From: Candidatus Saccharimonadia bacterium
Lineage (GTDB): Bacteria > Patescibacteriota > Saccharimonadia > UBA4664
NCBI GenBank assembly: GCA_041743505.1
Contig: JBGTMQ010000017.1
Location: forward strand, 15,680 to 79,679
Reading direction: 5' to 3'
Length of the DNA stretch: 64,000 nt
Made by a program: the position numbers and the translations under genes
The notes under the pieces: generated by a model
Seen by the model: only the letters and a program-made list of their open reading frames with translations
What the model was told of the DNA's origin: nothing
The model's database searches: none
In this document: piece after piece, positions 1-64,000 of the stretch
How the letters are laid out: every line of letters starts with the position of its first letter
How positions within the stretch are numbered: the first letter of the stretch is position 1

Positions 1-184
1 GATGCAGTAGCACCATTAGCTCGTATGTCTTTTGCATCGCTTCCTTTCTATGGAAACCCCGGGGCTCCCGGGATTGCGGCCCGGAAGTACCCGGGGCGCA
101 AAAAGGTTAATGATTGGTAAACCTGGCAATTATAATCTTTTTAGGCCGTTTGGTCAATCTGAGCGCCAAAGGTACAATACGTGC

Positions 185-715
185 ATGTACTCCCTAGCCA
201 GCAAACTTGCTTCTCTACCCATTGTTAGCCTCCAAACCGGCGAAGCAGTGGCGTCGGTAATACGGGCCGTAATTGATAGCTCTAATCTCGAAGTTATTGC
301 CTATCTCTGCGAAGTACCTAAGCAAGCTGAGCTGCTTACCCTTATAACCCAGGACATCCGTCAAATAACCCCTGATTGTTTTATTATCGACTCCGAAGAC
401 GAGTTAGCCGAAACCGGTGATATCGTGCGTATCCGGCATCTGTTGGAACAAAACTACACGCCACTCGGAAAACTGGTCGTGACCGACCTCAACCGGCACC
501 TCGGCCGCATCGACGACTACACCATCAACTTAGATAGCCACCGGATTCAAAAGCTATATGTCCGGCCATCACTGCTACGGTTCTGGCTAGGGGCCACTGT
601 CATCGTCGACCGCACTCAAATTATCGATGTCACGCCCCGTCAAATCGTTGTACGCGACACAGCCGTAACAGCCTCGCTAATGCCCACTGAACCAACCCCC
701 GAAACAAACCCTTGA
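185..715 (+). CDS. PRC-barrel-like domain protein (hypothetical); six-frame ORF begins at 32 but the likely start is Met at 185
   Basis: ORF 32..715; N-terminal 50 aa are Arg/Gly-rich and atypical; the body has two PRC-barrel-like repeats (weak recall of the family). Confidence 0.4.
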   Translation: MYSLASKLASLPIVSLQTGEAVASVIRAVIDSSNLEVIAYLCEVPKQAELLTLITQDIRQITPDCFIIDSEDELAETGDIVRIRHLLEQNYTPLGKLVVTDLNRHLGRIDDYTINLDSHRIQKLYVRPSLLRFWLGATVIVDRTQIIDVTPRQIVVRDTAVTASLMPTEPTPETNP

Positions 716-824
716 ACCTTCTTACTACTTACGCTAAGCTGTAGCTAATAAGAGGGCGAAAAGTGGTAGTAATACTCCTGTTCGCGGTAGCATTCGTTGT
801 AGCATATCGTCTCGTTACCGCTAA

Positions 825-1436
825 CTAATTATCAAGGCGCCCCAGCGCCTTTTTAATTTGGTCATAAGTAAAACCCTGTCGCGACAAATATTGCATAAGC
901 CTAGTATTGTCTTGGTACTGCGATAACTTACGCCGACGGTTAATGATATCCTCTAGCATCTGCTCTTGAGCTTCCTCACCTAGTTCATCCAGTGCATCAG
1001 TCACCGTTTGCCGGTCTAGTCCTTTTTGGAACAACTCCTGCTCCAGCACGTAACGGCTACGAGGACGTGTGGCCTGACGGCTAGCTATCCAGCTGGCCGC
1101 AAACGCCGCATCATCCACCAAACCATGCTCGGTCAAACGGGCTATGACCGGCTCAATGATCTCCGCCCGATAACCCTTGTTAGTCAAATGGTTCACCACC
1201 TCCCGCCGGCTCCGCGGGCGGTGCCCCAAAAACCTCAAAGCCAGATTGTAAGCACTGCTCGCAGACGACTGTCCCTGCCAACCATTCACTTCATCGGGCG
1301 TTAGCTCCCGGCCAATCCGCAACTCGCTGCCCGATAATTCCAGATCGGACAGCGAGAATGCGTATACGTTATCGAGATAGACCGAGTAGCTACCAGGAGT
1401 CCGTTTCTGCTGCCGGATGTCGGTAATAACCGCCAC
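825..1436 (-). CDS. recX: recombination regulator RecX
   Basis: 203-aa protein with RecX-like three-helical-repeat composition; immediately downstream of recA on the same strand (conserved recA-recX synteny). Confidence 0.75.
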   Translation of the reverse strand: MAVITDIRQQKRTPGSYSVYLDNVYAFSLSDLELSGSELRIGRELTPDEVNGWQGQSSASSAYNLALRFLGHRPRSRREVVNHLTNKGYRAEIIEPVIARLTEHGLVDDAAFAASWIASRQATRPRSRYVLEQELFQKGLDRQTVTDALDELGEEAQEQMLEDIINRRRKLSQYQDNTRLMQYLSRQGFTYDQIKKALGRLDN

Positions 1437-1445
1437 GGCCCAGGC

Positions 1446-2531
<1,086 letters not shown>

Positions 2532-2574
2532 CCCGTTACGCTATTACTACAAGATAGTAACCGAACAGAAACCG

Positions 2575-2594
2575 TACTGTCAACTCCCCGGTAA
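2575..2594 (-). promoter_or_regulatory. recA promoter -35 region (cggggagTTGACAgtacgg on the minus strand), 17-nt spacer to a TTACTA -10 that overlaps a TTACTA-N5-TAGTAA palindrome
   Basis: TTGACA hexamer about 45 nt upstream of the recA start; the same 37-nt segment recurs at 4846-4882. Confidence 0.45.
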
Positions 2595-2648
2595 TTATCC
2601 CCTAGATACATAACACTTACCCTTACTCCCAACTGCTATAATTGGGCC

Positions 2649-2807
2649 ATGAGTGACATAGCCAAAAAGCCGGTTAAACCGGCTCAAGAAAAGCGCCCGC
2701 TAGGCTGGTCTGACCGCCCAGAGCGGGACAAGCTACCCCAAGACCGGGAGGATGCGAGGGAGTCTTTTGACGCGCTGTTGGATAAGGTGAGCAAACCCAA
2801 GAAATAA
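2649..2807 (+). CDS. candidate small ORF (52 aa, MSDIAKKPVKPAQEKRPLGWSDRPERDKLPQDREDARESFDALLDKVSKPKK), divergent from recA
   Basis: Clean ATG-to-TAA frame in the recA upstream gap; below the 60-aa cutoff of the ORF track; no RBS or homology support. Confidence 0.2.
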   Translation: MSDIAKKPVKPAQEKRPLGWSDRPERDKLPQDREDARESFDALLDKVSKPKK

Positions 2808-3016
2808 GCATTGGCAGTCTCTTGACCCGATTGCTAAAAGCGGCTATGCTCCAGGTAAGTCGTCGTGCCGGTTTGTCCCAGCACACGGCCCACGGTCAAC
2901 TAGCCGTGAGTAAAATCAAAGCCTTTAGGTAAGTTTGGGCGGGCTGGCGCTGCCAGTCGTTAAAAACTAGACCCGCACGGCGGTACGCGCCACCTTCCGA
3001 CAGTCACACTGGCGGG

Positions 3017-3205
3017 GTGGAGGGTAAAGGTTTGGGATACATTATTTTCCGACCCAACAGCAACCCCCAGCCGCGACGTAAAACTCCGGCCGAGAAAGAG
3101 CTGGAGGAGCAGCAACAAGCTGCTACGCTCGCCTATGTCCGGGAGCATTTTCAAAAGCTCCAACTACAAAAGGCTGACAACCATAAAGGTCGCAGCCCAG
3201 AGTAG
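3017..3205 (+). CDS. hypothetical small basic protein (62 aa)
   Basis: ORF followed 10 nt later by a clean intrinsic terminator hairpin. Confidence 0.3.
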   Translation: MEGKGLGYIIFRPNSNPQPRRKTPAEKELEEQQQAATLAYVREHFQKLQLQKADNHKGRSPE

Positions 3206-3215
3206 TGTCCCAGCA

Positions 3216-3244
3216 AACAGCACCTTCGGGTGCTGTTCCTTGTT
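3216..3244 (+). terminator. rho-independent terminator (AACAGCACC-TTCG-GGTGCTGTT then CCTTGTT)
   Basis: Perfect 9-bp stem with tetraloop followed by a T-rich run. Confidence 0.5.
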
Positions 3245-3296
3245 AAAAGACTATACCGCGTGCGCTTATTCGTCAATAGCACAAGCGTTATGCCTC

Positions 3297-3608
3297 TTAT
3301 GCTACTCTTTTTAGCAACAGTTCGAACATCGGCTCGTGACTCTTACGGTTCGAGTACCGCCAAGCGTATTCAGCCGCGTACAGGGGTAAATATCGCTTAT
3401 CGACATGCCGGTACACGGTAGTAATTCCATTCTTCAAAATAGACCAAAAGCCCTCTATGGTGTTGGTGTGGATCTCGCCCATAGTATAACGCTCAGAGTG
3501 GTTAATAGCGCTGTGTGGATAGCCGAGACGCGGCAAGACCTTATAAGCCAGCAATTGATCACTCATAACCCTAGAACCGCGTGAGACGTTAGCCTGGACG
3601 TGCGGCAT
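3297..3608 (-). pseudogene. IS1595-family (ISXO2-like DDE) transposase, C-terminal fragment only
   Basis: HTNTIEGFWSILKNGI...VYRHV...YLPLYAAEYAWRYSNR matches the conserved C-terminal block of IS1595 transposases; no N-terminal zinc-ribbon or DDE-N half is present upstream. Confidence 0.6.
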
Positions 3609-3749
3609 CAGCTCTGGCGCCGTAACGTGATCGACAACCGCTGTTCGAACTCGCCCAACCAGCGCTACGGCAGCATAGAAAATAAGCTGACCCTTACCGA
3701 AAACTAGAGCTGCAATCAGCCAATATGGTGACTTGAGCGGTGAGTGCGA

Positions 3750-4133
3750 TTAAGAATGTTTTTTTGAATGAAACCATTTCTTGCCAAGCACAACCCCGTA
3801 GGCGGTGAGTAAACTTATTAGAACAATGTCAAAAAATCGAATGTGGTTCCAATAATCAGTTGGCATAAAGCTTGCAAGAGTCCAGTTGGTAAATCGGATA
3901 TGCGCCATAATCAGGTAGTAAGAAGCGAGGCTGAATGCGATCCAAGCTAGCGGCGTGAACCACACTCTAATGTAGCCACGTTTGTAGACCTGTCGAGTGA
4001 TGTATAGCCCGGCCACTATCGCAGTGGCGTCGTGAAGTATGTACTGTCCGTGAACAAATACTAAGGCAGCTATCAGCCAATACGCTGTCTGGGCTATAAG
4101 CGCGATCAAGAATGTTTTTTTAAATGTGGTCAT
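3750..4133 (-). CDS. small polytopic membrane protein (about 4 TM), candidate immunity or partner of the upstream secreted protein
   Basis: 127-aa hydrophobic ORF directly downstream of and co-directional with the secreted Cys-rich protein; its N-terminal 20 codons are duplicated as a truncated copy at 3720-3777. Confidence 0.5.
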   Translation of the reverse strand: MTTFKKTFLIALIAQTAYWLIAALVFVHGQYILHDATAIVAGLYITRQVYKRGYIRVWFTPLAWIAFSLASYYLIMAHIRFTNWTLASFMPTDYWNHIRFFDIVLISLLTAYGVVLGKKWFHSKKHS

Positions 4134-4202
4134 AATAATTGCTTTATTTGGCGACGGAGGTTGGTAAGCCCTCCGCCGCCATATGTTACTACCGCGTTGC
4201 CG

Positions 4203-4658
4203 CTACCAGCCGCCACCACCGTTGCCGGGTGCCCCGCACTTCCAGTTATAGGCATTCCACATGGGTGCGTAGTAGTTACTTACGTATGCTTTGGTGCCCG
4301 GATGATAGGTAGAGCAATAGAGTTGCGTGTCAACGCCGCCGATGATCTGCCATTCACTACCCCATTCGGCAGAGGCCGTGAGAGACTTATCGGTGCTGGC
4401 AGAAAAGCTGCCACCTGTACTGTCGCTTATTTTACGCTTGCAGTACCAAGTATAAGGGTTGGCCGGATCTTGATACCAAGCATCCATTGTTTGGTGGAGG
4501 CCGCCGTACTTGAGATGACAGGCACTTGCCATGTTAATCCCGTAGCCGCCATCAGCGGCGCTGGCCGCTGTCGCATTCACAGCCATGGTGCCGAAACTCA
4601 CCCCAACGAGGGTGGCGAGAACGGCGAGAAACCTTACAAACCGCTTGGTGACAGACAT
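4203..4658 (-). CDS. secreted cysteine-rich small protein (signal peptide, 4 Cys, C-terminal GGGGW), bacteriocin-like or toxin-like candidate
   Basis: N-terminal signal peptide ending in ASA-A; mature part about 115 aa, Trp/Tyr/Cys-rich; no recognisable family. Confidence 0.5.
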   Translation of the reverse strand: MSVTKRFVRFLAVLATLVGVSFGTMAVNATAASAADGGYGINMASACHLKYGGLHQTMDAWYQDPANPYTWYCKRKISDSTGGSFSASTDKSLTASAEWGSEWQIIGGVDTQLYCSTYHPGTKAYVSNYYAPMWNAYNWKCGAPGNGGGGW

Positions 4659-4848
4659 GCCACAACCTTTCGGGTCTGGGATTGGATGTAAAGAAGGACG
4701 CTCAATTGTCTTGGGGGACGGTCGAATTGAGTTAGCCAGAAGTTACCATATGACTGACAAGGATGCAAATTTGCGGCTCTGGTTTGGCATTTATGGCCAG
4801 GCGGTTTGCGTGCCCATCGAAAACCTACCCGTTAAGAACCGATCAAAA

Positions 4849-4867
4849 GCCGTACTGTCAACTCCCC
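4849..4867 (-). promoter_or_regulatory. copy of the recA -35/spacer promoter segment (cggggagTTGACAgtacgg), driving the 4658..3750 operon
   Basis: 37-nt near-identity to the recA upstream segment at 2558-2594; about 190 nt upstream of the secreted-protein start. Confidence 0.45.
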
Positions 4868-6705
4868 GTAACTGCCTGCCTCAATGCCGCCCGAATATCC
4901 CCCTGACCCAACACATGAAGCGACGTCATAGCCCGCGTCAACGCCACATACAACTGATCCTGATTAAGCCGCCGCCGCTCCGCCGCCACAGTCACAGATT
5001 CCTCTGGCACCGCAAACGTGTCAGCCTCAATGCCTACCAAGCAAACCGTATCAAACTCCACTCCCTGAGCCTCACGGATTGTCAGGCAATGAACTCCCGG
5101 CCGACCCGCCAACCCCGTCGCATAGGCCTCTATCGTATCCACGTCCTTGGCCAGCACCCCGATAGTACCCCCAGCCGGCACCTCCAATTGCTTAATGTAC
5201 GAAATCGCCGCCACCTCATCAGTCGCCAATTCCACCACCTCCGGGCCTTCGCTCAAACCCTCCGGCAACTCCACGTCATACCCCAACTCGCGAATATACG
5301 CCAAGATCTGCTTCGTATTGCGATAAACCTTATGTAACTTAATGTGCCGCTCAGCCGCAATCGTCTCACCAATCTCCCGCCAATCACGAATCGTCCCAAA
5401 TTGCGTCTGCTGAGCCAAATCACCAATATAGAGCATGGCTTCAGTCCGGCCGCTTACAGCACCTCGCATCAGCCGCAACTGCTCCGGCAGGTAATTCTGA
5501 AATTCATCCACCAGCACCAACGAATAGTTAAGCGGCTGCATGGTCACCTTGGTCCGAACTTTGCCGCCCGGCAAGAAAGTGTAGCTCTCCACACCGGCCA
5601 TCAACCGTCCCTCAGTCCGCTGCTTAGCCACCAGCAACATTGTCAAATCATGGCGGTCAAGCGCCCCTTCCCCCAGCTCGCTTGCCAGCATCTTCAACTG
5701 CCCATGCGCCAGATAGGCCGCATAAGCCGCCTTCAAAAACTGATCCGGCCGCTTGGCGTCAAACCGCGCCTCCAGTGGCTCATGAAGTGCCTTCAGTTTG
5801 GCCGCTTCATAGGCGTCCTGCTCAACTTCATTAGCCCCGGGTCGGACCCGAAAAAAGTAGGCCCTCAGCCCCAGCCGCTCCAACGCCCATTCCGCAAAGG
5901 TAGTTATCCGCACGTCATGAATACCCAGTTCCGGTAGCAAGGTAGAGAAATACTCCTGCGTCCGCCCGTCCTGAACAAATACCATAATCGCCTCAGCCGG
6001 ATAAAGGTCGGTTGTCTCTGGCGCTTGGCGAAGATAGGCAATGCGGTGCAGCGCCAACGTGGTCTTACCGGAGCCGGCCGGCCCGGAAATCACCAACGGC
6101 CCCCGGTGATCCGCCCGGATAACCTGGTCCTGGGCCTTTTCCATCTGGGCCACAATCTCCGGCAGCACAAAGCCTTCTTTGTGAGTCGAAAAGTGGTCTT
6201 GATAAATCAGTTCCCGGGCATCATCCTCCGACTCGCTAGTCATAAACCGGATCTCGCCGCTGGTAATCATAAACTGGTCCCGCCGCTGCAACCGCCCCGA
6301 CACCTGCCGCCCATCCGGCGCAGCGTAGCTAACCTCTCCCGGCTCCTCAAACCGCACCCGCGCCACCGGCGCCGCCCACGAATAAATACCGTGCTCACTA
6401 GCCGGAAATTTGGCAAAATAATAAGCCTGTGCCGGCCGGCCGGGCAGCTCCAAATCACACCGGGCAAAGTATGGCGATGGCGCTAAGGCCTGAAGCTGCT
6501 GCTTCATCATCGTCGTATTTGTGCCCACCGCCAAAGCCCGCAGCCGGTCCTCATACTCGGTATCCCCCTCAATTTCCTTGAAGGCCTCCCAATCCCGCTC
6601 CAAAGTCGTCATCACCTCACCCAGCCGCACGTCCAACTGCCGCCGGGTCTCCGTCAAGTGCTCTTTAGCTTCACCTAGAAGCTGCTCCTTGTGGGTTCGG
6701 TCCAT
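4858..6705 (-). CDS. UvrD/HelD-like superfamily-1 DNA helicase
   Basis: Walker A GPAGSGKTT, VDEFQN (motif II), UvrD_C-like GVEFDTVCLV; N-terminal accessory domain of about 190 aa as in HelD. Confidence 0.7.
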   Translation of the reverse strand: MDRTHKEQLLGEAKEHLTETRRQLDVRLGEVMTTLERDWEAFKEIEGDTEYEDRLRALAVGTNTTMMKQQLQALAPSPYFARCDLELPGRPAQAYYFAKFPASEHGIYSWAAPVARVRFEEPGEVSYAAPDGRQVSGRLQRRDQFMITSGEIRFMTSESEDDARELIYQDHFSTHKEGFVLPEIVAQMEKAQDQVIRADHRGPLVISGPAGSGKTTLALHRIAYLRQAPETTDLYPAEAIMVFVQDGRTQEYFSTLLPELGIHDVRITTFAEWALERLGLRAYFFRVRPGANEVEQDAYEAAKLKALHEPLEARFDAKRPDQFLKAAYAAYLAHGQLKMLASELGEGALDRHDLTMLLVAKQRTEGRLMAGVESYTFLPGGKVRTKVTMQPLNYSLVLVDEFQNYLPEQLRLMRGAVSGRTEAMLYIGDLAQQTQFGTIRDWREIGETIAAERHIKLHKVYRNTKQILAYIRELGYDVELPEGLSEGPEVVELATDEVAAISYIKQLEVPAGGTIGVLAKDVDTIEAYATGLAGRPGVHCLTIREAQGVEFDTVCLVGIEADTFAVPEESVTVAAERRRLNQDQLYVALTRAMTSLHVLGQGDIRAALRQAVTGS

Positions 6706-6716
6706 TGAGCTCCCTG

Positions 6717-7220
6717 CTACCGATAGTTCTGGAAATCCAACGGAAAATCCAAATCTTTACCCTTCAACAATGTCATAACTCCTTGCAAATCATCCTTGCT
6801 AGCCGAGGTCACCCGCACACTGTCACCCTGAATCTGCGTTTTTACCTTGGGATAACTATCCCGAATCGCCTTGGTCAGCTGCTTGGCCTTATCCTGATCC
6901 AATCCTTTCTTAAACGGCACCGTCCAGCGCATTTCCTTGCCACCCTCAACCGGACTCCCGCTCGTATCCAACGTCTTGAGCGACACCCCACGCTTCACCA
7001 GCTTGCTCTGCAACACGTCTAAAATAGCATCGAGCTGGTTTTGGCTCTCCCCCGCGATCAACACGCCGGTCTTGCCGTCCACAAACTCCAATTTGGCCGC
7101 CGTGCCCTTAAAATCGTACCGCGTACTAATCTCGCGCTGCGCCTGGTCAACCGCATTGGTCATCTCAGCCACATCGTAGTCACTAACGACATCAAATGAA
7201 AAATCTTTCGCCATTATCAT
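6717..7220 (-). CDS. yajQ: YajQ-family nucleotide-binding protein (UPF0234/DUF520)
   Basis: About 165 aa; FDVVSDYD...EMTNAVDQAQREISTRYDFKG signature typical of YajQ. Confidence 0.75.
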   Translation of the reverse strand: MIMAKDFSFDVVSDYDVAEMTNAVDQAQREISTRYDFKGTAAKLEFVDGKTGVLIAGESQNQLDAILDVLQSKLVKRGVSLKTLDTSGSPVEGGKEMRWTVPFKKGLDQDKAKQLTKAIRDSYPKVKTQIQGDSVRVTSASKDDLQGVMTLLKGKDLDFPLDFQNYR

Positions 7221-7362
7221 GCCTCCTTGTCGGTTCTTAGTTTATACGAGTTTCGTACTTTGATGTAGCCCAAGAAAGAACGAGCACCGCAGGGAGGTCG
7301 CGTAGCGACAAAGCGGAGCGCAAGTTATGACGCCGGGATATGCGAAGCACGAAACTCGTAGT

Positions 7363-8421
7363 TTACGGAATAACGGTGTCCTTGGCAAAAGCCTGATTGC
7401 GCCGGATCTCACCTTCTCCACCCAGCGCATCAATTTTCTTGCCCGCCACCACTGCATTAGTAATAGTCAAGCTTGTCGCACCTGCATTACCAGTCGTGAT
7501 ACTAACGTCCTTCGTAGCCATGAATAACCTGCTCCACCCGGCTACCGTTGTACCACGCCAAACTTCCTTACCATCAGCCACAACCACCACCGACGTAGTC
7601 TCCTTGACCTTAACAGCCATGGCAATGCCATCGAATGGCGCCGGAGGCACTGCCGCTGCAGCCGGGTCAACCTTGGGCAAATGCGCCAGAATGTTACGCG
7701 TCACCGCCGAAGTCTTGCCCAGCTTACTCCGCGACACCACATGCACCGCATTCACGCCGTCTTGCAATGCCACCTTCTCGCTAAAACCCCCGTTCGTATC
7801 CGTCAGCACCGGCGAATCATTGATAGTTACATCAGATCCCGGCGTGGTCTTACCGCTCAAATCAATAACACCACCCGTAATAGTCGTGTCACCCGAGGGG
7901 TTATTAACGCTCAACATTGGCGCCGCCGCCAGAGCCGAAAATTGCCATAACAAGTAGGCCAAAACCGCCACAATAACCGCCACAACAGTAATAGCCGCCA
8001 CAATCGGACCGGTAAATACCAGCCGTTTAGGCCGCTCCAGCTGTGGCTGCTTAGTTGGACCGGTCTCCAACCCGCCGCGCTCCGCCACATACATCGCCGC
8101 AACCAATGCCCCATCCAGGCCCAAATGGTTAGCGTAATGCTGCACAAACCCGCGCGTATAAATATCATGCGGCAAGCTCGAGTAATCACCCGATTCCAAA
8201 GCCGTCAAAAACTTGCCACGAATCTTCGTATCCAGCTCCACCTGGGCCAAACTCAGCCGCAAGGCCTGCCGCCGGCTCTTTAACTGCTGGCCAACGGGAC
8301 TATTAGGCTTAATCTTAGCGTCTTCGGACATAATCTCATTGTACAGGTTTGAGTACACAGATCGAACCCGTCGCCCATCTGGCGCTACCAAGACAAAAAA
8401 ATGCTTACCGTTTTTTGCCAA
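7363..8421 (-). CDS. RodZ-like membrane protein (XRE-type HTH, TM, C-terminal DUF4115-like)
   Basis: HTH segment QQLKSRRQALRLSLAQVELDTKIRGKFLTALE, single TM, Ser/Thr/Gly-rich C-terminal domain; the real start may be the internal MSEDAK. Confidence 0.55.
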   Translation of the reverse strand: MAKNGKHFFVLVAPDGRRVRSVYSNLYNEIMSEDAKIKPNSPVGQQLKSRRQALRLSLAQVELDTKIRGKFLTALESGDYSSLPHDIYTRGFVQHYANHLGLDGALVAAMYVAERGGLETGPTKQPQLERPKRLVFTGPIVAAITVVAVIVAVLAYLLWQFSALAAAPMLSVNNPSGDTTITGGVIDLSGKTTPGSDVTINDSPVLTDTNGGFSEKVALQDGVNAVHVVSRSKLGKTSAVTRNILAHLPKVDPAAAAVPPAPFDGIAMAVKVKETTSVVVVADGKEVWRGTTVAGWSRLFMATKDVSITTGNAGATSLTITNAVVAGKKIDALGGEGEIRRNQAFAKDTVIP

Positions 8422-8496
8422 AAAAAGCGTATAAAACCTTTGTAAGCAGCGAAGTCAACAGAAAAAGTGTTAGCCCCTTGGACTTAAGTTTATACG

Positions 8497-8922
8497 TTAT
8501 CGACGCCAATTGCGTTTTAGTTCGCGGATATATACAGCCGCGATAATAGCAGCGGCAAGGTAGATTGTAATTATCATAATAATGGGGATATCATTGCCAT
8601 GATAAACGTATGCTCTCAGCACCATTGGAATAATGAGAGCGACAATCAAGGGAAAAACGACTATCGAAGCCATAAGAGCAAGCAAGTTCTTCCTATAAAT
8701 TCCTATAATAATTATGGAGAGAAAAACACTAACGCTCATAGTCATTAGTAAAAGCAGAATAGGAAGACCAGTTTCAAAATTACCGGAAAGTCCATACGCT
8801 ACTATGGGCAAAAATATAAAAGCTACTACTATCAAAAACGCCCAGATAATGATCGGAGCTGATAGTAGACAAGTCAGAATAAAAACAGGGGTTAGCCCCT
8901 TAGCCGTAGGCTTCATATACAT
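8497..8922 (-). CDS. hypothetical polytopic membrane protein (AT-rich gene)
   Basis: 141-aa, Ile/Leu-rich with 4 predicted TM; GC content far below its neighbours. Confidence 0.4.
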   Translation of the reverse strand: MYMKPTAKGLTPVFILTCLLSAPIIIWAFLIVVAFIFLPIVAYGLSGNFETGLPILLLLMTMSVSVFLSIIIIGIYRKNLLALMASIVVFPLIVALIIPMVLRAYVYHGNDIPIIMIITIYLAAAIIAAVYIRELKRNWRR

Positions 8923-8971
8923 AGCATACCATCATAAACATGCCTGAGTAAGCTCAAAATCAGCACAGATA

Positions 8972-9000
8972 TTTACAAAGCAGCAACAATATGCTATAAT
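8972..9000 (+). promoter_or_regulatory. sigma70-type promoter TTTACA-17-TATAAT
   Basis: Consensus-like hexamers with 17-nt spacing about 85 nt upstream of the 9085 start. Confidence 0.5.
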
Positions 9001-9084
9001 TAAATATTAGTGCAGAAAGAGCTCCCTATGGACTCTTTGTTTTTCTGCCTGCTCATCGACATCCACAGGGAGGACTGGTCATCC

Positions 9085-9558
9085 ATGTCCAGACGAACAA
9101 AGATGTGGGGTTCGCTTTTGCTGGTAGCAGTAATCGCTTTAGCAGGCTTTTTTCTACTCCCTCGCAACAGCGAAACTGTCGCCCCAGCTCATGGCAGCGG
9201 TACCGTAGCAGGTGCATCACCTGCTGAACAGATGCCGCCAACCAACATCCAAGCTCTTCAGCAAGCTATCAATAGCAGCGACGTGGGGACTCAGGCCGGG
9301 ACTCTGGCAAGCACTACCCGCTCTGACTTCCTGCAGCAGAACCAGCTGATGCTACCACCAGGCATTACCGTTCGAATCCTAGCGGGTCAAGCAGAGAACT
9401 CCGTCGTCACCCAGAACACATTCTTGGCAGATGGCGATAACGGTCAAGTTACCGCTGAAGCGTTAGACCAGGACCGCCGCGTTGTACAACACTATGTCCT
9501 GCGCCTCGTCCGTGAAAACGGTGCCTGGCTCATTCTCTACACAGAGGAGACGAAATGA
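9085..9558 (+). CDS. hypothetical membrane-anchored protein (N-terminal TM)
   Basis: GGGAGG RBS 11 nt upstream of ATG 9085; stop overlaps the start of the next gene (ATGA). Confidence 0.45.
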   Translation: MSRRTKMWGSLLLVAVIALAGFFLLPRNSETVAPAHGSGTVAGASPAEQMPPTNIQALQQAINSSDVGTQAGTLASTTRSDFLQQNQLMLPPGITVRILAGQAENSVVTQNTFLADGDNGQVTAEALDQDRRVVQHYVLRLVRENGAWLILYTEETK

Positions 9559-10934
9559 ACGCCAAGTTGCTACGATGGATCGGTGCGATTCTTACCGCAA
9601 TGATGGCCGTTTTGTTCAGCTCGTTTTTTGCTCCTGCCCAGGCGAGCGCTAAAGCAGGCTGCTTACCGGATATCGGCAAGCGGTTGCCTGTTATCCTAAT
9701 CCATGGCTTTGGTGATCGGGCGGCTGTCTGGGGTAGCGCCGACGATCCCAATTCAACGCTACATGAAGTCGACAATCTGTTTAACGTATATGCCGAGACC
9801 TTCGACTACGAGACCACAAACAGGCATTGGGTCGATGACGCAAACATTGGAACTCGCTTGGCTCAAAGAATCGCCTGTATAGCAACGTCATCAAGGCAAG
9901 CCGGCGGACCTGGCAAGGTGACGTTAGTTGTCCATTCCATGGGTGGACTCGCAGCCAGATATGCAGCTACACAAACGATGGATGGCCGCAGTTTGTCGAG
10001 TGATATCGGTCTGGTAGCCACCATTGGTACACCAAATACGGGTAGTGGGCTAGCCGATGCTGGCTCAATTCTCTGCTCTCCGATTGCCGAAACACGTAAG
10101 CTAGAACAAAGTGCTGAACATGATAACAGTATTTGTACAGGTGGTGCCGTCGATGCTATGCACAACCATTCCCAGCAAATCGACGATCTGCCCCAACTAC
10201 CCAGCACCATTCCCGTTGTGACAATCGCCGGAGACGTTACAGTTACGTACTCGGTCTTTCGAGTCCCACTAAACGATACGGATAGCGATCTTGTCGTCAC
10301 CAAGCCATCTGCCCTCAAGGGGGCAGCTAAGATCCAATCGATTGGTGGCGAAAAGGTAGTAGCCTGCAGCACCAATATCCAGTCAATCGACCCAGTTGCT
10401 GTCGGTATGGGTATTGGCCAAACTGCCGGCAAGCTGGCATTCAAACAGCCCGTGCTACCCTCATGCTGGCACAACGGCCTGCCAAGTCACCAGGAGGTCA
10501 AGCAAAGCGTAACTGACGCGATCAAAGCCTATCAGAGCAAGTTGAAAGCCCAAGCCGACGCCGCCAACGCCAACCAGGCGCTTGCACCATACATCGGCGT
10601 CTGGACGGTCCATGGCGGTAAGCTGGAGATCCGGTCCGACCGCACTGGCACCCAAACTATCAGTCTCGGATGCGGCGCCGCTGCCATCTGCAACGAAGTT
10701 GTCCAGCTCTCATTCGCTGGCCCGTCCAATGGGAGCCTCACCGCAAAAATAAACCGCGTATCCGTACCGGACGGCTATCAGCCCAGCGTGAAAGTTGGTG
10801 ATTCCTTCACACTCACACTACAGCGTGACCGCCATGTATTACACACCATCTGGTCTGATGGCAAAGATCACGGCAACCCTTTCTGGTGCGACGCGTTCGC
10901 AACAACACAAAGTTTTACTGAATGTGGCCAGTAA
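9555..10934 (+). CDS. secreted alpha/beta-hydrolase (lipase/esterase; GxSxG = HSMGG) with a C-terminal Cys-containing domain of unknown function
   Basis: Signal peptide; ILIHGFGD...VVHSMGG lipase class-2/DUF676-like motifs; C-terminal half of about 200 aa unrecognised. Confidence 0.55.
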   Translation: MNAKLLRWIGAILTAMMAVLFSSFFAPAQASAKAGCLPDIGKRLPVILIHGFGDRAAVWGSADDPNSTLHEVDNLFNVYAETFDYETTNRHWVDDANIGTRLAQRIACIATSSRQAGGPGKVTLVVHSMGGLAARYAATQTMDGRSLSSDIGLVATIGTPNTGSGLADAGSILCSPIAETRKLEQSAEHDNSICTGGAVDAMHNHSQQIDDLPQLPSTIPVVTIAGDVTVTYSVFRVPLNDTDSDLVVTKPSALKGAAKIQSIGGEKVVACSTNIQSIDPVAVGMGIGQTAGKLAFKQPVLPSCWHNGLPSHQEVKQSVTDAIKAYQSKLKAQADAANANQALAPYIGVWTVHGGKLEIRSDRTGTQTISLGCGAAAICNEVVQLSFAGPSNGSLTAKINRVSVPDGYQPSVKVGDSFTLTLQRDRHVLHTIWSDGKDHGNPFWCDAFATTQSFTECGQ

Positions 10935-11257
10935 CAGCACGCCCACAAGGACGGAATCTACGGCAAACCAGCCGGCAGGTCTCCGTCCTTTTTATTTAGT
11001 GTATTTCTCAAACTAATAAGTTACAGAACCCGCCAGCCCGAAGGATGCTCTGCAAATAACCCCGATTGGCGCAGAGCTCCGGGACAAGAAAACCGTGATA
11101 GTAGATAGCCAAATAACTCTCAGCCTCATACCCGGCGACTACAAACATGTGCTACGCGAAGGAGGCACCATAGCCGGACTTAATCTTGCCAAACCCACTC
11201 ATGCTAAAGTGGAAAGCAGCCACCCCCGGCACCTGCCCCTCGACAAAGGAGTCCCCC

Positions 11258-11839
11258 TTGGACCTCACGGCACGTGCCTTTGCCAATGTCCTGATCGAGG
11301 CCAAAGTTTTTATGCAAGGTGATTTTGAACTCACCGATGGCAGCCACTCAAGTTTCTACATCAACTTTGGTGCAATCTGCCGGCCCAGCCACCTCAGTAT
11401 TCTTGGCCACTGTTTCGCCACCCAAATCATCCAGTCGGGGATCAAGCTTGACGTCGTCTATGGACCGGCCTACAAGGCCATCGCCATGGCCACCGAAACG
11501 GCCAAAGCCCTGTGGCAGGGCTACGGACTCGATATACCGTTCGCCAGCAGCCGCCGGGAAAAACGCAGCCACGGTATGAAGAATCCTCATCTCGGGGCAC
11601 CACTTCAAGACAAAAAAGTCGTCGTAGTCGACGATGTAGCCACCGGAGGCGATTCCAAACTGGACGCCTGTGAGTACGTCATGGACAAAGGCGGCACTGT
11701 CACGGGCTTTATCATTGGCGTTGACCGTACTCACAACCCGGCTGTCCTCGAGCAGCTCACAGCAAAGACGGGGGCACCCGTCTTTGTCATCATGCAACTA
11801 GAGGACCTTCAGCAGATCGCCGCCCAACATGTAGCATGA
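11258..11839 (+). CDS. pyrE: orotate phosphoribosyltransferase-like type-I PRTase
   Basis: Aligns with PyrE: GDFELTDGSHSSFYINF, VYGPAYKAIAMAT, PRPP-binding VVVVDDVATGG; TTG start 7 nt after the AAGGAG RBS. Confidence 0.55.
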   Translation: MDLTARAFANVLIEAKVFMQGDFELTDGSHSSFYINFGAICRPSHLSILGHCFATQIIQSGIKLDVVYGPAYKAIAMATETAKALWQGYGLDIPFASSRREKRSHGMKNPHLGAPLQDKKVVVVDDVATGGDSKLDACEYVMDKGGTVTGFIIGVDRTHNPAVLEQLTAKTGAPVFVIMQLEDLQQIAAQHVA

Positions 11840-11842
11840 CCA

Positions 11843-11872
11843 CTGTCCGGCCTTAGACCCCACCAAGGCCGG
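11843..11872 (+). terminator. intrinsic terminator (GTCCGGCCTT...AAGGCCGGAC then TTCAAACTTT)
   Basis: 10-bp GC-rich stem after the pyrE-like stop. Confidence 0.45.
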
Positions 11873-11948
11873 ACTTCAAACTTTCGAGCAATCCCTATGC
11901 TAAAGTAATAAAAGCCATCTGGCATCGCCCTTCGACAAAGGAGCCTTG

Positions 11949-12524
11949 ATGAATCTGGCAGATCATGCCTTTGCCAATGTGCTCATCCAATCCAATGCCT
12001 ACATGGAAGCTAGTCTCTCTGGTGGAGCTGGAACTTGTTTTATCCGTCGCCTCAATTTGGCCAAAATCCGCCGGCCTGAACACCTAGACACTCTGGCGAG
12101 CGGGTTCGCCCGGGCCATCATGCAGTCAAATGTGGCCTTCGATGTCATTTACGCCTTATCAGCCAAATCAATCCACTTGGCTGTCGCAACATCCCTTGCC
12201 ATCTGGCAGGGATATAATTTCAATAGACCCTTCGCCACCGCCAACATCACCACGTCTCTGGTCCCAAACAACCTCATCGGTGAGCCGCTCCGTCACAACA
12301 AGATCCTCATCTTGGACGACCCATCAGTTGACGACTATAGCGTCAGCGATGTCTGCCAACACATTCTGCAACATGACGGCACCGTCGCCGGTATCGTCAG
12401 CCCCGTGGAAGGCCTCCGGGATCCGGCAGTTCTACGCCAGATCGCTAACGACGCGGAACTGCCTGTCATTTCCGTAGTCCGCCTCGAAGAGCTTCGGAAA
12501 CTCGCCGGCTACCTCGCAGCCTAA
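11949..12524 (+). CDS. degenerate PyrE-like paralog (PRPP loop replaced by ILILDDPSVDD), probably a catalytically inactive pseudo-enzyme
   Basis: Collinear with the upstream PyrE-like gene, including a duplicated leader (atgctaaagt...cgacaaaggag); the Thr-Gly-Gly of the PRPP loop is lost. Confidence 0.5.
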   Translation: MNLADHAFANVLIQSNAYMEASLSGGAGTCFIRRLNLAKIRRPEHLDTLASGFARAIMQSNVAFDVIYALSAKSIHLAVATSLAIWQGYNFNRPFATANITTSLVPNNLIGEPLRHNKILILDDPSVDDYSVSDVCQHILQHDGTVAGIVSPVEGLRDPAVLRQIANDAELPVISVVRLEELRKLAGYLAA

Positions 12525-12526
12525 CA

Positions 12527-12566
12527 ACAATCCGGCCTTGGGTAACTCCAGGGCCGGATTTATTTG
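12527..12566 (+). terminator. intrinsic terminator (AATCCGGCCTTGG...CCAGGGCCGGATT then TATTTG)
   Basis: Stem-loop followed by a T-rich stretch. Confidence 0.45.
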
Positions 12567-12598
12567 ACTAATATAGTAAGCGCGCTTACTATATTACC

Positions 12599-13018
12599 AT
12601 GAAGATTATTGCCGCCGCCACTGCCATCACAACCGCCAAGCCTGGAACCGTTTTTCGTATCTGGTCCGACGTCGAACATTGGCCACTCTGGGATGTCGAA
12701 ATCACCTGGGCTAAATTAAACGGTCCTCACGCCGTCGGTACGACCGGCGCCTTAAAACCAGTTAACGGCCCCAGGACCAACTTCACCGTCATTGAAGTCA
12801 TCCAAAATCAATCCTTTACTGACGTCTCGCATCTGCCCGGCGCCAAGCTCCAATTCATACATCAGCTCGCCCAAACCGGCGATATGACCCAAGTCACTCA
12901 CACTGTATCAATCTCCGGGCCTTTAGCCTGGCTCTGGGAAAAGATCCTTGGCCACAATCTCCGCCGTGGCTTACAACCAGCCGTTCAAGGACTAATCAAG
13001 CTGGCAGAAAAAGCATGA
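12599..13018 (+). CDS. SRPBCC (START/Bet v1-like, polyketide-cyclase-type) family protein
   Basis: 139-aa; Trp-rich signature WSDVEHWPLWD typical of SRPBCC ligand-binding proteins. Confidence 0.5.
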   Translation: MKIIAAATAITTAKPGTVFRIWSDVEHWPLWDVEITWAKLNGPHAVGTTGALKPVNGPRTNFTVIEVIQNQSFTDVSHLPGAKLQFIHQLAQTGDMTQVTHTVSISGPLAWLWEKILGHNLRRGLQPAVQGLIKLAEKA

Positions 13019-13431
13019 AATATTGGATCGCCACCGTCTCCCACAACCACGTCAAACGTGGCCTGGAGCTTGGCGTCGCACAAATTGGCCATGGTAAACG
13101 CACCGGTCTGGCCCGCCTGCACGCCGGCGACTGGCTGGTCTACTACTCACCGCGCGAGAGTCCGGATGGCAACATCCCAGTCCAGGCCTTCACCGCCATC
13201 GGCCAAGTAGCCGGCGAAGCCATTTGGCAAGCCAATGAGGGCGATTTCAAGCCTTATCGCCGAAAGGTCAATTACGCTCGCGCCACCGACGCCACGATCC
13301 GTCCCTTATTAGAGCAGCTAAACTTCACCCAAGACAAAGCCAATTGGGGCTATGCCTTTCGCTATGGATTATTTGAAATCAATGAGCATGATTTCAGCCT
13401 CATTGCTCGTACCATGGACGTACAACCATGA
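13015..13431 (+). CDS. EVE (PUA-like) domain protein
   Basis: 138-aa; MKYWIATVSHNHV...GDWLVYY pattern resembles EVE/PUA-like proteins; ATGA overlap with both neighbours. Confidence 0.45.
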   Translation: MKYWIATVSHNHVKRGLELGVAQIGHGKRTGLARLHAGDWLVYYSPRESPDGNIPVQAFTAIGQVAGEAIWQANEGDFKPYRRKVNYARATDATIRPLLEQLNFTQDKANWGYAFRYGLFEINEHDFSLIARTMDVQP

Positions 13432-13895
13432 CAGCACACGATCCCGGCCTTAGCTCCGCTTACGACGCTCCTGAAGTCAGCCCGGGCTTCCTGCTCTGGC
13501 AGGTCACAAACCATTGGCAAGCCATGCAGCGGGCAGCCTTAAAGCCTTTCGGACTGACTCACGTACAGTTCGTCCTCCTGGCCTCACTGGTCTGGCTTGA
13601 AACTAATGACGAGCCCGTGACCCAAAAGTACCTGGCCGGGCATGCCGGCATCGATGTCATGATGACTTCACAAGTAGCCCGCACACTGGAGACAAAAGGC
13701 CTGATCAAGCGCTTACCGCATCCTAACGACCGGCGTGCCATCTTATTGACCGCTACCACGGAAGCAGTTGTCCTGGTCAATCAGGCCGTCCTTGCCGTAA
13801 AAAAAGTTGATCAACAGTTATTTGGTTATCTGGGCCACCGGCAAGATAATTTTATTGAAGCCTTGCAATTACTACGCGCAAATTTTAACTGCTAA
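13428..13895 (+). CDS. MarR-family transcriptional regulator
   Basis: Winged-helix segment VTQKYLAGHAGIDVMMTSQVARTLETKGLIKRLPHPNDRRA characteristic of MarR. Confidence 0.75.
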   Translation: MTAHDPGLSSAYDAPEVSPGFLLWQVTNHWQAMQRAALKPFGLTHVQFVLLASLVWLETNDEPVTQKYLAGHAGIDVMMTSQVARTLETKGLIKRLPHPNDRRAILLTATTEAVVLVNQAVLAVKKVDQQLFGYLGHRQDNFIEALQLLRANFNC

Positions 13896-13943
13896 ATACA
13901 AAACCGCCATGTCATGCAAAAGCGCACAACATGGCGGGGTGAA

Positions 13944-14477
13944 TCAGGCGCCGAAGACGCCTTCGTAGTAATTTTGGTCCCGCACTGAAGTACAGCCGGG
14001 GCCAAAAATCGGTGGTGGCAGCTCAGTCGGCCATTGCCCGGTCGCCCAAAACACATCGATGGACCAAGTGCAAAAACCATTACGGCCATTACCATCGCCG
14101 CGAGGGTGGGCGTACTCGTACTGCTCATACCGCACCAACGGCGAATTGCTCCGGTCGTCGGCGAACTCAGCTGCCCAGGCCTTTAGCCGCTCCTCAATCT
14201 CATAAGCTGGAACCGCCTCACTACCTGCCAAGAACACAGCCGGACCAACCCGGTAAGTAGCATAATCTGGCTCAATCAAGCCGGCCAGCTTAGCCTCCAA
14301 AGCCAAGAGATCGGCCGATGTAACCGTCTCGGGTCGACGGTTGTAAGCAAACTGCTTAGCCAAAGCATATGCCGCCTGAAGACCTGCGATCTGGCGAGGT
14401 GCCGTAGCGCCCTGCAGCTCACATTCGAGCCAACACAGCTCTATATCACGTTCAGTCAGACTCACGGGCTGAGTCAT
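13944..14477 (-). CDS. hypothetical protein
   Basis: 177-aa ORF with coding-like composition; no family recognised. Confidence 0.4.
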   Translation of the reverse strand: MTQPVSLTERDIELCWLECELQGATAPRQIAGLQAAYALAKQFAYNRRPETVTSADLLALEAKLAGLIEPDYATYRVGPAVFLAGSEAVPAYEIEERLKAWAAEFADDRSNSPLVRYEQYEYAHPRGDGNGRNGFCTWSIDVFWATGQWPTELPPPIFGPGCTSVRDQNYYEGVFGA

Positions 14478-14651
14478 ATCGGCCTCCCTTCCAAGGCGGA
14501 TACAAGATTACATCAGAATTTCTGAATAAGTATATTATACACCCAAATCCAATTTTGCGCAATACAAGGCTGCCTGTAAAATCGGCATTTTCACCGGAAC
14601 CATAAATGAACCAGCAAGACTGCGAACTCCGATCCATTGTATACTCCGGAC

Positions 14652-16091
14652 ATGAAAGTAGCATTTATCGTACCTTATGAAGGTAAAAAGGTTTACCAAC
14701 AAGCCTACGATCAAATCTTGTCCGCCATCGAGACCAATGGCGGTTTAGTTCTAAGTCCTGAAAAAACCGATGAGTATGGCCATGCCCTAGCCACCGGCCT
14801 TCCAACGCATGACCTATCACGCTCGCACTATGAATTTATTCGTAAAAGCATTATCGATAGCGACGTCGTCATTGTAGAAGCTAGCTATGAAGACTTTCGA
14901 GTAGGCCACGAAACCACACTGGCGCTAATTTATCGCAAGCCTGTATTAGTAATGGCCCAACATCTTGATTTCGGAAAATTTATATATCACCCCAACCTTA
15001 CCGGTATCCATTACTACCCAACACAAGTAGCACAAATAATTAAGGACTTCCTTGACGCTGCTATCAGTCAACCACAGCAGCACCCGCAAGCGCGCATCCC
15101 GAATACATACCATCAACCGTATAAACCGGTTCGAAAACCAAAAATCATTGCCGTATTTGGTGGCATTTACGCCGACATATTTAATAAAGTTAGTCGCATC
15201 CCCCGCGAAAATGAAGTCAGCTTGAGCAGTGATTTTAAAATCTCGCTTGGCGGTAAAGCAACAAATGCCGCCGTTGCCATGGCCCGCCTCGGGAATAAAG
15301 TCATCATGCTCGGCCAACTTGGCCACGACTCTACTGCCGTAGACTTAGAGGCTACATTAATTTATGAAAGTATTAATACGGATTTCATAAGCCGCAATTC
15401 TGCGCATCCAACCGGCACAGTAGTATTGGCAGTCGACAAAAATGCTCAGTACAGCACCGTAGTACACGAAGCAGCCAATATTCAGATTGAGCTGACACAT
15501 ATTGATAACTTTTTTAAAGAAATCGACCATAACACATTAAAGCTTGATTGCCTGTATCTGACTCTTGAGGCTCAACCCGCAGCTATCGATTATATTATTC
15601 GCGAAGCATGCAAGCGGAATATTTTTATCTTCTGCGACGCCGCTCCTCATGCCCGCCCACTTAACTCGCAACTCCTATCATTGATTAATATCATCGCACC
15701 CAACCAAATCGAGGCGGAAGCAATGACAGGTATAGTGGTCGATGATCAGGCGGCAGCTCATCAGGCAGCGATGGACTTGACCCGAAAAGGAGCTCGTCAA
15801 ACAATTATTACCCTGGGCGACCAGGGCGTCTATTGGAATTCTGCCGACAGCAACAGTTATTGTTTACCCGCATTACCGGTCAAAGCGATTGACGAAGCTG
15901 GAGCAGGAGATGCTTTCAGAGGAGCTTTCATCAGCGAACTGCTTTCCTCAAAAAATACTATCAATGCTCTCAGGTTCGGAATACGCGCCGGAGCATTTGC
16001 CGTAACTCGGTTTGGCAGCTACGATTCTATGCCAACTCATGACGAATTAGCCTTCTTTAAGCCAGCCAAGCATCAGCCAGAACAACCCTAA
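14652..16091 (+). CDS. fusion protein: N-terminal nucleoside 2-deoxyribosyltransferase-like domain plus C-terminal PfkB-family (ribokinase/adenosine-kinase-like) carbohydrate or nucleoside kinase
   Basis: N-domain DFRVGHETTLALIYRKPVLV (NDT-like D-x-G..E..KPV pattern); C-domain PfkB signatures GGKATNAAVAMARLG and DEAGAGDAFRGAF. Confidence 0.6.
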   Translation: MKVAFIVPYEGKKVYQQAYDQILSAIETNGGLVLSPEKTDEYGHALATGLPTHDLSRSHYEFIRKSIIDSDVVIVEASYEDFRVGHETTLALIYRKPVLVMAQHLDFGKFIYHPNLTGIHYYPTQVAQIIKDFLDAAISQPQQHPQARIPNTYHQPYKPVRKPKIIAVFGGIYADIFNKVSRIPRENEVSLSSDFKISLGGKATNAAVAMARLGNKVIMLGQLGHDSTAVDLEATLIYESINTDFISRNSAHPTGTVVLAVDKNAQYSTVVHEAANIQIELTHIDNFFKEIDHNTLKLDCLYLTLEAQPAAIDYIIREACKRNIFIFCDAAPHARPLNSQLLSLINIIAPNQIEAEAMTGIVVDDQAAAHQAAMDLTRKGARQTIITLGDQGVYWNSADSNSYCLPALPVKAIDEAGAGDAFRGAFISELLSSKNTINALRFGIRAGAFAVTRFGSYDSMPTHDELAFFKPAKHQPEQP

Positions 16092-16101
16092 TAAACTCAA
16101 C

Positions 16102-18315
16102 CTATTCGTCGTACGGTTCGGCCGGGCGCATCTTATCATCAGCCCCGCCCGCAGCACCTGATCCCCCACCTCGCACCTGGTCCACTGAGCTCACCAGCAC
16201 GTCGCGCGGCCGGGCGCCGTCAGCCGGCCCCACCACACCTTGCTCCTCCAAGAGGTCAATCAGCCGCGCAGCCCGGGCGTAGCCCACCCGCAGCCGGCGC
16301 TGCAGCATACTGGTACTCGCCTTGCCAGCCCGAATCACTGCCTCAGCCGCCTCGTCAAACAAGTCATCATCAATCTCGCCGTCACCACCGCCTCCACCAC
16401 CAATGGACTTCCCGCCAATCGTTACCTTCATGGCCAACACCTCGTCATTGTATTGCGGCCCACGCTGTGCCCGTAGAAAATCAGTTACCGCCTTAACCTC
16501 TTTCTCATCCAGGAAGGCGCCCTGGATCCGGCGCGGCTTCATAAACTCTGGGCTCATAAACAACATGTCGCCCTTACCCAAGAGCTTCTCGGCCCCCATC
16601 TGGTCCAAAATTGTCCGCGAGTCCACTTGGGATGCCACGCTAAACGCCAGCCGGGCCGGAATATTGGCCTTAATAATACCGGTAATCACGTCCACGCTCG
16701 GCCGCTGCGTTGCCAGCACCAAATGGATACCGATGGCCCGGGCCATCTGCGCCAGCCGCACAATCAGCGACTCCACGTCAGCTGCCGCCAGTACCATCAA
16801 GTCAGCCATCTCATCAATCACGATCACAATGTAGGGCATGGCCTCGTCCGGATGAGCCTTGTTGTACTCAATAATGTTTCGATTACCCACCTCAGCCAGC
16901 AGCTTGTACCGGCGCTCCATTTCCGCCACCGCCCACTTCAGGGCGCTAATGCACTTCTCCGGCTCCACAATTACCGGCGTCAGCAAATGAGGAATGTCAT
17001 TGTACAACCCCAGCTCCACGCGCTTAGGATCAACCAAAATCAGCTTCATGTCGTTGGGCGAATTCCGATATAGCAAGCTAGTCAAAAACGAGTTGATCAT
17101 GGCCGACTTACCCGAACCGGTGGCCCCGGCTATCAGCATATGCGGCATCTTCGCCAAATCGGTAAACATCGGTATACCCGACACATCCCGGCCCAGCGCA
17201 AACGTCAGCGGCGTCTTTTCCTGAGCCCACGCCGGCGCTTCCAGCACGCCACGCAAGCGCACCATGGCAATAGCCTTGTTTGGAATCTCCACACCTACCG
17301 CACTCTTACCCGGTATCGGCGCCTCTATACGAATAGGATGCGCCGCCAAGCTCAAGGCCAAGTTTGTATCAAGAGTAGTTATTTTGTTCAGCTTTACACC
17401 GTTCGGCGGGGTAAAGGTATATTGAGTTACGGTTGGCCCCACATTAACCTCACCCATCTGTACACCAATACCAAAACTCTCCAATGTCTGCTGAATAGTT
17501 GCCGCATTGGCCTTCACGTCACCCGCATCAGCCTTCGACCCCATCGCCGAAAGCAAGTCCATCGCCGGCGGCTGCCAAGCCTCATCCGTGCCGGCCGTCA
17601 GCGCCTCCTGCGGCTCCTCTTTAGCCGCCGGCTTCTTAACCGCACCGCCCAAATTCAGCTCACCCTTAACCGGCAGTGCATTGCCAGCACCAGAGTTATC
17701 ATTGACTCTCAATAACTCAGCTGTCGGATCATTAACCTTAATCTCCTGAGGCGCCGGCACCGACTCACGCTTAAACGCCGACAGCATCCGACGCACAACC
17801 TCTATCAGGTTCGTATTCGTCGCCACAATCACAAACACCACCACCAGAGCCGCCAAAACAATGCTAGCCGCAGCCACATTCAGCACATTCAGCATCATAC
17901 TGGCAATACTGTAGCCCACCAGGCCTCCGCCGGTACCTGCCTGTGCCTTGTCCAGAGCGTCAGCCGGATCAACACCCACATGCGCCAGCGCCGCCAAAGC
18001 TAACTCAAGCCCGATAAAACCCACGTAGTTATGGGCTCTGGGCGGATTATCGCGACGAAACAGCATGATCGACAAGCCTGCAAATATCCACGGCAACAAA
18101 TAAGCCGCGTAACCAAACGCCAGGCGCAAACCGTCAAACATACCGGTCACCAAAGAGCCGCCAAAATCAAACACTGCAAACAGCAACAGGATCGTCAGTG
18201 CCGCTAACAGCACCGCCGCAATTTCGCGCTTAGCTTCGATTGACAGGAGCGGCTCCTGATTCTTCTTGCGTTTCACGGATTTTCTCGTTGATCGGGCTTT
18301 CTTCTTGGCCATACA
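16102..18315 (-). CDS. ftsK: DNA translocase FtsK
   Basis: N-terminal TM segments, linker, motor domain with Walker A GATGSGKS and IVIDEMADL Walker B; the ORF extends to 18393 but MAKKKARS (18315) is the likely start. Confidence 0.9.
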   Translation of the reverse strand, partial: CMAKKKARSTRKSVKRKKNQEPLLSIEAKREIAAVLLAALTILLLFAVFDFGGSLVTGMFDGLRLAFGYAAYLLPWIFAGLSIMLFRRDNPPRAHNYVGFIGLELALAALAHVGVDPADALDKAQAGTGGGLVGYSIASMMLNVLNVAAASIVLAALVVVFVIVATNTNLIEVVRRMLSAFKRESVPAPQEIKVNDPTAELLRVNDNSGAGNALPVKGELNLGGAVKKPAAKEEPQEALTAGTDEAWQPPAMDLLSAMGSKADAGDVKANAATIQQTLESFGIGVQMGEVNVGPTVTQYTFTPPNGVKLNKITTLDTNLALSLAAHPIRIEAPIPGKSAVGVEIPNKAIAMVRLRGVLEAPAWAQEKTPLTFALGRDVSGIPMFTDLAKMPHMLIAGATGSGKSAMINSFLTSLLYRNSPNDMKLILVDPKRVELGLYNDIPHLLTPVIVEPEKCISALKWAVAEMERRYKLLAEVGNRNIIEYNKAHPDEAMPYIVIVIDEMADLMVLAAADVESLIVRLAQMARAIGIHLVLATQRPSVDVITGIIKANIPARLAFSVASQVDSRTILDQMGAEKLLGKGDMLFMSPEFMKPRRIQGAFLDEKEVKAVTDFLRAQRGPQYNDEVLAMKVTIGGKSIGGGGGGDGEIDDDLFDEAAEAVIRAGKASTSMLQRRLRVGYARAARLIDLLEEQGVVGPADGARPRDVLVSSVDQVRGGGSGAAGGADDKMRPAEPYDE

Positions 18316-18364
18316 TCGCCTATTATACTGCTTTTGTTCCAGATAAGAAAAGCCAGCCCGCTGG

Positions 18365-19243
18365 TCAAACCAATTGAAACTCCAACAGCTCAAATTCTGC
18401 CGTCACGTTAAGCATGACTATGCTACCCAATGACTGTTTTTGCTCAGCTGTCATAAACCAGGCGTTCGGCGTCATGCGAACAAGATCCGCAATCGCTACC
18501 CCATCCAATGTCAACGGCACCGCCAAAACATCAACACTAGTCAGTCTAAAAGCATCTGCCATTGCCCTCTGGATTGCCTGCCGCTTATCAGCTTGTATCG
18601 CTAGTAGCGGCTGGACAGCTCTCAATTCGGCCAGATGCCGTAATGTCGGAATCGCTACCAAAAGACGGCCGCCCGGCGCCAGCACACGGGCAAACTCCGT
18701 GGAATTCCGCGGCGCAAACACATCCAATAACACATCCGCGGATCTCTCAGGCAGTGGCACCAAGCGGTTAGTATCCGCCACAGCAAATTGAACCTTCGGG
18801 TAGCGCTTGGCCGCCAGCCGGATGCCGTCCTTAGCAATATCCGTTCCGAAGCACATTGAACTACTTATGTGTTCAGATATTCCACCTATGTAATATCCCT
18901 CCCCACAGCCGGTTTCTGCTACTCGATTATGCGGTATTAAGGCTACACGATCAATAATTTTTTGCCGCAGCAAAGTATACAATCCTCGTTCAAAATGACG
19001 GCGGCGGGCCGCCAACATGTCTGGAGTATCGCCTTTAAGTCCTGACTTTTGCCGTCCGGCCATCAAGTTCACATGCCCTTCCTTCGCTATATCAAAGCTA
19101 TGGCCATTAACACATCTCAACGAACCGCCAAGCGGCTCCAGCAAATTACGACATATCGGACAGATCCAAGCAGCCTTCATTGATTTCTTTCCATAGAATT
19201 GAAGAGTCCCGGCAACCATATAGGCTACCGGGACGACTGACAA
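18365..19243 (-). CDS. RlmA-like 23S rRNA (guanine-N1) methyltransferase (Zn-ribbon plus class I SAM MTase)
   Basis: N-terminal CPICRNLL...LRCVNGHSFDIAKEGHVNL zinc-binding module then MTase motif I VAETGCGEGYY; architecture of RrmA/RlmA. Confidence 0.6.
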   Translation of the reverse strand: MSVVPVAYMVAGTLQFYGKKSMKAAWICPICRNLLEPLGGSLRCVNGHSFDIAKEGHVNLMAGRQKSGLKGDTPDMLAARRRHFERGLYTLLRQKIIDRVALIPHNRVAETGCGEGYYIGGISEHISSSMCFGTDIAKDGIRLAAKRYPKVQFAVADTNRLVPLPERSADVLLDVFAPRNSTEFARVLAPGGRLLVAIPTLRHLAELRAVQPLLAIQADKRQAIQRAMADAFRLTSVDVLAVPLTLDGVAIADLVRMTPNAWFMTAEQKQSLGSIVMLNVTAEFELLEFQLV

Positions 19244-19284
19244 GTCCGCTTTTCATATTCCCCACCGTTACGCATCTAGTGCCA

Positions 19285-19506
19285 TTACGACACATAGCGC
19301 AACCCGGTGAGCAAGATGAAACCGGCAACGGTGCAAACCGTCAAGAGCACTCGGGCCGAATGGCTCGACTTGCGCTCGGGCGACCACACCTTGATCATGA
19401 TCCAGACACCGATCGCCAGGAAAATCATGACCCAGTATTCCAATGCGACACCGTACCATGTCCCGATCGCAGCCGCGAATGCCCAGTAAATCAGCAGGAT
19501 AATCAT
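19285..19506 (-). CDS. hypothetical small membrane protein (2 TM)
   Basis: Hydrophobic 73-aa ORF in the rlmA-rnj gap; weak support. Confidence 0.25.
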   Translation of the reverse strand: MIILLIYWAFAAAIGTWYGVALEYWVMIFLAIGVWIMIKVWSPERKSSHSARVLLTVCTVAGFILLTGLRYVS

Positions 19507-19601
19507 TTGATCACCTCTCGGAGAACGAAGGCAAATTGTGAAACAGAGGCAGGATGCCACTGTTTATCTATTGTACCACATTCCTAGAATTTTTGCAAGT
19601 A

Positions 19602-21704
19602 CTATACCTCGTTAATAACCGGCAAGATCATCGGATTACGCTTGGTCTTGGAATACAGCAAGTCACCTATTTCATCCCGTAGCTTAAGCTTAAACTTAGA
19701 CCAGTCAGTCGGCTCAGACGTATTACGCTTCTCAAAGGCTTTACGGACTTCAGTCCGGGCCTTATTAATCAGCTCCTCATTCTCCTTCATGTAGATAAAC
19801 CCGCGGCTAATAATATCCGGACTCGAAATCAACCGGCCGGTCTTGCGGCTAACCGTCGCAATGATCATAAATACACCGTCACCTGCCATCGCCAGCCGGT
19901 CGCGCAACACTACACCTTCTACGTCTCCCACGCCAGCTCCATCGACCATTACCATACCGGCCGGCACGCGCTGGCCTTTCTGGGCTCGATTCGGAGTTAA
20001 TTCAAGCACGTCACCATTATCCATCACAAAAACATTGGCCTGAGGTACACCATTTTCGATAGCAATCTCGGCATTATAAACCAAGTGGTGAAACTCGCCA
20101 TGAATTGGCATATAATACTTGGGCTTAATAAGACTAATGAGCTCGGCGGCATCATCACGCTTAGCATGGCCACCCACATGAACCGGCCCATGACCCCGCA
20201 GCCCCTCGGTCATCCGGGCAAAGACGCTGGCGCCCTCGCGCATGAGGTTGTCAATAAGACCCACCACAGACTTCTCATTGCCAGGTATCACGCTCGAACT
20301 AAAGATAACCGTATCACCTGGCTTAATCTTGACGCTCTGATGATCACCAGTCGACATACGCACGAGTGCTGCGTTCTCCTCGCCCTGGGAACCCGTACAC
20401 AGCACCACTATCTGGTTATCCGGCAAGGAAGCGATATCCTGAGCCTTTACCATAAGGCCCTGCGGCACCCGCAGGTAACCCATCTTAACGCAAAGCTCGA
20501 TCGTGGAGAGCATAGATCGGCCCACCACCGCTAACCGCCGGCCCGTTTTAGCCGTAGCATCTATAATCAGTTGAACACGCGTAATAGAACTTGAAAATGT
20601 AGAGATAATAATGCGCCCATTGGCCCGCCCATAGAGGTCGTGAATGGTCGGCTCAACCAATCGCTCGCTACCACCGCGGCCGGGCTGGTCACAGCTAGTA
20701 GAGTCGCTCATGAGCAGCAGTACGCCCTCGGCAGCAATCTCACCCAAGCGGGGCATATCCATCATCTTGCCATCAAGCGGGTCGGGGTCAAGACGCCAGT
20801 CGCCGGTATCTATGATAATTCCAGCCGGCGTCCGCAACACTACGGCAGTAGAATCCGCAATCGTATGAGTTACCCGCACCAGTTCAATATTAAAACTGCC
20901 AAGCTGCACCCGTTCATGCTTATCGGGATCAAGTACCACATACTGAGGCGTATGAATCTTAAATTCCTCGATCTGTTTTGCAACCATACCCAAACTGAGA
21001 CGCGAGCCGTATATCGGCACAGGAAACTTTGGGATCATGTAGCCGGCAGCCCCAATATGGTCCATATGCCCATGAGTAATCACGATTCCGCGAACCTTAT
21101 GACGGTTGCGTTCAAGATAGGTGACGTCCGGGATAATATAGTCGACACCCGGCTGCTTAGCCTCCGGAAAGCCGAAGCCCATATCGAGAATCACAATGTC
21201 GTTACCATACTCAACGGCCATCATATTCTTCCCAATCTCACCAAGACCGCCCAACGGGATAACCCGTATCATCGGCTCACGAGTAACCTGGTTGGCCGTC
21301 CCGCGGCCCTGGATGGCTGGCCGTACCTGGCTTTTCTTGCTCTGCTGAACGCCATCCGTGCCGTTAAAGACACTTTTGTTAACCGGCATCGTATCCAGCG
21401 CCGGGATCAAATCAGTGTGATTCGGTACCTGCTGCTGACCATTTCGCCGCCGGCCACCCCCACGGCCCCCGCCACCACCTCGGCCACCGCCGTTACCGCC
21501 ATTGTTATTGCCGCTACCCTTTTGTGGCCTCGGCTGGGCCAATTTTGGCCCAGGTACACCCTCAGACACCGGTCGGTTCGGGTCCTTAGTCACGGCCGGC
21601 TTTTGAAACCGCGGCGGGCGCGGTGGTCGCTGCGGCCGGTTATTAGGCCGGGCCGAACCTGGCTGAGGAGTATTTGAATTGTTATTGTTATTATTAGGCT
21701 CCAT
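19602..21704 (-). CDS. rnj: ribonuclease J (metallo-beta-lactamase/beta-CASP RNase) with an N-terminal low-complexity extension of about 130 aa (Asn/Pro/Gly/Arg-rich)
   Basis: HGHMDHIG zinc motif, beta-CASP region and C-terminal domain; N-terminus MEPNNNNNNSNTPQ...GGGRGGGGGRGGGRRR. Confidence 0.9.
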   Translation of the reverse strand: MEPNNNNNNSNTPQPGSARPNNRPQRPPRPPRFQKPAVTKDPNRPVSEGVPGPKLAQPRPQKGSGNNNGGNGGGRGGGGGRGGGRRRNGQQQVPNHTDLIPALDTMPVNKSVFNGTDGVQQSKKSQVRPAIQGRGTANQVTREPMIRVIPLGGLGEIGKNMMAVEYGNDIVILDMGFGFPEAKQPGVDYIIPDVTYLERNRHKVRGIVITHGHMDHIGAAGYMIPKFPVPIYGSRLSLGMVAKQIEEFKIHTPQYVVLDPDKHERVQLGSFNIELVRVTHTIADSTAVVLRTPAGIIIDTGDWRLDPDPLDGKMMDMPRLGEIAAEGVLLLMSDSTSCDQPGRGGSERLVEPTIHDLYGRANGRIIISTFSSSITRVQLIIDATAKTGRRLAVVGRSMLSTIELCVKMGYLRVPQGLMVKAQDIASLPDNQIVVLCTGSQGEENAALVRMSTGDHQSVKIKPGDTVIFSSSVIPGNEKSVVGLIDNLMREGASVFARMTEGLRGHGPVHVGGHAKRDDAAELISLIKPKYYMPIHGEFHHLVYNAEIAIENGVPQANVFVMDNGDVLELTPNRAQKGQRVPAGMVMVDGAGVGDVEGVVLRDRLAMAGDGVFMIIATVSRKTGRLISSPDIISRGFIYMKENEELINKARTEVRKAFEKRNTSEPTDWSKFKLKLRDEIGDLLYSKTKRNPMILPVINEV

Positions 21705-21814
21705 AGATCCTTTCTATGATTTTTTTATTAAGAGAAATGATATTGTCACTCCGAACACGAGCCGCAAAAGCTGGTTTTCGAACCGAGTCCGCAGGACAAA
21801 GTTTCTTCTATTAG

Positions 21815-22393
21815 TTACGTAATTTTCTTTAAAATAGCGGGAATTAAACCAAAATCATCTACCAAAGTTTGCCGCATCGCACCGTTATAAAGCGCGGCTG
21901 CGGGATGAAACAGCGGTAAATATACCTGGCCCATTTTGCGTACCGGCTTCCCATGGGCCTGACTGATCCTCAACTCGGGTAAAAACACACTCATAGCATG
22001 CCGGCCCAGAAACACCACCAGCTTGGGTTTAATAATCGCCAGTTGCCGTTCCAAATACGGGATAAACACCTCAATTTCCTCCGGCTCAGGATCACGGTTA
22101 CCGGGCGGCCGGTACTTGACGATATTGGTGATGTAAATGTCCCCCCGTTCAAGGCCAATGCCGGCCAGCATCTCGTTCAGAAATTTCCCGGCCGCGCCCA
22201 CAAACGGCTCACCCTGCAAATCTTCGTTCTTGCCCGGCGCCTCACCAATAAACACAATCTCCGAATTCGGATTGCCCACCCCAAACACCAATTGGGTCGC
22301 CGTCTCCTTCAAATGCGGCGTCACCCCATCTGCCTCAATGGCTCGGGCAATATCAGCTAACAATTTGGCTTTATCGGTTGCAGGTTCGTCCAT
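21815..22393 (-). CDS. uracil-DNA glycosylase, family 4
   Basis: GEAPGKNEDLQGEPFVGAAGKFL and the C-terminal HPAAALYN motif typical of family-4 UDG. Confidence 0.8.
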   Translation of the reverse strand: MDEPATDKAKLLADIARAIEADGVTPHLKETATQLVFGVGNPNSEIVFIGEAPGKNEDLQGEPFVGAAGKFLNEMLAGIGLERGDIYITNIVKYRPPGNRDPEPEEIEVFIPYLERQLAIIKPKLVVFLGRHAMSVFLPELRISQAHGKPVRKMGQVYLPLFHPAAALYNGAMRQTLVDDFGLIPAILKKIT

Positions 22394-22478
22394 ATACCCT
22401 CAAACAAACACTCGGGGCGGCAATTACCGCGTCCCTTCGGGCGTCCAAATCACTTCAGGCGCCCTCGTGACGTAGTAG

Positions 22479-24593
22479 CTAATCTTTTTTATTAACCGCT
22501 TTCATACTCAAGTTGAGTCGGCCCTGCCCATCGACCTCCATCAATTTTACACGAACCTCATCACCCACCTTCACCACGTCCTCCACCTTGGCCACTCGCT
22601 CATCGGCCAGCTGGCTGATATGCACTAGGCCGTCCTTGCCCGGCAAAATATTCACAAATGCCCCGAATTCCATCAGTTTCACCACTTTACCGGTATAAAT
22701 AGTGCCCACTTCAGGGTCTTCGGTCAGCCCGCGGATAATCTCGATCGCCCGCTCAGCTCCCTCAGAATCAGTCGAGGCAATCATCACCAGGCCCGAGTCC
22801 TCGATATCGATCTCCACGCCTGTCTCAGCGATAATTTTGTTAATAGTCTCGCCACCCTTACCAATGACCACCGCGATCTTCTCGGGGTTAATCATCAGCT
22901 TGGAGATCCGCGGCGCTAGCGGGCTCAAGTCCGGCCGTGGCTTATCCAGTACTTCTAACATCTTACTCAAGATGTGTGCCCGGCCAATCTTAGCCTGGGC
23001 CAGCGCATCCCGCATAATCGCAGGCGTAATACCCTTCACCTTAATGTCCATCTGCAGAGCCGTAATCCCATCCTCGGTCCCGGCTACCTTAAAGTCCATG
23101 TCGCCGGCAAAATCCTCGGCACCCTGGATATCGGTCAAGATAATGTAATTATCGCCCTCGCCCTTAATGAGTCCCATAGCAATACCCGACACCGGCTTCA
23201 ATATAGGCACACCGGCGTCCATCAAGCTCAACGTCGAGCCACACACGCTCGCCATCGAGCTCGAACCATTCTGGCTCAACACCTCGCTAACGGTCCTAAT
23301 CGTGTACGGAAAGTCCTCCACGGCCGGAATCACCGGCAATAGCGCCCGCTCGGCCAATGCCCCGTGACCAATCTCGCGGCGGCCCGGCGAGCGCATCGGC
23401 TTCACCTCACCGCTCGAGTAACCCGGCGCATTGTAGTGGTGCATGTACCGTTTGGTCGTATCCTCTTCCATCGTGTCTATCATCTGTGCATAGCTCGTAC
23501 TAGCAATCGTCGTCACGTTCAGCACCTGGGTTGTGCCACGAGTAAATAGCGCTGAGCCGTGTGCTCGCGGTAGCAATCCCGCCTGCCCCGAAATCGGCCG
23601 GACCTCAGTCGTCTTGCGCCCATCTGGACGCTCACCGTCCTCCACAATACCCCGCCGGATCTCATAATCAATCACCTTGCGAAAGGCCACTTCCATGTCG
23701 GCATGCTCGTAGTCATTCTCAAATTGCGCCAACACCTCTTTCTCGAGGTTCCGAATCGCATCATGACGTACATAATGGTCTTGATGCCGAATTGCCGGAC
23801 CCAACCGGTCCTTCAAAAATCCCCGGATAGCCTCAGCCAAGTCTTCGTCAGCCCGAAACAGCTCGTATTCCTTGGGCTTCGCACCCAGCTCTTTCACAAT
23901 CTTCTCTTGGAGATCAATCACCGGCTGAACCGCCTTATGCGCTAGCTCAATTGCGGCAATCATTGTCTCCTCGTCCACCTCCATAGCGCCGGCTTCCACC
24001 ATCATAATGGCGTCCCGCGTCGCGGCCACAGTCAAATCAAGCTTGGAGGTCTCCATTTGCTCAGCCGTCGGGAAAGCTACCAGCTCACCGTCTACCAAAC
24101 CAACCCGCACGCCCGCCACCGGCCCCTCAAATGGAGCTCCAGATAGCATCAACGCCGTCGACACCGCCGTCATGGCAATAATATTCGGCGCGTACACCTG
24201 GTCCGCACTCAAAACCATCGCCACCGACTGCACATCATGCCGGTAACCCTTAGGAAACAGTGGCCGCACCGGCCGGTCAATTAGCCGCGCACTCAGCGTG
24301 GCATGCTCACTCGCCCGGCCCTCGCGCTTAATAAACCGCGAGCCACTAATCTTACCAGCCGCATAAAACCGCTCTTCATAGTCAACCAACAATGGGAAAA
24401 AATCAATCCCGTCCCGCGGGTTATTGCTAACTACAGCCGTTCCCAGCACCATCGTGTCGCCATAGCGCACCGTCACGGCGCCATCGGCCAAAAAGGCCAT
24501 CTTGCCGGTTTCAATAGTCAACTCACGCCCACAGAACTCGGTCGTAAACTGCCGAATCGCACCCCCAAACGGGTGAATTATATCTTGCTTCAT
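22479..24593 (-). CDS. pnp: polyribonucleotide nucleotidyltransferase (PNPase)
   Basis: Two RNase PH domains, KH and C-terminal S1 domain (GKVVKLMEFGAFVNILPGKDGLVHISQL); 704 aa. Confidence 0.95.
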   Translation of the reverse strand: MKQDIIHPFGGAIRQFTTEFCGRELTIETGKMAFLADGAVTVRYGDTMVLGTAVVSNNPRDGIDFFPLLVDYEERFYAAGKISGSRFIKREGRASEHATLSARLIDRPVRPLFPKGYRHDVQSVAMVLSADQVYAPNIIAMTAVSTALMLSGAPFEGPVAGVRVGLVDGELVAFPTAEQMETSKLDLTVAATRDAIMMVEAGAMEVDEETMIAAIELAHKAVQPVIDLQEKIVKELGAKPKEYELFRADEDLAEAIRGFLKDRLGPAIRHQDHYVRHDAIRNLEKEVLAQFENDYEHADMEVAFRKVIDYEIRRGIVEDGERPDGRKTTEVRPISGQAGLLPRAHGSALFTRGTTQVLNVTTIASTSYAQMIDTMEEDTTKRYMHHYNAPGYSSGEVKPMRSPGRREIGHGALAERALLPVIPAVEDFPYTIRTVSEVLSQNGSSSMASVCGSTLSLMDAGVPILKPVSGIAMGLIKGEGDNYIILTDIQGAEDFAGDMDFKVAGTEDGITALQMDIKVKGITPAIMRDALAQAKIGRAHILSKMLEVLDKPRPDLSPLAPRISKLMINPEKIAVVIGKGGETINKIIAETGVEIDIEDSGLVMIASTDSEGAERAIEIIRGLTEDPEVGTIYTGKVVKLMEFGAFVNILPGKDGLVHISQLADERVAKVEDVVKVGDEVRVKLMEVDGQGRLNLSMKAVNKKD

Positions 24594-24872
24594 GCAAATC
24601 CTTCTTATGGAGTAATGGCGCTGTACGTACCAGGGACAAGAGATTAAAACAATTTAATCCCAAAGCTCCAACACATACTTACTTCAACGCCACACAAGGT
24701 TAATTAACCTGGATGTGTATTACGGGCATTATAGCATAAAAGCTACCTGAGCTCAAATATACCCCACTTTAAACCTGCAAATAACACTATAATCCAAACC
24801 AACATTATCTATCGAGACAGCAAATGAGCCGGCCAATCTGGCCGACCCTCTTGCTTGATTCATTACCGCCTA

Positions 24873-25139
24873 TTACCGGCGTAGGTCGAGCTTCTTAAGC
24901 ACTTCCTGGTAGCGGTTTACGTCTCTCTTGCTCAAATAGTCGAGCAATGAGCGTCGCTTGCCGACCATCTTTAGAAGACCGCGGCGTGAGTGCTCGTCCT
25001 TCTTGTGCTCTTGCAAATGACGGGTCAAGCTCTTGATCTGCTCAGTAAAGATGCCGATCTGAACCTCCGGCGAACCGGTGTCCTTCTTGTGAACCGCAAG
25101 TCCTGCGATAACCTTAGTTTTCGTGTCAGGCTTTAACAT
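24873..25139 (-). CDS. rpsO: 30S ribosomal protein S15
   Basis: 88-aa; [29 protein letters not shown] is the S15 signature; conserved position upstream of pnp. Confidence 0.95.
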
Positions 25140-25281
25140 AACGAAAGAATACTAGCATTTTTCCCCATATTAAGCAAGTCCCATAGGGGTACCCAGCCAA
25201 CCTCAGTGCTCAAATCGAGCTTATAGCGCTAGGGTTAGCCCTCCAGCCGGAAGTAGTAAATTCCAGCTGGAAGTAGGCAGT

Positions 25282-25431
25282 TTAACACAGAAGAGCTCCC
25301 AGGACGGCGAGAACAATCAGCATGCCAAAAACAAAGAGCATCACTCCTCCCAGTAGCAAGATCAAATACACAACGACGGAAACCACCACAACCATCACGA
25401 TGATGGCCAGAATCGCCTCAATCAAGCACAT
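25282..25431 (-). CDS. candidate 49-aa hydrophobic peptide (MCLIEAILAIIVMVVVVSVVVYLILLLGGVMLFVFGMLIVLAVLGALLC)
   Basis: GGAGAG RBS 7 nt upstream of the ATG; co-directional and immediately downstream of membrane paralog A; below the ORF-track size cutoff. Confidence 0.3.
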   Translation of the reverse strand: MCLIEAILAIIVMVVVVSVVVYLILLLGGVMLFVFGMLIVLAVLGALLC

Positions 25432-25449
25432 CTCTCTCCAGACAACTAC

Positions 25450-25815
25450 TCAGGCCGGATTATGCAGCGGCCCACGTGCCGGCGTTATGCTCTCCGCCAG
25501 TTTGGCCAAAAGTGCCTTGACCTTGGCACCCGCCTCCTTGAGTCGCTTCTTGCGCTTACCAGGACGACGGCTCGCAAACCAACAAACCAGAATGGCAGAA
25601 ACAAGGTAAACGGCCCAATGTATTATCGAGGATGCAGGCTCACCAAGGATAATATTCGACGCCATTACAAACACCGCCATTACCGCTAAAAGTGCACCCA
25701 CCACTGCTAGCAGGGGGTCAGGAGTTGGCAGAATATTCCGCCAAAGACCTATGCTCAACCCCACATTGACCGTGATTCCAAAATAAACACTGATTACAGC
25801 AATCGTATCTAACAT
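25450..25815 (-). CDS. small membrane protein, paralog A (3 TM plus basic C-terminal tail KRKKRLKEAGAKVKALLAKL)
   Basis: GGAGGA RBS before ATG 25815 (the ORF track extends further upstream in frame); tail conserved with paralog B. Confidence 0.5.
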   Translation of the reverse strand: MLDTIAVISVYFGITVNVGLSIGLWRNILPTPDPLLAVVGALLAVMAVFVMASNIILGEPASSIIHWAVYLVSAILVCWFASRRPGKRKKRLKEAGAKVKALLAKLAESITPARGPLHNPA

Positions 25816-25828
25816 GGATCCTCCAAAC

Positions 25829-26206
25829 TCAGGAAGGATTGGGCAGTGGCGCTCGGACCGGCGGCATTGATTTGACCTGCTCAATGAGCTTAGCCAAAAT
25901 GGCCTTAGCCTTGGCACCCGCCTCCCTCAGCCACTTTTTACGCTTACGCGGACCTCGCGGCCATGTGACCCAGCTCCAGATAGTAAGAGCCACGATATAC
26001 AAGACTCTCGCAACAATCGGCTCAGTACCGTCACCAAGCCATATATCAGCGACCACAGTCATCGCCAACAACGCCGCCAGACTGGCCGACAAAATCGAGG
26101 GGACCCAGCTGCCATATAATCTCATCCCACTCCGGACAAGCAGTATTCCTATCAAGCCGAAAACAAGGCTGACACTGGCGATGACAAGATGAAATGCTTC
26201 AAGCAT
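25829..26206 (-). CDS. small membrane protein, paralog B (3 TM plus basic tail KRKKWLREAGAKAKAILAKL)
   Basis: GGAGG RBS before ATG 26206; tandem paralog of 25450..25815. Confidence 0.5.
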   Translation of the reverse strand: MLEAFHLVIASVSLVFGLIGILLVRSGMRLYGSWVPSILSASLAALLAMTVVADIWLGDGTEPIVARVLYIVALTIWSWVTWPRGPRKRKKWLREAGAKAKAILAKLIEQVKSMPPVRAPLPNPS

Positions 26207-26379
26207 ACAAGCCTCCAAGTATTTACGGTAAATCAAGCTGGATTCGGCAATGCCCGACGCACCGGCAACCTGAACTCAATTCATTAAGTCAGCCATTCGC
26301 CAAGGAATCGGTCAAAGAACTCGCCAAACGCGCCCGTATACTATGCACATTTTCAAGTAAAATATCAATATATAACCAT

Positions 26380-27306
26380 CTACTCAGAATGCCGTTTGAG
26401 CGGGATTGTCCACTCCGGCATCGTTGGCTCACCAGGAGCAATCAGCCGCTCTGCGGTAACAGGCTGCTGCCGCTCATCATACGCATCAAGGTGCTTTTGA
26501 GCATGCGGCACACAGAAAGTATCATCATCCAGCCGCCGGTCATGTGGCGTGGGCAATTGAAGCTGCCATACCGCTCGCGTAACGGACGGGCCCTTACAAT
26601 CCTTACAACATCGGAATTCACCGGGGCTACTCTTACTAATGGTTGTTAATGCCTGGTCGGCCAAGCCAATTATTTCCCCATAGGCGTCCCGAAGTTCCTC
26701 GGCCTGAGACCCAGGCGCTTCAAGCATAGTCGTCACCCGGTCTAGCCGCTCAGCCAGCGCTTTATTCAGGGCAGCAACGGTCCCCCAACGCCCTTGGGCG
26801 GCCACAGATTCGCCCAGCTCAGACAAAGGCGCCTCATCCTGGGGCTCCAAGCCACTAAACTGCTCGATCCAAGCCCTGGTATTCTTAGCGTTCTCCATGA
26901 GGTGGATATAGTGCCCAAAGATCATGTGTTCAGTAGCAACAGGGTCTTCATCAAGGTACCGCTCAATACCAGCCAGCATATATCCATCATTCTTAACATT
27001 CCGGACTACGCAATCCCAGTACGAATCAAACGCCTTCTCGCCCTTTAGCTCATTGCCATATCCCGGCTTAATCTCAGACTGCGCCTTCGCGGCCTCCAAA
27101 GACGCCGCCACGACAACCTCCTCCACATAATGCCACTCGCCAGAATATGGCGCCGTTTCACACCAGGCCCCCACTCTGTAAACCGGTCCTTCGGCAGGCT
27201 GCTCCAAAGCCTCCTGATGTTTCGGTACCTCAGGCACCCAGGCCGTAAATTCAGCCCCGTTACCATCAGCCGACTCAGGCCTTGGCCCGCCGCCCCGCTC
27301 GCTCAT
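26380..27306 (-). CDS. hypothetical protein (308 aa, acidic, C-terminal CC-x2-C cluster), translationally coupled to truB
   Basis: Start overlaps the truB stop (ATGA); sits where ribF normally lies between truB and rpsO. Confidence 0.45.
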   Translation of the reverse strand: MSERGGGPRPESADGNGAEFTAWVPEVPKHQEALEQPAEGPVYRVGAWCETAPYSGEWHYVEEVVVAASLEAAKAQSEIKPGYGNELKGEKAFDSYWDCVVRNVKNDGYMLAGIERYLDEDPVATEHMIFGHYIHLMENAKNTRAWIEQFSGLEPQDEAPLSELGESVAAQGRWGTVAALNKALAERLDRVTTMLEAPGSQAEELRDAYGEIIGLADQALTTISKSSPGEFRCCKDCKGPSVTRAVWQLQLPTPHDRRLDDDTFCVPHAQKHLDAYDERQQPVTAERLIAPGEPTMPEWTIPLKRHSE

Positions 27307-27971
27307 GACACATCTCGCAAATGCTGTTCAAGACTAGCCGCCTCAACCTCATCGAGCACCAGCGCTTCGCCCAACCTATATTTGCCCACCTCTGTCCGTA
27401 CCAAACCGCTCAAATAAGCCCCGGTGCCAAGTATCTCGCCCAAATCCTCAGCCAACGTACGAATGTAGGTGCCACTCGAAACTTTTGCCTCCAGTTCTAC
27501 GATCGGATACTCATAACTGACCAGTTTGTTCTCGTAAATCACTACCGGACGCGCTGGAATCTCCACTGTCCGCCCGGCTCTGGCATACTTATACGCCTCC
27601 TTGCCGTCAATCTTGATAGCCGAATAAACGGGCGGAACCTGTGTTATGTGGCCGCTCAACCGCTCTAGAGCCTCCAGGATGGCCTCCTTAGCCGCGGCCG
27701 TATCGGACACGGCTGTCTTTTCGCCTTCGCCATCCCCAGTCGTGCTGGTGGCGCCCAGCGTTACCTGTGCCACATAGCGCTTATCAAGCTTGGTCAAAGC
27801 CTCCGCCTGCTTACAGGCTGTTCCAAACAGCATCAGCATCAAGCCGCTCGCCAACGGGTCCAATGTCCCGGCATGACCAATCTTGCGCACACCGGTAACC
27901 TTGCGCAAACGACGAATCACGTCAAAAGACGTGATTCCAATAGGTTTATCTATCAGTAACAAGCCGTTCAT
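27303..27971 (-). CDS. truB: tRNA pseudouridine(55) synthase TruB (short form, no PUA domain)
   Basis: GHAGTLDPLASGLMLMLFG catalytic-Asp motif; 222 aa. Confidence 0.85.
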   Translation of the reverse strand: MNGLLLIDKPIGITSFDVIRRLRKVTGVRKIGHAGTLDPLASGLMLMLFGTACKQAEALTKLDKRYVAQVTLGATSTTGDGEGEKTAVSDTAAAKEAILEALERLSGHITQVPPVYSAIKIDGKEAYKYARAGRTVEIPARPVVIYENKLVSYEYPIVELEAKVSSGTYIRTLAEDLGEILGTGAYLSGLVRTEVGKYRLGEALVLDEVEAASLEQHLRDVS

Positions 27972-27989
27972 ACGACTAGTATACCTGCT

Positions 27990-29210
27990 TTAGCGGTCTT
28001 CGTCCGCCCGCTTGCCCTCGGGTGAAGCCTTGCGCAATAACTCAGCAGCCGCTGCAAAATCAGCCATCGGAATGGCGGCGGGCTCAGCCGGTTGCGTTTC
28101 CGCATTGATTAATTCAGCCTGCGTAGGCTGCTCTGGCGCCGGCTCAAGCGGAACACTCGGCTCAATGTGATGAGGCTCAATAATCGACTCTTCAGTCGTA
28201 CCTGGAGCCGTCGTGCGCTCTGCATCCGGATTAGCTACCCGCTCAACTGCGGCGGCCTCAGGCTGCGAGCGGCGAGCCAACTCCTGACGCGGCGCCTCCT
28301 GTTGACGTGGAGCCTCTTGCGAACGCACAGCTTCTTGCTGGCGCTCAGGCTGGCTCGGCCGGTCGCCACGCGAGCGGTCATCGCGTGAACGGTCGTCACG
28401 GCGGTCACTACGCTCTGAACGATGATCACGCTCGCCACCATCACGACCACCCTCACGGCTATCGCGGAACAAACCTTTCACCACCACCTGCTGCTTAGCT
28501 CCAGCAGCCATCATCTGCGCAGCCACTGTTAGGCTCTTAGAGGTCGTGTGACTGGCCGTAAACCGGTCCGTTGAGGCCATGAGACCGGTCAGCATCACCG
28601 TAGCGATATCAGCATCAATCAACCCGCTCTGCAGGCTCTCGCTGGTAGCTACCAAAATCTCGCACAAGCTAGAAGCCGTTGGCTCAATCAAGTTAATGGC
28701 GCCATAGCTCTCATTCGTGCGATGAAAGTCCAAATTAATAACCGGGATCGAGTTAAACAATCCCTGGTTCTCAGCATAAACCCGGTCAATACGAGCCCGC
28801 GTTGGCACACCCAAAACAATGGCGATGTCATAGTGGAAATCACCGTACCCGAACGTCACGTCGCTCGGCGCAAACCCGCCTTTAAACGGCGTAATATACA
28901 CGTTGAGCTTGCCGTCTTCTACCTCGTAGCGCAACTTATCAACCTCAGCCTTATTTACATCCACCTTCAGAATAAAATCACGCATCCCGCTCAAGCGCTT
29001 ATCAACGCCTGTCTGGTCCAAAAACTGAACCGATTGAGGCAGCTGATCGCTAATTATGGCGCTAACCTTCTTGCCAAACTTGCGCAGTATCGCCGCTAAG
29101 GCAATAACCGCCGCTACCTGGTCTGCACTAGGATGCTGGCCACTCGTAATTAGAATAGTTTCCGCCTGGCGGATCGCTTCGGATGTTTGCTGTTTGGGTG
29201 TCAGGTCCAT
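27990..29210 (-). CDS. DHH-DHHA1 phosphoesterase (NrnA-like nanoRNase/pAp phosphatase) with a C-terminal Arg/Asp/Glu/Ser-rich disordered tail of about 160 aa
   Basis: DHH motif region and GGGH-like DHHA1 region in the first 250 aa; tail RDSREGGRDGGERDHRSERSDRRDDRSRDDRSRGDR... Confidence 0.7.
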   Translation of the reverse strand: MDLTPKQQTSEAIRQAETILITSGQHPSADQVAAVIALAAILRKFGKKVSAIISDQLPQSVQFLDQTGVDKRLSGMRDFILKVDVNKAEVDKLRYEVEDGKLNVYITPFKGGFAPSDVTFGYGDFHYDIAIVLGVPTRARIDRVYAENQGLFNSIPVINLDFHRTNESYGAINLIEPTASSLCEILVATSESLQSGLIDADIATVMLTGLMASTDRFTASHTTSKSLTVAAQMMAAGAKQQVVVKGLFRDSREGGRDGGERDHRSERSDRRDDRSRDDRSRGDRPSQPERQQEAVRSQEAPRQQEAPRQELARRSQPEAAAVERVANPDAERTTAPGTTEESIIEPHHIEPSVPLEPAPEQPTQAELINAETQPAEPAAIPMADFAAAAELLRKASPEGKRADEDR

Positions 29211-29407
29211 GGAGGTAGCTATGCTCGCTTAAAGAATCTACCAGCCTACCACATAATTGCTAATCTTGTCAAGAGTAATGGTTATGGTTAATTAAATGGG
29301 TTGGAAAGCTATTCGCTCTCCAACCCATTAACCATCCCGCTTACCGCGAAAAAGTACCACATATGAAACTAGCGCAGACGAACTAATCTCTAGACAACTG
29401 TTCAGAC

Positions 29408-29602
29408 TTATTCGCCGGCTCGCTCTGCTCTCGTCGCAGCATTACCCATATCTGTAGCTCTGGCCCCTTGTTCATGAACAGCGACAGTGCCCGGTGCAAT
29501 CTCTAACCTGTCAGCGATCTCTTTGGTCGTCATGCCCTCTGCCCGACCAAACCTTACCTCTTCCTCCATTTCAGTATGATCTCTGAACGAGCGTATTCCC
29601 AT
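29408..29602 (-). CDS. small HTH protein (sigma-70 region-4/LuxR-like helix-turn-helix)
   Basis: GMTTKEIADRLEIAPGTVAVH resembles a region-4-type HTH; flanked by 21-bp direct repeats. Confidence 0.35.
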   Translation of the reverse strand: MGIRSFRDHTEMEEEVRFGRAEGMTTKEIADRLEIAPGTVAVHEQGARATDMGNAATRAERAGE

Positions 29603-29825
29603 AGCAAATCCCCTTTCAGGTCGTCTGAGCCCTCATACTCATAATGAGCTACTAATTCAATATTTCAAGCAAACAACCCCAGGCATTGACATGCTTTTAC
29701 CCGCATAGCCAAGAGTAATAGTTATGGTTACAGAGATAAGTAAAAATCCACTGGTGCTGAGTCGCAAAGAAACGCGCCCCAGCCAAACGGCGCAGGAGCG
29801 CGTTTCACTGGGGCGTAATGTTGGG

Positions 29826-30389
29826 TCAGGACTGGACCGAGGTTACCGCTGCCCGATCACGTGCAACAGTAACGAGGAAACGCGCCCCAGCCAAACCAAG
29901 GCCACGCTGGCGGCGCAGCTCCTTGATGGCAGTGATGACGCTGCCGCTTTTGGCGTAAAGCCAGGCGGCCAGCTTGGCATCGGACAGCTCAGCGAGCTCC
30001 GGATCAGTACCTTGTACCGCGGCTTTCTCGCGCCGGACACGAACCTGTGCCGCCGCAACGATATCCCTGGCCTCCAGAAGACCCAGGCCTAGGTGAAGAT
30101 CCTGGCGGAGCTTCTTGATTACCCAGATCATCTGGCCGCCAGCAGAAACAAGCTGATAGGCCAGGTCGTCGGCAGTCGGCACAATGGGGACGGTTTCATT
30201 GTCAACTACATACTCTGTGGCATCGAGTGTCACAGGAACAACACTGCCGGTCAGATAATACTTGGCTATGTAGTTTCGAGCATCACCCTCACTCTCGAAG
30301 AAAGCGATGAGTTGCAAGGCAGGCCCAACGTTTGGCACACGGTAATCATGCAGAATTCCATACTGAGGTGCGATCATGTCATACTCCAT
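29826..30389 (-). CDS. hypothetical protein with two C-terminal ribosomal L7/L12-CTD-like repeats
   Basis: VIKKLRQDLHLGLGLLEARDIV and ITAIKELRRQRGLGLAGARFLV resemble the L7/L12 C-terminal GLGLKEAKDLV motif; likely start MEYDMIAPQ. Confidence 0.4.
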   Translation of the reverse strand: MEYDMIAPQYGILHDYRVPNVGPALQLIAFFESEGDARNYIAKYYLTGSVVPVTLDATEYVVDNETVPIVPTADDLAYQLVSAGGQMIWVIKKLRQDLHLGLGLLEARDIVAAAQVRVRREKAAVQGTDPELAELSDAKLAAWLYAKSGSVITAIKELRRQRGLGLAGARFLVTVARDRAAVTSVQS

Positions 30390-30580
30390 CTCGGTGGGTA
30401 AGGGTGACGTGACTATAGTTATAATAGCATACTTTGCTAAATTTTGCAAGTTTATCTTCTATCTTCAGCTCTATTTCACCTCCTCGATCAAGTAGGGCGA
30501 ACAAAGCGGAATATATCACAACATATACATTGAACAATGTAAAACAAAAAGCCTGTTCCACAACAATCCAGCACCGGTTA

Positions 30581-30609
30581 TTTACATTCCTGCCCAAATA
30601 AGCTATAGT
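30581..30609 (+). promoter_or_regulatory. sigma70-type promoter TTTACA-17-TATAGT for rpsT
   Basis: Hexamers with 17-nt spacing about 65 nt upstream of the rpsT ATG. Confidence 0.45.
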
Positions 30610-30675
30610 CTCCTGGTATTTGCCGGCCGGATGCGCGCCGCAATTTTGTATCAACCCCACACTAAGGAATCCTTT

Positions 30676-31092
30676 ATGCCCATCATCAAATCAGCTATGA
30701 AGCGCGCCAAGCAGGCCATTGTACGCCGCAGCCGCAATCTCCAGGTCAAACGTGCCGTCAAGCAGGACATTACCGCCCTGCACACGGCCATCACCGAAAA
30801 CAAGGTCGCCGAACTCCCGGAAAAGCTAGCCGCCGCTTACTCCGAGATCGACCGGGCCGTCAAGAAAGGCACGCTGCACAAAAACACCGCTGCCCGCCGC
30901 AAAAGCCAGCTGGCCAGCCACGTAGCCAAGGCCTCCGGCGACATCAAGACTGAAGAGCCCAAGACCACCAAGGGTGCCGGCAAGAAAGCCGCTACCACCA
31001 AAACAGCAGCCAAGAAAACCACTGCTACAAAGACTGCAGCCAAAAAGCCGGCCGCCAAAAAAACTCCAGCCAAGAAAACTGAGAGTAAATAA
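30676..31092 (+). CDS. rpsT: 30S ribosomal protein S20 with a Lys/Ala/Thr-rich histone-H1-like C-terminal tail
   Basis: MPIIKSAMKRAKQAIVRRSRN...GTLHKNTAARRKSQL matches S20; followed by about 50 aa of KK/AA/TT repeats. Confidence 0.85.
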   Translation: MPIIKSAMKRAKQAIVRRSRNLQVKRAVKQDITALHTAITENKVAELPEKLAAAYSEIDRAVKKGTLHKNTAARRKSQLASHVAKASGDIKTEEPKTTKGAGKKAATTKTAAKKTTATKTAAKKPAAKKTPAKKTESK

Positions 31093-31098
31093 CTCTCG

Positions 31099-31131
31099 CA
31101 CAATACCAGGGGCCCGCAAGGGCCCCTGGTA
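31099..31131 (+). terminator. intrinsic terminator (AATACCAGGGGCC-CGCAA-GGGCCCCTGGTATT)
   Basis: Perfect 13-bp stem just after the rpsT stop. Confidence 0.55.
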
Positions 31132-31147
31132 TTGTTAGGATAAACAT

Positions 31148-31729
31148 ATGGCAACCACTGATCAGCTCAAACAAGACATCATCTTCCAGACGCCACTACG
31201 CGGACACTTATTCACCTTTCATTCCACCTGGGGCCTATTCAGCCCCAAAGCCATCGACGAGGGCACCCAATTACTCGTTGACCACCTCGACATTCGCCCC
31301 ACGGACGACTGCCTCGATCTAGGCTGTGGTTATGGACCGCTTGGCCTGGCTATGGCTCATCTGGCCCCCAAAGGCACCACCCACCTCGTCGACAAAGACT
31401 TCGTTGCCGTAGATTATTCCGCTCGCAACGCCAAAATCAACCAGCTACCCAATGCCCAAGCCTACCTGTCCAACGGACTCGCCCAAGTCCCGCCCAATCA
31501 AAAATTCGACATTATTGCCTCCAACATTCCCGCCAAAATTGGCGGCGAGCTGCTCAGCATCTTCCTCCACGACTCGTACGCCCGTCTCAATCCTGGTGGC
31601 AAGCTCTACATCGTCACCGTCTCCGGGCTCAAGGACTACATGAAACGCCACCTCACCGAAGTATTCGGCAATTATGATAAGCTCAAGCAGAGCCGAACCT
31701 ACACCGCCGCTGTAGCCATCAAGCGCTAG
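31148..31729 (+). CDS. class I SAM-dependent methyltransferase, MTS small domain (RsmC/RlmG-like rRNA m2G MTase)
   Basis: LDLGCGYGPLGLAMA (motif I) and NIPAKIGG (N-P-P-like motif IV variant). Confidence 0.6.
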   Translation: MATTDQLKQDIIFQTPLRGHLFTFHSTWGLFSPKAIDEGTQLLVDHLDIRPTDDCLDLGCGYGPLGLAMAHLAPKGTTHLVDKDFVAVDYSARNAKINQLPNAQAYLSNGLAQVPPNQKFDIIASNIPAKIGGELLSIFLHDSYARLNPGGKLYIVTVSGLKDYMKRHLTEVFGNYDKLKQSRTYTAAVAIKR

Positions 31730-31744
31730 ACTAAGGAGACCGGC

Positions 31745-32137
31745 ATGCTCCCGCTGACACTTGTCGAAGACCCTGCGGGGTTCCACCCGGTATTTCTTCA
31801 AGCCATTCACTCTGAATCCCGCATTATTGGCTGGTTAACCTATGGCCACGACGAACCACCGATGACCGCCCAAGAAGAAAAAGAGCTTAATAGCTCGGAC
31901 CTACTACCTGGATTCCGTACCCACCGGCGCCTCCAACGCCCCTATTTCCTCATCTGCACAGCCTATTGGGCTAGCGCCGAAGAGCATGGCGTCTGCTATC
32001 GGGCCCTCGATAAATCCAAATCTAACTCATCGCCAGAGTGGTTTCGCCCCCTCCACACACTCGACGGCAAAGGCTGGCTAGACCCTGAACCAGATGGAGG
32101 CCCCAGGTTCACACAAGACCTCCCCCAACCCCGCTAG
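31745..32137 (+). CDS. hypothetical protein
   Basis: 130-aa ORF; no family recognised. Confidence 0.35.
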   Translation: MLPLTLVEDPAGFHPVFLQAIHSESRIIGWLTYGHDEPPMTAQEEKELNSSDLLPGFRTHRRLQRPYFLICTAYWASAEEHGVCYRALDKSKSNSSPEWFRPLHTLDGKGWLDPEPDGGPRFTQDLPQPR

Positions 32138-32225
32138 ACGCGTCAAGCAATGCTCCGTCGTCAGCGGGGCATTGTTTTACTAGAACAACGTAGACCCAGA
32201 ACTCCATACACGTTAGGCTAGAACC

Positions 32226-32438
32226 ATGCCAAAACCACCTGTCGATCCACTACGAGCCAGGATGCTCGAGTACGTCCAAGAACTCATGGAGCGCAGCGCC
32301 CAACTGCGCGACTACGCCGCTACACCCGGCAACGCCTGGCTCGCCAAAAGTGAGCTGCAAACCATTAGCCAGCTCACCAGCGAACTAGATTCCCTCCTCG
32401 AAGACATCAAACAAGCCGACACCGAAAACGGCTACTAA
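32226..32438 (+). CDS. hypothetical small helical protein (70 aa)
   Basis: ORF with acidic helical composition. Confidence 0.35.
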   Translation: MPKPPVDPLRARMLEYVQELMERSAQLRDYAATPGNAWLAKSELQTISQLTSELDSLLEDIKQADTENGY

Positions 32439-32658
32439 CCTACCCCACCCTCAAGCAAATCCCAGCTTTCCGCTTTGAAAAAGGGAAATTGTTTCTGTAC
32501 AAGCGGAAGTGTTGGCGACCAGCTAAATAACGCAATAAATTCTCTCGTAATACTATCGTTGACCTCGGCAAAGTCACAGCTTGCCGCTGTACAGAACAAT
32601 TTCCCTTTTTCTGTCCCAGGCAAAGACGCAGCTTGCCGCGATGCGAAAAACATTCCCT

Positions 32659-33597
32659 TTATCTGTCTTTACTAGCCGTCGCCACCCGGTAAACCAACTG
32701 CTCCACTGCCGCTTCAGGCTTCAACCGGCCTGATTTTATGTCAAACTCACACTCAGCCGCCGCCCGGTAGGCGTTCACGAGCGTAGCCTGGCTATGACGG
32801 CGATGGCTGCTCAGCATCTTGCCCGCCACAAACGGAGACATGCCGGCCGCTTTAGCCAGCTCTGATTGTGACAACCCAGGAGCAGTTTTGGCCAATAACA
32901 AGTTACGCAATTGCCACTGAACCATGGTCAAAATGTATAGCTCGTTCTCCCGGTTAGCCAGCAGGTTACGGTAACCAACCAGGGCCGCGTCAGTACGGCC
33001 TGCCGTCATTGCCTCCACCATATCAAACACCGACTGGTCGATACTCGGCGCCACCAACTTGCGCACCGTTTCCACCGTAACCACCGGATCATAATTGACC
33101 AGCTTGCCGATCTCGCCGGACAGCCGCCATTGGTCGCCCCCGGTAAGGTCCAGCAACTCTTGCAGCATCCGGCGGTCAGCCTGGCCACCAATACGCTCGG
33201 TCTCAGCCTTAGCCCAAGCCAATAGCTGTGGTACCGGCAGCGGATCAAATTTAACCACTTTATCGGCCCGGCTCAACGCCTTAAACAAAGCCGTCCGCTG
33301 GTCAATGCTCTGTTCCACGAACACCGCCACAGTGCTACTCGGAACCGCCGAAAGCATGGCCGCCAATTTCTCACTTATGGCTTTATTGAGAGATAAATCC
33401 TCCACAATTACCAAACGGCTAGTCGCCATAAACGGCGCTGCCTGCAACGTCGCCACTAGCTCACGCGGTTTCACATTAGAGCCATTAACCCGCTCCAGCC
33501 CGATATCCGAACCCGTCTTAGCCTTATAGGCCTCCATCATTTGGCTCAGCTGATGGCGCAAAGCATAGGTATTTGGCCCGTAAAAGAAAAACGTCAT
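32659..33597 (-). CDS. holA: DNA polymerase III subunit delta
   Basis: 312-aa; N-terminal FFYGPNTYALRH...VIVEDLS pattern and overall length typical of HolA. Confidence 0.7.
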   Translation of the reverse strand: MTFFFYGPNTYALRHQLSQMMEAYKAKTGSDIGLERVNGSNVKPRELVATLQAAPFMATSRLVIVEDLSLNKAISEKLAAMLSAVPSSTVAVFVEQSIDQRTALFKALSRADKVVKFDPLPVPQLLAWAKAETERIGGQADRRMLQELLDLTGGDQWRLSGEIGKLVNYDPVVTVETVRKLVAPSIDQSVFDMVEAMTAGRTDAALVGYRNLLANRENELYILTMVQWQLRNLLLAKTAPGLSQSELAKAAGMSPFVAGKMLSSHRRHSQATLVNAYRAAAECEFDIKSGRLKPEAAVEQLVYRVATASKDR

Positions 33598-34475
33598 ACC
33601 AAATCAAGCTTCTGACACATAGGGCAAACGTGCGTACCCCGGCCGGCCACGCGAATCTTTTCAATCAACGTTCCGCAAACTGGACATGGCTGCCCCTCCC
33701 GGCGAAATACCCGGGCATTCTCTAAATAATCACCCTTACCACCCAGCGAGTTAACATAATGGGCAAAACTCGTGCCGCCATGCTCAATGCCCAGCCCCAT
33801 AATCTCCCGGACAGCCGCATGCAGCCGCTTATTCTCAGCAGCCGTCAGCGAACCAGCCAACCGCCGCGGATGCAGTTTGGCCAGGTGCAATGATTCATCA
33901 GCATAAATATTGCCAATCCCCGCCACCACCGCCTGGTCCAAAATCACCGGCTTAACCGGTGCTCGCTTATGCCGCTCCAATTGAGACTGTAAATACGTCA
34001 CGCTAAACGCATCCGACAATACTTCCGGCCCCAACCGCGACACCAACGTATCAAGTTCAACCTCAGCCGTCGGCACCAGTTTAATCCAACCGAACTTACG
34101 CTGGTCATTAAAATACAGCACGTCACCCGAAGTCAGCCGGAAAATCACCCGTGTCGACACGTCCGGCAGCTCGCTGGCCATGCTCTCGGTCGGATGTCCC
34201 CCGGCCATACGCACGCCATCGGCTTTCACCAGCACCATCTGGCCGGTCATCTTGAGGTGAAACAGCAGCGAGTAGCCATTATCCAGATCAATTATCAAGA
34301 CCTTAGCCCGCCGGCTTACCCGGATAATCCGCGCCCCAGGCATAATCTGCTCCCGCAAGACCTGCGGCATCTGAAAGCTCCTCTCCCACAATACCTCAAT
34401 ATCCGACACTCTCTGGTCCACCACCTCCCGCTCCAAACCGCGCCTGATTGTCTCAACCTCCGGCCCTTCCGGCAT
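33594..34475 (-). CDS. mutM: formamidopyrimidine-DNA glycosylase (Fpg/MutM)
   Basis: N-terminal MPEGPEVE (catalytic Pro2/Glu3), H2TH region, C-terminal zinc finger CPVCG...CPMCQ; the ORF track begins two codons earlier at MGM. Confidence 0.85.
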   Translation of the reverse strand: MPEGPEVETIRRGLEREVVDQRVSDIEVLWERSFQMPQVLREQIMPGARIIRVSRRAKVLIIDLDNGYSLLFHLKMTGQMVLVKADGVRMAGGHPTESMASELPDVSTRVIFRLTSGDVLYFNDQRKFGWIKLVPTAEVELDTLVSRLGPEVLSDAFSVTYLQSQLERHKRAPVKPVILDQAVVAGIGNIYADESLHLAKLHPRRLAGSLTAAENKRLHAAVREIMGLGIEHGGTSFAHYVNSLGGKGDYLENARVFRREGQPCPVCGTLIEKIRVAGRGTHVCPMCQKLDLV

Positions 34476-34533
34476 CCCCAAAACCTCGTTACGCTAATTA
34501 GTATAGGGCATCAACAAATTATCAACCCCAACA

Positions 34534-34562
34534 TTGACAAATCAATCAGGATATGCCAATAT
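34534..34562 (+). promoter_or_regulatory. cassette-1 promoter TTGACA-17-CAATAT (alternative TATAAT with a 20-nt spacer)
   Basis: Conserved with the cassette-2 promoter TTGACA-17-TAAAAT; followed by the conserved leader GATATCCG...TCGGACATCGCA..CCGACAAATCACCCGAT-ATG. Confidence 0.5.
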
Positions 34563-34610
34563 AATAATGATATCCGGTTTTCGGACATCGCACCCGACAA
34601 ATCACCCGAT

Positions 34611-34928
34611 ATGATCCTGGAGGTCATGGTGAACGCTCAAACCGATGTATCGGGCAGCTCTACAACCAAGAGCCAGCCCAAACCAGTGTACAAAGCCAGT
34701 ATCTGCTCCTGGGCCGTCGTATTCTGGATGGTGCTGTTATTGGTCAGCTCCCTCACAATCGACCAATATCTCGCCCTCTACGTGTGGCTGGCAACCGGTA
34801 TTGTATTCCTCTACACAACCGGCCTGTGTGTGATAATCATCAGACACATCGACTTCCGCTCGCAGTACCCAGTCACCAGCTCACCTGCGACAGAGCCGCC
34901 GGCCTCAACAACCACCACGGAAAGCTAA
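34611..34928 (+). CDS. small membrane protein, cassette 1 (MILEVMVNAQT..., 3 TM)
   Basis: In frame with ORF-track entry 34194..34928, whose N-terminal part is antisense to fpg; the N-terminus MILE(V/S)(M/I)V(N/T)A is shared with the cassette-2 ORF. Confidence 0.45.
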   Translation: MILEVMVNAQTDVSGSSTTKSQPKPVYKASICSWAVVFWMVLLLVSSLTIDQYLALYVWLATGIVFLYTTGLCVIIIRHIDFRSQYPVTSSPATEPPASTTTTES

Positions 34929-35008
34929 TCTCAGCCTCACAGGCAAGCGGCCCAAGAAACCTGACCGGGACATCCCGCATCAGTCCGCTTGCCTCCGGGT
35001 GATTTGTC

Positions 35009-35066
35009 GGTACCTTAGTCAAATGTATATTTTGGCCTGACGAGTCCTAAAGGACGAAAAGGTACC
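35009..35066 (+). ncRNA. type-III hammerhead self-cleaving ribozyme, copy 1 (predicted cleavage after A35017)
   Basis: GGUACCUUA|GUCAAA-UGUAUAU-UUUGGC-CUGACGA-GUCC-UAAA-GGAC-GAAA-AGGUACC. Conserved core C3U4G5A6N7G8A9 and G12A13A14 present; stems I (6 bp), II (4 bp, UAAA loop) and III (8 bp) all form; U16.1-A15.1 pair and H17=A. Confidence 0.8.
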
Positions 35067-35083
35067 ATTCACAGCCACAGAAG

Positions 35084-35112
35084 TTGACAAATCAAACAGC
35101 TTGTGCTAAAAT
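35084..35112 (+). promoter_or_regulatory. cassette-2 promoter TTGACA-17-TAAAAT
   Basis: Consensus -35, 17-nt spacer, good -10; lies 18 nt downstream of hammerhead copy 1. Confidence 0.55.
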
Positions 35113-35161
35113 AATAAAGATATCCGATCCTCGGACATCGCAACCCGACAAATCACCCGAT

Positions 35162-35482
35162 ATGATCCTGGAGAGCATCGTGACTGCCAAGACATCAAAA
35201 TCAGGCAACGATCAGCCGGCAAACAACCATGAAGGTAGGTTCTTCGTTGCAATGGGAATCGGCTTGTGGATTATGAGCGTCTTTCTGTACATAAGAACCG
35301 GCATGGACGAACTCAGCCTTGAGGCGCTCGTGAAAACCACCACCGGCTGCGTAGTTCTCGCATCAGGAGGGATTATCCTGGTCGTAATCGGCGCCGCTCT
35401 TGGGATACTGAGCCGCATCGACTCTGCGGTGGCAAAGTTGACCACAACAGACACCGCTCCCGCGCCCGACAGCAAAAGCTGA
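35162..35482 (+). CDS. small membrane protein, cassette 2 (MILESIVTAKT..., 3 TM)
   Basis: ORF-track entry 35084..35482 trimmed to the ATG homologous to cassette 1; the upstream in-frame part covers the promoter. Confidence 0.45.
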   Translation: MILESIVTAKTSKSGNDQPANNHEGRFFVAMGIGLWIMSVFLYIRTGMDELSLEALVKTTTGCVVLASGGIILVVIGAALGILSRIDSAVAKLTTTDTAPAPDSKS

Positions 35483-35514
35483 CACCGGACACACCCCGAC
35501 CAGGAGGTCATAGG

Positions 35515-35805
35515 ATGACTGCCCCAGCCACCACTCCCGGCAACAAGCAGCTCAATCAATGCGTATGGACGCTAAGCGTCGGAATAGGCCTGTTGGTCTT
35601 TAACACCATTCTCAGCGCAGCTGTCGCATTCCAGGTCGAAGATTGGCAGATGGCCATAAAGTTCCTGGGCATCCAGTTTAGCCTGCTTTCCCTCGGAGTT
35701 CTTCTGGTCACAATCGCCGCGGTTCTCTACTTCGCCGGTAAACAAGCCCCACTGGCGGCAGACACCGGGACGGTTCCTACACCAGCAGAGACCACCGGCG
35801 CCTAA
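35515..35805 (+). CDS. small membrane protein, second gene of cassette 2 (96 aa, 2-3 TM)
   Basis: AGGAGG RBS 7 nt before the ATG; hydrophobic. Confidence 0.45.
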   Translation: MTAPATTPGNKQLNQCVWTLSVGIGLLVFNTILSAAVAFQVEDWQMAIKFLGIQFSLLSLGVLLVTIAAVLYFAGKQAPLAADTGTVPTPAETTGA

Positions 35806-35886
35806 CCCTCCAACCACACAGGCAAGCGGCCCAAGAAACCTGACCGGGACATCCCGCATCAGTCCGCTTGCCTCCGGGTGATTTGT

Positions 35887-35944
35887 CGGTACCTTAGTCA
35901 AATGTATATTTTGGCCTGATGAGTCCTAAAGGACGAAAAGGTAC
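35887..35944 (+). ncRNA. type-III hammerhead self-cleaving ribozyme, copy 2 (predicted cleavage after A35895)
   Basis: Identical to copy 1 except U7 (canonical CUGAUGA); lies within a 130-nt block matching 34937-35066. Confidence 0.8.
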
Positions 35945-36059
35945 CCCTTCTAGCATATGACCAATATTAGTCCGCTCAGCAAGCAGTTTGCTCGCCATAC
36001 TGCCCAATGTTCTCGTCATGCCAAGACGACTACTGTATAGAAGTTAAGGAGAGGATCTT

Positions 36060-36278
36060 ATGGCAAGTGACAGTGAGAGTATTAGCCCGGCCGAAGCCCA
36101 AAAAGCGCTTGCAGGCATTAGTTTTCCTGCCGAAAAGCAGGACTTAGTGGAGCGCGCCAAGGAAAATGACGCTGATGAGCGCGTCATGGACTTCCTGGAG
36201 CGCATTCCAGATCGGGAATATGAAGGTGTAACCGATGTATCAAAAGAGATCGGTCGTCAAGACCGGGAATCGTCTTAA
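36060..36278 (+). CDS. DUF2795-family small protein
   Basis: ISPAEAQKALAGISFPAEKQDLVERAKENDADERVMDFLERIPDREYEGVTDV fits the DUF2795 pattern (Y/F-P-A-x-K-x-D-L...LP-D-R-x-Y); AAGGAGAGG RBS. Confidence 0.55.
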   Translation: MASDSESISPAEAQKALAGISFPAEKQDLVERAKENDADERVMDFLERIPDREYEGVTDVSKEIGRQDRESS

Positions 36279-36295
36279 ACAAAAAGTGCAGGTAC

Positions 36296-36336
36296 AAACA
36301 GGGCGGCCCTCCTAGGTCGCCCTGTTTTTTTGATAC
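36296..36336 (+). terminator. intrinsic terminator (AAACAGGGCGGCCCTCCTAGGTCGCCCTGTTT then TTTTTGAT)
   Basis: Long GC stem plus T-run right after the DUF2795 gene. Confidence 0.6.
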
Positions 36337-36382
36337 AATAAAAACAAATAAGCATTAGGACTTAGGAGCTAGAAGCACCACC

Positions 36383-36730
36383 ATGGCCAAATCCTCCATC
36401 CGCAAAATTCCGTTTAGCCGTTTCGTGGTTGTGGCAAGTGCCGGCCTCGTGGGCTTTTTAGCTTTCTGGCAAGCTTTTTTCTCATTTACAGGCTACCGGC
36501 CGTGCGCCCTTCAAAATCCCGACTACGTCATACCGCCTAACCCCAACGCCGCCATAACCGAACTGGGTATATGCATCATAGCCATGGTTGTCCTGTTTTG
36601 GGGTGCCAAACGGTTACGCACCAACTTCCCCGAAGGTTTCTTCGGCTACAGCATGGTCGTCGTAAACCTTCTCATCGGTGAAGGCTTACTGGCCTTTGTC
36701 TTCTTGCGGTTATCAACCTGCGCCGGCTAG
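36383..36730 (+). CDS. hypothetical membrane protein (115 aa, 3 TM)
   Basis: Hydrophobic ORF; convergent with polA. Confidence 0.4.
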   Translation: MAKSSIRKIPFSRFVVVASAGLVGFLAFWQAFFSFTGYRPCALQNPDYVIPPNPNAAITELGICIIAMVVLFWGAKRLRTNFPEGFFGYSMVVVNLLIGEGLLAFVFLRLSTCAG

Positions 36731-36732
36731 CT

Positions 36733-39567
36733 CTACAACTCGCCCCAATGCCGGCCAATCGCCGTATCCACCGCCAACGGCACACCCAAATCAATTATCC
36801 CACTCATCGTCTCTTGCATCAGCCGGGCCACTTCCTCGCCTTTTTCGACCGGTGACTCCACGATCAGCTCATCATGAATCTGTAACAATAATTTCGAATC
36901 CGCATCGAGCTTAGCAGCCAGCTCTATCATGGCCAGTTTATAAATATCCGCCGCCGTACCCTGAATTGGCACGTTTACAGCCATCCGCTCAGCCCCGGAC
37001 CTTATCTGAAAATTATTCGACCGGATTTCCGGACAAGCCCGCCGCCGCCCAAATAACGTCGCTATATATTGGTTGTCATAAGCAAACTTCTTGGTCACCT
37101 CAATATAATCTTTAAGCTTGGGACGCATCTCAAAATAACGCCCGATAAACTCAGCTGCCGCCTTGCCATCCATGCCCGTAGCCACGCTCAAACCATGTGC
37201 ACTCATGCCATACAACACACCAAAGTTAATGGTTTTAGCCGCATACCGCTGCTCCTTGGTCACTGCATCCAGCGGCACACTAAACAGCTCGGCCGCCGTC
37301 TGCTGATGCAGGTCAATACCGGTCCTAAACGTCTCCAGCATGGCCTCGTCCCCAGACAGCGCCGCCGCCACGCGCAGCTCAATCTGCGAATAGTCCGCAC
37401 TCACCAGCACCCGTGACCTAGGCGCCACGAACGCCGTCCGAATCTCCCGGCCCAGCTCAGTCCGCACCGGTATGTTCATCAAATTCGGGTTCGATGAACT
37501 CAGACGCCCCGTCTGCGCAATCACCTGCGAAAAACTCGTATGCACGCGCCCATCTACACCAACCTCTTCAGGCAAGGCCGTTACATATGTATTCATCAGT
37601 TTATCCAGCTCGCGGTATTCCATAATGAGCTCGATAATCGGATGCAAATCCCGCATCCGCTCCAACTCACCCACCGCCGTCGAGTAGCCGGTTTTGCCTT
37701 TCTTCACGCCCACGGTACTCAAACCAAGCCGCCCATACAAAATCTGACCCAATTGTGCCGGGGAAGCCAGGTTAAACTCCTCACCGGCCAGATCATACAC
37801 CTTGCCCTTCAGCTCGCCAATCCGCGCACTCAGCCGTCCACCCAGCCGCTCGAGATAACCTTTATCAAGCTCAATTCCAGCGATCTCCATCTCACCAAGA
37901 ACCGAAATAATCGGCCACTCAACTTCACTTGCCAGTCGCTCCATGTTCCAGCCGTACTCGTTTACCTGGCCTGCATGTTGCTTCAGCTCATCCCGCAGCT
38001 TCACATACAGCCGCCAGGCCATATCCGCATCCTCAGCCGCATACGTCGTAGCGTGCTCAATCAGCGTCTTGTCAAACGTCACCTGCGTCTTCTTATCCGC
38101 TCCGATCAGTTCCGAGATTGGAATCATCTCCACATCCAGCTCGTTATATGCCAGGTCCGCCAAAGACTGCGCCCGGCCGATCGAGTTCAACAAAAACGCC
38201 GCAATCATCGTGTCAAACACGATCCCCTGCATCCGCACCCCATGCCGCCGCATCACTTCATAATCAAACTTTATATTATGCCCCGTCTTACCAATCTTCG
38301 AGTTCTCGAACAGCGGCTTCAGTTTCCGGATCACCTCGTCCCGCTTCAGCTGCGTACCCTCGGTGTGACCCACCGGAATGTAATAAGCTTCTGCTTCTTT
38401 AAATGACACGCTCACACCCACCAGGTTCACGCTCAACGTATCCAGCGAATCCGTCTCCGTATCAAACGCAAACACCTCCTGCTGCTCCAGTTGTCCGATC
38501 AACACCTCCAGCTTACCCATATCCGTAATAGCGTCATATTTCACGCTAGCCAGATGCGTCCGCTCGCGCTTAACTGTCGGCGCACCCGAATCATCAAACA
38601 GTGTTGGTATCGCCGGCTCCACCCCAGCCGCAACCCCGCCGTTCACGCGCATATCCGGCGGCAATTTAGCTAGTAAACTCCGAAAATCCAGCCGGTGAAA
38701 CAGCTTCGTTACATGCTCGCGGTCAAAATGCCCCACCCGCGCCGGTTCCAGCTCCAGCTTAATCGGTGCGTCACACACAATCACGCTCAGCTTGCGGCTT
38801 AAATAAGCCATATCCTTATTCACACGCAACTTGTCACCGGTACTCCCGGCAATCTCATCAATGTGCTCATAAATCCCATCCAGCGTCTTATATACCGCCA
38901 ATAACTTCCGCGCCCCCACGTCCCCAATACCTGCTACACCCGGGATATTGTCGCTCTTATCGCCAATCAGCGCCTTATAATCAATAAATTGCTGCGGCGT
39001 CAGCCCGTATTTTTCCTGCATTTTGGCCAGATCATACCGCGTCGGCTCCAAGCCACGCGGATTAAACATATCTACCACCGTTTGCTTATCCACCAGTTGC
39101 AACTGGTCCTTGTCGCCGGTCGCGATCACAATATCCAGGTCACCTCGCTCCTCCGCCTGCCGCGCCAACGTCCCAATAATATCGTCCGCCTCGTAGTTCT
39201 CCAACTCAATCCACGGGAGGTTCAACGCCTCCACCAGCTCCCGCGTTGCCGGAATCTGCGCATACAAATCATCCGGCTGTTTTTTTCGCGTTGCCTTATA
39301 TTCCGGATACATTTCATTCCGAAACGTCTTCGACGACTTGTCCCACGTTACAATCACGTACTCCGGATTCAGGCCCTGAATCACCTTCAACATAATGTTT
39401 GTAAAACCCAGCACCGCATTCGTCGGCAAGCCTTCTCTATTCGATAAAGGCGGAATAGCATGATAACCGCGGTGAAATACCGCTGAACCGTCCACCAACA
39501 CCAACAATGGCTTTTTACTCATATACCCATTGTAAGCCCATCCGACGCGAGGGCCCAAATCAACCAT
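36733..39567 (-). CDS. polA: DNA polymerase I (5'-3' exonuclease, 3'-5' exonuclease-like and polymerase domains)
   Basis: 944-aa; polymerase motifs DYSQIELR (A) and RRAAKTINFGVLYG (B) and QIHDELIVE (C); N-terminal 5'-nuclease LVLVDGSAVFHRGYHA. Confidence 0.95.
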   Translation of the reverse strand: MVDLGPRVGWAYNGYMSKKPLLVLVDGSAVFHRGYHAIPPLSNREGLPTNAVLGFTNIMLKVIQGLNPEYVIVTWDKSSKTFRNEMYPEYKATRKKQPDDLYAQIPATRELVEALNLPWIELENYEADDIIGTLARQAEERGDLDIVIATGDKDQLQLVDKQTVVDMFNPRGLEPTRYDLAKMQEKYGLTPQQFIDYKALIGDKSDNIPGVAGIGDVGARKLLAVYKTLDGIYEHIDEIAGSTGDKLRVNKDMAYLSRKLSVIVCDAPIKLELEPARVGHFDREHVTKLFHRLDFRSLLAKLPPDMRVNGGVAAGVEPAIPTLFDDSGAPTVKRERTHLASVKYDAITDMGKLEVLIGQLEQQEVFAFDTETDSLDTLSVNLVGVSVSFKEAEAYYIPVGHTEGTQLKRDEVIRKLKPLFENSKIGKTGHNIKFDYEVMRRHGVRMQGIVFDTMIAAFLLNSIGRAQSLADLAYNELDVEMIPISELIGADKKTQVTFDKTLIEHATTYAAEDADMAWRLYVKLRDELKQHAGQVNEYGWNMERLASEVEWPIISVLGEMEIAGIELDKGYLERLGGRLSARIGELKGKVYDLAGEEFNLASPAQLGQILYGRLGLSTVGVKKGKTGYSTAVGELERMRDLHPIIELIMEYRELDKLMNTYVTALPEEVGVDGRVHTSFSQVIAQTGRLSSSNPNLMNIPVRTELGREIRTAFVAPRSRVLVSADYSQIELRVAAALSGDEAMLETFRTGIDLHQQTAAELFSVPLDAVTKEQRYAAKTINFGVLYGMSAHGLSVATGMDGKAAAEFIGRYFEMRPKLKDYIEVTKKFAYDNQYIATLFGRRRACPEIRSNNFQIRSGAERMAVNVPIQGTAADIYKLAMIELAAKLDADSKLLLQIHDELIVESPVEKGEEVARLMQETMSGIIDLGVPLAVDTAIGRHWGEL

Positions 39568-39659
39568 AACAAAAAACCCGTGGAGAAGCAGTTGCTAGCA
39601 ACCCCTCCACGGATTAGACACCGGCAAACTAGGTTGCTTGTGTCAGCCTATGCGTTGCG

Positions 39660-40061
39660 TCAGCGAACACCTATTCGCCTCGAACACGTTGGCCACGCTT
39701 TCCAGCCTTGGCCTTTCTTGCCATCGTGCCCGTTAAGTATCCGTTGAGCAACGACAATCTGATTAGAGCGGGAAGTCTGGTTAGGGTAGGCCGCAAACTG
39801 GCGTCCCCCATAGTAATTCCAGGTCGACTTACTGATCTGGAGGCCACCATAATAGCCATTACCGGAATTAATCTTCCAGTTCCCGCTTGACTCACATCTA
39901 GCCAGGCGATCCCAGACAGAACTATTCCCGCCCGCCTGCGCTGTGTCATGCTTCGGCGCCGCCACTGCGGCAGCCGGAGATAGTGCCATAAGCGCAACCA
40001 CCAAAAGCGCGCTCACAACCACACCGACACCTGCGCGTAGAATTCGAAGCACGAGGTTCAC
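39660..40061 (-). CDS. resuscitation-promoting-factor-like secreted transglycosylase (Rpf domain)
   Basis: Signal peptide then WDRLARCESSGNWKINSGNGYYGGLQISKSTWNYYGG...GWKAWPTC, the Rpf/Transglycosylase-like signature. Confidence 0.7.
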   Translation of the reverse strand: MNLVLRILRAGVGVVVSALLVVALMALSPAAAVAAPKHDTAQAGGNSSVWDRLARCESSGNWKINSGNGYYGGLQISKSTWNYYGGRQFAAYPNQTSRSNQIVVAQRILNGHDGKKGQGWKAWPTCSRRIGVR

Positions 40062-40475
40062 TCCCTCGCTCGCGACCGCTCACTTTAGAGCAGCCTGGAA
40101 ATCAAACCAAACCGGTTTGGTACCAGACGCATCTCCCTTCGACTCAAGGTACCCCGCAAGAATAACAATTATCATAAGCTTGTCAATAACGTACATAAGC
40201 AACTGACAATTCTATATCTGTTATTACAAATTTACAAAGATTAATATTCCGACTCGTTGGTATATTTACGGCCACTACCGCCGTAGCGCTGAGCCATTTC
40301 ACGGTATTGGTCGTAGTCCGCCATAACCTCGGGATTTAAAGCCCAGAGAAAATCACCCAATGAGACAGCCCAGCTTGCTCCATCAAAAGCGCGGCATTAC
40401 TCCGGTATTCAAAATCACGAGCAGCCCGGCCTGTTTCTGGTTTAGTACTCATATTCTCAAGCATACCAGAAGCGG

Positions 40476-41867
40476 CTACACTCTCGCCGGCTGCACCGTT
40501 TTCAATCGCGTACCTATATCAATCGGGTACACCCCGTCAAAGGATGAGGTATTAAGCTTAGACCGCGGCCAGCCGGTCGCCTTAATCATGCCGTCAAACG
40601 ACAAAAAACCCAGCGACTCAGCCCCAATATGCCGGCGTATGCCCTCAACATCCATCCGCGCCGCAATCAGGTCATTTTGGTTCGGCGTATTAATCCCATA
40701 AAAATCCGGATACCTGATCGGCGGCGAGCTTACTAGTACATGAACTTCGCGGGCCCCGGCCCCGTGCAACATGTGCACAATCTGGCCGGTAGTTGTGCCC
40801 CGGACTATTGAATCATCAATCACAATCACCCGCTTGCCCATAATAGCCTCGGGCACCGGGTTGAGCTTGGTCCGGACTTCACGGTCGCGCATCGATTGGG
40901 TCGGCCGGATAAATGTGCGGTGAATATAGCGGTTTTTAATGAATCCGTGGTCAAACCGCACCCCCGACTCCTCGGCATACCCCAGCGCCGCCGGAATCGC
41001 CGAATCCGGCACCGGCACCACCACATCTGCCGGGGTTGGATACTCCCGGGCCAAGGTCCGGCCTAGTTCACGGCGGACTTCATTAACCTTGCGCCCCATC
41101 ACCCGGCTATCCGGCCGTGCAAAATAGACGTACTCAAACACATCGAGCTTAGTCCGGCTCTTAGCCAACTGCCGCGAACTGACGCCCGCTGCACTCACAC
41201 TGAGCATCTCGCCCGGCTTAATGTCGCGCAAGAAGCCTGCGCCAATCGTGTCAAAGGCGCACGTTTCTGATGCCACGGCAAAGCCGTCGGCCAGGCTACC
41301 CAAAGACAGCGGCCGGATGCCACACTCATCGCGAAAAGCCACCAGCGTATCCTTAATCATCACCACGCATGAAAACGCCCCGGTAAACAGGGGCCAGGCC
41401 AGCTCCACTGCATTAGCCAATCCTCTACCTTCACGCACATACGAGCCAATAGCCGCCGCCATCATCTGAGAGTCGTTCAAACCGGTGCGAACAATACCGC
41501 GCTGACCCAGAAAAGCCTCTAGCGCCAAGGTGGAGGGCAAGTTGCCGTTATGAGCAAAAGCGATGCCCAACTCCTCGTCCACAATCGGTTGTAGGTTACC
41601 GATGTATCCTCCCGATGTCGCGTAACGGTTATGACCGATCGCCACCTGGCCTCGTAAGTGCTTCAAATCCTTCTCGCTATAAACATGCGCCACCAAACCT
41701 GTATCACTGTGGCTATATAATTTACGCCCGTCAGAACTCGCAATACCCGAACTCTCTTGCCCTCGGTGCTGCAACGCCCACAACCCGTAGTACACTAACC
41801 GCGACGCGTCCGCGCTGGCCGTAAAGACGCCCATGACGCCGCACTTTTCGCCTAATTCCTGATCCAC
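40476..41867 (-). CDS. purF: amidophosphoribosyltransferase (PurF, with propeptide before the catalytic Cys)
   Basis: CGVMGVF Ntn-hydrolase N-terminus after an 8-aa propeptide; PRTase domain with VIVIDDSIVRGTT. Confidence 0.9.
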   Translation of the reverse strand: MDQELGEKCGVMGVFTASADASRLVYYGLWALQHRGQESSGIASSDGRKLYSHSDTGLVAHVYSEKDLKHLRGQVAIGHNRYATSGGYIGNLQPIVDEELGIAFAHNGNLPSTLALEAFLGQRGIVRTGLNDSQMMAAAIGSYVREGRGLANAVELAWPLFTGAFSCVVMIKDTLVAFRDECGIRPLSLGSLADGFAVASETCAFDTIGAGFLRDIKPGEMLSVSAAGVSSRQLAKSRTKLDVFEYVYFARPDSRVMGRKVNEVRRELGRTLAREYPTPADVVVPVPDSAIPAALGYAEESGVRFDHGFIKNRYIHRTFIRPTQSMRDREVRTKLNPVPEAIMGKRVIVIDDSIVRGTTTGQIVHMLHGAGAREVHVLVSSPPIRYPDFYGINTPNQNDLIAARMDVEGIRRHIGAESLGFLSFDGMIKATGWPRSKLNTSSFDGVYPIDIGTRLKTVQPARV

Positions 41868-42332
41868 GCACCCACCCTTCTATTACTTTCATGGTATGGG
41901 CATCCGGCTAATGATTCAACACATGCCCACACAAATTAATATGCCCGCCTCTTCGTAAAGAGACGGGCGAAAACATGTTTTGGTGATCTGCAGCTCACCA
42001 AAACATCGGTGTAGTGCTAACCACAAGGAAAATAGTGCGTGCACACACTATCCTCTAGCCCGTGGCGTCACAAGCAGGTGCACCTACTCATGACAGGTAA
42101 TTCGGAAAAGTTAGAAATATGACAGTACTGCATACAAACCTACATATAACCACGTTACGGTCTCTAGCTTCTGCTAGGGATGACTCATGCTCTTGAGCCC
42201 GCCCTTTCTTCCGCAAAACATATGAGCGATGAAAGGACAGGCATGTGGCCGGAGGTTACCGGTTAATGTCTGACCCATCAAGGATCATAGGTACTCGCGC
42301 AGGGTACAATTGGAATAAACCAAACAACCTTG

Positions 42333-43145
42333 TCACCGGCGGGCCGCCCATGCGCACTCCCACGGCTGGAGGCCGCGCTTGTTGTACAGCATCTGAGCCC
42401 GCATGTCCTGCTCGGCCGGGCTGGCGTCAGCCGGATTGCCCTTGCCGCCCACACTACGCCACGTCGGCAGGTCAAACTGGTAAGCACCGTAGTGGCCATG
42501 CGGAGCGCGACTGCGGTAATTACCGCTCGACTCGCACTGGCGCAAGGCCGCCCAGTTAACGTTACCAGACATCCGGACATTACCCCGGGTCTTCGTCGAC
42601 GGCTTAGTCATGCTCTGGTGAGCCTGTAGCCTAACTTGACTACGCGGCTTAGTCTCCACCACCGGCTTCGGACCGGGGTCAGCGTCAGCCAGATGCTCTG
42701 ACCAAACAAACGCCCCATCCGGCAGCTTAAACCAATCCGGCTTACCCGTGCCGTAGGGATCCTGACCCTTCACCATGTCACCAACCGCAATCTTGTCCCG
42801 ATAGTTCAGTTGGCGCAGCGGCACATTGGCCGTGTTTGGCGCCAACCGGACATTGCGCGTGGATACTAGCACCCACTTTTCGCGTGGCACCACTACCGGC
42901 ACCGGAGGTTCCGCCGGAGTTACCGAAGCCAGAACCGGATTTGCGGGAGTCTGCGGCTGGTTAGCCGTTACGGTAGGGGTGGGGTTCGAGAATGCAGTGG
43001 CCTTACCGGCCACAACGCCGGCTACGTGCGGGTTCTGCTGGATGACAATGCCGGAGATAGCAAGTATGAGTATAATCACAGCGGCAATCCAATGCCGCGC
43101 CTTAAAGCGCCTCAACACTTGCCCGTATCGTTCGGCTCTCATCAT
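42333..43145 (-). CDS. Rpf-like transglycosylase with N-terminal TM and Pro-rich linker (RpfB-like)
   Basis: C-terminal NWAALRQCESSGNYRSRAPHGHYGAYQFDLPTWRSVGG...PWECA Rpf domain. Confidence 0.6.
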   Translation of the reverse strand: MMRAERYGQVLRRFKARHWIAAVIILILAISGIVIQQNPHVAGVVAGKATAFSNPTPTVTANQPQTPANPVLASVTPAEPPVPVVVPREKWVLVSTRNVRLAPNTANVPLRQLNYRDKIAVGDMVKGQDPYGTGKPDWFKLPDGAFVWSEHLADADPGPKPVVETKPRSQVRLQAHQSMTKPSTKTRGNVRMSGNVNWAALRQCESSGNYRSRAPHGHYGAYQFDLPTWRSVGGKGNPADASPAEQDMRAQMLYNKRGLQPWECAWAARR

Positions 43146-43264
43146 ATTCCTTTCCTAGAGGGAAGGTACCTGCGACTGGGCTGCAGGTGCAGCTCGCAGA
43201 AGCAATGTATGGGTATATCACAAGCTATTTTTCAGTGTCAATCTTGTCAAATCAAATAAAAAGA

Positions 43265-43295
43265 GGCCTCGTAGGGCCTCTTTTTATGGTTTGTA
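43265..43295 (-). terminator. bidirectional intrinsic terminator (AAAAAGAGGCCCTACGAGGCCTCTTTTTAT)
   Basis: Perfect stem flanked by A-run and T-run, between rpoD and the Rpf-like gene. Confidence 0.6.
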
Positions 43296-43306
43296 TAGCT
43301 TTTTAT

Positions 43307-44410
43307 CTAGCGCAAATAGTCTTTTAGTTTCTTGCTCTCACGGTGTTTTCTTAGCTTTGCCAAGGCCTTTGCCTCAATCTGGCGGATACGCTCGCGCGTC
43401 ACGCCAAACTCTTGACCAACTTCTTCCAATGTGTGACTGCGACCATCTTCCAAACCGAACCGCATCCGCAAAATCTTCTGTTCGCGGGGCGTTAACAGCG
43501 CCAGTACGCCATTCACATGCTCTTTGAGTAGCTGGTGAGTGGCAGCCTCTTCCGGCGTCAGCGAATCCTCATCAGCGATAAAGTCACCCAGCTGAGAATC
43601 CTCTTCCTCACCAACCGGCGCCTCCAGCGACACAATATCCTGCTTGATCTTCAGGATATGATTGACCTTGTCAACATCCATCTCCATCTCAGCAGCAATT
43701 TCCTCCGGAAGCGGCTCACGGCCTAGCTCCTGCACCAAGCGGCGCTGCGTTCGGATAAGCTTGTTGATGGTCTCCACCATATGCACCGGGATACGAATAG
43801 TACGGGCTTGATCAGCAATCGCCCGGGTAATGGCCTGGCGGATCCACCAGGTAGCATAGGTCGAGAACTTGTACCCCTTGGTGTAGTCAAACTTCTCCAC
43901 CGCTCGCAACAAGCCGGTGTTACCTTCCTGAATCAGGTCTAGTAGGTCCAAGCCTCGGCCAATGTACTTTTTGGCAATCGAAACCACCAGCCGCATGTTG
44001 GCCTCGGCCATCGCGTCCTTAGCCGCCTTATCACCCGACTCAATGCGCTTAGCCAGCATTACTTCCTGCTCACCAGTCAACAGCGGGATCTTACCAATCT
44101 CGCGCAGGTACAACCGGACGCTATCGTCAGCAATATCTTTAATGTAATCCTCACCACCAGCCGGGTCCTCATCATCTTTGTCCCAGATCAAGGCGTCCTT
44201 CTGGTCGGTAATCTCCACGCCTTGCTCTAACAACGCAGCGTAAAGTTCGTCGAGCTCTTCCAGATTCTCCTCGGCTTCGGGCAACACACCAGCAATCTCC
44301 TGCTGGGTCACATACCCTTGTTCCTTACCCTTGGCAATCAGACGCTCAACTTCAGGAGAGTAGCCCCCGGTCTGTTCCAGAGTCTCCTCATCTACGGATT
44401 TTTTGGCCAA
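43307..44410 (-). CDS. rpoD: RNA polymerase primary sigma factor (sigma-70 family, regions 1.2-4)
   Basis: Region 2 [27 protein letters not shown] and region 4 [24 protein letters not shown]. Confidence 0.95.
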
Positions 44411-44412
44411 AG

Positions 44413-46212
44413 TTAGACCTCCTCGTCATTTATAGCCTGAATTTGCAATGTCAGGCTATCAATAAGTTGCGCGTCACCTAGGCTTTCGGCTTCACGCAAT
44501 TGATTAATCAAAATTTGTTTGAGCTCTTTGTTCGATGCCGTTTGCAGCCTTCTGACCAGCTCGAATGCCTCGATACTGCGGTCTGCTGGAGTAAGTTCGG
44601 CAAATTGCCGCTCGCCCACTAACAATAAGATATTAATATCTTTTGACAGGTCTGTCAACGTTGCCGCTAGCGCTTCCCCCGGCTCATCACGACTCGTCCG
44701 CAAACCCCGAAAAATGGCTTGGTACTCAAAAGAACTAAAGTCCCGCTCATGCAAATCATCGAGGCTGAGGCGCGTCAGCGGATAACTCAGCGCTAGCGCC
44801 AACACTAGCCTCTCCAGCTGAATCCGGGCGCCCGGACGGGACGCAGCCTGGACCTTGGCACGAGGCGACTCAGCCTCAAACCTCCCCGAATCACTTTGAG
44901 CAGCTCTTGACCCTTCGTCAACCTGTTCCGATAACTTTGCCTTAACAGCCTCCTCCGCCACCCCCACCCGCTCAGCCAACAGTTTAACGTAATGATCTCT
45001 CTCCACCGGATCACCCAGCCGCCGCAAATTCGCCGCCAACCGGTCAGTATACTGCCGCTTCCCAATAGCCGATTTCAAGTCAAAATCCTTCTCAAACCGG
45101 TCAAACAAGTAATCGACAATATACTTGGCATCAATAATCGCCTTTGTCCAGGCTTCCACCCCCCGCTCTTGGATCAACTCATCCGCATCCTTAATCCCCT
45201 CAGGTACCTCAACCATCCGCAAGGTCAGACCCAGCTTCTGACCCAGCTCAATCGCCCGCTCGGTAGCAGCCAAACCCGCTCGGTCAGCGTCAAAAGCCAG
45301 CTTAATGTTCTTGGTCAGCTTGCTCAGCGTCCGCAGCTGCTCCATCGTCAGCGCCGTGCCGCTAGCCGCTACCACGTGGCATACTCCCGCCTGATGACTA
45401 GCAATCACGTCCATGTTCCCTTCCACCAGCACTACTTCGCCATTCGATCGAATCGCCTCTTTGGCTAGATGAAGCCCATAAATCGCCAGGCTCTTGTCAT
45501 ACAGAGGACTCTGCGGTGTATTGAGATACTTCGGCCCCGAATCATCCAGCACCCGGCCCGTAAACCCGATCGGCCGGCCATCCCGGTCGTGGATCGTAAA
45601 CATTATTCGACCCCGAAAAAGGTCATATATCGTACTCCGACCTTGTTTCTGACCCGCCAGTCCGCCTTGCAATAACTCCTGGTTTTTGTAACCATTTTTC
45701 GCCAAAAAATCCGTCAGCGCATCCCAAGAATCCGGCGCATACCCGATCTGAAAATCCTTAACGGTCTGCTTCGTCAAGTGACGCTTCTTAATGACATAAT
45801 CAAGCGCCTTCTTGTTCTGCACCAAACTCGCCTGAAAGTACTTTACTGCTAGCTCATGAGCCGCCAACAACCGTTCCCGGCGCTGCCTAGCCTCCACGTC
45901 TTCACCACGACGAGCCTTAAGCTCCACTCCTGCCTGACGGGCCAGTTTCTCCAGCGCCTCCCGAAAATCGATCCCCTCCATCTTCATCACAAAGCTAAAA
46001 ACGTCACCACCTTCCTGACAACCGAAACAGTGGTAAATGCCCTTTTCCGGACTCACCATAAAACTAGCTGATTTCTCAGCGTGAAATGGACACGGCGCCT
46101 TCAAATTACGCCCTGCCTGTTTCAGCGGCAAATACGCCCCCACTACCTCGACTATTTCCAGCCGGTTCTTGACTTCCGCCACTTCATCCATAGCTTCATT
46201 ATAACCTGGCAC
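44413..46212 (-). CDS. dnaG: DNA primase DnaG
   Basis: Zinc-binding [13 protein letters not shown]...[20 protein letters not shown]...AFDADRAG; dnaG-rpoD operon. Confidence 0.9.
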
Positions 46213-46235
46213 CAGGGGTCATGCGAACAAAAAGC

Positions 46236-46272
46236 GAATAAAAAACCGTCCCCAACCTTAAAAGTCAGGGAC
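46236..46272 (-). terminator. intrinsic terminator on the minus strand (CCGTCCCTGACTTTTAAGGTTGGGGACGG then TTTTTTATTCGCTTTTT)
   Basis: Stem-loop plus U-run immediately downstream of the small ORF 46293..46454. Confidence 0.5.
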
Positions 46273-46292
46273 GGAAGTACTGTTATCTGGGA

Positions 46293-46454
46293 CTACTCGT
46301 TCAGACTGTCATAAATCTGCTTAAATCGGTCCCGTGCCTGCTTGGCCTCCGGATCCTCCGGATACATCCTCAACTCTCTCTCAGCTCGCTCTAAATCACG
46401 TTTTGCCTGGGCGAGAGCCTTTTTATTCAGCTCCTCATCATCAGACGAACCCAT
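46293..46454 (-). CDS. candidate 53-aa helical protein (MGSSDDEELNKKALAQAKRDLERAERELRMYPEDPEAKQARDRFKQIYDSLNE)
   Basis: GAGGAG RBS 9 nt before the ATG; followed by its own terminator; below the ORF-track cutoff. Confidence 0.3.
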   Translation of the reverse strand: MGSSDDEELNKKALAQAKRDLERAERELRMYPEDPEAKQARDRFKQIYDSLNE

Positions 46455-46909
46455 TTCAACCAGCTCCTCAGATTAATCAGCCCCTGAACCTAAGGTCCAG
46501 GGGCACGAACGCTAACAAAAACGTAACTCATCACTCCAGCGGCGGACATTTGCAGTTGATGCAGTATTTGTTCGTACCTCTGCATTCACTGCATCCAGTG
46601 TGACTATTAGCCTTGACTGAGCATGTATACACATCACGCTCATTGCACCGTCTGCATAGCTCACCATGCAGGTGCCTTCGATTGCGAGGCAAGGTCGTCG
46701 CCACCTCCTCGGTCGTATGATGATTTATCTCGCCGAATTGTTATATCACTTATCGAGCTTTTTGTACAAGATGCACGCCCACAACTAAGGAAACCCAACC
46801 ACAGGCCCACTCTAAATGTAAGCAACTTACATATAAACTTACCGTAAATAAATGTAAGTTACTTACATTTAGTGAAAGGGTAAATACCTAAAGGCGCCGG
46901 ACCAACTGG

Positions 46910-47962
46910 CTAACCCAAGTTACTCCAGGTCGAATCCAGCTCACGCCCCTCCATCAGCCGCACAGTCTGCCCGATCGTCTTATTGGCCAATGGCCTCTCA
47001 CCCGCAAACCGGGCAAAATCCGTTACCCGGTGGCTATCAATCCCAATCGTCACTAGCACACCTGTCCGCTCAGCCATACCACGCAACCGGCGCTCATCCG
47101 CCTCCACCTGGTTATCCATGAAACCCGAGCGCACCTCTACCCCATCCAGCCGCCCGTCGCGCAAAAACCCTTCCAGCATATCAGCGTCAATCTTGCGCTT
47201 AATAGTCGGCCAATGCGCCATCACTGCCACCCCTCCAGCACCCCGGATCAGCTCCACACTCCGGTCCATATCAATCGAGTATAAGTAATCCACATAAACA
47301 TCCGGCACGTACGCGTCATCAGATAAAAACAACCAGTACGGATGGTCAGTCACATCCCGCTCCAGCATTCGCATATATTTCATCGCCACATCCGGACTGG
47401 TGACAGCCGAGCGCGCCATATCAGCTTTAATACCTTCCATCACAGCCTCATTCTCAGCATGAGATTTCAGTGCCCGCACAATATGAGGACGACCCACGCT
47501 CTCGCCACCTGAAGCCGCCAAACAGTCATCTTCGCTAATGGTAAAGCCAATCCCCCGCAAATTAGCCACGATCCGCTGCATCCGCTCAGCCCGGGCCACC
47601 AGCGCCTGACGGCAATGCTCCTGCAACGCCGGATCAGTTGGATCGGTAAACAAACCCAAAATATGGAACATGCTAGCCGCACCGCCCCCCAACTCCCGGG
47701 GCAAACCACTACTAATCTCACACCCGACCAGCCATTTGACCGGCCCGGTATACGCCCTAAGCACCTCTAAATCAGAGGTACTCGGCAGCGTATCGTGGTC
47801 ACAAAACGCCACCACACCAAAACCCGTCTGCTCAGCCGTAGCCAAAACCTCAGTGTAATTCTGGTCTCCATCCGAAGCCGTCGTATGATTATGCAGCGAC
47901 TCGTAAGCCAGCATTACTTGGGCCGGTCCGCTAACCGGTAGACAAACTTCAGTCCGGACCAA
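46910..47962 (-). CDS. PHP-domain metal-dependent phosphoesterase (histidinol-phosphatase/Pol-X PHP-like)
   Basis: HNHTTASDGD...AFCDHD N-terminal PHP motifs. Confidence 0.65.
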   Translation of the reverse strand: MVRTEVCLPVSGPAQVMLAYESLHNHTTASDGDQNYTEVLATAEQTGFGVVAFCDHDTLPSTSDLEVLRAYTGPVKWLVGCEISSGLPRELGGGAASMFHILGLFTDPTDPALQEHCRQALVARAERMQRIVANLRGIGFTISEDDCLAASGGESVGRPHIVRALKSHAENEAVMEGIKADMARSAVTSPDVAMKYMRMLERDVTDHPYWLFLSDDAYVPDVYVDYLYSIDMDRSVELIRGAGGVAVMAHWPTIKRKIDADMLEGFLRDGRLDGVEVRSGFMDNQVEADERRLRGMAERTGVLVTIGIDSHRVTDFARFAGERPLANKTIGQTVRLMEGRELDSTWSNLG

Positions 47963-48324
47963 TCATCGGTCAAAGCCGCAACCTTCACATCGACCAAGCC
48001 TACCGCCAGACCTAACTCCCGCACCGTAGTCTCACTCAAACCAGTATGCAACGGCGAAGTCCGCTTGGCCCAACTCACCCATAACATCCCATCGGACAGC
48101 AAATGACGCTTCAGATTAGGCAAAACAGCCTCAAGCTGCTCAGTACTGGTCGCAAAATATTGAATAAAATCAAACACCCCCGACAGCCGCGTCACCATAT
48201 CCACCCGCTCAGGCAACTCCGGCATCAACCCCACATAATCCTTGGGCGCCCGCAATAAAATCACCCGCGAACCCGCGCGCACTCCCAATTTCTCAATTAA
48301 AGGTCGTTGCGAATAACCTGCCAT
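47914..48324 (-). CDS. hypothetical protein (DUF3052-like)
   Basis: 136-aa ORF overlapping the PHP start by 49 nt. Confidence 0.4.
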   Translation of the reverse strand: MAGYSQRPLIEKLGVRAGSRVILLRAPKDYVGLMPELPERVDMVTRLSGVFDFIQYFATSTEQLEAVLPNLKRHLLSDGMLWVSWAKRTSPLHTGLSETTVRELGLAVGLVDVKVAALTDDWSGLKFVYRLADRPK

Positions 48325-48339
48325 AATGAGTATCCTACG

Positions 48340-49173
48340 CTATGCCAAACAGTATCGTCCATCCGCTTGGCGAATAATAAACCCTTCCTGCACCAACGCC
48401 GCTAGCACGATCTCCAGCCGCCCGTCCTCGATAACAAACTCACCCGCCAACCGCGGCCGCTCCAGCAGTTGCCGCAACACCTCACCCCGTAGCTGCCGCA
48501 AACTACCCTCAAACTTACTCTGCACCGCATAATGCTTGCTGCGCCGGTTCGGATTCGGCACCCGCTTCGCCAAGTCTGCCCCATAGTCCATCAGCGCGTG
48601 GTACCACTCACGCGGGTGCTCCCGGTCCAGCGCCACCTCAATCACCGGTCGCAGCTCCGCATCAGTCACATCGTCGCGGTCGGCAAAAAACTCATGGATA
48701 AACACCCGCCGGATATTAGTCTCAATAAAAATCACCGGCTCGTCATACGCAAACGCCGCTATGCTACCCGCCGTATTCGGACCGATTCCCGGCAGCCGCA
48801 CCAACACCGCCGGATCACGTGGCAGCACACCATCAAACTCATCCACCACCATCGCCGCCGCCCGCTCTAGCCACAAAGCCCGCCGGTTATAGCCCATGCC
48901 CTGCCAAGCCGCCAACAACTCAGTCACACCAGCCCCGGCCAGTGCCTCAAAATCCGAAAAAACTCGCAGCCATTCCGGATACTTAACCAGCACCCGGCTG
49001 ACCTGCGTCTGCTGCAGCATTACCTCACTCACAAACACCTGATACGGCGTAGGATCATGCCGCCAAGGCAAGTCACGGCCATAATCCCGGTAGAAATCCC
49101 AAACCTTTTCTTGAAATAGGCTATACTTGAAATTATCCATACAATATGGTATTTTAACCCGGTTCCTTGCCAA
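48340..49173 (-). CDS. HhH-GPD superfamily DNA glycosylase (endonuclease III/MutY-like, apparently without the 4Fe-4S Cys cluster)
   Basis: VMLQQTQV...LPGIGPNTAG helix-hairpin-helix and Gly/Pro-rich loop plus a catalytic Asp region; no C-x6-C-x2-C-x5-C. Confidence 0.6.
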   Translation of the reverse strand: MARNRVKIPYCMDNFKYSLFQEKVWDFYRDYGRDLPWRHDPTPYQVFVSEVMLQQTQVSRVLVKYPEWLRVFSDFEALAGAGVTELLAAWQGMGYNRRALWLERAAAMVVDEFDGVLPRDPAVLVRLPGIGPNTAGSIAAFAYDEPVIFIETNIRRVFIHEFFADRDDVTDAELRPVIEVALDREHPREWYHALMDYGADLAKRVPNPNRRSKHYAVQSKFEGSLRQLRGEVLRQLLERPRLAGEFVIEDGRLEIVLAALVQEGFIIRQADGRYCLA

Positions 49174-49190
49174 CTAGAAGAGGTGATCTC

Positions 49191-49616
49191 ATGCCATCCT
49201 GGAACAGGCGTTCTAAGGCCCAAACCGTGAGACCGGACCGGCCCGACCCGGATCCCGTCATCGAAGCCCGCCTCCAGCAGCTCGATGAACTTGCAACCCA
49301 AAACACCGTCAAGCGCGGGCAAATCAACGACTACCGCGCTGAAATCAACCTGCTTCATTCTCAACTGCGGAGCTTCGCCCATAAGGCAGCGAGTGCCACC
49401 TATACTTCCGATGAGACTAAGTACAAGACTCAAATCAAAACCGGTGAAGCTCGCATCGAACAACTCCAGGATGAAATCCGCCAGCTGGAAGCCGGCATCA
49501 ACGCCAACCACGAGCAGATCATCACATATCACGAGCAAATTGTGGCGCATCGCCAGTCGCTCGCGCAAGCCCGCGACGACATGATCCTCCGCTATAAACC
49601 CCCGACCGACACATAG
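49191..49616 (+). CDS. coiled-coil protein, paralog 1 of a tandem triplet (N-terminal RPDRPDPDPVIEARLQQLDEL)
   Basis: AAGAGG RBS; basic Pro-rich N-terminus then heptad-like helical region. Confidence 0.5.
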   Translation: MPSWNRRSKAQTVRPDRPDPDPVIEARLQQLDELATQNTVKRGQINDYRAEINLLHSQLRSFAHKAASATYTSDETKYKTQIKTGEARIEQLQDEIRQLEAGINANHEQIITYHEQIVAHRQSLAQARDDMILRYKPPTDT

Positions 49617-49647
49617 CCGGCCCAAACCTAGCGAAAAGAGGCCAGTC

Positions 49648-50043
49648 GTGGCTCTCCTACGACGCCGACGTTCCACGCCCGAACCCTCACCCCCAACTCG
49701 GCCGACTCATCCGGATCCGGCTATCGAAGCCAAGCTTCAGCAGCTCGATAGCCTACGCCAACGAGTCAAGGACAAAGAAGAGCAGGTTAAGCAGTACGGA
49801 TACGAAATAGCCCAACTCCACATTTTAAATCGGGAGTTAAGCGCCGATGCCGCCTCGGGATACTCAAGCTACGATAGCTGCCAGGGTCAGATCGAAAGTA
49901 ATGACGGCCGGATCGAAGCACTCGCTAGCGCCACCACTCAGCTCGAGCAGGAAATCGACACCGCTCACGAGCGCATCGTTGCATTAATTGCTGATCTGAG
50001 CAAAACAGTCGAAAAAGAGTTTCTCAGCTACTTCATCCAGTAG
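49648..50043 (+). CDS. coiled-coil protein, paralog 2 (N-terminal PTHPDPAIEAKLQQLDSL), GTG start
   Basis: AAAGAGG RBS; same architecture as paralog 1. Confidence 0.45.
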   Translation: MALLRRRRSTPEPSPPTRPTHPDPAIEAKLQQLDSLRQRVKDKEEQVKQYGYEIAQLHILNRELSADAASGYSSYDSCQGQIESNDGRIEALASATTQLEQEIDTAHERIVALIADLSKTVEKEFLSYFIQ

Positions 50044-50066
50044 CCCTAAACGAGAAAGGCTGTGCT

Positions 50067-50450
50067 ATGCGCTTCCTCCGCCCCAAAGTCGCCACACCAC
50101 CACCGCGCGCACCCGACCCGGACCCTGTAGTCGAAACCCGGTTGCAGCAACTCGACGAGCTGGCCTCGCAAAACTCCTTTAAGCGTACTCAGATGGGTCA
50201 GTACCAGACCGAGATTCAGAAGCTATATGACGATATGCGGGCTCTCGAACACAGAGCTCAGAGCTCATACTACAGAAAAGGGGAGGCTCAACGTCAGGGC
50301 CCTGTAACCGAGCGGCGTATCGCGCAGCTGCAAGCCGAAATTCGAACACTCGAGAGTGATATCCAGGCCAATCTGGCCCGAGCTACTGAAGTCAGGCGCC
50401 AGATCGAGCAGGAACGGTTCAGAGACATCAGAGACTTCAAAGCCAACTAG
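50067..50450 (+). CDS. coiled-coil protein, paralog 3 (N-terminal RAPDPDPVVETRLQQLDEL)
   Basis: GAGAAAGG RBS; same architecture; followed by a terminator. Confidence 0.5.
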   Translation: MRFLRPKVATPPPRAPDPDPVVETRLQQLDELASQNSFKRTQMGQYQTEIQKLYDDMRALEHRAQSSYYRKGEAQRQGPVTERRIAQLQAEIRTLESDIQANLARATEVRRQIEQERFRDIRDFKAN

Positions 50451-50454
50451 TCTG

Positions 50455-50490
50455 TAGCGCCCCGGAAGTTTCCGGGGCGCTAATCATTTT
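50455..50490 (+). terminator. bidirectional intrinsic terminator (AGCGCCCCGGAAGTTTCCGGGGCGCT then AATCATTTTTA)
   Basis: Perfect 11-bp stem between the coiled-coil triplet and the convergent yjbR-like gene. Confidence 0.55.
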
Positions 50491-50810
50491 TATCGTTTTT
50501 TCTTCGTCACCAACTCATACGAATGATCTATCAGCTCCCGCACCAGCTCATCCGGCAACTTCCCGGTCAAATCCAGCGTGTTCCAGTGCTGCTTGTTCAA
50601 ATGATAACCAGCCGTAACCTCCGGATAATCCTGCCGCAAAATCTGCGCCCGCACCGGGTCACATTTAAGGCTAATCGACCGCGGCGCCTCACTCGCCGGC
50701 GCCACAGCAAACATCTTGCCACCTACCTTAAACACCGTTGCCTCCGGTCCAAACGGATACGTCTCCTCTGCACCGGGCTTGCTCAAGCAATATTTCACCA
50801 CATCAATCAT
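50490..50810 (-). CDS. MmcQ/YjbR-family protein
   Basis: 106-aa; YCLSKPGAEETYPFGPEATVFKVGGKMFA pattern of YjbR. Confidence 0.55.
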   Translation of the reverse strand: MIDVVKYCLSKPGAEETYPFGPEATVFKVGGKMFAVAPASEAPRSISLKCDPVRAQILRQDYPEVTAGYHLNKQHWNTLDLTGKLPDELVRELIDHSYELVTKKKR

Positions 50811-51229
50811 GATTTTCCGCTCGGTTTAAAATCCAACGCACACGAACTCACGCAATAATGCTGCCCCGACTTAGCCGCCGGATCACCCTCAAACAAATGC
50901 CCCAAATGCGAGCCGCACCGGGCACAAGTCACCTCGGTCCGCCGCATGCCAAACGAGTTGTCTTCACGTAGCTCCACCCGGCCTTTCGCCGCCTCAGCAT
51001 AAAATGCCGGCCAGCCCTGCAAACCAGGCAAGGTACTCTCAAACTTCGTATCCGCTAAAAATAGCTCCTGACCGCAAGCCGCACAATGATAAGTCCCGTC
51101 CTCGTAATTGTCTACGTACCGAGCAGTCCCAGGCGCCTCAGTTCCTTTCTCACGAAGCACATGGTATTGCTCCGGCGTCAGCCTCTCACGCCAATACTCC
51201 TCGGGCTTATCCCGCATGTCCTCAGTCAT
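50807..51229 (-). CDS. msrB: peptide-methionine (R)-S-oxide reductase MsrB
   Basis: Two CxxC pairs (YHCAACG...CARCGSHLGHLF) and the RTEV(T)CARC catalytic region. Confidence 0.85.
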   Translation of the reverse strand: MTEDMRDKPEEYWRERLTPEQYHVLREKGTEAPGTARYVDNYEDGTYHCAACGQELFLADTKFESTLPGLQGWPAFYAEAAKGRVELREDNSFGMRRTEVTCARCGSHLGHLFEGDPAAKSGQHYCVSSCALDFKPSGKS

Positions 51230-51250
51230 AATCTTTATTCCTTTCCCGAG

Positions 51251-51757
51251 TTAACGAATACGAGAATACGTCGTCTCAGCCCCGCCGTCCTTGCTTCCGT
51301 CCGGTGCAAGATTATCCATCCTGATAATTACTTTATCCTTGCTCACAATCTCAATCATCGTGCGCCAACCATAACTGACTTCACCCTCACCGTTTCCCAG
51401 GTCAATCGAATAGTGGCCAACTACCGAAAAGCTTTCGCCTGCCTCGCCCTTAGAAAACATAATACCGTCCCCATTGTGAAAGCTATCAACCCAAGCCGAT
51501 TCGAACTGTTTTGTGGCAGTATTATAACCGTAAATAGCCGCCCCGGAGTGAGGCTTCCCGTCCACACTCCCCCGGTATTCATGCAAAATAAACCGGCCGT
51601 CAAGCATTAACCGCATTGTCCCGCTGGTTTTATCAGTCAAAATGGGACTCTCAGCACCAAACTGGACGGTAGTCACACCTTCCCACTCACCCACGAGTCC
51701 GCTAAGTAAAGGATGCAAATCTTCCTCTTTCATTTTCTCAGACGAATCATTACTCAT
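51251..51757 (-). CDS. DUF1579-like (lipocalin-fold) protein
   Basis: LVGEWEGVTTVQFG...GTMRLMLDGRFILHEY pattern resembles DUF1579; likely start MSNDSS (the ORF track extends to 51847). Confidence 0.45.
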   Translation of the reverse strand: MSNDSSEKMKEEDLHPLLSGLVGEWEGVTTVQFGAESPILTDKTSGTMRLMLDGRFILHEYRGSVDGKPHSGAAIYGYNTATKQFESAWVDSFHNGDGIMFSKGEAGESFSVVGHYSIDLGNGEGEVSYGWRTMIEIVSKDKVIIRMDNLAPDGSKDGGAETTYSRIR

Positions 51758-51843
51758 AAATCTATTATATCCCTCAATCACCAACTTCCGCACTACACAA
51801 ACCCAGCCGGTCGCACAAAAAACGGGGCCGGATCGTATCGGGC

Positions 51844-52371
51844 TCAATACTGATACACATAGGCCTTCGCGGCATATGAAGCCGAGCCTTTGAGCTCAAT
51901 CACAGCCTGTGCCCGCCGCGCCAGCGGAAACTGTACCGACACTACTCTGGCGCCACGAGGTAACATTTGGTCAAACCTAGGCTCCAAACGGCGCATCAAC
52001 TCCGGGCCCAAATACACTACCACCCGGTTGGCCCGGGACAAGTCCTGGTCCAAAACGTCACGGCGCACCAACCTTACGGCGCCCCTTGTCCGCCACCTGG
52101 CTAATCCCAGTAGCAAAAAATTATTTTCGATCCCAACACAACTCACACCCCCAACCGCCTTAACCGCCATCAAGACCCTCCCGTCCCCGCAACCCAAGTC
52201 ATAAACCACATCACCACGGGCCAGTTGCAGCGCCTTCAGTACCTGAGGAATAGCCGCATCAGGCAAGGACACATAGGGCACCCGGTTGCGCAACAAAAAA
52301 TAGCCATGCAGCAGGAATAATCCCACAAAAAGGGCCCAAAAAGCCCCAACGATCAGTGCAACCCACTGCAT
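51844..52371 (-). CDS. membrane-anchored class I SAM-dependent methyltransferase
   Basis: N-terminal TM then VVYDLGCGDGRVLM motif I. Confidence 0.5.
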   Translation of the reverse strand: MQWVALIVGAFWALFVGLFLLHGYFLLRNRVPYVSLPDAAIPQVLKALQLARGDVVYDLGCGDGRVLMAVKAVGGVSCVGIENNFLLLGLARWRTRGAVRLVRRDVLDQDLSRANRVVVYLGPELMRRLEPRFDQMLPRGARVVSVQFPLARRAQAVIELKGSASYAAKAYVYQY

Positions 52372-52440
52372 TAATCATCCTCCACTAGGCCTATTCTACG
52401 CCAAAAACCAAAGACAGTCCTAGCGAACCAGGACTGTCTT

Positions 52441-52528
52441 TGGCGGAGGGAGAGGGATTCGAACCCTCGAGGGCTTGCACCCAACGCGCTTTCCAAGCGC
52501 GCGCCATAGGCCACTAGGCGACCCCTCC
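52441..52528 (-). tRNA. tRNA-Ser (anticodon GGA), encoded CCA
   Basis: Reverse complement GGAGGGGUCGCCUAGUGG...CUUGGAAAG...GGUUCGAAUCCCUCUCCCUCCGCCA: 7-bp acceptor stem, D-loop, anticodon loop with GGA, long variable arm, T-loop GTTCGAATC. Confidence 0.85.
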
Positions 52529-52586
52529 GAACCGGACTATTATAACCATCTTTTTCAGTTTGAGCCATAATGTCGCCCGGACGAAA

Positions 52587-52615
52587 TTGACTTATACAAC
52601 AATACGTATTATAAT
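52587..52615 (+). promoter_or_regulatory. consensus sigma70 promoter TTGACT-17-TATAAT
   Basis: Perfect hexamers with 17-nt spacing, 60 nt upstream of the 52677 start. Confidence 0.55.
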
Positions 52616-52676
52616 ATATAACACGCACCTTATAGGGTAAACTCCTTACCCTACGATCGACCTTTAAGGGGGCCAA

Positions 52677-53045
52677 ATGCGTGCTGTCATTCCCTTGGTT
52701 GTCATCCTTTTTCTCATTCTGATGACCTGGCTTGTGTTTACCATTTACCGGGCCGGGCAGACGAGACGCATCAACGCAATTGCGGCAGCCGAGGAAGATC
52801 GTTGGGCCAAGGCCATTGCGGCTGCCCGGTGGGAGGATTCACATCGTACGCGCGGCGACATAACCGACGTCATCGTACAAAAAGTAGCCCGCCTCTCGTC
52901 TGGCGAGGAACATGAGCTTGCACCACCGGCAGTCATTGAGTCGATTGCAAATTCAGATCCTGATTGGCACAACAAGTTCAAGATCGCCAAGCAGGAAGCC
53001 TGGAGTCGGGCGATTGATCTCAACAATCCTCCTCTCACAATATAG
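52677..53045 (+). CDS. hypothetical membrane-anchored protein
   Basis: N-terminal TM; AAGGGGG RBS. Confidence 0.45.
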   Translation: MRAVIPLVVILFLILMTWLVFTIYRAGQTRRINAIAAAEEDRWAKAIAAARWEDSHRTRGDITDVIVQKVARLSSGEEHELAPPAVIESIANSDPDWHNKFKIAKQEAWSRAIDLNNPPLTI

Positions 53046-53071
53046 GCAGCTATCTCCAACACCGCCAGCGC

Positions 53072-53122
53072 GGCGGAGTTCAGGACATTAGTCCTGGGCT
53101 CCGCCCCTGGCGGATTCTCTTT
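53072..53122 (+). terminator. repeated terminator element, copy 1 (GGCGGAGTTCAGGAC-ATTA-GTCCTGGGCTCCGCC then CCTGGCGGATTCTCTTT)
   Basis: 15-bp stem; same element at 55180 and 57836. Confidence 0.5.
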
Positions 53123-53163
53123 GCCCTAGCCACAAAATAAGCCCGCACACAAATCAAATATGC

Positions 53164-53192
53164 TTGACTAATATATAAATATGTACTATAAT
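53164..53192 (+). promoter_or_regulatory. consensus sigma70 promoter TTGACT-17-TATAAT
   Basis: Perfect hexamers; predicted 5' UTR of about 130 nt to ATG 53329. Confidence 0.55.
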
Positions 53193-53210
53193 TAAAGAAT
53201 AGCCATTCCC

Positions 53211-53276
53211 GCAAATACTTTCATTCTCGAGACTCACGTGGGTAGAGTCCGGAAATGAGGGGTTTTGCTCCTCCGG
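53211..53276 (+). promoter_or_regulatory. conserved structured 5'-leader element, copy 1 (...GGTAGAGTCCGGAAATGAGGGGTTTTGCTCCTCCGG)
   Basis: About 65 nt alignable with 55317-55381, including a compensatory change in the GAGGGG/CUCCUC hairpin. Confidence 0.4.
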
Positions 53277-53328
53277 TTGGACGACCGCCTCGTCTAGCAC
53301 CCTCACATCTGGAAGGAGTTGAGCCCAA

Positions 53329-55131
53329 ATGGGCCCGTTCCTCAAAACGCTCGGCAAAATAGCCGCGGTCTGGCTCTTACTGCCGTTCCTGATCTTTCTC
53401 TATTGGGTATGCCTCAAGCTGATCGTACCCGGTTTTGGCGGCTGGCATACCGAACTCTGGCTATGGCTCGATAGATGGTTCTATTCGGGTGGTGGCTGGC
53501 TCTGGATATGGCTGGTAATTGTCTCAATCATCAGCCTGCTCATAGTCGCCGATGCCCTTGGTTACGAGTCCCGCAGCTCAAGACAGCTTCACGCCGGTCT
53601 CGGCCTTCTGCTGGTCATTAGCCTGCTCGTCTCGGGATTCCAGTTCATTAATGTAATCTGGAACAACGACAAGGACTGGGCCAAATACTACGCCAGCACC
53701 ACGACATTCGTCATACCGGATCTCAACAACCCACCGGCCTCCATCAGAAAACTGTTCGATCGGAATCCCCACGGGGACAACAAGCCGTGCGTCCTGCTCG
53801 GCCCGGTCAGCGTATCCGGAGAAGCCGACGATATCCCAGTTTGCATTACACCGGGCACACTGCCCATCGCAGGCTGGGAATCACGGGTGTCATCACTGGA
53901 TGCAGCAAAGTTCATGCTCAAAAACGCCTCTGGCGCCACCCCGGGCACGAACATCAACGAAGACACTGTCACCTATCTCAATGCCAGTAATGGCAACGCG
54001 GCCAGGTGGAGTGCCATCCGGGACGGCTCCGGTATTAGCCAACCCATGGACGCCATCATCGAGTGGACCGGCCAGGGTAGTCCCACGGCTTGCTTCTTCC
54101 GGGGCCCACACAGCATCAACCGGGCATTTGCGGGCGGCAAAATGAATAACCTCCCGAATCTGCTCAACGACCTCCATCCCCGGTTGCTCTTTGATACCAA
54201 AGACGCCTGGGGTTACTGCAATAACGGGGAGCCGGTTATTGTCCTACCTGTGCAGGAGCAGATTCACATCCCTACCCGGACAGCACAAACTGCCGCGGGT
54301 GTCGTGATTATGCGGGGATCGCCTTCGGGCGCTCCCAAGTTCGAGCACAAGCGCAACATCGCGCCTGGCGAGCTACCGGGGCCGGTTTACCCCATGACTC
54401 TGGTAGCCGCTCAACGCGAAGCCATCCCTTGGACGCCGGGCCGGGCCATCATGAACAACAACAACTTTGGCTACGATCCGACAACCCACGAGGCTCAAGA
54501 AGGGAATGTTTCGGAGTATCTGCTCCGCAGCGAAACCGACGACCGCCTCTACTGGGTTACCCCGCTCACCCCCAACGGAGACTCACAGGTCCTAGTTGGA
54601 TACTCAGTCACCCCGGCCGACACAGTCAACCAGGGTTCACTGAACGAGCAGAAGATCTACATGCTGGCTGATAACGATCCCAGGATTATCAACCTGGCCA
54701 TCTTGTTCAGCAAGGCTCAGAACTACATGGCCCACCTTAACCCCGGTTTCGCCTCGAATCATGGCAAGGTAACCGAATTCCTACCAACAGGCGGTGCCCA
54801 GGGTGATGAATGGCAAGCATATGGCGAGCTCAACGGACAGGTTATCTACAAGATCACCCTGTCAGCAAGCGAATCGGTTCACCCGATCGCCGTCTCGCTG
54901 CACCGGGACTTCCCACTGCCCAGTCCAGAGCAGCAGCTAGCCGGGACCACGCAGTCAGCTCCTTCAAGTCAACCAGCCCAACAGGGCCAAGCACCCACTA
55001 CCCAGACCCCCACCGGTCTGAACTGCGGGCGGCCACTTGATCAAATCCCTCCAACGGATCTGATCACGTGCATCAGGGGTTTCGCTGACGAGTTAGCTCG
55101 CCGGCCGGCCACAAACCAGCCTGGAGGCTGA
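53329..55131 (+). CDS. large membrane-anchored extracellular protein (600 aa; 3-4 N-terminal TM, Trp-rich; Gln/Pro/Thr-rich C-terminus)
   Basis: Hydrophobic N-terminus, long hydrophilic ectodomain; no family recognised. Confidence 0.5.
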   Translation: MGPFLKTLGKIAAVWLLLPFLIFLYWVCLKLIVPGFGGWHTELWLWLDRWFYSGGGWLWIWLVIVSIISLLIVADALGYESRSSRQLHAGLGLLLVISLLVSGFQFINVIWNNDKDWAKYYASTTTFVIPDLNNPPASIRKLFDRNPHGDNKPCVLLGPVSVSGEADDIPVCITPGTLPIAGWESRVSSLDAAKFMLKNASGATPGTNINEDTVTYLNASNGNAARWSAIRDGSGISQPMDAIIEWTGQGSPTACFFRGPHSINRAFAGGKMNNLPNLLNDLHPRLLFDTKDAWGYCNNGEPVIVLPVQEQIHIPTRTAQTAAGVVIMRGSPSGAPKFEHKRNIAPGELPGPVYPMTLVAAQREAIPWTPGRAIMNNNNFGYDPTTHEAQEGNVSEYLLRSETDDRLYWVTPLTPNGDSQVLVGYSVTPADTVNQGSLNEQKIYMLADNDPRIINLAILFSKAQNYMAHLNPGFASNHGKVTEFLPTGGAQGDEWQAYGELNGQVIYKITLSASESVHPIAVSLHRDFPLPSPEQQLAGTTQSAPSSQPAQQGQAPTTQTPTGLNCGRPLDQIPPTDLITCIRGFADELARRPATNQPGG

Positions 55132-55179
55132 CACAGCGCCCACCCCGCCGGCCTCAGAGCCGGCAACCCCCGCCAGTAC

Positions 55180-55234
55180 GGCGGAGTTCAGGACATCCAG
55201 TCCTGGGCTCCGCCCCTGGCGGTTTTTCTTTTAC
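55180..55234 (+). terminator. repeated terminator element, copy 2 (then GGTTTTTCTTTT)
   Basis: Same stem as copy 1 with a better T-run. Confidence 0.55.
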
Positions 55235-55316
55235 CCCCAACCAAATAGCCATTTCCCACCTCAGTTGACGAACCATATCAAACGTGTTATTAATAGTTAA
55301 GTTTTAAGTCTATTGG

Positions 55317-55381
55317 CAAATCTTTTCGTCCTAGCGGCTTTCGAGGGTAAAGTCCGGAAACGAGGAGGTTTGCTTCCTCGG
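55317..55381 (+). promoter_or_regulatory. conserved structured 5'-leader element, copy 2 (...GGTAAAGTCCGGAAACGAGGAGGTTTGCTTCCTCGG)
   Basis: See copy 1; lies about 70 nt upstream of the 55450 operon. Confidence 0.4.
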
Positions 55382-55449
55382 CTACAGCTCAGGCTGCTGC
55401 ACATTGACAGACAATTCCCACCCACGACCATACTCGGAGAGGAGGATCG

Positions 55450-56502
55450 ATGGGACGATTTATCAGCCTATGGCTAGCTATCCTCGGGCTCACGCTCCTG
55501 GCAACCCCATCAGCCAACGCCGCGACTTACCTCGAAGAGGCGGCCGCGGGGTTACAAGAGGCCAGAGTGTTTGTCTCTGCGCAAGCAGAAAACACCACCC
55601 CGGAAACCACCGGCCGGCTGGAACGGCTCCTCAATGATCGCGACGGCATTGTCATCGCGATACTGCCGGAAGCCGCTTCCACCGAAACCAACGGGGACGT
55701 CCAGGAATTCGCCCGCCGGCTCGACGCAAAGCTTGGCAATAAGTCCGTCGTAGCCGTCGCCATCGGCAAGAAAGTTGCGGCCTCCGCAGCAATTCTGCCT
55801 ACTGGTGTCGCTGTCGAGCAGGCCAAACGCGCCAGTACCGTCTCTTCCAACACGGAAGAAACCCTGGGCACGTTTATTGCCAATATCCACGACTACCAGC
55901 GAGCACACCCAGAGATCAAGATTCCTGCACCGCCAAGCGCTCCAGCGCCGGCCGAAACTGAATCCAGCAGCAATCTGGGCTGGATACTGATTGCGGCTTT
56001 GGCAGTCTCGTTCCTGATCGTCATCTTCATGCTCCTTGGCCCTGGATCGAAGCGGACGACACCAGTCGTGCCTCGTCCGGCCAACCCGGAGTTCGACCTC
56101 ACGTCGCCACCGGTCGTCCGCGAAGTTCTGTCAGGGGTTTTGGCCCTCCGGTCACAGATCCGCGACACCGAACTGCGGAGTACCATCACCCAGCTGGCTC
56201 AAGACATCGAATACTTGTTCGGTGAACTGAGTCAGAGCAAGGAAGTTGGCATCGTCGAGGTTAACGCTGACAGGTTCAACCAGAACCTAAATAGCATCCG
56301 GGAAGTCCTGGTCAAGTACATCAGGATCCAGGACAACCCGCGCTACTACCCACAGGAGTCGCTGGCCAAAGGCCGCCAATCAGTGGCCGATTTTGCCCAG
56401 CACGTACTGCAATGGACCCAGTCCGTCAGCAGTATGAGCCTCCTGGAGTACAACGTTAACACCGAGCTCCTGTCCACCCGTGAAAGGCGGCCAGGACAGT
56501 GA
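55450..56502 (+). CDS. TPM-domain-like membrane protein (signal peptide, extracytoplasmic TPM/YgcG-like domain, TM, cytoplasmic C-terminal domain)
   Basis: GGAGAGGAGG RBS; RLERLLNDRDGIVIAILPEAAS...AVAIGKKVAASAAIL resembles TPM-domain phosphatase-like proteins; one internal TM. Confidence 0.45.
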   Translation: MGRFISLWLAILGLTLLATPSANAATYLEEAAAGLQEARVFVSAQAENTTPETTGRLERLLNDRDGIVIAILPEAASTETNGDVQEFARRLDAKLGNKSVVAVAIGKKVAASAAILPTGVAVEQAKRASTVSSNTEETLGTFIANIHDYQRAHPEIKIPAPPSAPAPAETESSSNLGWILIAALAVSFLIVIFMLLGPGSKRTTPVVPRPANPEFDLTSPPVVREVLSGVLALRSQIRDTELRSTITQLAQDIEYLFGELSQSKEVGIVEVNADRFNQNLNSIREVLVKYIRIQDNPRYYPQESLAKGRQSVADFAQHVLQWTQSVSSMSLLEYNVNTELLSTRERRPGQ

Positions 56503-56858
56503 CCGGCAACCAAGACGGCCTCGTAGTCGTCGTTGACGGTCGCCTGACTCCTCGCTTCGCAGCTACCTTACTGCGAACATGCGAGGCAGCCATAGACCTG
56601 CTCGAGGACGTCCCCGTCCGCGAGTTATGGCTGCGGCACGATCTGCCGGATCGCACCGGCATCACCACGCTCGTTGAGTTTCTTGTCAGCGAGTCTCCCT
56701 GGGAGGGACGGTCACAGATCGAAACGATCGTTCTCTTCTCGCCGTCCGGTGATGGTGGTGAGCTCAAAGCCCTGCTTCAGCCTCACTACCAGATCCGGCT
56801 CGAAAAAGTTACCCCCGAATTGTTCGATGAGCTTCCCGAAGCTCTTGGAGAAAGGTAA
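56499..56858 (+). CDS. hypothetical protein (ATGA-coupled to the upstream gene)
   Basis: 119-aa ORF in an operon. Confidence 0.4.
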   Translation: MTGNQDGLVVVVDGRLTPRFAATLLRTCEAAIDLLEDVPVRELWLRHDLPDRTGITTLVEFLVSESPWEGRSQIETIVLFSPSGDGGELKALLQPHYQIRLEKVTPELFDELPEALGER

Positions 56859-56866
56859 GGCAGGTA

Positions 56867-57802
56867 ATGAAACGACGCACGAGAGTCTTGGCGCTGTTTC
56901 TCGGCATTATCGCCATGGTCGCCACCCTCGGAGCTTGCTCCTCGGCCACCAACACCGACCAGTGCGCCTGGGTGGTGGGCGATGGCCAAGACGGCGGCGA
57001 CCGCAACCTCCACCGGGTTGTCTACCCCGGTCAGGCTGCCAACGAGGGGGTGAACGAAGATGTTTGGTTTGTCCCCTGTAGTTACCGTAACTTCATCGTT
57101 ACCCCCCGTACTGACGTCGGTGACCGGCACGACGCCGTCCTCATCCGGACCAAGAGCCCGGACGGCCAAACACCGGGAACACCACTGAAGGTGTGGTTGT
57201 CGGCCTATTGGACTCCCAACCAGGACCGCGCCGCCATGGAAGATTTCTTGGCGCTGTGCCGAAAGTACACCTGCTACACGCAAAGTGCTGACGAGGCCGG
57301 TTCCGCCAATTACTCCACCCCGGGCTGGAACTCAATGCTACGGGAGAACTTCAGCTTCCCGATCGACCGCATTGGGCTGGTAGCAGGCACTGAGTTTGAC
57401 GACAGCCTTTGGCGTAACCCTTCCAAAGAGCAGACTGACAAACTCGCCAACCGGATGTCCGAGCTCTTCGCCGAGGAAGTCCGCCGCACTACCGGCTCCA
57501 ACAAGGACCTGTTCTGCGGATCAGGTAACTCTGCCTGGCCGGACCCCACCAAGCCTGGCGAGGGTGAGTTCAAGTGCACCCAGGTCCGGTTTGCCATTGA
57601 CCGGATCGAACCGGATGACCCGAAGCTCGTCGAGCAAACTAACCAGGCCAACGTCACCGACCAGCGCCGTCAGGATGCCGAGAAGCTTTACGGGCCTACT
57701 TGGGCGCCGTACTGGCTGGGCGTGCAGGACGCCTGCCGCGACAAGCCCAACTGCACCATCGTTGTCAGCCCCAACGGGAGCCTTCCGGTCCCCGTCCGCT
57801 GA
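56867..57802 (+). CDS. secreted lipoprotein (lipobox LGAC), Cys-containing
   Basis: Signal peptide with L-G-A-C lipobox; AGGTAAGGCAGG RBS region. Confidence 0.5.
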   Translation: MKRRTRVLALFLGIIAMVATLGACSSATNTDQCAWVVGDGQDGGDRNLHRVVYPGQAANEGVNEDVWFVPCSYRNFIVTPRTDVGDRHDAVLIRTKSPDGQTPGTPLKVWLSAYWTPNQDRAAMEDFLALCRKYTCYTQSADEAGSANYSTPGWNSMLRENFSFPIDRIGLVAGTEFDDSLWRNPSKEQTDKLANRMSELFAEEVRRTTGSNKDLFCGSGNSAWPDPTKPGEGEFKCTQVRFAIDRIEPDDPKLVEQTNQANVTDQRRQDAEKLYGPTWAPYWLGVQDACRDKPNCTIVVSPNGSLPVPVR

Positions 57803-57835
57803 TCCATCCGCCGCCTAGCCGGCACACCGCCTTGC

Positions 57836-57888
57836 GGCGGAGTTCAGGACATCTAGTCCTGGGCTCCGCCCCTGGCGGTTTTTTCTTT
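57836..57888 (+). terminator. repeated terminator element, copy 3 (then GGTTTTTTCTTT)
   Basis: Same stem as copies 1 and 2. Confidence 0.55.
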
Positions 57889-57919
57889 GCCTCTTCACCC
57901 CACCCTACACCGGCTCACT

Positions 57920-58978
57920 CTATACCAGCTCAGCCTTCAGTTTCTCAATCAAATCCACCGGCGTCGGGTCAATACCGTTCAAAAACGCCAGATACACCAT
58001 CACGAAATCACCCAAAATCATCGTCCATAGCATCTGCTCCAGCTTGGTTTTACCTTCGGCATAAACCTCAATCGGCGCAAACTGGCCTGAGCGCAGTTTA
58101 TTAGTCACATCAAAACGCTTCTGCACCTGAGGATGATCCAGGTTCGAGCGTAGCTCAATCACCCTCAGCCCGCTCCGTTCCGGGTGGTTCCAGCCCAAAA
58201 ATTCATTATGGTTAAATTCGGGAAAGTAATTATAAAAAGCCAAGTGCTTGGCATTCTCATTGGCATTAATCTTCCACTTCATCGCCGGCAGCGCCAAAGT
58301 CGGACCACCGTAAACCACCACCGGGTGACCCAACAGCTCGGCTGCAATCTGCTTGGCCGGATTATCAGCCGTCGGCACATCGGCCATCCAGGCAGGTAGC
58401 TCACCCGCTACCCAGTCTGCAGCCGCTTCTAGCTCCTTCTGAGCACCTTTAGCCAGTCCAAGCGTCTCCAACAGCACCGTCAGAGCCTTAACGCCGTACA
58501 GCACCGCCATACGCGGCTGCAGCCCACTTGGCAAATCCAAGTGTGGATGGCCGTGCGGCACAGTCCGGATGTGATGGTGATCTTTATCCTGAGCCAGCTC
58601 CAACAATTTGCCACCCGCCGTCATTACCACAATCTTGGCCCCGCGCTCCTCAGCCTGCTCCAGCATGCTCAGCGCCTCCTCGGTATTACCCGAGTAACTT
58701 GACGCCACCACCAGCGTGTCCGGTCCCACAAAGGCCGGCAGAGTATAATCACGGACAATCACAACCGGCAATGCCAAACGGTCTGCCAGCCAGCTTTTAG
58801 CAAATTCCGCCGGTAGCGCCGAACCCCCTAAGCCGGCTACCACGATCTGCCTTATGTTCACTAGCTTGCTAACATCGGCTAGTTCATATTGATGGTTCAA
58901 TTGGTCCGGTTGCCCGGCTATCACACCAAGGGCGTTGTGCTTATCGTAACGCGCGATAAAATCAGCTTGGTCCAGCAT
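57920..58978 (-). CDS. bifunctional phosphoglucose/phosphomannose isomerase (SIS-domain PGI/PMI)
   Basis: Two SIS-like halves; VVASSYSGNTEEALS...GAKIVVMTAGGKL typical of archaeal/bacterial bifunctional PGI/PMI. Confidence 0.65.
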   Translation of the reverse strand: MLDQADFIARYDKHNALGVIAGQPDQLNHQYELADVSKLVNIRQIVVAGLGGSALPAEFAKSWLADRLALPVVIVRDYTLPAFVGPDTLVVASSYSGNTEEALSMLEQAEERGAKIVVMTAGGKLLELAQDKDHHHIRTVPHGHPHLDLPSGLQPRMAVLYGVKALTVLLETLGLAKGAQKELEAAADWVAGELPAWMADVPTADNPAKQIAAELLGHPVVVYGGPTLALPAMKWKINANENAKHLAFYNYFPEFNHNEFLGWNHPERSGLRVIELRSNLDHPQVQKRFDVTNKLRSGQFAPIEVYAEGKTKLEQMLWTMILGDFVMVYLAFLNGIDPTPVDLIEKLKAELV

Positions 58979-59050
58979 ACCTCTAGTCTCCTTGCCAGGT
59001 ATTATGACATGAAGCGGCCCCCGAGTCTTGCAAGACTCGGGGGCCGGTAT

Positions 59051-59659
59051 TCATCCTCCGGCGGATACCGCTGGGAGCAGCCTGCTCACAATTCTCCGGG
59101 CCTTCATCAATACCTGTTCGAGGCTATTGAGATCCCGCCGGGACGAATAGCGTGAAACCGGGCGTCGCAACGACTCCCGGTCCGTTTGCCAAAGCCCACC
59201 ATGGCCATTAAGCCGGGACCCATGCTCGCCCATGAGTACAGTCCGTGCTACCTCAAGCCGGTCAGCCCGCTCAGCATGTCTCTGAACGTTACCTTCAGCT
59301 ACGCAAACCGCTCGCGCCAATTCATACCGCCGGGCTATGCCGGTCGAAACAGTGCGGTAAACCCGCCCATTACCCAAAACGCCCAGAAGTTTGTCTCCAT
59401 ATTCGCCGAGTAAGGCTTCGCGGCGGCTACGAACACTATCAGCCAACACCGCCCATCCTATCTGAAGACACCACAAAATACCTGAACGGTAGTTGGGACC
59501 GGCATCCACGGGGACAGGTGGGGCCAGCGTTTCCAGAACACGACCCGTTACCACAGCCAGACCGCCGGCCCGGACAAACGCTCCACGGTAATCTTCCAGC
59601 CTTTCAGCCGATGGAATGCCGCCGTTGCTACCGGTCTTGTCGCCTGCCATAACGACCAC
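59051..59659 (-). CDS. hypothetical protein (GC-rich gene)
   Basis: 202-aa ORF with GC content clearly above the window average. Confidence 0.4.
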   Translation of the reverse strand: MVVMAGDKTGSNGGIPSAERLEDYRGAFVRAGGLAVVTGRVLETLAPPVPVDAGPNYRSGILWCLQIGWAVLADSVRSRREALLGEYGDKLLGVLGNGRVYRTVSTGIARRYELARAVCVAEGNVQRHAERADRLEVARTVLMGEHGSRLNGHGGLWQTDRESLRRPVSRYSSRRDLNSLEQVLMKARRIVSRLLPAVSAGG

Positions 59660-59852
59660 TCCTTAGCGTAAAGCCGCACGGATTGTCGACGATCACCTTA
59701 CAAAATCCCGTAAGGACTAACTATATTATAGATTATTTCTACCGCTTGAAAGTTTAATGCTAATCTAAACACTCAAGTGGTATGACAACACGTGCAGTAA
59801 TATGGTTTGGAGGGTGGCCGGCGCAGCCGGCCACCCTCCAACGAAAAACTAG

Positions 59853-60740
59853 TCAGACCTTCTTGCCACGAGCATCAAGGATAGCCTTGTTACGCTCACG
59901 GCCTCGGGCCCGGGCTGCCTCATTGCCACGGCGGCCACCACCTCGGACACGAGGCGACTCGGTAAGCCCGCGGACAAATGCCACGAAATCCTCGATGGCG
60001 TCAGCCAGGACCTTGAGCTTCTTCTCGTCGGTGGTGAGCCGGGACTTGGTACTCACGATTCGCACCCACTTGTAGCGGTCATCTCGCCTGAGCAAGTGCT
60101 CGTGCGCATCCCACAGCTCGGAACGCCTGGTTTCGAGCTCGTGCCACCGGCTATCCAATCCTTCCGCAGCCAGCGCATCGGCCTCATCGGCCAATGCCTG
60201 CGCCCGGTAGGCAGCCACCCGCTCCTCAGCGATCCCAACTGCCCGGGTAAGGTCCCGGATGTCAGGATTCTGGGAAAGGAGGATTCGGTAAGGCCAGCCG
60301 CGGCCAATAGCCAGCGGCAGCTCATCCTGGAGCCCGACCAAGTCATTGCAACGCTTCCTCAGTTGAGAAAAGCGGAGCATGCCCTCGCCAATGGTAAGTG
60401 CCCAGCTAACGCTAGAGCGCTTGCTGCGGTCAAAGTCCACGTCGTCTTCGGGCAAATCACCCACAAGCACGTCATGCACCCGACCGTTCACCAACTCAAG
60501 ACCGCCGTCAGCCACGAAGGCTGCATGGCGCTGCCTAAGCTCCGCGGCGGCCGGAACAGGCGGCGGCTTGCGCTTGGACTTGCATCCGGTCCCGGGCTTG
60601 GTCACCGCGCCGTTCACGGCGGGAGCCTTGGGGCCAGGCTTCGCCACGGTGGCGGGATCAACGACAGTAGAAGTGGTCATCGGGACCAGTCCTTTCAGTA
60701 GTACTACACGTGTTGTCAGGGTAACACCCGGCGAAAACAA
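59853..60740 (-). CDS. hypothetical protein (GC-rich; likely start MTTSTVV at 60680)
   Basis: 295-aa ORF; Ala/Arg-rich; large palindrome in its upstream region. Confidence 0.4.
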   Translation of the reverse strand: MFSPGVTLTTRVVLLKGLVPMTTSTVVDPATVAKPGPKAPAVNGAVTKPGTGCKSKRKPPPVPAAAELRQRHAAFVADGGLELVNGRVHDVLVGDLPEDDVDFDRSKRSSVSWALTIGEGMLRFSQLRKRCNDLVGLQDELPLAIGRGWPYRILLSQNPDIRDLTRAVGIAEERVAAYRAQALADEADALAAEGLDSRWHELETRRSELWDAHEHLLRRDDRYKWVRIVSTKSRLTTDEKKLKVLADAIEDFVAFVRGLTESPRVRGGGRRGNEAARARGRERNKAILDARGKKV

Positions 60741-60944
60741 AGTTTCCGTAGGGAATTAAACATCATAGCATAAGTAATTTAACTTGTCAATAGCTAAAGA
60801 CCTGAGTCTCAAACCCCCTAGCAATATTGGGTTACACGTTATGAAAGGTGCTTATATAAGTTACTTTCATAACGTGTAAAGACATAATGGCACCCTTCTT
60901 GGCCGGTCAATGTTAAGCTTTTAGACTCAGGTTTAAAGATCAAG

Positions 60945-61865
60945 CTACTGATAATACCGGTGCGGCGCATGAACCCGCGATTCATAATCCGCATGAAGCG
61001 CCTGCCGCACCTCACGGCGCAGAATATCCAGCCCGCGCCGGGTTATCCGAAAGTCCTCAATCGCTTCCCGCGGCACCGACACCTCCAGATGCAGGTGACC
61101 GTGCTTGCGAATCGTCAAAGGCCGGTACAAGCCGCTCTTGGCATCAATAGTCACCAGATCCCCCTGCCAGTGAGCGACGAAATCATACCCGGTCAAATCC
61201 TCGTCCACCGTAGCATAACGCGAGCCTTCCAGCTCCGGCAGCCCCATTATCGCAGCGTGCAGCGCCACTTCCGACACCGCCCCCGTAATCTCGCCCACTA
61301 CCCAGCTATGCACACCCAAGCTCGCCCGGGTTAGCCAGTCCGTCAGCTCATGGCGGTTCAATTGGTCGCCGTACCGGGCAATCAGCCCCCGCAACAAATG
61401 ATTGTAAATACAGGCCTCACGCCGCAGCATCTCATAGTGATGACCTACCGCCACCCTGCCCTCGTGGTTCAAGTCCCCGTGATGCAGTTGCTCCCGGTCT
61501 TCATCCAGCTGCCGCTGCGTAGTAGCCTGCCGCCGCCCGTCCGCAATAATCTCGCTAAACCGGCGCAGATCCTCGCCCGGCTCATGCTCCACAAATCGCT
61601 CCCAGAGCTGCGTCTGCGCCTCACTCAGCCCCACCTGCGGCCGGAGTACCTCCAGCAGCCCGATAATTGCTTCGGCCCGCTGCTCAAAGTCCCAATGCTG
61701 CAAATGCCGTGTTGCTGTTCCGATAGCCATAACTACTACTAGCGTACCTCGGCGCGGGCCCAAAAGAAAGTGCGTACAATCAAACCAAAGATCGTACGCA
61801 CCAGCAGCATTTAATTTAAACCCGCGTACCCCGCCGCCCGCAACCGGCAAGCAGAGCAGGCCCAA
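60945..61865 (-). CDS. hypothetical protein
   Basis: 306-aa ORF; His-rich central region; true start may be internal. Confidence 0.35.
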   Translation of the reverse strand: MGLLCLPVAGGGVRGFKLNAAGAYDLWFDCTHFLLGPRRGTLVVVMAIGTATRHLQHWDFEQRAEAIIGLLEVLRPQVGLSEAQTQLWERFVEHEPGEDLRRFSEIIADGRRQATTQRQLDEDREQLHHGDLNHEGRVAVGHHYEMLRREACIYNHLLRGLIARYGDQLNRHELTDWLTRASLGVHSWVVGEITGAVSEVALHAAIMGLPELEGSRYATVDEDLTGYDFVAHWQGDLVTIDAKSGLYRPLTIRKHGHLHLEVSVPREAIEDFRITRRGLDILRREVRQALHADYESRVHAPHRYYQ

Positions 61866-62026
61866 GTGTGTCCCACTAATGCCTGCCAGGCCATAAAAGC
61901 CAACTCTGGATCCGCTTCCGGATCAGACACCGGCGGAGACACGTAAATACCCTCAAGCACCTCCGCACACAGCGGCTCAAGCGGATAATGCTGTTGTAAT
62001 GCGACATCAATCCGGTCAGTTATCAT
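61811..62026 (-). CDS. hypothetical small protein (71 aa, Cys-containing)
   Basis: ORF only; weak. Confidence 0.2.
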   Translation of the reverse strand: MITDRIDVALQQHYPLEPLCAEVLEGIYVSPPVSDPEADPELAFMAWQALVGHTWACSACRLRAAGYAGLN

Positions 62027-62146
62027 TCACTTCCTCTCACGGGCCCGGGATCACACAAAACCGCCCTCAGACCATTGCACAAAGCCAAAATCTGTGCAAT
62101 AGTTACTCGGCACTATTGCAGACACCACCAAAGGAGGCCAGTTGCA

Positions 62147-62314
62147 ATGGCAAACCAGCCTGGCCCCCACGACGGGGACCAAACTGACCCGCTCACCCGG
62201 GAAGCCACAGAATTGCAAGAATTGCTCGACACCGAATTGCCCCTAATGCTGGATGTAAACAACCTCGACCCAACCGGCATCTCTGCAACCGTTCAAGAAC
62301 CAATCAATCCCTAG
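62147..62314 (+). CDS. small acidic protein (55 aa, MANQPGPHDGDQTDPLTREATELQELLDTELPLMLDVNNLDPTGISATVQEPINP)
   Basis: Strong AAAGGAGG RBS 8 nt before the ATG; the ORF-track entry starts at 62075, but the RBS argues for 62147. Confidence 0.35.
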   Translation: MANQPGPHDGDQTDPLTREATELQELLDTELPLMLDVNNLDPTGISATVQEPINP

Positions 62315-62334
62315 CGGCTTCGTCAGAAGCCTCC

Positions 62335-63756
62335 CTACCCGCGGGCAGCCCTGGCTGCCCGTTTTTCATTCAATCGTGACACCAAAGCCCGCTCAATCCC
62401 GGCAGACAATTCAGCAACCCTCTGAGCCCCACCCGAAATCTTGCGGCGTCGGTACACTAATGCCTTCACAATATCATCAGTCTTGCGCTCACTATCTACC
62501 ATCATTACCACCCGGTGATCATAACCCTCACCCTTACCTGCCTCCGAACCTTTAACCTGAATAGGAATGATTCCAACCCCACGCTCACTCTTAACAACCA
62601 CTTCGGTATCATACGAGTGGCGCGGCTGGTGGTTGGGCAACATCCCATCCTTCGGCCAGTCCTGCCGGGGAAAGGCCTGGTGAGCGTAATGGGTGTCATA
62701 AAGCCCTTTTTGCTTACTTGGATTTTCCCGGTTTAAATACCGCTCACGCAGTAACCACAACACCGATAACTCAACTTCCCGCCCCCGCAACACTGCTTGC
62801 TTAGACTGATCCAGTTTGGTCCGGGCCGCGTTAGTGGCCTCCAGGAGGGCGCCTAGGCTATCCTGGGCGCCCTTCGCCAGCTCATGAGCCTGAACCGTCA
62901 ATTCTTCGTCGCCTTTACTCCTGGCTTCCGTTAGCATACGCCCGGCTTGACGCAATTGAAGATCAGACAAATATACCTTAGCCAGATACGCTTCCTGGCT
63001 ATCCGGTGAACCCTTAGCCAGAGCCTCAAACCGGCTCCACGCCTCCTGCTCGTATTGCTCCTGCCGGACAGTATCTGGAGTCTGTGACCGGTCATTGATT
63101 AGACTTGCCTCCATGAGCATACAGCCGGAGTATAATTGTTGCTCTTCGGGTGGATACTCGGCTCGTTTCTTTCGGTCAACCGGTAGGTCGGCCGCGTACA
63201 CCAGCATCTCCTCAGCTCCCTCAAGCCGCGATAAGGCACCGAGACGCAGGTACCACTCACTAGCCGTATCAAGGCTAGCTCCAGACCTGAACATCTCTGC
63301 CTGAGCTTGCTCAAGTCGCCTTTGATTATTCCGGCAAATTTCCGCTAAGACCGCGTCCTCTTCCTGGTTCTGCTCCTGCGTCGTGCGCCAATAATTACCA
63401 TAAGCGCGCGGATTATCCTTTTGTTCTCTTTCCTTCTGCAAGGCCATATCTCGACGCTCAGTTGCACCCTGGATCCGCTCGTCATGTCTGTAAACAGTCG
63501 AAAGCGCCGGGTAGAGTTCATCAAATAGCTTTTCGTGTTGTTCTGCGCTCAACCCGTGTGAAAATTCTGGATCAGTCAACACTTCTAGTTCTTCAACGTT
63601 CTTCGGGTTGAAGGTCAGCCTAATATCAGCCCGCTCATTCGGATCCGTCGTTGCCCGCAATAAATCTTCTTCATATTGCGGAAATTCATCGAGATTATAG
63701 GGACTAACCGCCGGACGCCGTCCTGGCTCTTGATCACTTGACGCTTTTTCACTCAT
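62335..63756 (-). CDS. hypothetical protein (473 aa, highly charged, coiled-coil-rich)
   Basis: Long ORF, Glu/Arg/Gln-rich; no family recognised. Confidence 0.45.
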   Translation of the reverse strand: MSEKASSDQEPGRRPAVSPYNLDEFPQYEEDLLRATTDPNERADIRLTFNPKNVEELEVLTDPEFSHGLSAEQHEKLFDELYPALSTVYRHDERIQGATERRDMALQKEREQKDNPRAYGNYWRTTQEQNQEEDAVLAEICRNNQRRLEQAQAEMFRSGASLDTASEWYLRLGALSRLEGAEEMLVYAADLPVDRKKRAEYPPEEQQLYSGCMLMEASLINDRSQTPDTVRQEQYEQEAWSRFEALAKGSPDSQEAYLAKVYLSDLQLRQAGRMLTEARSKGDEELTVQAHELAKGAQDSLGALLEATNAARTKLDQSKQAVLRGREVELSVLWLLRERYLNRENPSKQKGLYDTHYAHQAFPRQDWPKDGMLPNHQPRHSYDTEVVVKSERGVGIIPIQVKGSEAGKGEGYDHRVVMMVDSERKTDDIVKALVYRRRKISGGAQRVAELSAGIERALVSRLNEKRAARAARG

Positions 63757-63792
63757 GGCTTAAGCCTAGCATAATCTCAATCAGACACAAAA

Positions 63793-63822
63793 AAGCCGCT
63801 AAATGCGGCTTTTTTGTCAGTA
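63793..63822. terminator. bidirectional intrinsic terminator (AAAAAAGCCGCTAAATGCGGCTTTTTTG)
   Basis: Perfect stem flanked by an A-run and a T-run between convergent genes. Confidence 0.6.
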
Positions 63823-63840
63823 ACGAGTCTGGCTGCTACA

Positions 63841-64000
63841 TCAGGCCTGGACTTACTGCCAAGTCCAATAGTTACGGCCGTTAGCCTGCCAAACAATCTT
63901 GCCCGGCTGGACCAAGTCGTAATTCACCACCTTAAACGCCATGCCCAAGTCTTTAGCCAAATAATTGTCACGGTTCAGGGTCAGCGCAAACGCGTGCTGG
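63841..64000 (-). CDS. partial CDS (C-terminal end; continues beyond the window)
   Basis: Open frame running off the window edge, ending ...KIVWQANGRNYWTWQ*. Confidence 0.3.

Follow-up and report, generated by a model that had tools for sequence, protein, structure and literature searches.

Clusters of hammerhead ribozymes flanking single genes or small groups of genes were described in bacterial and prophage genomes by Perreault et al. (2011, PMC3088659). In the passages of that paper on these clusters, the ribozymes were intergenic, lay on the coding strand, often stood in tandem and enclosed changing cargo; they were proposed to cut long transcripts into gene-length mRNAs, and cleavage in vitro was shown for three arrays (PMC3088659). 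The same passages make no mention of a 5′ leader pairing with the 5′ flank of the ribozyme (PMC3088659). In Bacillus subtilis hbs mRNA, a 14-bp interaction linking the 5′ UTR with the 3′ UTR, partly overlapping an RNase Y site, limits ribonuclease cleavage and affects stability via ribonuclease access (Braun, Durand and Condon 2017, PMC5737220). Pairing of the 3′ UTR with the Shine-Dalgarno region in Staphylococcus aureus icaR mRNA masks the ribosome-binding site and prevents initiation, and RNase III cuts the resulting duplex (Ruiz de los Mozos et al. 2013, PMC3868564).

In a 64,000-nt stretch of a contig from a Candidatus Saccharimonadia bacterium (the whole stretch analysed, hereafter the window), two neighbouring cassettes on the + strand each carried a type III hammerhead whose 5′ flank was complementary to the leader of the cassette. 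As in the passages of Perreault et al. on clustered arrays, these hammerheads were intergenic, on the coding strand and in tandem, with variable cargo; unlike the arrays treated there, they stood among chromosomal housekeeping genes (polA, fpg), with no prophage by annotated neighbours (fpg, holA, a DUF2795 gene and polA), and the units had their own promoter-like sites and conserved UTR modules. The resemblance to hbs was in a helix of similar length that joins leader and 3′ UTR within one mRNA, in a host that has RNase J; hbs is one gene, whereas the window cassettes belong to a family, for which a role in stability is predicted. Unlike the icaR duplex, the window helix abutted a ribozyme and left the ribosome-binding motifs (GGAGG at 34619–34623 and GGAG at 35170–35173) 10 nt outside. 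To our knowledge, no ribozyme origin has been reported for the hbs 3′ end, for which we presume a terminator. The processing stalks of 16S and 23S rRNA, in which flanking sequences pair and close off a long RNA, resemble the window helix in closing a long RNA from either side, but they are longer helices on non-coding RNA, lack a ribozyme and are RNase III substrates. Viroid-like, retrozyme and Obelisk-type RNAs combine a type III hammerhead with long-range pairing of a bounded unit; they are circular and rod-like and replicate as RNA or via reverse transcription. The window unit, in contrast, was DNA-encoded in a chromosome, with its own promoter-like site (one matching 11 of 12 consensus positions lay between hammerhead 1 and leader 2), ORFs with ribosome-binding sites and a predicted fold that was not a rod. 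A literature search returned no paper linking hammerheads with Saccharibacteria, Patescibacteria, the candidate phyla radiation or TM7.

The helix was located by pattern search and with a repeat finder. Its 5′ strand, CCGACAAATCACCCG, occurred on the + strand at 34594–34608 (cassette 1, CCGACAAAUCACCCG) and 35145–35159 (cassette 2), and the exact reverse complement, CGGGTGATTTGTCGG, at 34996–35010 (cassette 1, CGGGUGAUUUGUCGG) and 35875–35889 (cassette 2). Exact 15-nt complementarity between each leader and the bases 5′ of its hammerhead, as claimed in the original prediction, was thus confirmed in both cassettes by both methods; the 3′-strand coordinates given there held for cassette 1, while those for cassette 2 (35874–35888) were off by one. 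The helix was exactly 15 bp long because the next flanking bases would be C/T and A/C. The distance between the arms was 387 nt in cassette 1 and 715 nt in cassette 2, in agreement with the spacing previously stated, and the GG closing the 3′ strand (35009–35010 and 35888–35889) also formed the first two bases of stem III (GGUACCUU/AAGGUACC). With up to two mismatches allowed, 0.19 chance matches were expected in the window and 5 were found, a number reached in none of 100 shuffles. On folding of both cassette transcripts, the 15-bp helix was present in the minimum free energy (MFE) and centroid structures with pair probabilities of ~1, the outcome of a check named in the prediction, and each MFE fold was a multibranched loop closed by this single helix. 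Bases 5′ of the leader strand were also considered as partners for bases 3′ of the hammerhead, and no such pairing exists in the window.

The two cassettes could not be counted as two observations. Their 3′ modules (34932–35066 and 35811–35945) were 98% identical and their 5′ modules 82–93% identical by the repeat finder; the pairing was indeed preserved in both, as had been noted, but the copies are recent duplicates and were therefore not treated as independent evidence.

Each 5′ strand lay between a predicted promoter and a ribosome-binding site. For cassette 2, a consensus scan reported a promoter-like site at 35084–35112 (TTGACA, 17-nt spacer, TAAAAT, TG before the −10 box) matching 11 of 12 consensus positions. 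This was the only canonical site found by the scan for either cassette. Since its predicted −10 box ends at 35112, the helix would begin ~25 nt from the likely transcription start, the distance originally proposed. For cassette 1, a promoter-like region at 34534–34565 was recognized by reading the sequence and aligning it with the cassette 2 promoter (repeat family D2): a −35 box TTGACA (34534–34539) was followed by the −10 candidates CAATAT (34557–34562, 17-nt spacer, TG before it) or TATAAT (34560–34565, 20-nt spacer). Because of this spacing or a weak −10 box, it was not reported by the scan. A second promoter at the TTGACA of the leader was rejected, as no −10 box follows it. Between promoter and helix, sequence reading and a hairpin scan identified a 5′-terminal stem-loop in each cassette, GATATCCG-GTTTT-CGGACATC at 34569–34589 and GATATCCG-ATCCT-CGGACATC at 35119–35139, and comparison with the repeat finder showed the loop as their sole difference.

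Downstream of the helix, the ribosome-binding sites and ORFs occupied 34619–34928 in cassette 1 (repeat family D4; the stop codon ends at 34928) and 35170–35482 in cassette 2 (from the sequence and the ORF list), and a second ORF of cassette 2, preceded by GGAGG at 35503–35507, occupied 35503–35805 (repeat family D4). The first two products were ~100 aa each; the last, starting at ATG 35515, was 96 aa. By eye, hydrophobic stretches in all three suggested two membrane-spanning segments. Pfam returned no family for the cassette proteins, an exact look-up of the 96-aa protein gave no match, and the proteins showed no similarity to one another or to the small membrane-protein ORFs of a syntenic relative. 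The helix had originally been placed abutting the start codon. This was not upheld: the ATG 2 nt past the 15-mer (34611 and 35162) is probably not a start codon, since 10 nt separate the helix from the ribosome-binding motif CCWGGAGGTCAT downstream of it, a motif also used by the internal ORF at 35515, so that the likely starts are ATG 34626 or GTG 34629 in cassette 1 and GTG 35180 in cassette 2. The 3′ strand lay 68–70 nt past the stop codon, and in relatives both strands had a similar predicted placement. In the window it was preceded by a local 3′-UTR hairpin, identified as an inverted repeat and by folding, at 34941–34994 in cassette 1 (repeat I7, arms AGGCAAGCGG and CCGCUUGCCU, ending 1 nt before the helix strand) and at 35820–35873 in cassette 2 (repeat I9).

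Hammerheads 1 (35009–35066) and 2 (35888–35945) matched Rfam family RF00008 on the + strand with 33.7 bits (E = 6e-5) and 35.8 bits (E = 1.6e-5), the E-values applying to a 2-kb region. These scores were below the gathering threshold of 48.5, which was passed by none of 19 hammerheads in 17 related Patescibacteria loci scanned; the RF00008 model fits this lineage poorly. The conserved hammerhead core consists of C3-U4-G5-A6-N7-G8-A9, G12-A13-A14 and the A15.1-U16.1 pair. Both window cores were complete (CUGACGAG...CGAAA-A and CUGAUGAG...CGAAA-A) and differed at the free position 7 only. The Rfam alignment and the MFE fold, which was canonical for both ribozymes, agreed on an open stem III of 8 bp (35009–35016 paired with 35059–35066 in hammerhead 1), a stem I of 6 bp with a 7-nt loop and a stem II of 4 bp with the loop UAAA. 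By sequence, the elements are type III hammerheads with predicted self-cleavage at the NUH triplet UUA, after A35017 and A35896, leaving the 7-nt tail that had been foreseen. Two further suggestions of the original prediction fared less well. A role of the helix as a cleavage switch was not supported and was set aside, as the hammerhead had a canonical MFE fold with 0–80 nt of upstream flank in the absence of the leader. A rod-like circular RNA was at odds with the multibranched fold closed by one helix and with the promoter-like site of each unit, owing to which the transcript would carry a 5′ triphosphate.

For comparison, ~195 hammerheads, among the matches listed, were fetched by the ribozyme core alone, so that sampling was unbiased as to the helix. 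The first set (n = 125) comprised matches listed from a genome collection, 15 phage contigs and the two from the window, and the second set 70 metagenome hammerheads. Each 5′ flank was scored for a gapless antiparallel match to a site 80–1600 nt upstream, with parallel pairing as a control; RNAduplex energies against shuffled flanks were too noisy and were replaced by this score. In the first set, 24 of 125 hammerheads scored at least 30 against 4 in the control, and 11 scored at least 35 against none. Among metagenome hammerheads, 25 of 70 scored at least 30 and no control did. A subset of hammerheads, mostly labelled Saccharibacteria, had their own complementarity of 11–25 nt to a site 0.4–1.7 kb upstream. 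The sequence of the helix varied by locus (e.g. GACAAGGUAACAGGAA, CCGCAGAUGUUG, ACCUAGUUUCUU and AAUCUCUUUCUUCU), while in 40 of 42 distinct helices its 3′ strand ended within −2 to +5 nt of stem III, usually at 1–2 nt. A sigma-70-like promoter was found upstream of 29 of 54 leaders but in only 1 of 54 control windows, and where one was detectable, its −10 box ended a median of 40 nt (interquartile range 38–44) from the helix strand. The cargo of the related cassettes was diverse, 59 proteins falling into 47 clusters; judged by sequence, what is conserved across cassettes is the UTR architecture, around unrelated cargo. From the helix strand to the longest ORF, the related cassettes mostly had ~10 to 140 nt or more of leader, and many carried a long hairpin in this extra leader.

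A local stem of at least 8 bp abutted stem III in 50 of 125 hammerheads, compared with 8 of 125 control windows, and 44 of the 125 had neither a long-range nor a local helix by the criteria used. Hammerheads without a long-range partner often had a local stem, and a helix just 5′ of stem III therefore appears to be a common requirement.

Covariation in homologous cassettes had been proposed as a check. An equivalent helix, with compensatory changes, was found in many independent but analogous cassettes from other genomes. A 14-bp helix was aligned from 35 loci, with the window excluded and the alignment anchored on conserved 7-mers only. In this alignment 89% of cells were paired, against 32–48% when the partner was slid; 7 of 14 pairs had changed on both sides; and 36 cells were doubly changed, compared with 12.7 ± 3.3 in shuffles, of which none of 500 reached 36. 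Covariation was also seen in an alignment with the window rows added and in a permutation test. Counts of G-U pairs and A-C mismatches were 9 and 14 at distal positions and 8 and 3 at internal positions. With no clear excess of G-U, this comparison did not separate selection on sense RNA from a DNA inverted repeat.

Close sequence homologues of the window cassette were absent from the genome-collection matches listed in one scan, and a metagenome scan for the window hammerhead variant (loop UAAA plus AGG) gave 0 matches. The nucleotide covariation therefore rests on analogous, possibly homologous, Saccharibacteria cassettes. In six relatives whose Fpg is 72–79% identical, an Rfam scan by E-value found no hammerhead at the corresponding loci. 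The polA–fpg interval was a variable island, different in each of the six, and in the closest relative whose syntenic site carries small membrane-protein ORFs, those genes ended in ordinary terminator hairpins, without a hammerhead.

These comparisons indicated that the complementarity exists, is predicted to form, and is maintained in many unrelated cassettes, where its position with respect to promoter and ribozyme is fixed. Because it recurs with compensating changes in many related genomes, the long-range helix looks, on comparative sequence grounds, like a real and apparently undescribed way to close a bacterial mRNA. We favour, with a probability of roughly 55%, the explanation that it closes the ribozyme-cut mRNA, stands in for a terminator hairpin and links the 3′ end with the 5′ UTR, thereby contributing to stability. 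Each cassette would be a self-contained transcription unit of a Saccharibacteria-type chromosome, made up of a sigma-70-type promoter, a 5′ stem-loop, the helix 5′ strand, a ribosome-binding site, one or two small ORFs, a 3′-UTR hairpin, the helix 3′ strand and a type III hammerhead. The hammerhead would cut the nascent RNA and, instead of an intrinsic terminator, generate the mRNA 3′ end, leaving a 7-nt tail with a 2′,3′-cyclic phosphate. The 15 bases directly 5′ of the ribozyme would then pair with the leader ~25 nt from the 5′ end, and the mature mRNA would be closed end to end by a helix that, lying wholly within untranslated sequence, would be undisturbed by ribosomes on the ORF. Such a helix may block 3′-to-5′ exonucleases such as PNPase, as a terminator hairpin does elsewhere, and with the 3′ end tied to a structured 5′ end, RNase J or endonucleases would have less access. 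That the helix shields the ends from RNase J and PNPase, as proposed, is plausible by analogy, the hbs interaction being a functional precedent, and both enzymes are, as had been pointed out, encoded in the window (RNase J at 19605–21704 and PNPase at 22482–24593, both on the − strand). For the window cassettes, we infer the transcription start, ribozyme activity in vivo and the stability effect. For a 15-bp helix closing a loop of 390–715 nt, local structure and ribosomes near the initiation region are kinetic competitors.

The position of the helix beside stem III in 40 of 42 cases, the local hairpins taking the same place in other hammerheads and the highly variable cargo would also fit a helix that mainly serves the ribozyme, by stacking coaxially on stem III, shielding the ribozyme from mispairing with variable ORF and 3′-UTR sequence and allowing fast co-transcriptional cleavage with any cargo. 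Stem III was just 3–7 bp in most related ribozymes, so stacking could matter there; in the window, however, it was 8 bp, and the canonical fold formed without the leader in every context tested. A local hairpin would be a simpler solution, and a partner 0.4–1.7 kb away near the 5′ end suggests that the 5′ end matters. This explanation is compatible with closure of the mRNA, and as the main function we regard it as unlikely but worth keeping in view. Less probable still is a duplex that serves as a site for RNase III or another dsRNA-binding protein, governing how the cassette mRNA matures or decays on the model of the rRNA processing stalks or the icaR duplex. In its primary sequence, the duplex was conserved beyond pairing (UUGACAAGCAG/CUGCUUGUCAA), and in the window the helix with stacked stem III would make ~21 continuous bp before cleavage. 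Helices of 12–15 bp are nevertheless short for RNase III, and Pfam scans of 16 of the 19 window ORFs of at least 330 aa found no RNase III. The icaR duplex is an RNase III substrate (PMC3868564). The window helix differs from the conserved duplex sequence of the related cassettes except for GACAA, so that a sequence-specific reader would not be common to window and relatives. The icaR precedent also suggests a translational brake that occludes the initiation region, and the window helix ends 10 nt upstream of GGAGG, within reach of the 30S footprint. We consider this very improbable: neither the ribosome-binding site nor the likely start codon is part of the helix, and most related cassettes have further leader before the longest ORF, so that occlusion of initiation is not a common feature.

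Two explanations concern the mobility of the cassettes or the fate of tandem units. Arms acting as a DNA-level inverted repeat, i.e. as the ends used for recombination or transposition of a mobile cassette or as its protein-binding sites, with no RNA helix, would suit the identical 5′ and 3′ modules around unrelated ORFs, the variable polA–fpg island and the lack of a clear G-U excess. Yet the 3′ arm was locked within a few bases of stem III of an RNA element, and the 5′ arm lay at a fixed distance downstream of the promoter, inside the transcript; promoter and ribozyme would fall outside such an element. Moreover, the neighbouring genes scanned included no recombinase or transposase, and the arms varied by locus in a compensatory fashion, with a common terminal sequence limited to GACAA. 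We give this explanation little credence. Integron attC sites are single imperfect inverted repeats at the 3′ end of promoterless cassettes, next to an integrase; they were considered and rejected, as the window arms lie on both sides of the ORFs, the cassettes carry promoters and the neighbours are fpg, holA, the DUF2795 gene and polA. In tandem arrays, two hammerheads could free a unit, of 879 nt in the window, whose ends the helix brings together for ligation by an RtcB-type enzyme or the ribozyme, giving a circular RNA like those of viroids or retrozymes. Consistent with this, the hammerheads are 879 nt apart, no strong-stem terminator-like site was found on the + strand in the interval or upstream of 36296, unit 1's 3′ strand is also complementary to the unit 2 leader (inverted repeat I4), and tandem hammerheads were common in related loci among the matches listed. 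In the passages on clustered bacterial hammerheads, Perreault et al. raised such circles, and circular products were undetected (PMC3088659). The circular RNA appears highly doubtful, however: a promoter-like site lies between the upstream ribozyme and the leader (as in the 29 of 54 leaders of relatives), most helix cassettes had a single matching hammerhead in the DNA examined, the helix would set the 3′ end beside a point ~130 nt from the 5′-OH end, the predicted fold is not rod-like, and no RtcB was found among the window proteins scanned. Equally speculative is that, in tandem arrays, the helix holds the 5′-OH and cyclic-phosphate ends to yield a circular translatable mRNA or an RNA intermediate that spreads the modules, which, if true, would explain identical modules around unrelated ORFs.

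Saccharibacteria are a poorly understood, mostly uncultured phylum. If the mRNA is closed end to end as we favour, they and some other sampled loci would have a modular way of making and closing mRNAs, in which, for dozens of unrelated genes, a ribozyme takes the place of the terminator and a helix joining the 5′ UTR to the 3′ end that of the terminator hairpin. Chromosomal bacterial self-cleaving ribozymes would thereby gain a concrete, testable job, open since clustered hammerheads were described in 2011, and end-to-end pairing of bacterial mRNA, known from a few single genes (hbs, icaR), would be widened to a conserved class. The 5′ stem-loop, helix and hammerhead could then form a compact natural part to insulate and stabilise synthetic transcripts.

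Downstream of the second cassette, a DUF2795 gene (36060–36278, from the ORF list and Pfam) was followed by the first intrinsic terminator found on the + strand by a terminator scan (36296–36327). On this strand, between hammerhead 2 and the DUF2795 gene, no terminator-like site with a strong stem was found, and promoter-like sites were limited to three weak matches at 9 of 12 positions; hammerhead 2 therefore probably also separates the DUF2795 mRNA from that of the cassette. In the related cassettes, the leader strand UUGACAAGCAGAC was conserved in sequence beyond the needs of pairing, which hints at an additional or different function, e.g. a protein-binding site. Together with its neighbouring hairpins, it was flagged as a conserved leader family, below the gathering threshold of every Rfam family.

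A 15-nt sequence, CCGACAAATCACCCG, was located by pattern search and a repeat finder at 34594–34608 and 35145–35159 on the + strand of the window, and its exact reverse complement at 34996–35010 and 35875–35889; the original prediction had placed the first three intervals correctly and the last (35874–35888) with a shift of one base. Allowing two mismatches at most, 0.19 matches to the 15-mer were expected in the window and five were found, a number reached in none of 100 shuffles. The flanking bases make extension impossible at both sides, and the helix is exactly 15 bp. Its arms are 387 nt apart in the first (cassette 1) and 715 nt apart in the second (cassette 2) of two tandem units, each consisting of a promoter-like site, leader, small ORF(s), 3′ hairpin and hammerhead.

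Each 3′ strand enters by two bases a complete type III hammerhead (35009–35066 and 35888–35945, + strand), with a core of CUGA(C/U)GAG...CGAAA, a 6-bp stem I with loop UGUAUAU, stem II GUCC-UAAA-GGAC and stem III GGUACCUU/AAGGUACC; cleavage is predicted after A35017 and after A35896. The two scored 33.7 and 35.8 bits against Rfam RF00008 (E ~1e-5 for the region), below the gathering score of 48.5, and the pattern CTGANGAG-N(8–30)-CGAAA matched only these two hammerheads in the entire window. The window's only RNA past the Rfam gathering threshold was a tRNA with a long variable arm (52444–52528, − strand, 50.3 bits). Hairpins with a 10-bp stem (34941–34994 and 35820–35873, + strand) lie 1 nt ahead of each 3′ strand. 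A sigma-70-like promoter precedes each 5′ strand, and a primary sigma factor gene is present in the window. Promoter 2 (35084–35112, + strand), found by consensus scan, is TTGACA-17-TAAAAT with a TG upstream; promoter 1 (+ strand), read from the sequence, has the same −35 box and is less canonical in its −10 box or spacing. Stem-loops at 34569–34589 and 35119–35139 (+ strand) begin near the expected transcription start.

The motif CCTGGAG(G/A) lies 3′ of the helix 5′ strand, and was taken as a ribosome-binding site because the repeat finder also placed it, as CCAGGAGGTCAT, ahead of an internal ORF starting at 35515. Judged from sequence, the start codons are likely ATG 34626 or GTG 34629 in cassette 1 and GTG 35180 in cassette 2. 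The leader had been proposed to abut the start codon, but the ATG 2 nt past the 15-mer is probably no start codon, the ribosome-binding motif being downstream of it. The three cassette ORFs (~100 aa each) are mutually unrelated and contain hydrophobic stretches, which by eye suggest two membrane-spanning segments per protein; no Pfam family was found for any of the three.

When the processed transcripts were folded with ViennaRNA, all 15 pairs were present in the MFE and centroid structures of both, as had been anticipated, with pair probabilities of 0.92–1.0. In uncleaved cassette 1 RNA, 13 helix pairs formed alongside the full stem III; in uncleaved cassette 2 RNA, the MFE contained all 15 helix pairs and the canonical hammerhead was absent. 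The hammerhead MFE was canonical with 0, 15, 30 or 80 nt of upstream flank without the leader, so predicted thermodynamics lends no support to the proposal that the helix acts as a leader-dependent cleavage switch.

The 15-mer is identical in both cassettes, as claimed, but the copies do not count as independent observations because the modules carrying them are duplicates: the repeat finder gave 98% identity for the 3′ modules (34932–35066 and 35811–35945) and 82–93% for the 5′ modules. The 5′ modules differ in four places, i.e. the promoter spacer, the 5′-hairpin loop, one indel and the stretch from ribosome-binding site to start codon, and the 5′-hairpin stem and 15-mer are without change; this hints only weakly at constraint.

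Direct homologues of the window cassette were not found by exact protein look-up or by a metagenome scan for its hammerhead variant. The cassettes compared were analogous ones, for which homology is only arguable, their hammerheads picked by ribozyme core and stem II alone, blind to the helix. The sample comprised at least 120 genome loci, mostly Patescibacteria (~50 of those listed labelled Saccharibacteria or Saccharimonadia), 15 phage contigs and 100 metagenome loci of one stem III sub-family. The 30 nt 5′ of stem III were compared with the best gapless antiparallel match 80–1800 nt upstream, the best parallel match, identical in composition, serving as control. Among the matches listed for the first set (125 ribozymes), antiparallel exceeded parallel matches by 24 to 4 at scores of at least 30 and by 11 to 0 at scores of at least 35, some of these high scores being palindromic local hairpins before tandem phage hammerheads (e.g. 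L121, L126 and L129) and not long-range. In the metagenome set (70 non-redundant), chosen on the stem III sequence that adjoins the helix, the counts were 31 to 2 at scores of at least 28 and 25 to 0 at scores of at least 30.

The true long-range helices were of 11–25 nt and differed in sequence between loci, e.g. GACAAGGUAACAGGAA (L010), UGACACCGCAGAUGUUG (L007), ACCUAGUUUCUU (L024), AAUCUCUUUCUUCU (L005) and a large family with UGACAAGCAGAC; one locus (L064) had two cassettes with two different helices. Loci with such helices were overwhelmingly labelled Saccharibacteria or Saccharimonadia. Several contigs with Patescibacteria-type hammerheads (L010, L078, L041, L051, L055 and others) are in bins labelled “uncultured Gammaproteobacteria”; two of the contigs so labelled carry a long-range helix, one of the contigs is 835 kb long, and these labels may be wrong. 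Single Saccharibacteria bins held several hammerhead loci on separate contigs (L071, L084, L093 and L110; L001 and L073), with at least four in SRP200132_co1_536, indicating that the architecture is used repeatedly in one genome.

The position of the helix was fixed at its ribozyme side: in 40 of 42 distinct helices the 3′ strand ended −2 to +5 nt from stem III, most commonly 1–2 nt. Of 54 leaders, 29 had a promoter-like site ahead of the 5′ strand, vs 1 of 54 control windows; the median distance from the end of the −10 box to the helix was 40 nt (interquartile range 38–44), and that in the window is 32 nt. The longest ORF almost always lay between the helix strands, its end roughly 30–290 nt (mostly 30–125) from the 3′ strand, and the cargo was unrelated (59 proteins in 47 clusters). 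At 50 of the 125 first-set hammerheads listed, vs 8 of 125 control windows 200 nt upstream, a local stem with 8 bp or more ended −2 to +4 nt from stem III. With the minimum lowered to 7 bp, the 125 listed divided into 57 with just a local stem, 18 with just a long-range helix, 6 with both and 44 with neither. These counts indicated that the sequence immediately 5′ of the ribozyme is helix-bound in many of these hammerheads: non-Saccharibacteria Patescibacteria and phages mostly have a local hairpin before stem III, and in many Saccharibacteria cassettes the partner is the 5′ leader instead. On the phage contigs L121, L126 and L129 (IMG/VR), with tandem type III hammerheads, near-identical copies of a ~20-nt palindromic hairpin, e.g. 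GGGAGUGUCUUCAAAGACACUCCC, lie 0–2 nt before each stem III.

Covariation, for which related genomes were to be checked, was found as double changes in 35 analogous loci with the window excluded. These were aligned on the conserved 7-mers only, TGACAAG in the leader and CTTGTCA beside the ribozyme, and at distal positions 1, 5 and 6 the non-anchor flanks paired more often within a locus than in any between-locus permutation (500 run). In the gapless alignment without the window rows (A2), the 14-bp helix was 89% paired vs 32–48% when the partner was slid by 1–3 columns, both sides changed at 7 of 14 pairs, and 36 cells were doubly changed vs 12.7 ± 3.3 after shuffling. On each of five measures this alignment was above every one of 500 shuffles, counts that are not probabilities as the sequences are related. 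A comparison of mismatch types, as a sign of selection on the sense RNA, gave no clear excess of G-U: G-U and A-C mismatches numbered 9 and 14 at distal positions and 8 and 3 internally. On adding the two window rows (A1) the register was kept, and the window was a member with the distal half swapped on both strands (GCAGAC to AUCACC; GUCUGC to GGUGAU).

The leader-strand sequence was conserved beyond pairing needs. Part of it is nearly the same as the promoter −35 region (34534–34544 and 35084–35094 vs 34596–34604), the window promoters reading TTGACAAATCA and the leader CCGACAAATCA; in most related cassettes (L156–L255) the leader strand is UUGACAAGCAGAC, in which the −35 hexamer is perfect and no −10 box follows. 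Related Saccharibacteria cassettes (L161–L253, e.g. L197, L198, L215 and L253) have in common a long, structured 5′ UTR that the window lacks, 0–170 nt after the leader strand. A 5′ stem-loop (CUUUUGUUGAG...CUCCAAAAG) is followed there by the helix strand; a long hairpin (CACAAGAUGAG...CCUCAUCUUGUGU) comes next, and GGAAxACACACGCUCGCU...GCGAGAGGCA is last before the ribosome-binding site; its CUCAUC is complementary to GAUGAG of the hammerhead core. An Rfam search of 17 related genome loci gave tRNAs alone at the gathering threshold and no family for the leaders.

The comparison shows a conserved helix, constant in position, between the 5′ UTR and the bases directly preceding the predicted ribozyme cut; given the predicted transcription starts, its strands are wholly within untranslated sequence. 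What is said of the cassette RNA is predicted throughout, including where it starts, its cleavage, its duplex and its stability. The hammerhead would generate the 3′ end of the mRNA; the helix, followed by a 5–9 nt tail bearing a cyclic phosphate, would act like a terminator hairpin against 3′ exonucleases and would tie this end to a 5′ end already bearing a protective stem-loop. RNase J and PNPase genes, said to be in the window, are there, ~10–15 kb from the cassettes. Alternatively, the helix may give the ribozyme coaxial support or insulation, which would fit the abutting geometry but is unneeded for folding in the window, or it may be a site for a dsRNA-specific factor, as the unexpectedly conserved sequence UUGACAAGCAG suggests. 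Two less likely readings are circularisation in tandem arrays and a DNA-level repeat; against both speak the promoter that each unit contains and the locking of the arms to RNA landmarks.

A 2011 study described clustered gene-flanking hammerheads and suggested that they process polycistronic RNA (PMC3088659), and 5′/3′-UTR pairing is known for single genes, icaR of S. aureus (PMC3868564) and hbs of B. subtilis (PMC5737220). The closest tested precedent for a helix-closed cassette mRNA is hbs, in which a 14-bp interaction limits ribonuclease cleavage in a host using RNase J and RNase Y (PMC5737220). Since no description of a leader-to-ribozyme clamp was found in the parts of either literature covered, the finding is a combination of two known kinds, gene-flanking hammerheads and 5′/3′-UTR pairing. 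A non-exhaustive full-text search gave no paper tying hammerheads to Saccharibacteria, Patescibacteria, candidate phyla radiation or TM7.

A terminator scan detected no strong-stem site on the + strand from hammerhead 1 to 36296, its other + strand matches being 5–6-pair stems in the cassette 1 ORF and past 36296. The first strong intrinsic terminator of this strand (36296–36327) follows a DUF2795 gene (36060–36278, + strand) located 3′ of hammerhead 2, so the ribozymes probably separate the cassette RNAs from one another and from the downstream DUF2795 mRNA. In the region 35946–36327, no promoter-like site for this gene beyond three weak 9-of-12 matches was found between hammerhead 2 and its start, and it may be expressed by cassette read-through with a ribozyme-made 5′-OH end.

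The chromosomal neighbours are housekeeping genes (fpg, holA, rpsT and polA). The window is assigned to Saccharibacteria by its nearest Fpg proteins and by the relatives of its hammerheads. The stretch from fpg to a conserved 115-aa membrane-protein gene beside polA (34482–36382) is a variable island, with different small genes in each of six relatives (L136, L142, L148, L150, L152 and L154; Fpg 72–79% identical), among them membrane-protein-like ORFs, PadR and NTP_transf_9. In all six, the polA–fpg interval was free of hammerheads; that of L136 contained three small membrane-protein-like ORFs in two transcription units, each ended by an ordinary terminator hairpin. Two short-read contigs (L146 and L147, Logan SRR28170471/70) encode an Fpg identical to that of the window, presumably belong to the same organism, and end 146 nt upstream of fpg, about the start of the cassette region, where duplicated modules may break assemblies.

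Follow-up and report, generated by a model that had tools for sequence, protein, structure and literature searches.

Hammerhead ribozymes were found in bacteria in 2010-2011. In reviews they are still treated as 'functional orphans' (PMC6765202); processing of mRNAs and polycistrons was proposed earlier as a hammerhead role (PMC6765202). Bacterial arrays in which tandem hammerheads surround small ORFs without conservation were reported by Perreault et al. in 2011 (PMC3088659) and by de la Pena et al. in 2017 (PMC6155905). In icaR of Staphylococcus aureus, the 3' UTR pairs with the 5' UTR over the Shine-Dalgarno sequence; translation is thereby repressed and a site for RNase III is formed (PMC5502269).

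The two cassettes considered here lie in a stretch of 64,000 nucleotides, referred to below as the window. The initial annotation could not place their tandem layout in a described system; it can be placed beside the arrays of the two reports (PMC3088659, PMC6155905), and both the ribozyme type and the tandem layout are already known. The element not met in the literature searched is the pairing of a ribozyme-made 3' end with the 5' leader of the mRNA. A link between Patescibacteria and hammerheads was not found in that literature either.

The cassettes are situated in a stretch of ~2.25 kb between polA and fpg, on the strand opposite to both genes. Each has the order promoter, leader hairpin, 15-nt box, one or two small two-helix membrane ORFs, 3' hairpin, 15-nt anti-box and hammerhead. 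The ORFs adjoining the insert are fpg, holA, a DUF2795 gene and polA.

Hammerhead 1 occupies positions 35009-35066 and hammerhead 2 positions 35888-35945 of the + strand, with a spacing of 879 nt; the second copy had been located at 35887-35944 and the spacing given as 878 nt, each one base off. On direct reading of the + strand, both copies consist of GGUACCUU-A, the predicted cleavage site, and then GUCAAA-UGUAUAU-UUUGGC-CUGA(C/U)GA-GUCC-UAAA-GGAC-GAAA-AGGUACC, where N7 is C in the first copy and U in the second. Cleavage is predicted after A35017 (35017/35018) and after A35896 (35896/35897). The core (C3 U4 G5 A6 N7 G8 A9, G12 A13 A14) is complete in both copies, in agreement with the claim that every invariant position is present, and aligns to the RF00008 core without mismatch. 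H17 is A in both window copies, i.e., a non-G base at the cleavage site. The minimum-energy fold of each copy is the three-stem type-III shape, in which loops close stems I and II and stem III is left open. Stem III has 8 bp in the window, compared with a family norm of 4-6 bp, and this length could slow product release.

The Rfam model RF00008 (Hammerhead_3, clan CL00010) matches both copies end to end (model positions 1-54) with 33.7 and 35.8 bits. When 2 kb are scanned, the two copies have E = 6.4e-5 and 1.6e-5; when the whole window is scanned with all 4227 families, E is 2e-3 and 5e-4. The covariance-model search suggested in the initial annotation therefore gives significant matches to both copies, though below the gathering score of 48.5 bits, and a default Rfam scan of the window at the gathering threshold displays no hammerhead, only a tRNA. 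The sub-threshold score reflects the seed sequences of the RF00008 model and not the motif itself, since most clear relatives fail the same cut-off: it is passed by only 2 of the ~27 relatives present at 18 loci. When a sequence profile of 114 relatives, with the window copies excluded, was run over the 64 kb, it found exactly these two sites (E = 5e-10 and 1.7e-10). A generic hammerhead pattern run over the window reveals no further copy, and the ribozymes are on the + strand only. Neither another class of ribozyme nor a known RNA family turned up in Rfam scans of the window and of the leaders at eight related loci. Core reading, fold and Rfam match together confirm two canonical type-III hammerheads.

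The ribozymes are carried by direct repeats ~135 nt long, 879 nt apart, which bracket the unit between them. From CACAGGCAAGCGG through the last base of the ribozyme, N7 is the only difference between the repeat blocks (126/127 nt identical), and the three ORFs upstream of the ribozymes are only 20-22% identical pairwise. Both halves of this picture, near-identical blocks and strongly diverged ORFs, had been pointed out before and hold.

All parts of the first cassette are on the + strand. The promoter-like site P1 (34534-34562; TTGACA, 17-nt spacer, TGC-CAATAT) has a weak -10 element. It aligns ungapped to the promoter-like site P2 of the second cassette over 62 nt with 82% identity; P1 alone fails the consensus promoter scan, which is counted against the explanation preferred below. 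In minimum-energy folds, leader hairpin 1 (GAUAUCCG-loop-CGGACAUC, 34569-34589) forms at the predicted transcript start. Its stem is kept in cassette 2, with three loop bases differing. Box 1 (CCGACAAAUCACCCG, 34594-34608) is part of the 5' leader and stops 10 nt short of the Shine-Dalgarno sequence, which it leaves uncovered; it is a perfect 15-nt complement of positions 34996-35010. ORF1 (34626-34928, 100 aa) has two predicted membrane helices and is preceded by GGAGG (34619-34623) ~3 nt 5' of its ATG. The 3' UTR hairpin 1 (GGCAAGCGG...CCGCUUGCC, 34941-34994) has a stem of 9-10 bp and a loop of 34 nt in the minimum-energy fold, as described earlier for a 9-bp stem 5' of the ribozyme; the 137-nt block folds with z = -3.9. 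Its role as an intrinsic terminator was rejected: the hairpin is followed by UCCGGGUGAUUUGUCGG and no U-tract, and it is absent from the terminator scan. Anti-box 1 (CGGGUGAUUUGUCGG, 34996-35010) shares its final 2 nt with the first 2 nt of stem III.

The second cassette, also on the + strand, begins 18 nt 3' of hammerhead 1 with P2 (35084-35112; TTGACA, 17 nt, TG-n-TAAAAT), which in the promoter scan has 11 of 12 consensus positions and an extended -10 element. It is followed by leader hairpin 2 (35119-35139), recognized by fold and cassette alignment, and by box 2 (35145-35159), identical to box 1. ORF2 (35180-35482, 100 aa, GTG start) and ORF3 (35515-35805, 96 aa, with AGGAGG upstream) each have two predicted membrane helices. 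The cassette is completed by 3' UTR hairpin 2 (35820-35873), identical to hairpin 1, and anti-box 2 (35875-35889), which is complementary to box 2 at 15 of 15 nt.

Pfam and PHROG scans assign the small ORFs to no family, they show no similarity to any ORF in the other hammerhead loci, and the sole match of ORF3 among 5.8 billion protein clusters is ORF3 itself. By codon usage, the coding frames of the small ORFs cannot be told apart from antisense frames. That the transcripts of these ORFs are mRNAs we infer from the length of the ORFs, the presence of Shine-Dalgarno sites and the agreement in membrane topology.

Downstream of hammerhead 2 is a DUF2795 gene (36060-36278, + strand; Pfam PF11387, E = 8.7e-22). 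The promoter scan showed no promoter-like site between this hammerhead and the gene, which is therefore probably co-transcribed with the cassettes and would be released by the ribozyme cut. An intrinsic terminator (36296-36335, + strand; 13-bp stem followed by a U-tract) is located past DUF2795, and it is the only + strand terminator in the unit with a clear U run.

A pattern scan of species-representative genomes yielded at least 120 loci vs ~17 expected by chance, the latter figure being an estimate from the pattern and the collection size. Among the matches listed, 82 of 120 belong to named Patescibacteria, including 51 from Saccharibacteria, and one match is in a Nanosynbacter genome (L087). 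A type-III hammerhead parse was obtained for 125 of 137 listed matches. The same hammerhead type is abundant in viral contigs in the pattern scan, where the count is a lower bound. Judged by sequence, this is a large hammerhead family, common in Patescibacteria (especially Saccharibacteria) and in phage contigs and mostly missed by Rfam annotation. A metagenome scan for the window's own variant of stem I and loop 1 gave no match.

In an alignment of 116 sequences from the matches listed, stem I is 99.4% paired, with covariation at 6 of 6 pairs. In stem III, pairing is 81-100% at the inner 5 positions, of which four covary and A15.1-U16.1 is invariant. The covariation score of these 116 sequences is 0.711 vs 0.168 for shuffles and ~0.10 for slid partners; the pairing is partly by construction, because sequences entered the set only with 3 or more pairs in every stem and the search pattern prescribed stem II. 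Stem II also covaries: at loci among the matches listed, 18 neighbouring copies carry other stem II sequences, and control loci totalling 444 kb contain no such copy. In the 116 sequences taken from the listed matches, conservation is at least 90% for UG in loop 1 and for AAA in loop 2, and both are present in the window copies. A tertiary contact between loop 1 and loop 2 is needed for fast hammerhead cleavage.

The family members are typically placed behind genes. At loci among the matches listed, the gene before the ribozyme shares its strand 76 times and lies on the opposite strand 19 times, with a median gap of 80 nt. The proposal that the ribozymes define a transcript 3' end is consistent with this family-wide position behind same-strand genes. 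The 60 nt upstream of the ribozyme have a mean folding z-score of -2.3 in 151 relatives among the listed matches, and z is -2 or lower in 51% of them vs 15% at a control position. The hairpin noted in front of the window ribozymes is borne out, and strong upstream structure is general in the family; the 60 nt downstream are unstructured in the listed relatives. An enrichment of CU-rich 5-mers upstream of the cleavage site was set aside, as it is confounded by stem III composition. Promoter-like sites occur within 150 nt downstream at 23% of the listed loci vs 9.8% of controls. Cassettes of the same layout (promoter, small membrane ORF, hairpin, hammerhead) also occur in a second Saccharimonadales genome, though elsewhere in the chromosome. 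The association with small membrane proteins, which had been stressed earlier, stands for the window, where the stop codons of small ORFs with two membrane helices precede the ribozymes by ~80 nt, and is not general: among the matches listed, a crude test finds a hydrophobic segment in roughly a quarter to a third of the ORFs that precede other family members.

The leader/anti-box complementarity abutting each ribozyme is absent from the initial annotation. It is perfect (15/15 nt) in both window cassettes, and the predicted processed mRNA is closed by the box/anti-box helix with z = -5.1. Among the matches listed, a perfect complement of at least 12 nt is present upstream in 13 of 117 loci vs 0.8% of random control segments, and mismatch-tolerant ungapped scoring gives z of at least 4 in 13 genome loci vs 1 at the control position. 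In 14 of the listed loci, the box is in the leader 5' of the ORF start and the anti-box ends 0-10 nt before stem III; recognisable promoter-like sequence precedes the box in most of these 14. Box sequences vary between about a dozen unrelated loci among the matches listed, with complementarity retained. Imperfections of the helix, counted by eye, are ~10 G-U pairs vs ~2 A-C mismatches, and this excess points to RNA pairing on the sense strand. The long-range helix is found in only ~10-15% of family members among the matches listed, and the closest architectural relative among them (L001) is without it. Complementarity in viral contigs was dropped as support for a panhandle, since it is due to repeated palindromic hairpins and not to a box/anti-box pair. 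In the window, anti-box 1 could also pair with the box of the next cassette, 134 nt away; as a general rule such pairing was discarded, no other locus among the matches listed having a downstream complement of more than 9 nt.

On balance these data favour, with some reserve, active cis-cleaving hammerheads that generate the 3' ends of mRNAs, each 3' end being kept in a panhandle with the 5' leader. A polymerase starting at P1 or P2 would meet no terminator before 36296-36335, and therefore each ribozyme would cut read-through RNA. Cleavage in vivo would free three separate molecules: the ORF1 mRNA, the ORF2-ORF3 mRNA and the DUF2795 mRNA. Because the topology is type III, nearly the whole ribozyme would depart with the downstream fragment, and the upstream mRNA would retain just a 9-nt scar with a 2',3'-cyclic phosphate end. 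This new 3' end could be shielded by the stable hairpin just upstream. The 15-bp anti-box/box helix with the message's own 5' leader would close it into a panhandle and form a second shield of the 3' end, so that both ends of an mRNA from which the small ORFs are presumably translated may be protected. A broader reading is offered more tentatively: hairpin, anti-box and hammerhead might form an end-clamping module whose single units would give linear panhandle mRNAs, with terminator-independent 3' ends widespread in Patescibacteria.

The selected function could instead act on the downstream RNA or on the polymerase and not on the upstream mRNA. In one form of this explanation, the 5'-OH end is capped by the folded ribozyme body, which insulates the downstream message from the upstream context. 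In the other, the 5'-OH is an entry for a 5'-to-3' exonuclease, which runs after the polymerase and stops transcription as a terminator would; products of the glmS ribozyme are degraded from the 5'-OH end. The type-III topology puts the whole ribozyme body on the 3' product, 54 of 85 downstream genes among the matches listed are co-directional, neither ribozyme has a terminator behind it, and DUF2795 is without its own promoter. However, P2 is a strong promoter only 18 nt after hammerhead 1, which makes cassette 2 independent of read-through RNA. In addition, conserved structure lies upstream of the cut and not in the 60 nt downstream of it, and the partner of the anti-box is the leader of the message that precedes the cut. 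An action on the downstream side is considered unlikely.

Slightly less likely still is that the cassettes are cargo of a phage-derived or mobile element inserted between polA and fpg, with ribozymes that serve the element and have no host role. The polA-fpg spacer is 2251 nt in the window vs ~530 nt in a relative, and no hammerhead is found near fpg in the loci of 80 relatives, the nearest Fpg relative having at most 62% identity. Abundance of this hammerhead type in viral contigs, the reported link of bacterial hammerheads to prophages (PMC3088659, PMC6155905), the ORFs without relatives and the tRNA genes within the 8-kb stretch around several other family loci point in the same direction. 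Against this, no integrase, recombinase or phage structural gene is present among the ORFs adjoining the insert, and a PHROG scan of the small ORFs gave no match. Furthermore, the identity of the 3' blocks despite ORF divergence implies ongoing selection or gene conversion in the host. Mobile origin explains where the cassettes came from more than how they work, and it is compatible with the cleavage and panhandle mechanism.

The geometry of the locus also allows a circle, and the initial annotation had compared it with viroid-like and obelisk-like RNAs. P1 read-through RNA cut twice would yield an 879-nt RNA (35018-35896), which could be circularised by self-ligation or an RtcB-type ligase and possibly translated. 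The stems are identical in both copies; tandem neighbours in other genomes tend toward shared stem III sequences among the matches listed; and in the modelled fold of the excised unit the ends are brought together in a nicked hammerhead with the box2/anti-box2 helix stacked beside it. Yet P2 lies inside the unit, and most cassette-2 transcripts would begin with a triphosphate and contain one ribozyme only. At 85 of 106 loci among the matches listed, the family member is single-copy with its own promoter, still with the upstream hairpin and sometimes with the panhandle. Because the whole 127-nt block is identical, recent duplication is a simpler explanation of the shared stems, and Perreault et al. 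detected no circles at bacterial tandem arrays (PMC3088659). The viroid-like and obelisk-like comparison finds no support in chromosomal DNA with its own promoters and ribozymes on one strand only, and formation of the circle is judged improbable. The same low estimate applies to the related proposal that in tandem arrays the clamp holds the ends of the 879-nt RNA, whose ligation might produce a circular mRNA, encoded in DNA and translatable into two small membrane proteins.

Least probable of all is a DNA function of the box and anti-box, as recombinase inversion sites switching ORFs or as terminal repeats of a small mobile cassette: perfect 15-bp inverted repeats do flank segments of 387 bp and 715 bp with complete ORFs and the promoter outside, and a UUGACAAGCAGA-type box recurs around unrelated ORFs in several genomes, but the anti-box is always 0-10 nt from a ribozyme, the box is 5' of the ORF start and mostly just behind promoter-like sequence, the imperfections are mostly G-U on the sense strand, no recombinase is adjacent, and conservation between the cassettes reaches past the repeats on both sides. 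An integron attC reading seems unlikely as well: each cassette has its own promoter, unlike the promoterless cassettes of integrons.

The locus is an unusually clean test case, combining promoters, leader, short ORFs, hairpin, ribozyme and a single distal terminator. Hammerheads of Patescibacteria are missed by genome annotation because they are mostly below the Rfam threshold. If the panhandle protects both ends, it could provide very small genomes with a ribozyme-based alternative to terminator hairpins for mRNA ends and stability. Some Saccharibacteria can be grown in co-culture, and mapping of the ends is feasible with these organisms and the family member in the Nanosynbacter genome.

Like bacterial genomic hammerheads, which are also found in phage sequence, the window copies have a canonical core and flank genes or short blocks for small unconserved proteins, and the role proposed for them is likewise to divide long transcripts into mRNAs of gene length. 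They differ from the arrays described earlier in several respects: the host, judged by the distribution of the family, appears to be Patescibacteria-like, the site is a core-gene one with no prophage genes in the adjoining ORFs, each cassette has its own promoter, and a leader/anti-box helix abuts the ribozyme. The viral satellite, viroid and plant type-III hammerheads represented by RF00008 have an identical core and topology, and the GUCC/GGAC stem II of the window corresponds to the model consensus. However, loop 2 has 4 nt here vs ~8 nt, loop 1 contains a UGUGUA-like motif, and the score is below gathering. Ribozymes of rolling-circle replicons differ in that the window element is DNA-encoded and present in one polarity only. 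As in retrozymes and viroid-like RNAs, hammerhead-bearing direct repeats bracket a unit of ~0.9 kb, and the ends left by excision, 5'-OH and cyclic phosphate as in retrozymes, would be kept together by a nicked ribozyme fold, as modelled. In contrast to those RNAs, the window unit has a sigma-70-type promoter, two Shine-Dalgarno-led ORFs, a chromosomal location and ribozymes on the + strand only; neither a primer-binding site nor a polypurine tract or reverse transcriptase was noticed.

The complementarity of a 3' UTR segment to the 5' UTR of the same transcript is shared with icaR. Here, however, 10 nt separate the box from the Shine-Dalgarno sequence that follows it, and the paired 3' end is one that a ribozyme is predicted to make. 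In phage T7, early transcripts are processed between cistrons by RNase III, leaving a structured 3' end upstream. Ribozyme insulators and ribozymes in 3' UTRs have been engineered (Felletti et al., as cited in PMC6765202 and PMC5502269). The window element resembles T7 processing and the engineered insulators in its inter-cistronic cut, the structured upstream 3' end and the separate fates of neighbouring messages; it differs in being a natural element whose cut is predicted to be self-catalysed, with no host enzyme needed.

Two copies of the sequence GGUACCUU-A|GUCAAA-UGUAUAU-UUUGGC-CUGA(C/U)GA-GUCC-UAAA-GGAC-GAAA-AGGUACC are read directly on the forward strand of the window, at 35009-35066 and 35888-35945, with a spacing of 879 nt. 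The two canonical type-III hammerheads described in the initial annotation are real and its coordinates for the first are exact, while the second lies one base later than claimed and the spacing is 879 rather than 878 nt. All invariant hammerhead positions are found in both copies, and each, folded separately, is predicted to adopt the three-stem shape with an open stem III. Alignment to Rfam Hammerhead_3, proposed at that stage as a check, runs end to end for both copies (33.7 and 35.8 bits), with E-values of 6.4e-5 and 1.6e-5 when 2 kb is scanned and of 2e-3 and 5e-4 when the whole window is searched with all families. These matches are significant but do not reach the gathering score of 48.5, and a default Rfam scan therefore reports neither copy. 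A family profile built without the window copies matches just these two sites in the 64 kb searched (E ~1e-10), and neither a third hammerhead nor another ribozyme class was found in the window. The possibility that the motif is fortuitous or dead is effectively excluded, and the elements are almost certainly functional hammerheads.

A scan of one genome per bacterial or archaeal species, in which the pattern comprised the core and stem II while stems I and III were left free, gave at least 120 loci; ~17 chance matches are expected, as estimated from the 18 fixed pattern bases and the collection size. Among the loci listed, 82 of 120 belong to Patescibacteria by record title, 51 of these to Saccharibacteria or Saccharimonadia, and a type-III parse with differing stem sequences is obtained for 125 of 137 among the matches listed. 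Stems I and III covary in the relatives. Across 116 aligned sequences, pairing reaches 99.4% in stem I, with both-side changes in all six pairs, and 81-100% in the five inner pairs of stem III, of which four covary and the A15.1-U16.1 pair is invariant. The covariation score is 0.711 versus 0.168 for shuffled and ~0.10 for slid partners; since this set was chosen by requiring three or more pairs in each stem, pairing at the innermost positions is partly a product of that choice, and pairing at the outer ones is not. Stem II was fixed by the search pattern; a generic hammerhead search of the same loci gave 18 further copies with other stem II sequences (e.g., GCUC/GAGC, GUCG/CGAC, GCCG/CGGC) and no copies in 444 kb of control loci. 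Loop 1 UG and loop 2 AAA, both present in the window copies, are at least 90% conserved in the family. The Rfam gathering score is reached by just 2 of ~27 copies (18 loci), and most family members would go unnoticed in standard annotation.

At 21/106 loci two or more copies lie less than 8 kb apart, and one Parcubacteria locus carries eight. This locus (JANLIU010000041, positions 1-8000 of the fetched stretch) is the densest array seen, with type-III hammerheads spaced from ~120 nt to 2.1 kb, several at 300-440 nt, and with several different stem II sequences. Neighbouring copies, as seen at six loci, mostly have the same sequences in stems I and III; by contrast, dispersed copies at four loci of one genome, CAZAFC01, differ, a pattern that fits local duplication or gene conversion.

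Each window hammerhead ends a cassette consisting of a promoter-like site, a start hairpin, a 15-nt box, a Shine-Dalgarno sequence, one or two ORFs, a hairpin, a 15-nt anti-box and the ribozyme. The promoter-like site of the second cassette (P2) has 11/12 consensus positions and an extended -10; that of the first (P1) is homologous but weak. The hairpin modelled at the predicted transcript start keeps its stem, with three loop bases differing between cassettes, and the predicted 3' hairpin before the anti-box has a stem of 9-10 bp and lacks a U-tract. The putative ORFs comprise ~100 codons with two predicted membrane helices. The described contrast between near-identical blocks and diverged ORFs holds: the 5' frame (~100 nt) shows ~90% identity between cassettes (82% and 93% over two repeat families) and the 3' frame (127 nt) differs solely at N7, the tolerated core position, while the encoded proteins share 20-22% identity. 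No Pfam or PHROG family was found for the small ORFs, ORF3 of the second cassette has no match except itself among 5.8 billion protein clusters, and codon usage does not separate the coding frame from the antisense frames. The same layout (promoter, small membrane ORF, hairpin, hammerhead, next promoter) is found at an unrelated site in a Saccharimonadales genome (L001), where the ribozyme stems differ from those in the window. The third promoter of the L001 array is followed by a GC-rich, apparently structured leader (4003-4160), preceding a 467-aa ORF with a hydrophobic stretch at its start.

Transcripts from P1 and P2 could continue as far as the terminator-like site at 36296-36335 (+), which follows the DUF2795 gene and is the sole forward-strand one ending in a clear U run; the promoter scan found no promoter-like site between the second hammerhead and DUF2795. 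Each ribozyme would then cut the read-through transcript in vivo, and its body would depart with the downstream fragment because the topology is type III. The upstream mRNA would end in GGUACCUUA with a cyclic phosphate, directly preceded by the hairpin and the leader/anti-box helix, which together with the 5' hairpin could shield both mRNA ends from exonucleases. DUF2795 would be freed as its own message, carrying a 5'-OH on a structured 5' end. Taken together, this account is considered reasonably probable.

Family-wide placement was assessed with crude gene calls. Among the loci listed, the nearest upstream gene shares the strand of the ribozyme in 76 cases and is on the opposite one in 19; its stop codon and the ribozyme are a median of 80 nt apart. 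The hairpin noted just 5' of the ribozyme is not peculiar to the window but general: the 60 nt upstream are predicted to be strongly structured (mean z -2.3; z <= -2 in 51% of segments versus 15% at a control position), and the 60 nt downstream to be unstructured. Immediately downstream of the ribozyme, promoter-like sites occur about twice as often as elsewhere. It is possible, though unlikely, that cleavage benefits the downstream RNA or termination. Upstream proteins are diverse; since a hydrophobic segment occurs in only ~1/4 to 1/3 of them (crude test), the membrane-protein link of the initial annotation is true locally, not generally.

The window unit lies between fpg (33594-34481, -) and polA (36733-39567, -), with holA and rpsT nearby. 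The polA-fpg distance is 2251 nt versus 530 nt in the closest Fpg relative found (62% identity), and no hammerhead was found in 80 Fpg neighbourhoods, so the unit is an insert, specific to this lineage, in a core-gene region. Lying on the opposite strand, the additional DNA carries the two cassettes, the DUF2795 gene and a 115-aa ORF. The core and stem II pattern is abundant in viral contigs too; no phage or recombinase gene was found among the ORFs adjoining the insert (fpg, holA, DUF2795, polA), and none of the small ORFs has a match among phage protein families. A reading of the unit as cargo of a phage or mobile element, without a role for the host, is quite unlikely; it concerns origin and is compatible with the mRNA-end mechanism.

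The 115-aa ORF (36383-36730, +), between the DUF2795 terminator and the polA end, contains hydrophobic stretches, has no Pfam or PHROG family and is conserved in a Logan SRR28170470 contig. This independent assembly of the same organism equals window ~35890-40278 and stops at the duplicated ribozyme block, 170 nt before the DUF2795 gene, where the repeat probably interrupted the assembly. A tRNA of 85 nt whose variable arm is long lies at 52444-52528 (-; 50.3 bits); the 8-kb stretches fetched for several hammerhead loci of other genomes likewise include tRNA genes. All 2-kb bins of the window (1-64000) have a negative GC skew (-0.07 to -0.28), and the cassettes lie on the C-rich forward strand, opposite to fpg, holA and polA.

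Circularisation of the 879-nt inter-ribozyme RNA, raised in the initial annotation, agrees with a predicted fold that sets the ends in a nicked ribozyme. However, P2 lies inside this unit, most family members are single-copy with their own promoter, and no circles were seen at comparable arrays (PMC3088659), which makes this possibility very unlikely.

The anti-box, ending two bases into stem III, is a perfect complement of the 15-nt leader box in both cassettes, and the processed mRNA of the first (34569-35017) is predicted to be closed by this 15-bp helix with a 7-nt 3' tail (z = -5.1). A perfect complement of at least 12 nt located 400-1400 nt upstream recurs in 13/117 loci versus 0.8% of random control segments; with scoring tolerant of G-U and mismatches, z >= 4 is reached in 13 genome loci versus one at a control position. 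In the 14 loci examined, the box is part of the leader and precedes the ORF start; in most of them it follows a recognisable TTGACA-type promoter-like sequence. Between the end of the anti-box and stem III there are 0-10 nt. Box and anti-box sequences vary between loci, while complementarity is kept. Non-Watson-Crick positions inside the helices, counted by eye, are mostly sense-strand G-U (~10 versus ~2 A-C), which favours RNA pairing over DNA-level repeats. That the repeats are DNA inversion or transposition sites is highly improbable. The helix occurs in a minority of family members only and is absent from L001.

High complementarity scores of viral contigs were not counted as panhandle evidence, being due to repeated palindromic hairpins beside each ribozyme. 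In ten such contigs a hairpin of this kind (GGUGUCUUCAAAGACACU or GAGGGUUCAAACCCUC) lies directly 5' of the hammerhead, with a further copy 0.65-1.15 kb upstream, which suggests that phage genomes are punctuated at regular intervals by a hairpin plus ribozyme. A conserved 5' leader, located 50-150 nt downstream of promoters in six Saccharibacteria units, consists of a GUUGAG-containing hairpin, a UUGACAAGCAGA box and a long hairpin ending in CUCAUCUUGUGU, and matches no Rfam family.

Bacterial genomic hammerheads, type III included, and tandem copies around small unconserved ORFs are known, and the processing of polycistronic or phage transcripts by them has already been proposed (PMC3088659, PMC6155905, PMC6765202); the initial annotation was therefore mistaken in regarding the layout as undescribed. 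In the literature searched, no link of hammerheads to Patescibacteria, the candidate phyla radiation or Saccharibacteria was found, nor was the general hairpin-then-ribozyme layout or the leader/anti-box helix. With the window locus and its relatives, the long-standing question of bacterial hammerhead function becomes accessible to experiment. Pairing of a 5' UTR with a 3' UTR has a precedent in icaR (PMC5502269), where it covers the Shine-Dalgarno sequence and involves no ribozyme, whereas the helix of the window cassettes adjoins the ribozyme.

Follow-up and report, generated by a model that had tools for sequence, protein, structure and literature searches.

Three consecutive genes of the window (the whole 64-kb stretch of DNA analysed) make up a single operon and are ancient duplicates of one small cytoplasmic protein, which belongs to a previously undescribed family mostly carried by uncultured phages. 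This is probably an accessory, phage-derived and fast-evolving hairpin protein that has expanded locally, and not a housekeeping one. The descriptive part of this account, namely the operon, the hairpin fold, the new family, its phage contexts and a chromosomal subclade with a variable slot, is highly probable; a phage origin of the hairpin gene is somewhat favoured, and the proposed mechanism, in which a cap and a stalk bind a partner in a conflict role, is rather doubtful. Taken as a single statement, i.e. a duplicated hairpin operon from a phage-origin accessory gene with cap-plus-stalk partner binding in conflict, the account has slightly less than an even chance of being right.

The first-pass annotation of this DNA had described three consecutive genes for proteins of 127–141 aa, each with its own ribosome-binding site and a shared N-terminal motif, followed by a single terminator. 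All of this holds: the ORFs lie where described, all on the plus strand, the same three products resulting from independent calls on two Logan contigs, an RBS-like purine-rich sequence lies 5' of all three starts, and the motif and the terminator-like hairpin are found as listed here, together with the adjoining features.

48340..49140, minus strand: HhH-GPD (EndoIII/MutY-type) DNA glycosylase gene, divergent neighbour of the hairpin gene
49127..49155, plus strand: promoter-like site TTGAAA-17-TATTTT with a TG upstream of the -10, a consensus match only
49191..49616, plus strand: gene 1, 141 aa from ATG, pI 7.0
49242..49292, plus strand: N-terminal motif of gene 1, PDPDPVIEARLQQLDEL, covering the helix N-cap and the start of helix 1
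49648..50043, plus strand: gene 2, 131 aa, GTG start, acidic, pI 5.2
49708..49755, plus strand: N-terminal motif of gene 2, HPDPAIEAKLQQLDSL
50067..50450, plus strand: gene 3, 127 aa, basic, pI 9.7
50112..50162, plus strand: N-terminal motif of gene 3, PDPDPVVETRLQQLDEL
50455..50492, plus strand: intrinsic-terminator-like hairpin, 12-bp stem with 9 G-C pairs and a 4-nt loop, then a T-run
50490..50810, minus strand: YjbR-family gene, convergent with gene 3

The genes are separated by gaps of 31 nt and 23 nt, and an alternative TTG start at 49167 would extend gene 1 to 149 aa. The one promoter-like site ahead of the triplet lies in a 50-bp divergent region common to the HhH-GPD gene, and the ATATGGTAT(T/C)T block at this site is conserved in two relatives (L003 and L088); a single strong terminator-like hairpin, at 50455–50482 with a T-run behind it, separates gene 3 from YjbR, which is transcribed towards it. 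The neighbourhood consists of housekeeping genes (dnaG, rpoD, msrB), and no fourth copy occurs elsewhere within the 64-kb window. A 215-aa minus-strand ORF (49029-49676) was considered as a real gene and rejected, as it is the plus frame that homologs conserve. The GC and GC3 of the triplet agree with those of the adjoining genes, and hence no recent transfer took place.

Judged by sequence comparison, the paralogy of the three genes is far above chance: BLASTP gives E-values of 4e-18 for genes 1 and 2, 2e-22 for genes 1 and 3 and 2e-7 for genes 2 and 3, the Smith-Waterman z-scores against shuffles are 18–35 for the three pairs, and pairwise identities range from 29 to 43%. These scores, with no known family in the profile libraries, bear out the proposal of paralogs of an unrecognised family. 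The N-terminal block had been taken as clearly homologous and the remainder as strongly diverged; the homology of the block stands, but the similarity is not confined to it, as invariant residues span both helices (Y48, E51, I52, L55, R60, A66, S68, R88, I89, L92, L99, E100, I103). Gene 2 is the most divergent of the three. In a neighbour-joining tree, which is weak given such short sequences, genes 2 and 3 fall outside the group formed by gene 1 and its relatives P0003 and P0004, a placement that would imply an ancient duplication followed by losses.

The fold is predicted to be a long antiparallel two-helix coiled-coil hairpin. The AlphaFold2 model of gene 1 has helices at residues 22–67 and 72–134 (pLDDT 94.5, pTM 0.78), and that of a phage member, P0008, has helices at 18–64 and 69–109 with a short terminal helix over DLAY (pLDDT 96.2); residues 11–20 of the latter have a mean pLDDT of 96, and its N-terminal segment is therefore confidently placed. 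Ahead of the hairpin come a basic Pro-rich N-terminal tail and then an (H/D)PDP helix cap, and the models contain the hairpin alone, with no extra domain. The 'heptad-rich helical body' of the first-pass annotation is thus indeed helical, and is more exactly described as a single antiparallel helical hairpin. A further suggestion, that these are surface proteins, is unlikely, as signal peptides and hydrophobic segments are absent from all three sequences; the RR-containing N-terminus was also considered as a Tat signal and discarded, since no hydrophobic h-region follows the RR.

A word-indexed search of 5.8 billion proteins returned at first just the three genes and one relative; the family was reached only by exhaustive profile (HMM) search. 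The latter recovered the family end to end, with 83 matches of which about 60 are 100–135 aa long, and the family comprises about 60 clusters at 50% identity. Members of these provisionally named HPDP...DLAYL hairpin proteins are defined by a length of 100–140 aa, a basic N-tail, the motif (H/D)P(D/N)P-x-x-E-x-x-L-Q-[RQ]-[IL] and a two-helix hairpin with L-Q-x-E-I-R-x-L-E in helix 2; the family start motif is R-x-P-H-P-D-P-x-x-E-x-x-L-Q-R-I, and D-L-A-Y-L stands at or near the end. All three window proteins have the defining features and align end to end, with HMM E-values of 1e-51 to 1e-63. The narrow Saccharibacteria-type motif, back-translated, had no match in GTDB genomes (185,579 species representatives), JGI metagenomes or IMG/VR; a hand-made PHPDPxxExxLQ DNA pattern led to four viral contigs.

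Conservation across the family is strongest at R16, H19, P20, D21, P22, E25, L28, the a/d core and D121-L-A-Y-L125, and the tip loop (residues 66–80) is the most variable and gappy region of the alignment. The C-terminal motif, D-[LV]-[AS]-[YFW]-L, is found in 56 of the 64 members; it is carried by 49 of the 53 H-type sequences and missing in all four D-type ones, which are all chromosomal, but this co-variation with H19 is not independent evidence because it is confined to a single clade. In 24 of the 56 members 1–13 extra residues follow DLAYL, so that the motif need not end the protein, as an obligate docking peptide at the C-terminus would. Readings of it as an HbYX-type proteasome-docking motif, a clamp-binding motif, an SSB-tail mimic or an FtsZ C-terminal-peptide mimic were also considered and set aside, as it agrees poorly with the published consensus of each, that of clamp binding being QL[SD]LF. 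Within the window, genes 1 and 3 have D in place of H in the cap motif and have no DLAYL, and gene 2 keeps the family-typical HPDP with a degenerate C-terminal motif (EFLSYF). With cap motifs lost or degraded, the window paralogs may therefore differ in role from the phage proteins.

On chromosomes the family is represented by a single diverged subclade, in a group of probable Saccharibacteria; the window probably belongs to this group, as judged from its synteny with an NCBI MAG that bears the name Candidatus Saccharimonas sp. and from one best hit. In four of four chromosomal loci the hairpin gene and one and the same HhH-GPD glycosylase gene point away from each other at a spacing of 50–67 bp, and the opposite flank is variable. 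A survey of copy number in related genomes, which had been proposed as a check, found 0, 1 or 3 copies at this same slot, three being the state of the window. Of the three, gene 1 is the ortholog, both by position and by closest sequence, of P0003 (locus L003, 54–55% identity) and P0004 (locus L088, 46–47%), each of which is present as a single copy. Between msrB and the HhH-GPD gene, YjbR is a second variable cargo, its place being taken by a glyoxalase gene in these two loci; in L107 the slot is empty. The hairpin genes are accessory in these genomes. Judged by identities between orthologs, they also evolve faster than the adjoining genes, in line with the rapid evolution first suspected: between the window and L003 the identity is 72% for HhH-GPD, 64% for MsrB and 54–55% for the hairpin protein, and with respect to L085 it is 67% for HhH-GPD and 34% for the hairpin protein.

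These observations bear on whether the proteins could be a housekeeping cytoskeletal or cell-division coiled-coil scaffold (of ZapB, DivIVA, FtsB/DivIC or SepF-partner type) triplicated by chance, which we consider very unlikely. Such a scaffold would agree with the coiled-coil composition, with weak sub-threshold Pfam and NCBIfam matches to ZapB, DivIC, FtsB and FtsL, with the label 'cell division protein FtsB' on two JGI entries and with the housekeeping chromosomal neighbourhood. However, the scores are 12–14 bits against curated cut-offs of 29–32 (DivIC 12.5–14 versus 28.9, ZapB 14 versus 31.5), and the transmembrane segment of FtsB, DivIC and FtsL has no counterpart here. The gene is, moreover, missing from the slot and the syntenic 21 kb of L107–L110, where RpoD is at least 90% identical, the narrow pattern has no occurrence in the GTDB representatives, and the majority of the family lies on phage-like contigs. 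Profile searches, in which a characterised housekeeping family might have emerged, returned none.

All 11 of the inspected non-chromosomal contexts resemble phage or mobile-element DNA, with hallmarks that include tail tube, tape measure, RecT/YqaJ, PolA and WhiB, and most of the typical members are found in uncultured phages, in the company of small genes that are early or serve DNA metabolism. L104 encodes DnaN, YqaJ and RecT, its member coming after YqaJ, RecT and a 131-aa gene, which is the position where lambda carries gam; in L106 (PolA, SNF2, dCMP deaminase, PG_binding_1) the member is near PolA, and in L102/L103 it stands in a small-gene array. In L087 (tail tube PF25681, NUMOD4/HNH and a 1602-aa tape-measure-like gene) it lies within the tail module, but on the opposite strand. 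Further phage-like contexts are L084, L116 and L118, as well as four IMG/VR viral contigs (L092, with a sigma factor, L095, with WhiB, L098 and L100). Many of the member-carrying phages are high-GC, and at least one bears WhiB. A search across the phage loci for a conserved partner gene beside the members found none; three diverse members used as tblastn queries had no match in 50,697 GenBank phage records, and blastn of two phage-like loci gave none either.

Such contexts could also suggest an accessory factor of DNA metabolism with a functional tie to the neighbouring HhH-GPD glycosylase, for instance a nuclease inhibitor comparable to Gam, a modulator of repair or a protein that binds the clamp or SSB; we hold this reading to be unlikely. 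The tight divergent pairing with the glycosylase while the other flank varies, the surroundings of the L104 and L106 members and the basic N-terminal tail are all in its favour. On the other hand, DNA-metabolism genes are nearby in only some phage loci, the L087 member sits among tail genes, neighbours are not conserved among phage loci, and one relative retains the glycosylase without any hairpin gene; in addition DLAYL agrees with neither the clamp-binding nor the SSB-tail consensus, and it is lost in the chromosomal copies.

In the account that we prefer, the hairpin gene would have entered the lineage from a phage and then been kept as an accessory gene, the window lineage having either expanded it or alone retained all three copies; the phage-to-cell direction is read from counts of contexts and not from a rooted tree. 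In the family, the conserved R-x-P-H-P-D-P and D-L-A-Y-L segments would both be located at the open end of the predicted hairpin, where they may build a small structured cap serving as partner-binding head, and the hairpin would act as a rigid stalk or oligomerisation module whose tip loop is free to vary. Most likely the protein would work through protein-protein interaction when phage and host are in conflict or the host is taken over, with the chromosomal copies possibly forming homo- or hetero-oligomers (gene 2 being acidic and gene 3 basic) that would modulate the same target or serve as its decoy.

Phages of actinobacterial hosts have been reported to interact with Saccharibacteria (PMC10746230, PMC13578794). 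A more specific reading, to which we assign a quite low probability, is that a hairpin family of uncultured phages, apparently with actinobacterial hosts, was captured by episymbiotic Saccharibacteria and diversified into a neutral, acidic and basic hetero-oligomeric set, which would decoy or exclude phages, or would manipulate the actinobacterial host by mimicking the binding of the phage protein to a conserved cellular target. If this capture and decoy did take place, the locus would be a genetic trace of a three-way interaction between phage, host and epibiont. If the preferred account holds, a compact family, readily folded and expressed, is common to uncultured phages and to the chromosomes of ultrasmall episymbionts, whose interactions with phages have become experimentally accessible only recently (PMC13578794). 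The variation between 0, 1 and 3 copies in one fixed chromosomal slot offers a natural comparison for function, and the conserved terminal cap is an obvious target for mutagenesis. Should the proteins be generic structural coiled coils, the value of the analysis would be limited to correcting the misleading automatic labels 'chromosome segregation ATPase' and 'FtsB' and to seeding a new family model.

Scans of Pfam, NCBIfam, PADLOC and PHROGs with the three proteins and all 60 members gave only sub-threshold coiled-coil noise, the closest PHROG being phrog_2619 (E 9e-5, gene 1 only); the PDB held no family match beyond such noise, and the BFVD matches are all labelled 'uncharacterized protein'. 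The suggested defence or effector-immunity function thus finds no direct support: in PADLOC-DB 2.0 the matches, of 10–20 bits, are limited to SMC-type coiled-coil arms (JetC, LmuB, PbeC), and the genes adjoining the triplet (glycosylase, YjbR, MsrB) include no defence-system partner. SMC and Rad50 arms do share the coiled-coil composition, with NCBIfam and PADLOC matches of 13–24 bits within arm regions, but the window proteins lack an ATPase head and score 20- to 60-fold under the cut-offs (for TIGR02168, 14–19 bits versus 567). The automatic JGI label 'chromosome segregation ATPase' is an annotation artefact; the label 'SbcCD ATPase' refers to the same SMC/Rad50 group. HP0958/CT398 (FlgZ-type coiled-coil hairpin; PDB 3na7, 4ilo) has about 237 aa and a C-terminal zinc-ribbon domain that the window proteins do not have, and at an identity of just 12–14% a sequence-level relationship is absent. 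A GreA/DksA-type hairpin of the RNAP secondary channel, which would have conserved acidic residues at its tip, is equally not indicated, as the tip loop is the least conserved part and the models show no globular or zinc domain.

That the genes might encode secreted hairpin substrates of type VII-like or other specialised secretion (WXG100, Esx or Lap-like), arranged in tandem and forming heterodimers, is extremely unlikely. Unlike the WXG100/Esx and Lap pairs, the family has no WxG, export motif or nearby T7SS ATPase, and has a phage distribution. In fact, the inter-helix loops are AASATYTSDE, AASGYSSYDS and AQSSYYRKGE, none of 60 aligned members has a WxG at any position, PF06013 (WXG100/Esx) matches none of the 60, and the 64-kb window has no FtsK-type ATPase of EccC/EssC kind, its sole FtsK-like gene being a canonical FtsK (4TM, alpha, motor and gamma domains). 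Hardly any weight is given, likewise, to a membrane-remodelling hairpin of ESCRT-III/PspA/Vipp1 type whose basic N-terminus would mediate polymerisation on membranes: the corresponding HMMs (PF03357, PF04012) match no family member, and in those proteins the hairpin is followed by alpha-3 to alpha-5, whereas the models obtained here lack the remaining helices. The nearest comparison is with the small, uncharacterised ORFan hairpin proteins of phage early regions, from which the window differs in having a chromosomal, triplicated subclade and in belonging to a new family whose members no PHROG, Pfam or NCBIfam model recognises, and which the family resembles in size, in the all-helical hairpin, in lying among closely packed small genes of the early regions of tailed phages, in the lack of conserved neighbours and in its patchy distribution.

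The three neighbouring hairpin genes lie on the forward strand of the window as follows:

49191-49616, + strand, gene 1, ORF of 141 aa
49648-50043, + strand, gene 2, ORF of 131 aa with a GTG start
50067-50450, + strand, gene 3, ORF of 127 aa

The first-pass annotation had claimed three tandem reading frames sharing an N-terminal motif, and both points hold, as gene calling on two Logan metagenome contigs with the same locus independently arrived at the identical three products and the motif is found in all three proteins. The genes are spaced by 31 nt (genes 1-2) and 23 nt (genes 2-3), with a single sigma-70-like consensus match (TTGAAA-17-TATTTT with TG) 5' of gene 1 and a single 12-bp G+C-rich hairpin plus T-run 3' of gene 3. 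A 215-aa ORF antisense to gene 1 (49029-49676, minus strand) was judged spurious, the relatives keeping the plus-strand frame.

Pairwise BLASTP E-values are 4e-18 (genes 1-2), 2e-22 (genes 1-3) and 2e-7 (genes 2-3), and Smith-Waterman scores exceed those of shuffles by 18-35 standard deviations, at identities of 29-43%. Because the invariant residues (Y48, E51, I52, L55, R60, R88, I89, L92, L99, E100 and I103) span the entire alignment, the homology is full-length: the conserved N-terminal block reported earlier is confirmed, but not the confinement of similarity to it. At the DNA level the motif block alone is still 74-82% identical between copies, and the GC and GC3 of the triplet are those of the adjacent housekeeping genes, which together indicate that the duplications are old and the genes long-resident. 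No further copy occurs in the rest of the 64-kb window. In a neighbour-joining tree, too weak to root, genes 2 and 3 branch off before gene 1 parts from its single-copy relatives P0003 and P0004; this order of the sequences, if real, suggests an ancient duplication with later losses and not a recent burst. The paralogs have strongly different isoelectric points (7.0, 5.2 and 9.7 for genes 1 to 3), and this calculated spread could reflect hetero-pairing. The net charges of the gene 2 and gene 3 products are about -5 and about +3.6.

Scans of the three products against Pfam, NCBIfam, PADLOC and PHROGs gave nothing near any curated threshold, the listed matches being coiled-coil noise (e.g. SMC, Rad50, golgin, tropomyosin), which bears out the earlier remark that the family was not recognised. 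A word-indexed search of 5.8 billion proteins retrieved only the triplet genes themselves and one relative, P0003, and an exhaustive HMM search with a four-sequence profile against 1.84 billion cluster representatives (E < 1e-3) yielded 83 proteins, about 60 of which have 100-135 aa and align over their full length. Their consensus comprises a basic N-terminus (M-x-[WF]-[FR]-R-R), a Pro-rich linker, the segment R-x-P-H-P-D-P-x-x-E-x-x-L-Q-R-I-x-x-L-R, a second half with L-Q-x-E-I-R-x-L-E-x-x-I and, at or close to the C-terminus, L-x-x-x-D-L-A-Y-L. The 60 aligned members have no consistent Pfam match, and a PDB profile search with the family matched coiled coils alone. Labels given automatically by the sources ('chromosome segregation ATPase', 'SbcCD ATPase subunit', 'FtsB', 'CwlO-like', 'Na+/phosphate symporter') are mutually contradictory and were rejected as artefacts. 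Judged by these sequence comparisons, the hairpin proteins are an undescribed family, not a known one.

AlphaFold2 modelling with the family alignment predicts for gene 1 an antiparallel two-helix hairpin (residues 22-67 and 72-134; mean pLDDT 94.5, pTM 0.78). In P0008, a typical phage member (pLDDT 96.2), helices 18-64 and 69-109 are predicted, and after an interruption of three residues DLAY forms a short final helix; the RRQHPDP segment (residues 11-20) has an average pLDDT of 96 and so takes a defined position in the model. Conservation centres on both termini and the a/d core, the tip loop being the most variable and gappy part, and the hairpin has its N- and C-terminus at the open end, where they would build a small cap acting as the functional head. 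Of the 53 sequences whose cap carries H, 49 have the C-terminal motif, and it is missing from all four with D (genes 1 and 3, P0003 and P0004), a co-occurrence weakly consistent with such a cap, the D-type being a single clade. The hairpin would be a stalk and the cap a head binding a partner, the paralogs possibly acting as homo- or hetero-oligomers.

Three chromosomal loci carry one copy each, namely L003 (JGI 3300081257, with P0003), L088 (JGI 3300065080, with P0004) and L085 (NCBI MAG GCA_035479255.1, labelled Candidatus Saccharimonas sp.). In all three the hairpin gene is divergent from an HhH-GPD glycosylase ortholog, 51-67 bp apart (identity to that of the window 72% in L003 and 67% in L085; L088 has a gene fragment only, outside the comparison), and the opposite flank varies by locus, being occupied by YjbR in the window and elsewhere by a 177-aa gene or a glyoxalase gene. 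The lineage L107-L110 shares a 90% identity cluster with the window for RpoD and has a glycosylase 67% identical to the window's; here 160 bp lie between msrB and the glycosylase gene, and 21 kb contain no family member. From these loci and the window, the hairpin copy number in the slot is 0, 1 or 3, and the slot is a small variable islet.

Contents of the slot flanked by msrB and the HhH-GPD glycosylase gene
Window, 48340-51229: YjbR and three hairpin genes
L003 and L088: glyoxalase gene and one hairpin gene
L085: 177-aa gene and one hairpin gene
L107-L110: empty (160 bp)

Relative to the window, the hairpin protein of L003 is 54-55% identical versus 72% and 64% for its neighbours, and that of L085 34% versus 67%; by these identities, the hairpin protein evolves faster than its neighbours.

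L107-L110 also have a 358-aa Fic-domain gene at the place matching window 46213-46909, between dnaG and a PHP-domain gene, where the window has about 700 bp with a 53-aa ORF only (46293-46454) and no Rfam match. Further downstream, four consecutive plus-strand genes (53329-57802) encode proteins of 600, 350, 119 and 311 aa, and may form an uncharacterised envelope module: a Pfam scan of the 600-, 350- and 311-aa proteins found nothing, and these have, respectively, a multi-TM N-terminus with a Pro/Gln-rich tail, a signal-peptide-like start with one internal TM, and a lipobox-like TLGAC. In all 64 kb a single RNA gene was detected, a tRNA-Ser(GGA) (52441-52528, minus strand).

All other loci inspected resemble phage or mobile-element DNA, with GC contents of 55-72% in the phage-like loci. 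In L087 a tail-tube protein (PF25681) is encoded together with a tape-measure-like product of 1602 aa and a NUMOD4/HNH endonuclease; the family member and a 66-aa gene are on the other strand, placed as a moron would be. L106 has dCMP deaminase, SNF2 helicase, PolA and a PG_binding_1 protein, and L104 the order DnaN, YqaJ, RecT, 131-aa gene, family member. L102/L103, L084, L116/L117 and L118 consist of small genes that overlap and all run in one direction. Four IMG/VR viral contigs (L092, L095, L098, L100) carry members; WhiB (PF02467, E 2e-20) is encoded on one of the four and a sigma factor on a different one. As WhiB is a hallmark of Actinobacteria and of the phages infecting them, Actinobacteria are probably the hosts of at least some family-carrying phages. 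None of 50,697 GenBank phage records has a member with three different queries, and no neighbour gene is conserved across the phage loci. In L104 (Logan SRR27830850 contig, 46.9 kb; region 2492-10321), the phage-like contig's own DNA polymerase III beta clamp, YqaJ exonuclease and RecT are encoded immediately upstream of the hairpin gene; in L095 (IMGVR_UViG_3300044653_000098) the WhiB gene is at 4161-4421, and the family member (7809-8223) is split over two frames, by frameshift or assembly error.

The most credible rival reading is a DNA-metabolism factor tied to the HhH-GPD glycosylase, to which the conserved divergent arrangement and the positions near RecT and PolA in two phages would point; however, this proximity is not general and one relative has the glycosylase without a hairpin gene. 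Two things contradict a cell-division scaffold: the distribution among phages, and a close relative with no hairpin gene in the 21 kb covered. The triplet is not housekeeping. What is well supported is an accessory, fast-evolving, cytoplasmic helical-hairpin family, mainly phage-borne, with one diverged subclade fixed beside the glycosylase gene in probable Saccharibacteria and three copies here. We infer transfer from phage to cell from the predominance of phage contexts. A host prophage binds Saccharibacterium TM7x, with limited infection (PMC13578794); two papers, this one and PMC10746230, make gene flow ecologically plausible, which is plausibility and not evidence.

The surface and defence roles proposed for the triplet in the first-pass annotation found no evidence, either for a surface location or for any recognised defence system. 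The value of the triplet is modest: it represents a new family of small proteins whose predicted fold is clean, which is linked to phages and whose copy number forms a natural series. Compared with known systems, a WXG100-like secreted pair is a poor match, as the hairpin proteins have neither WxG nor an export motif and there is no T7SS ATPase in the 64-kb window, whose FtsK is canonical; with an ESCRT-III/PspA-like polymer, the hairpin geometry is the sole feature in common.
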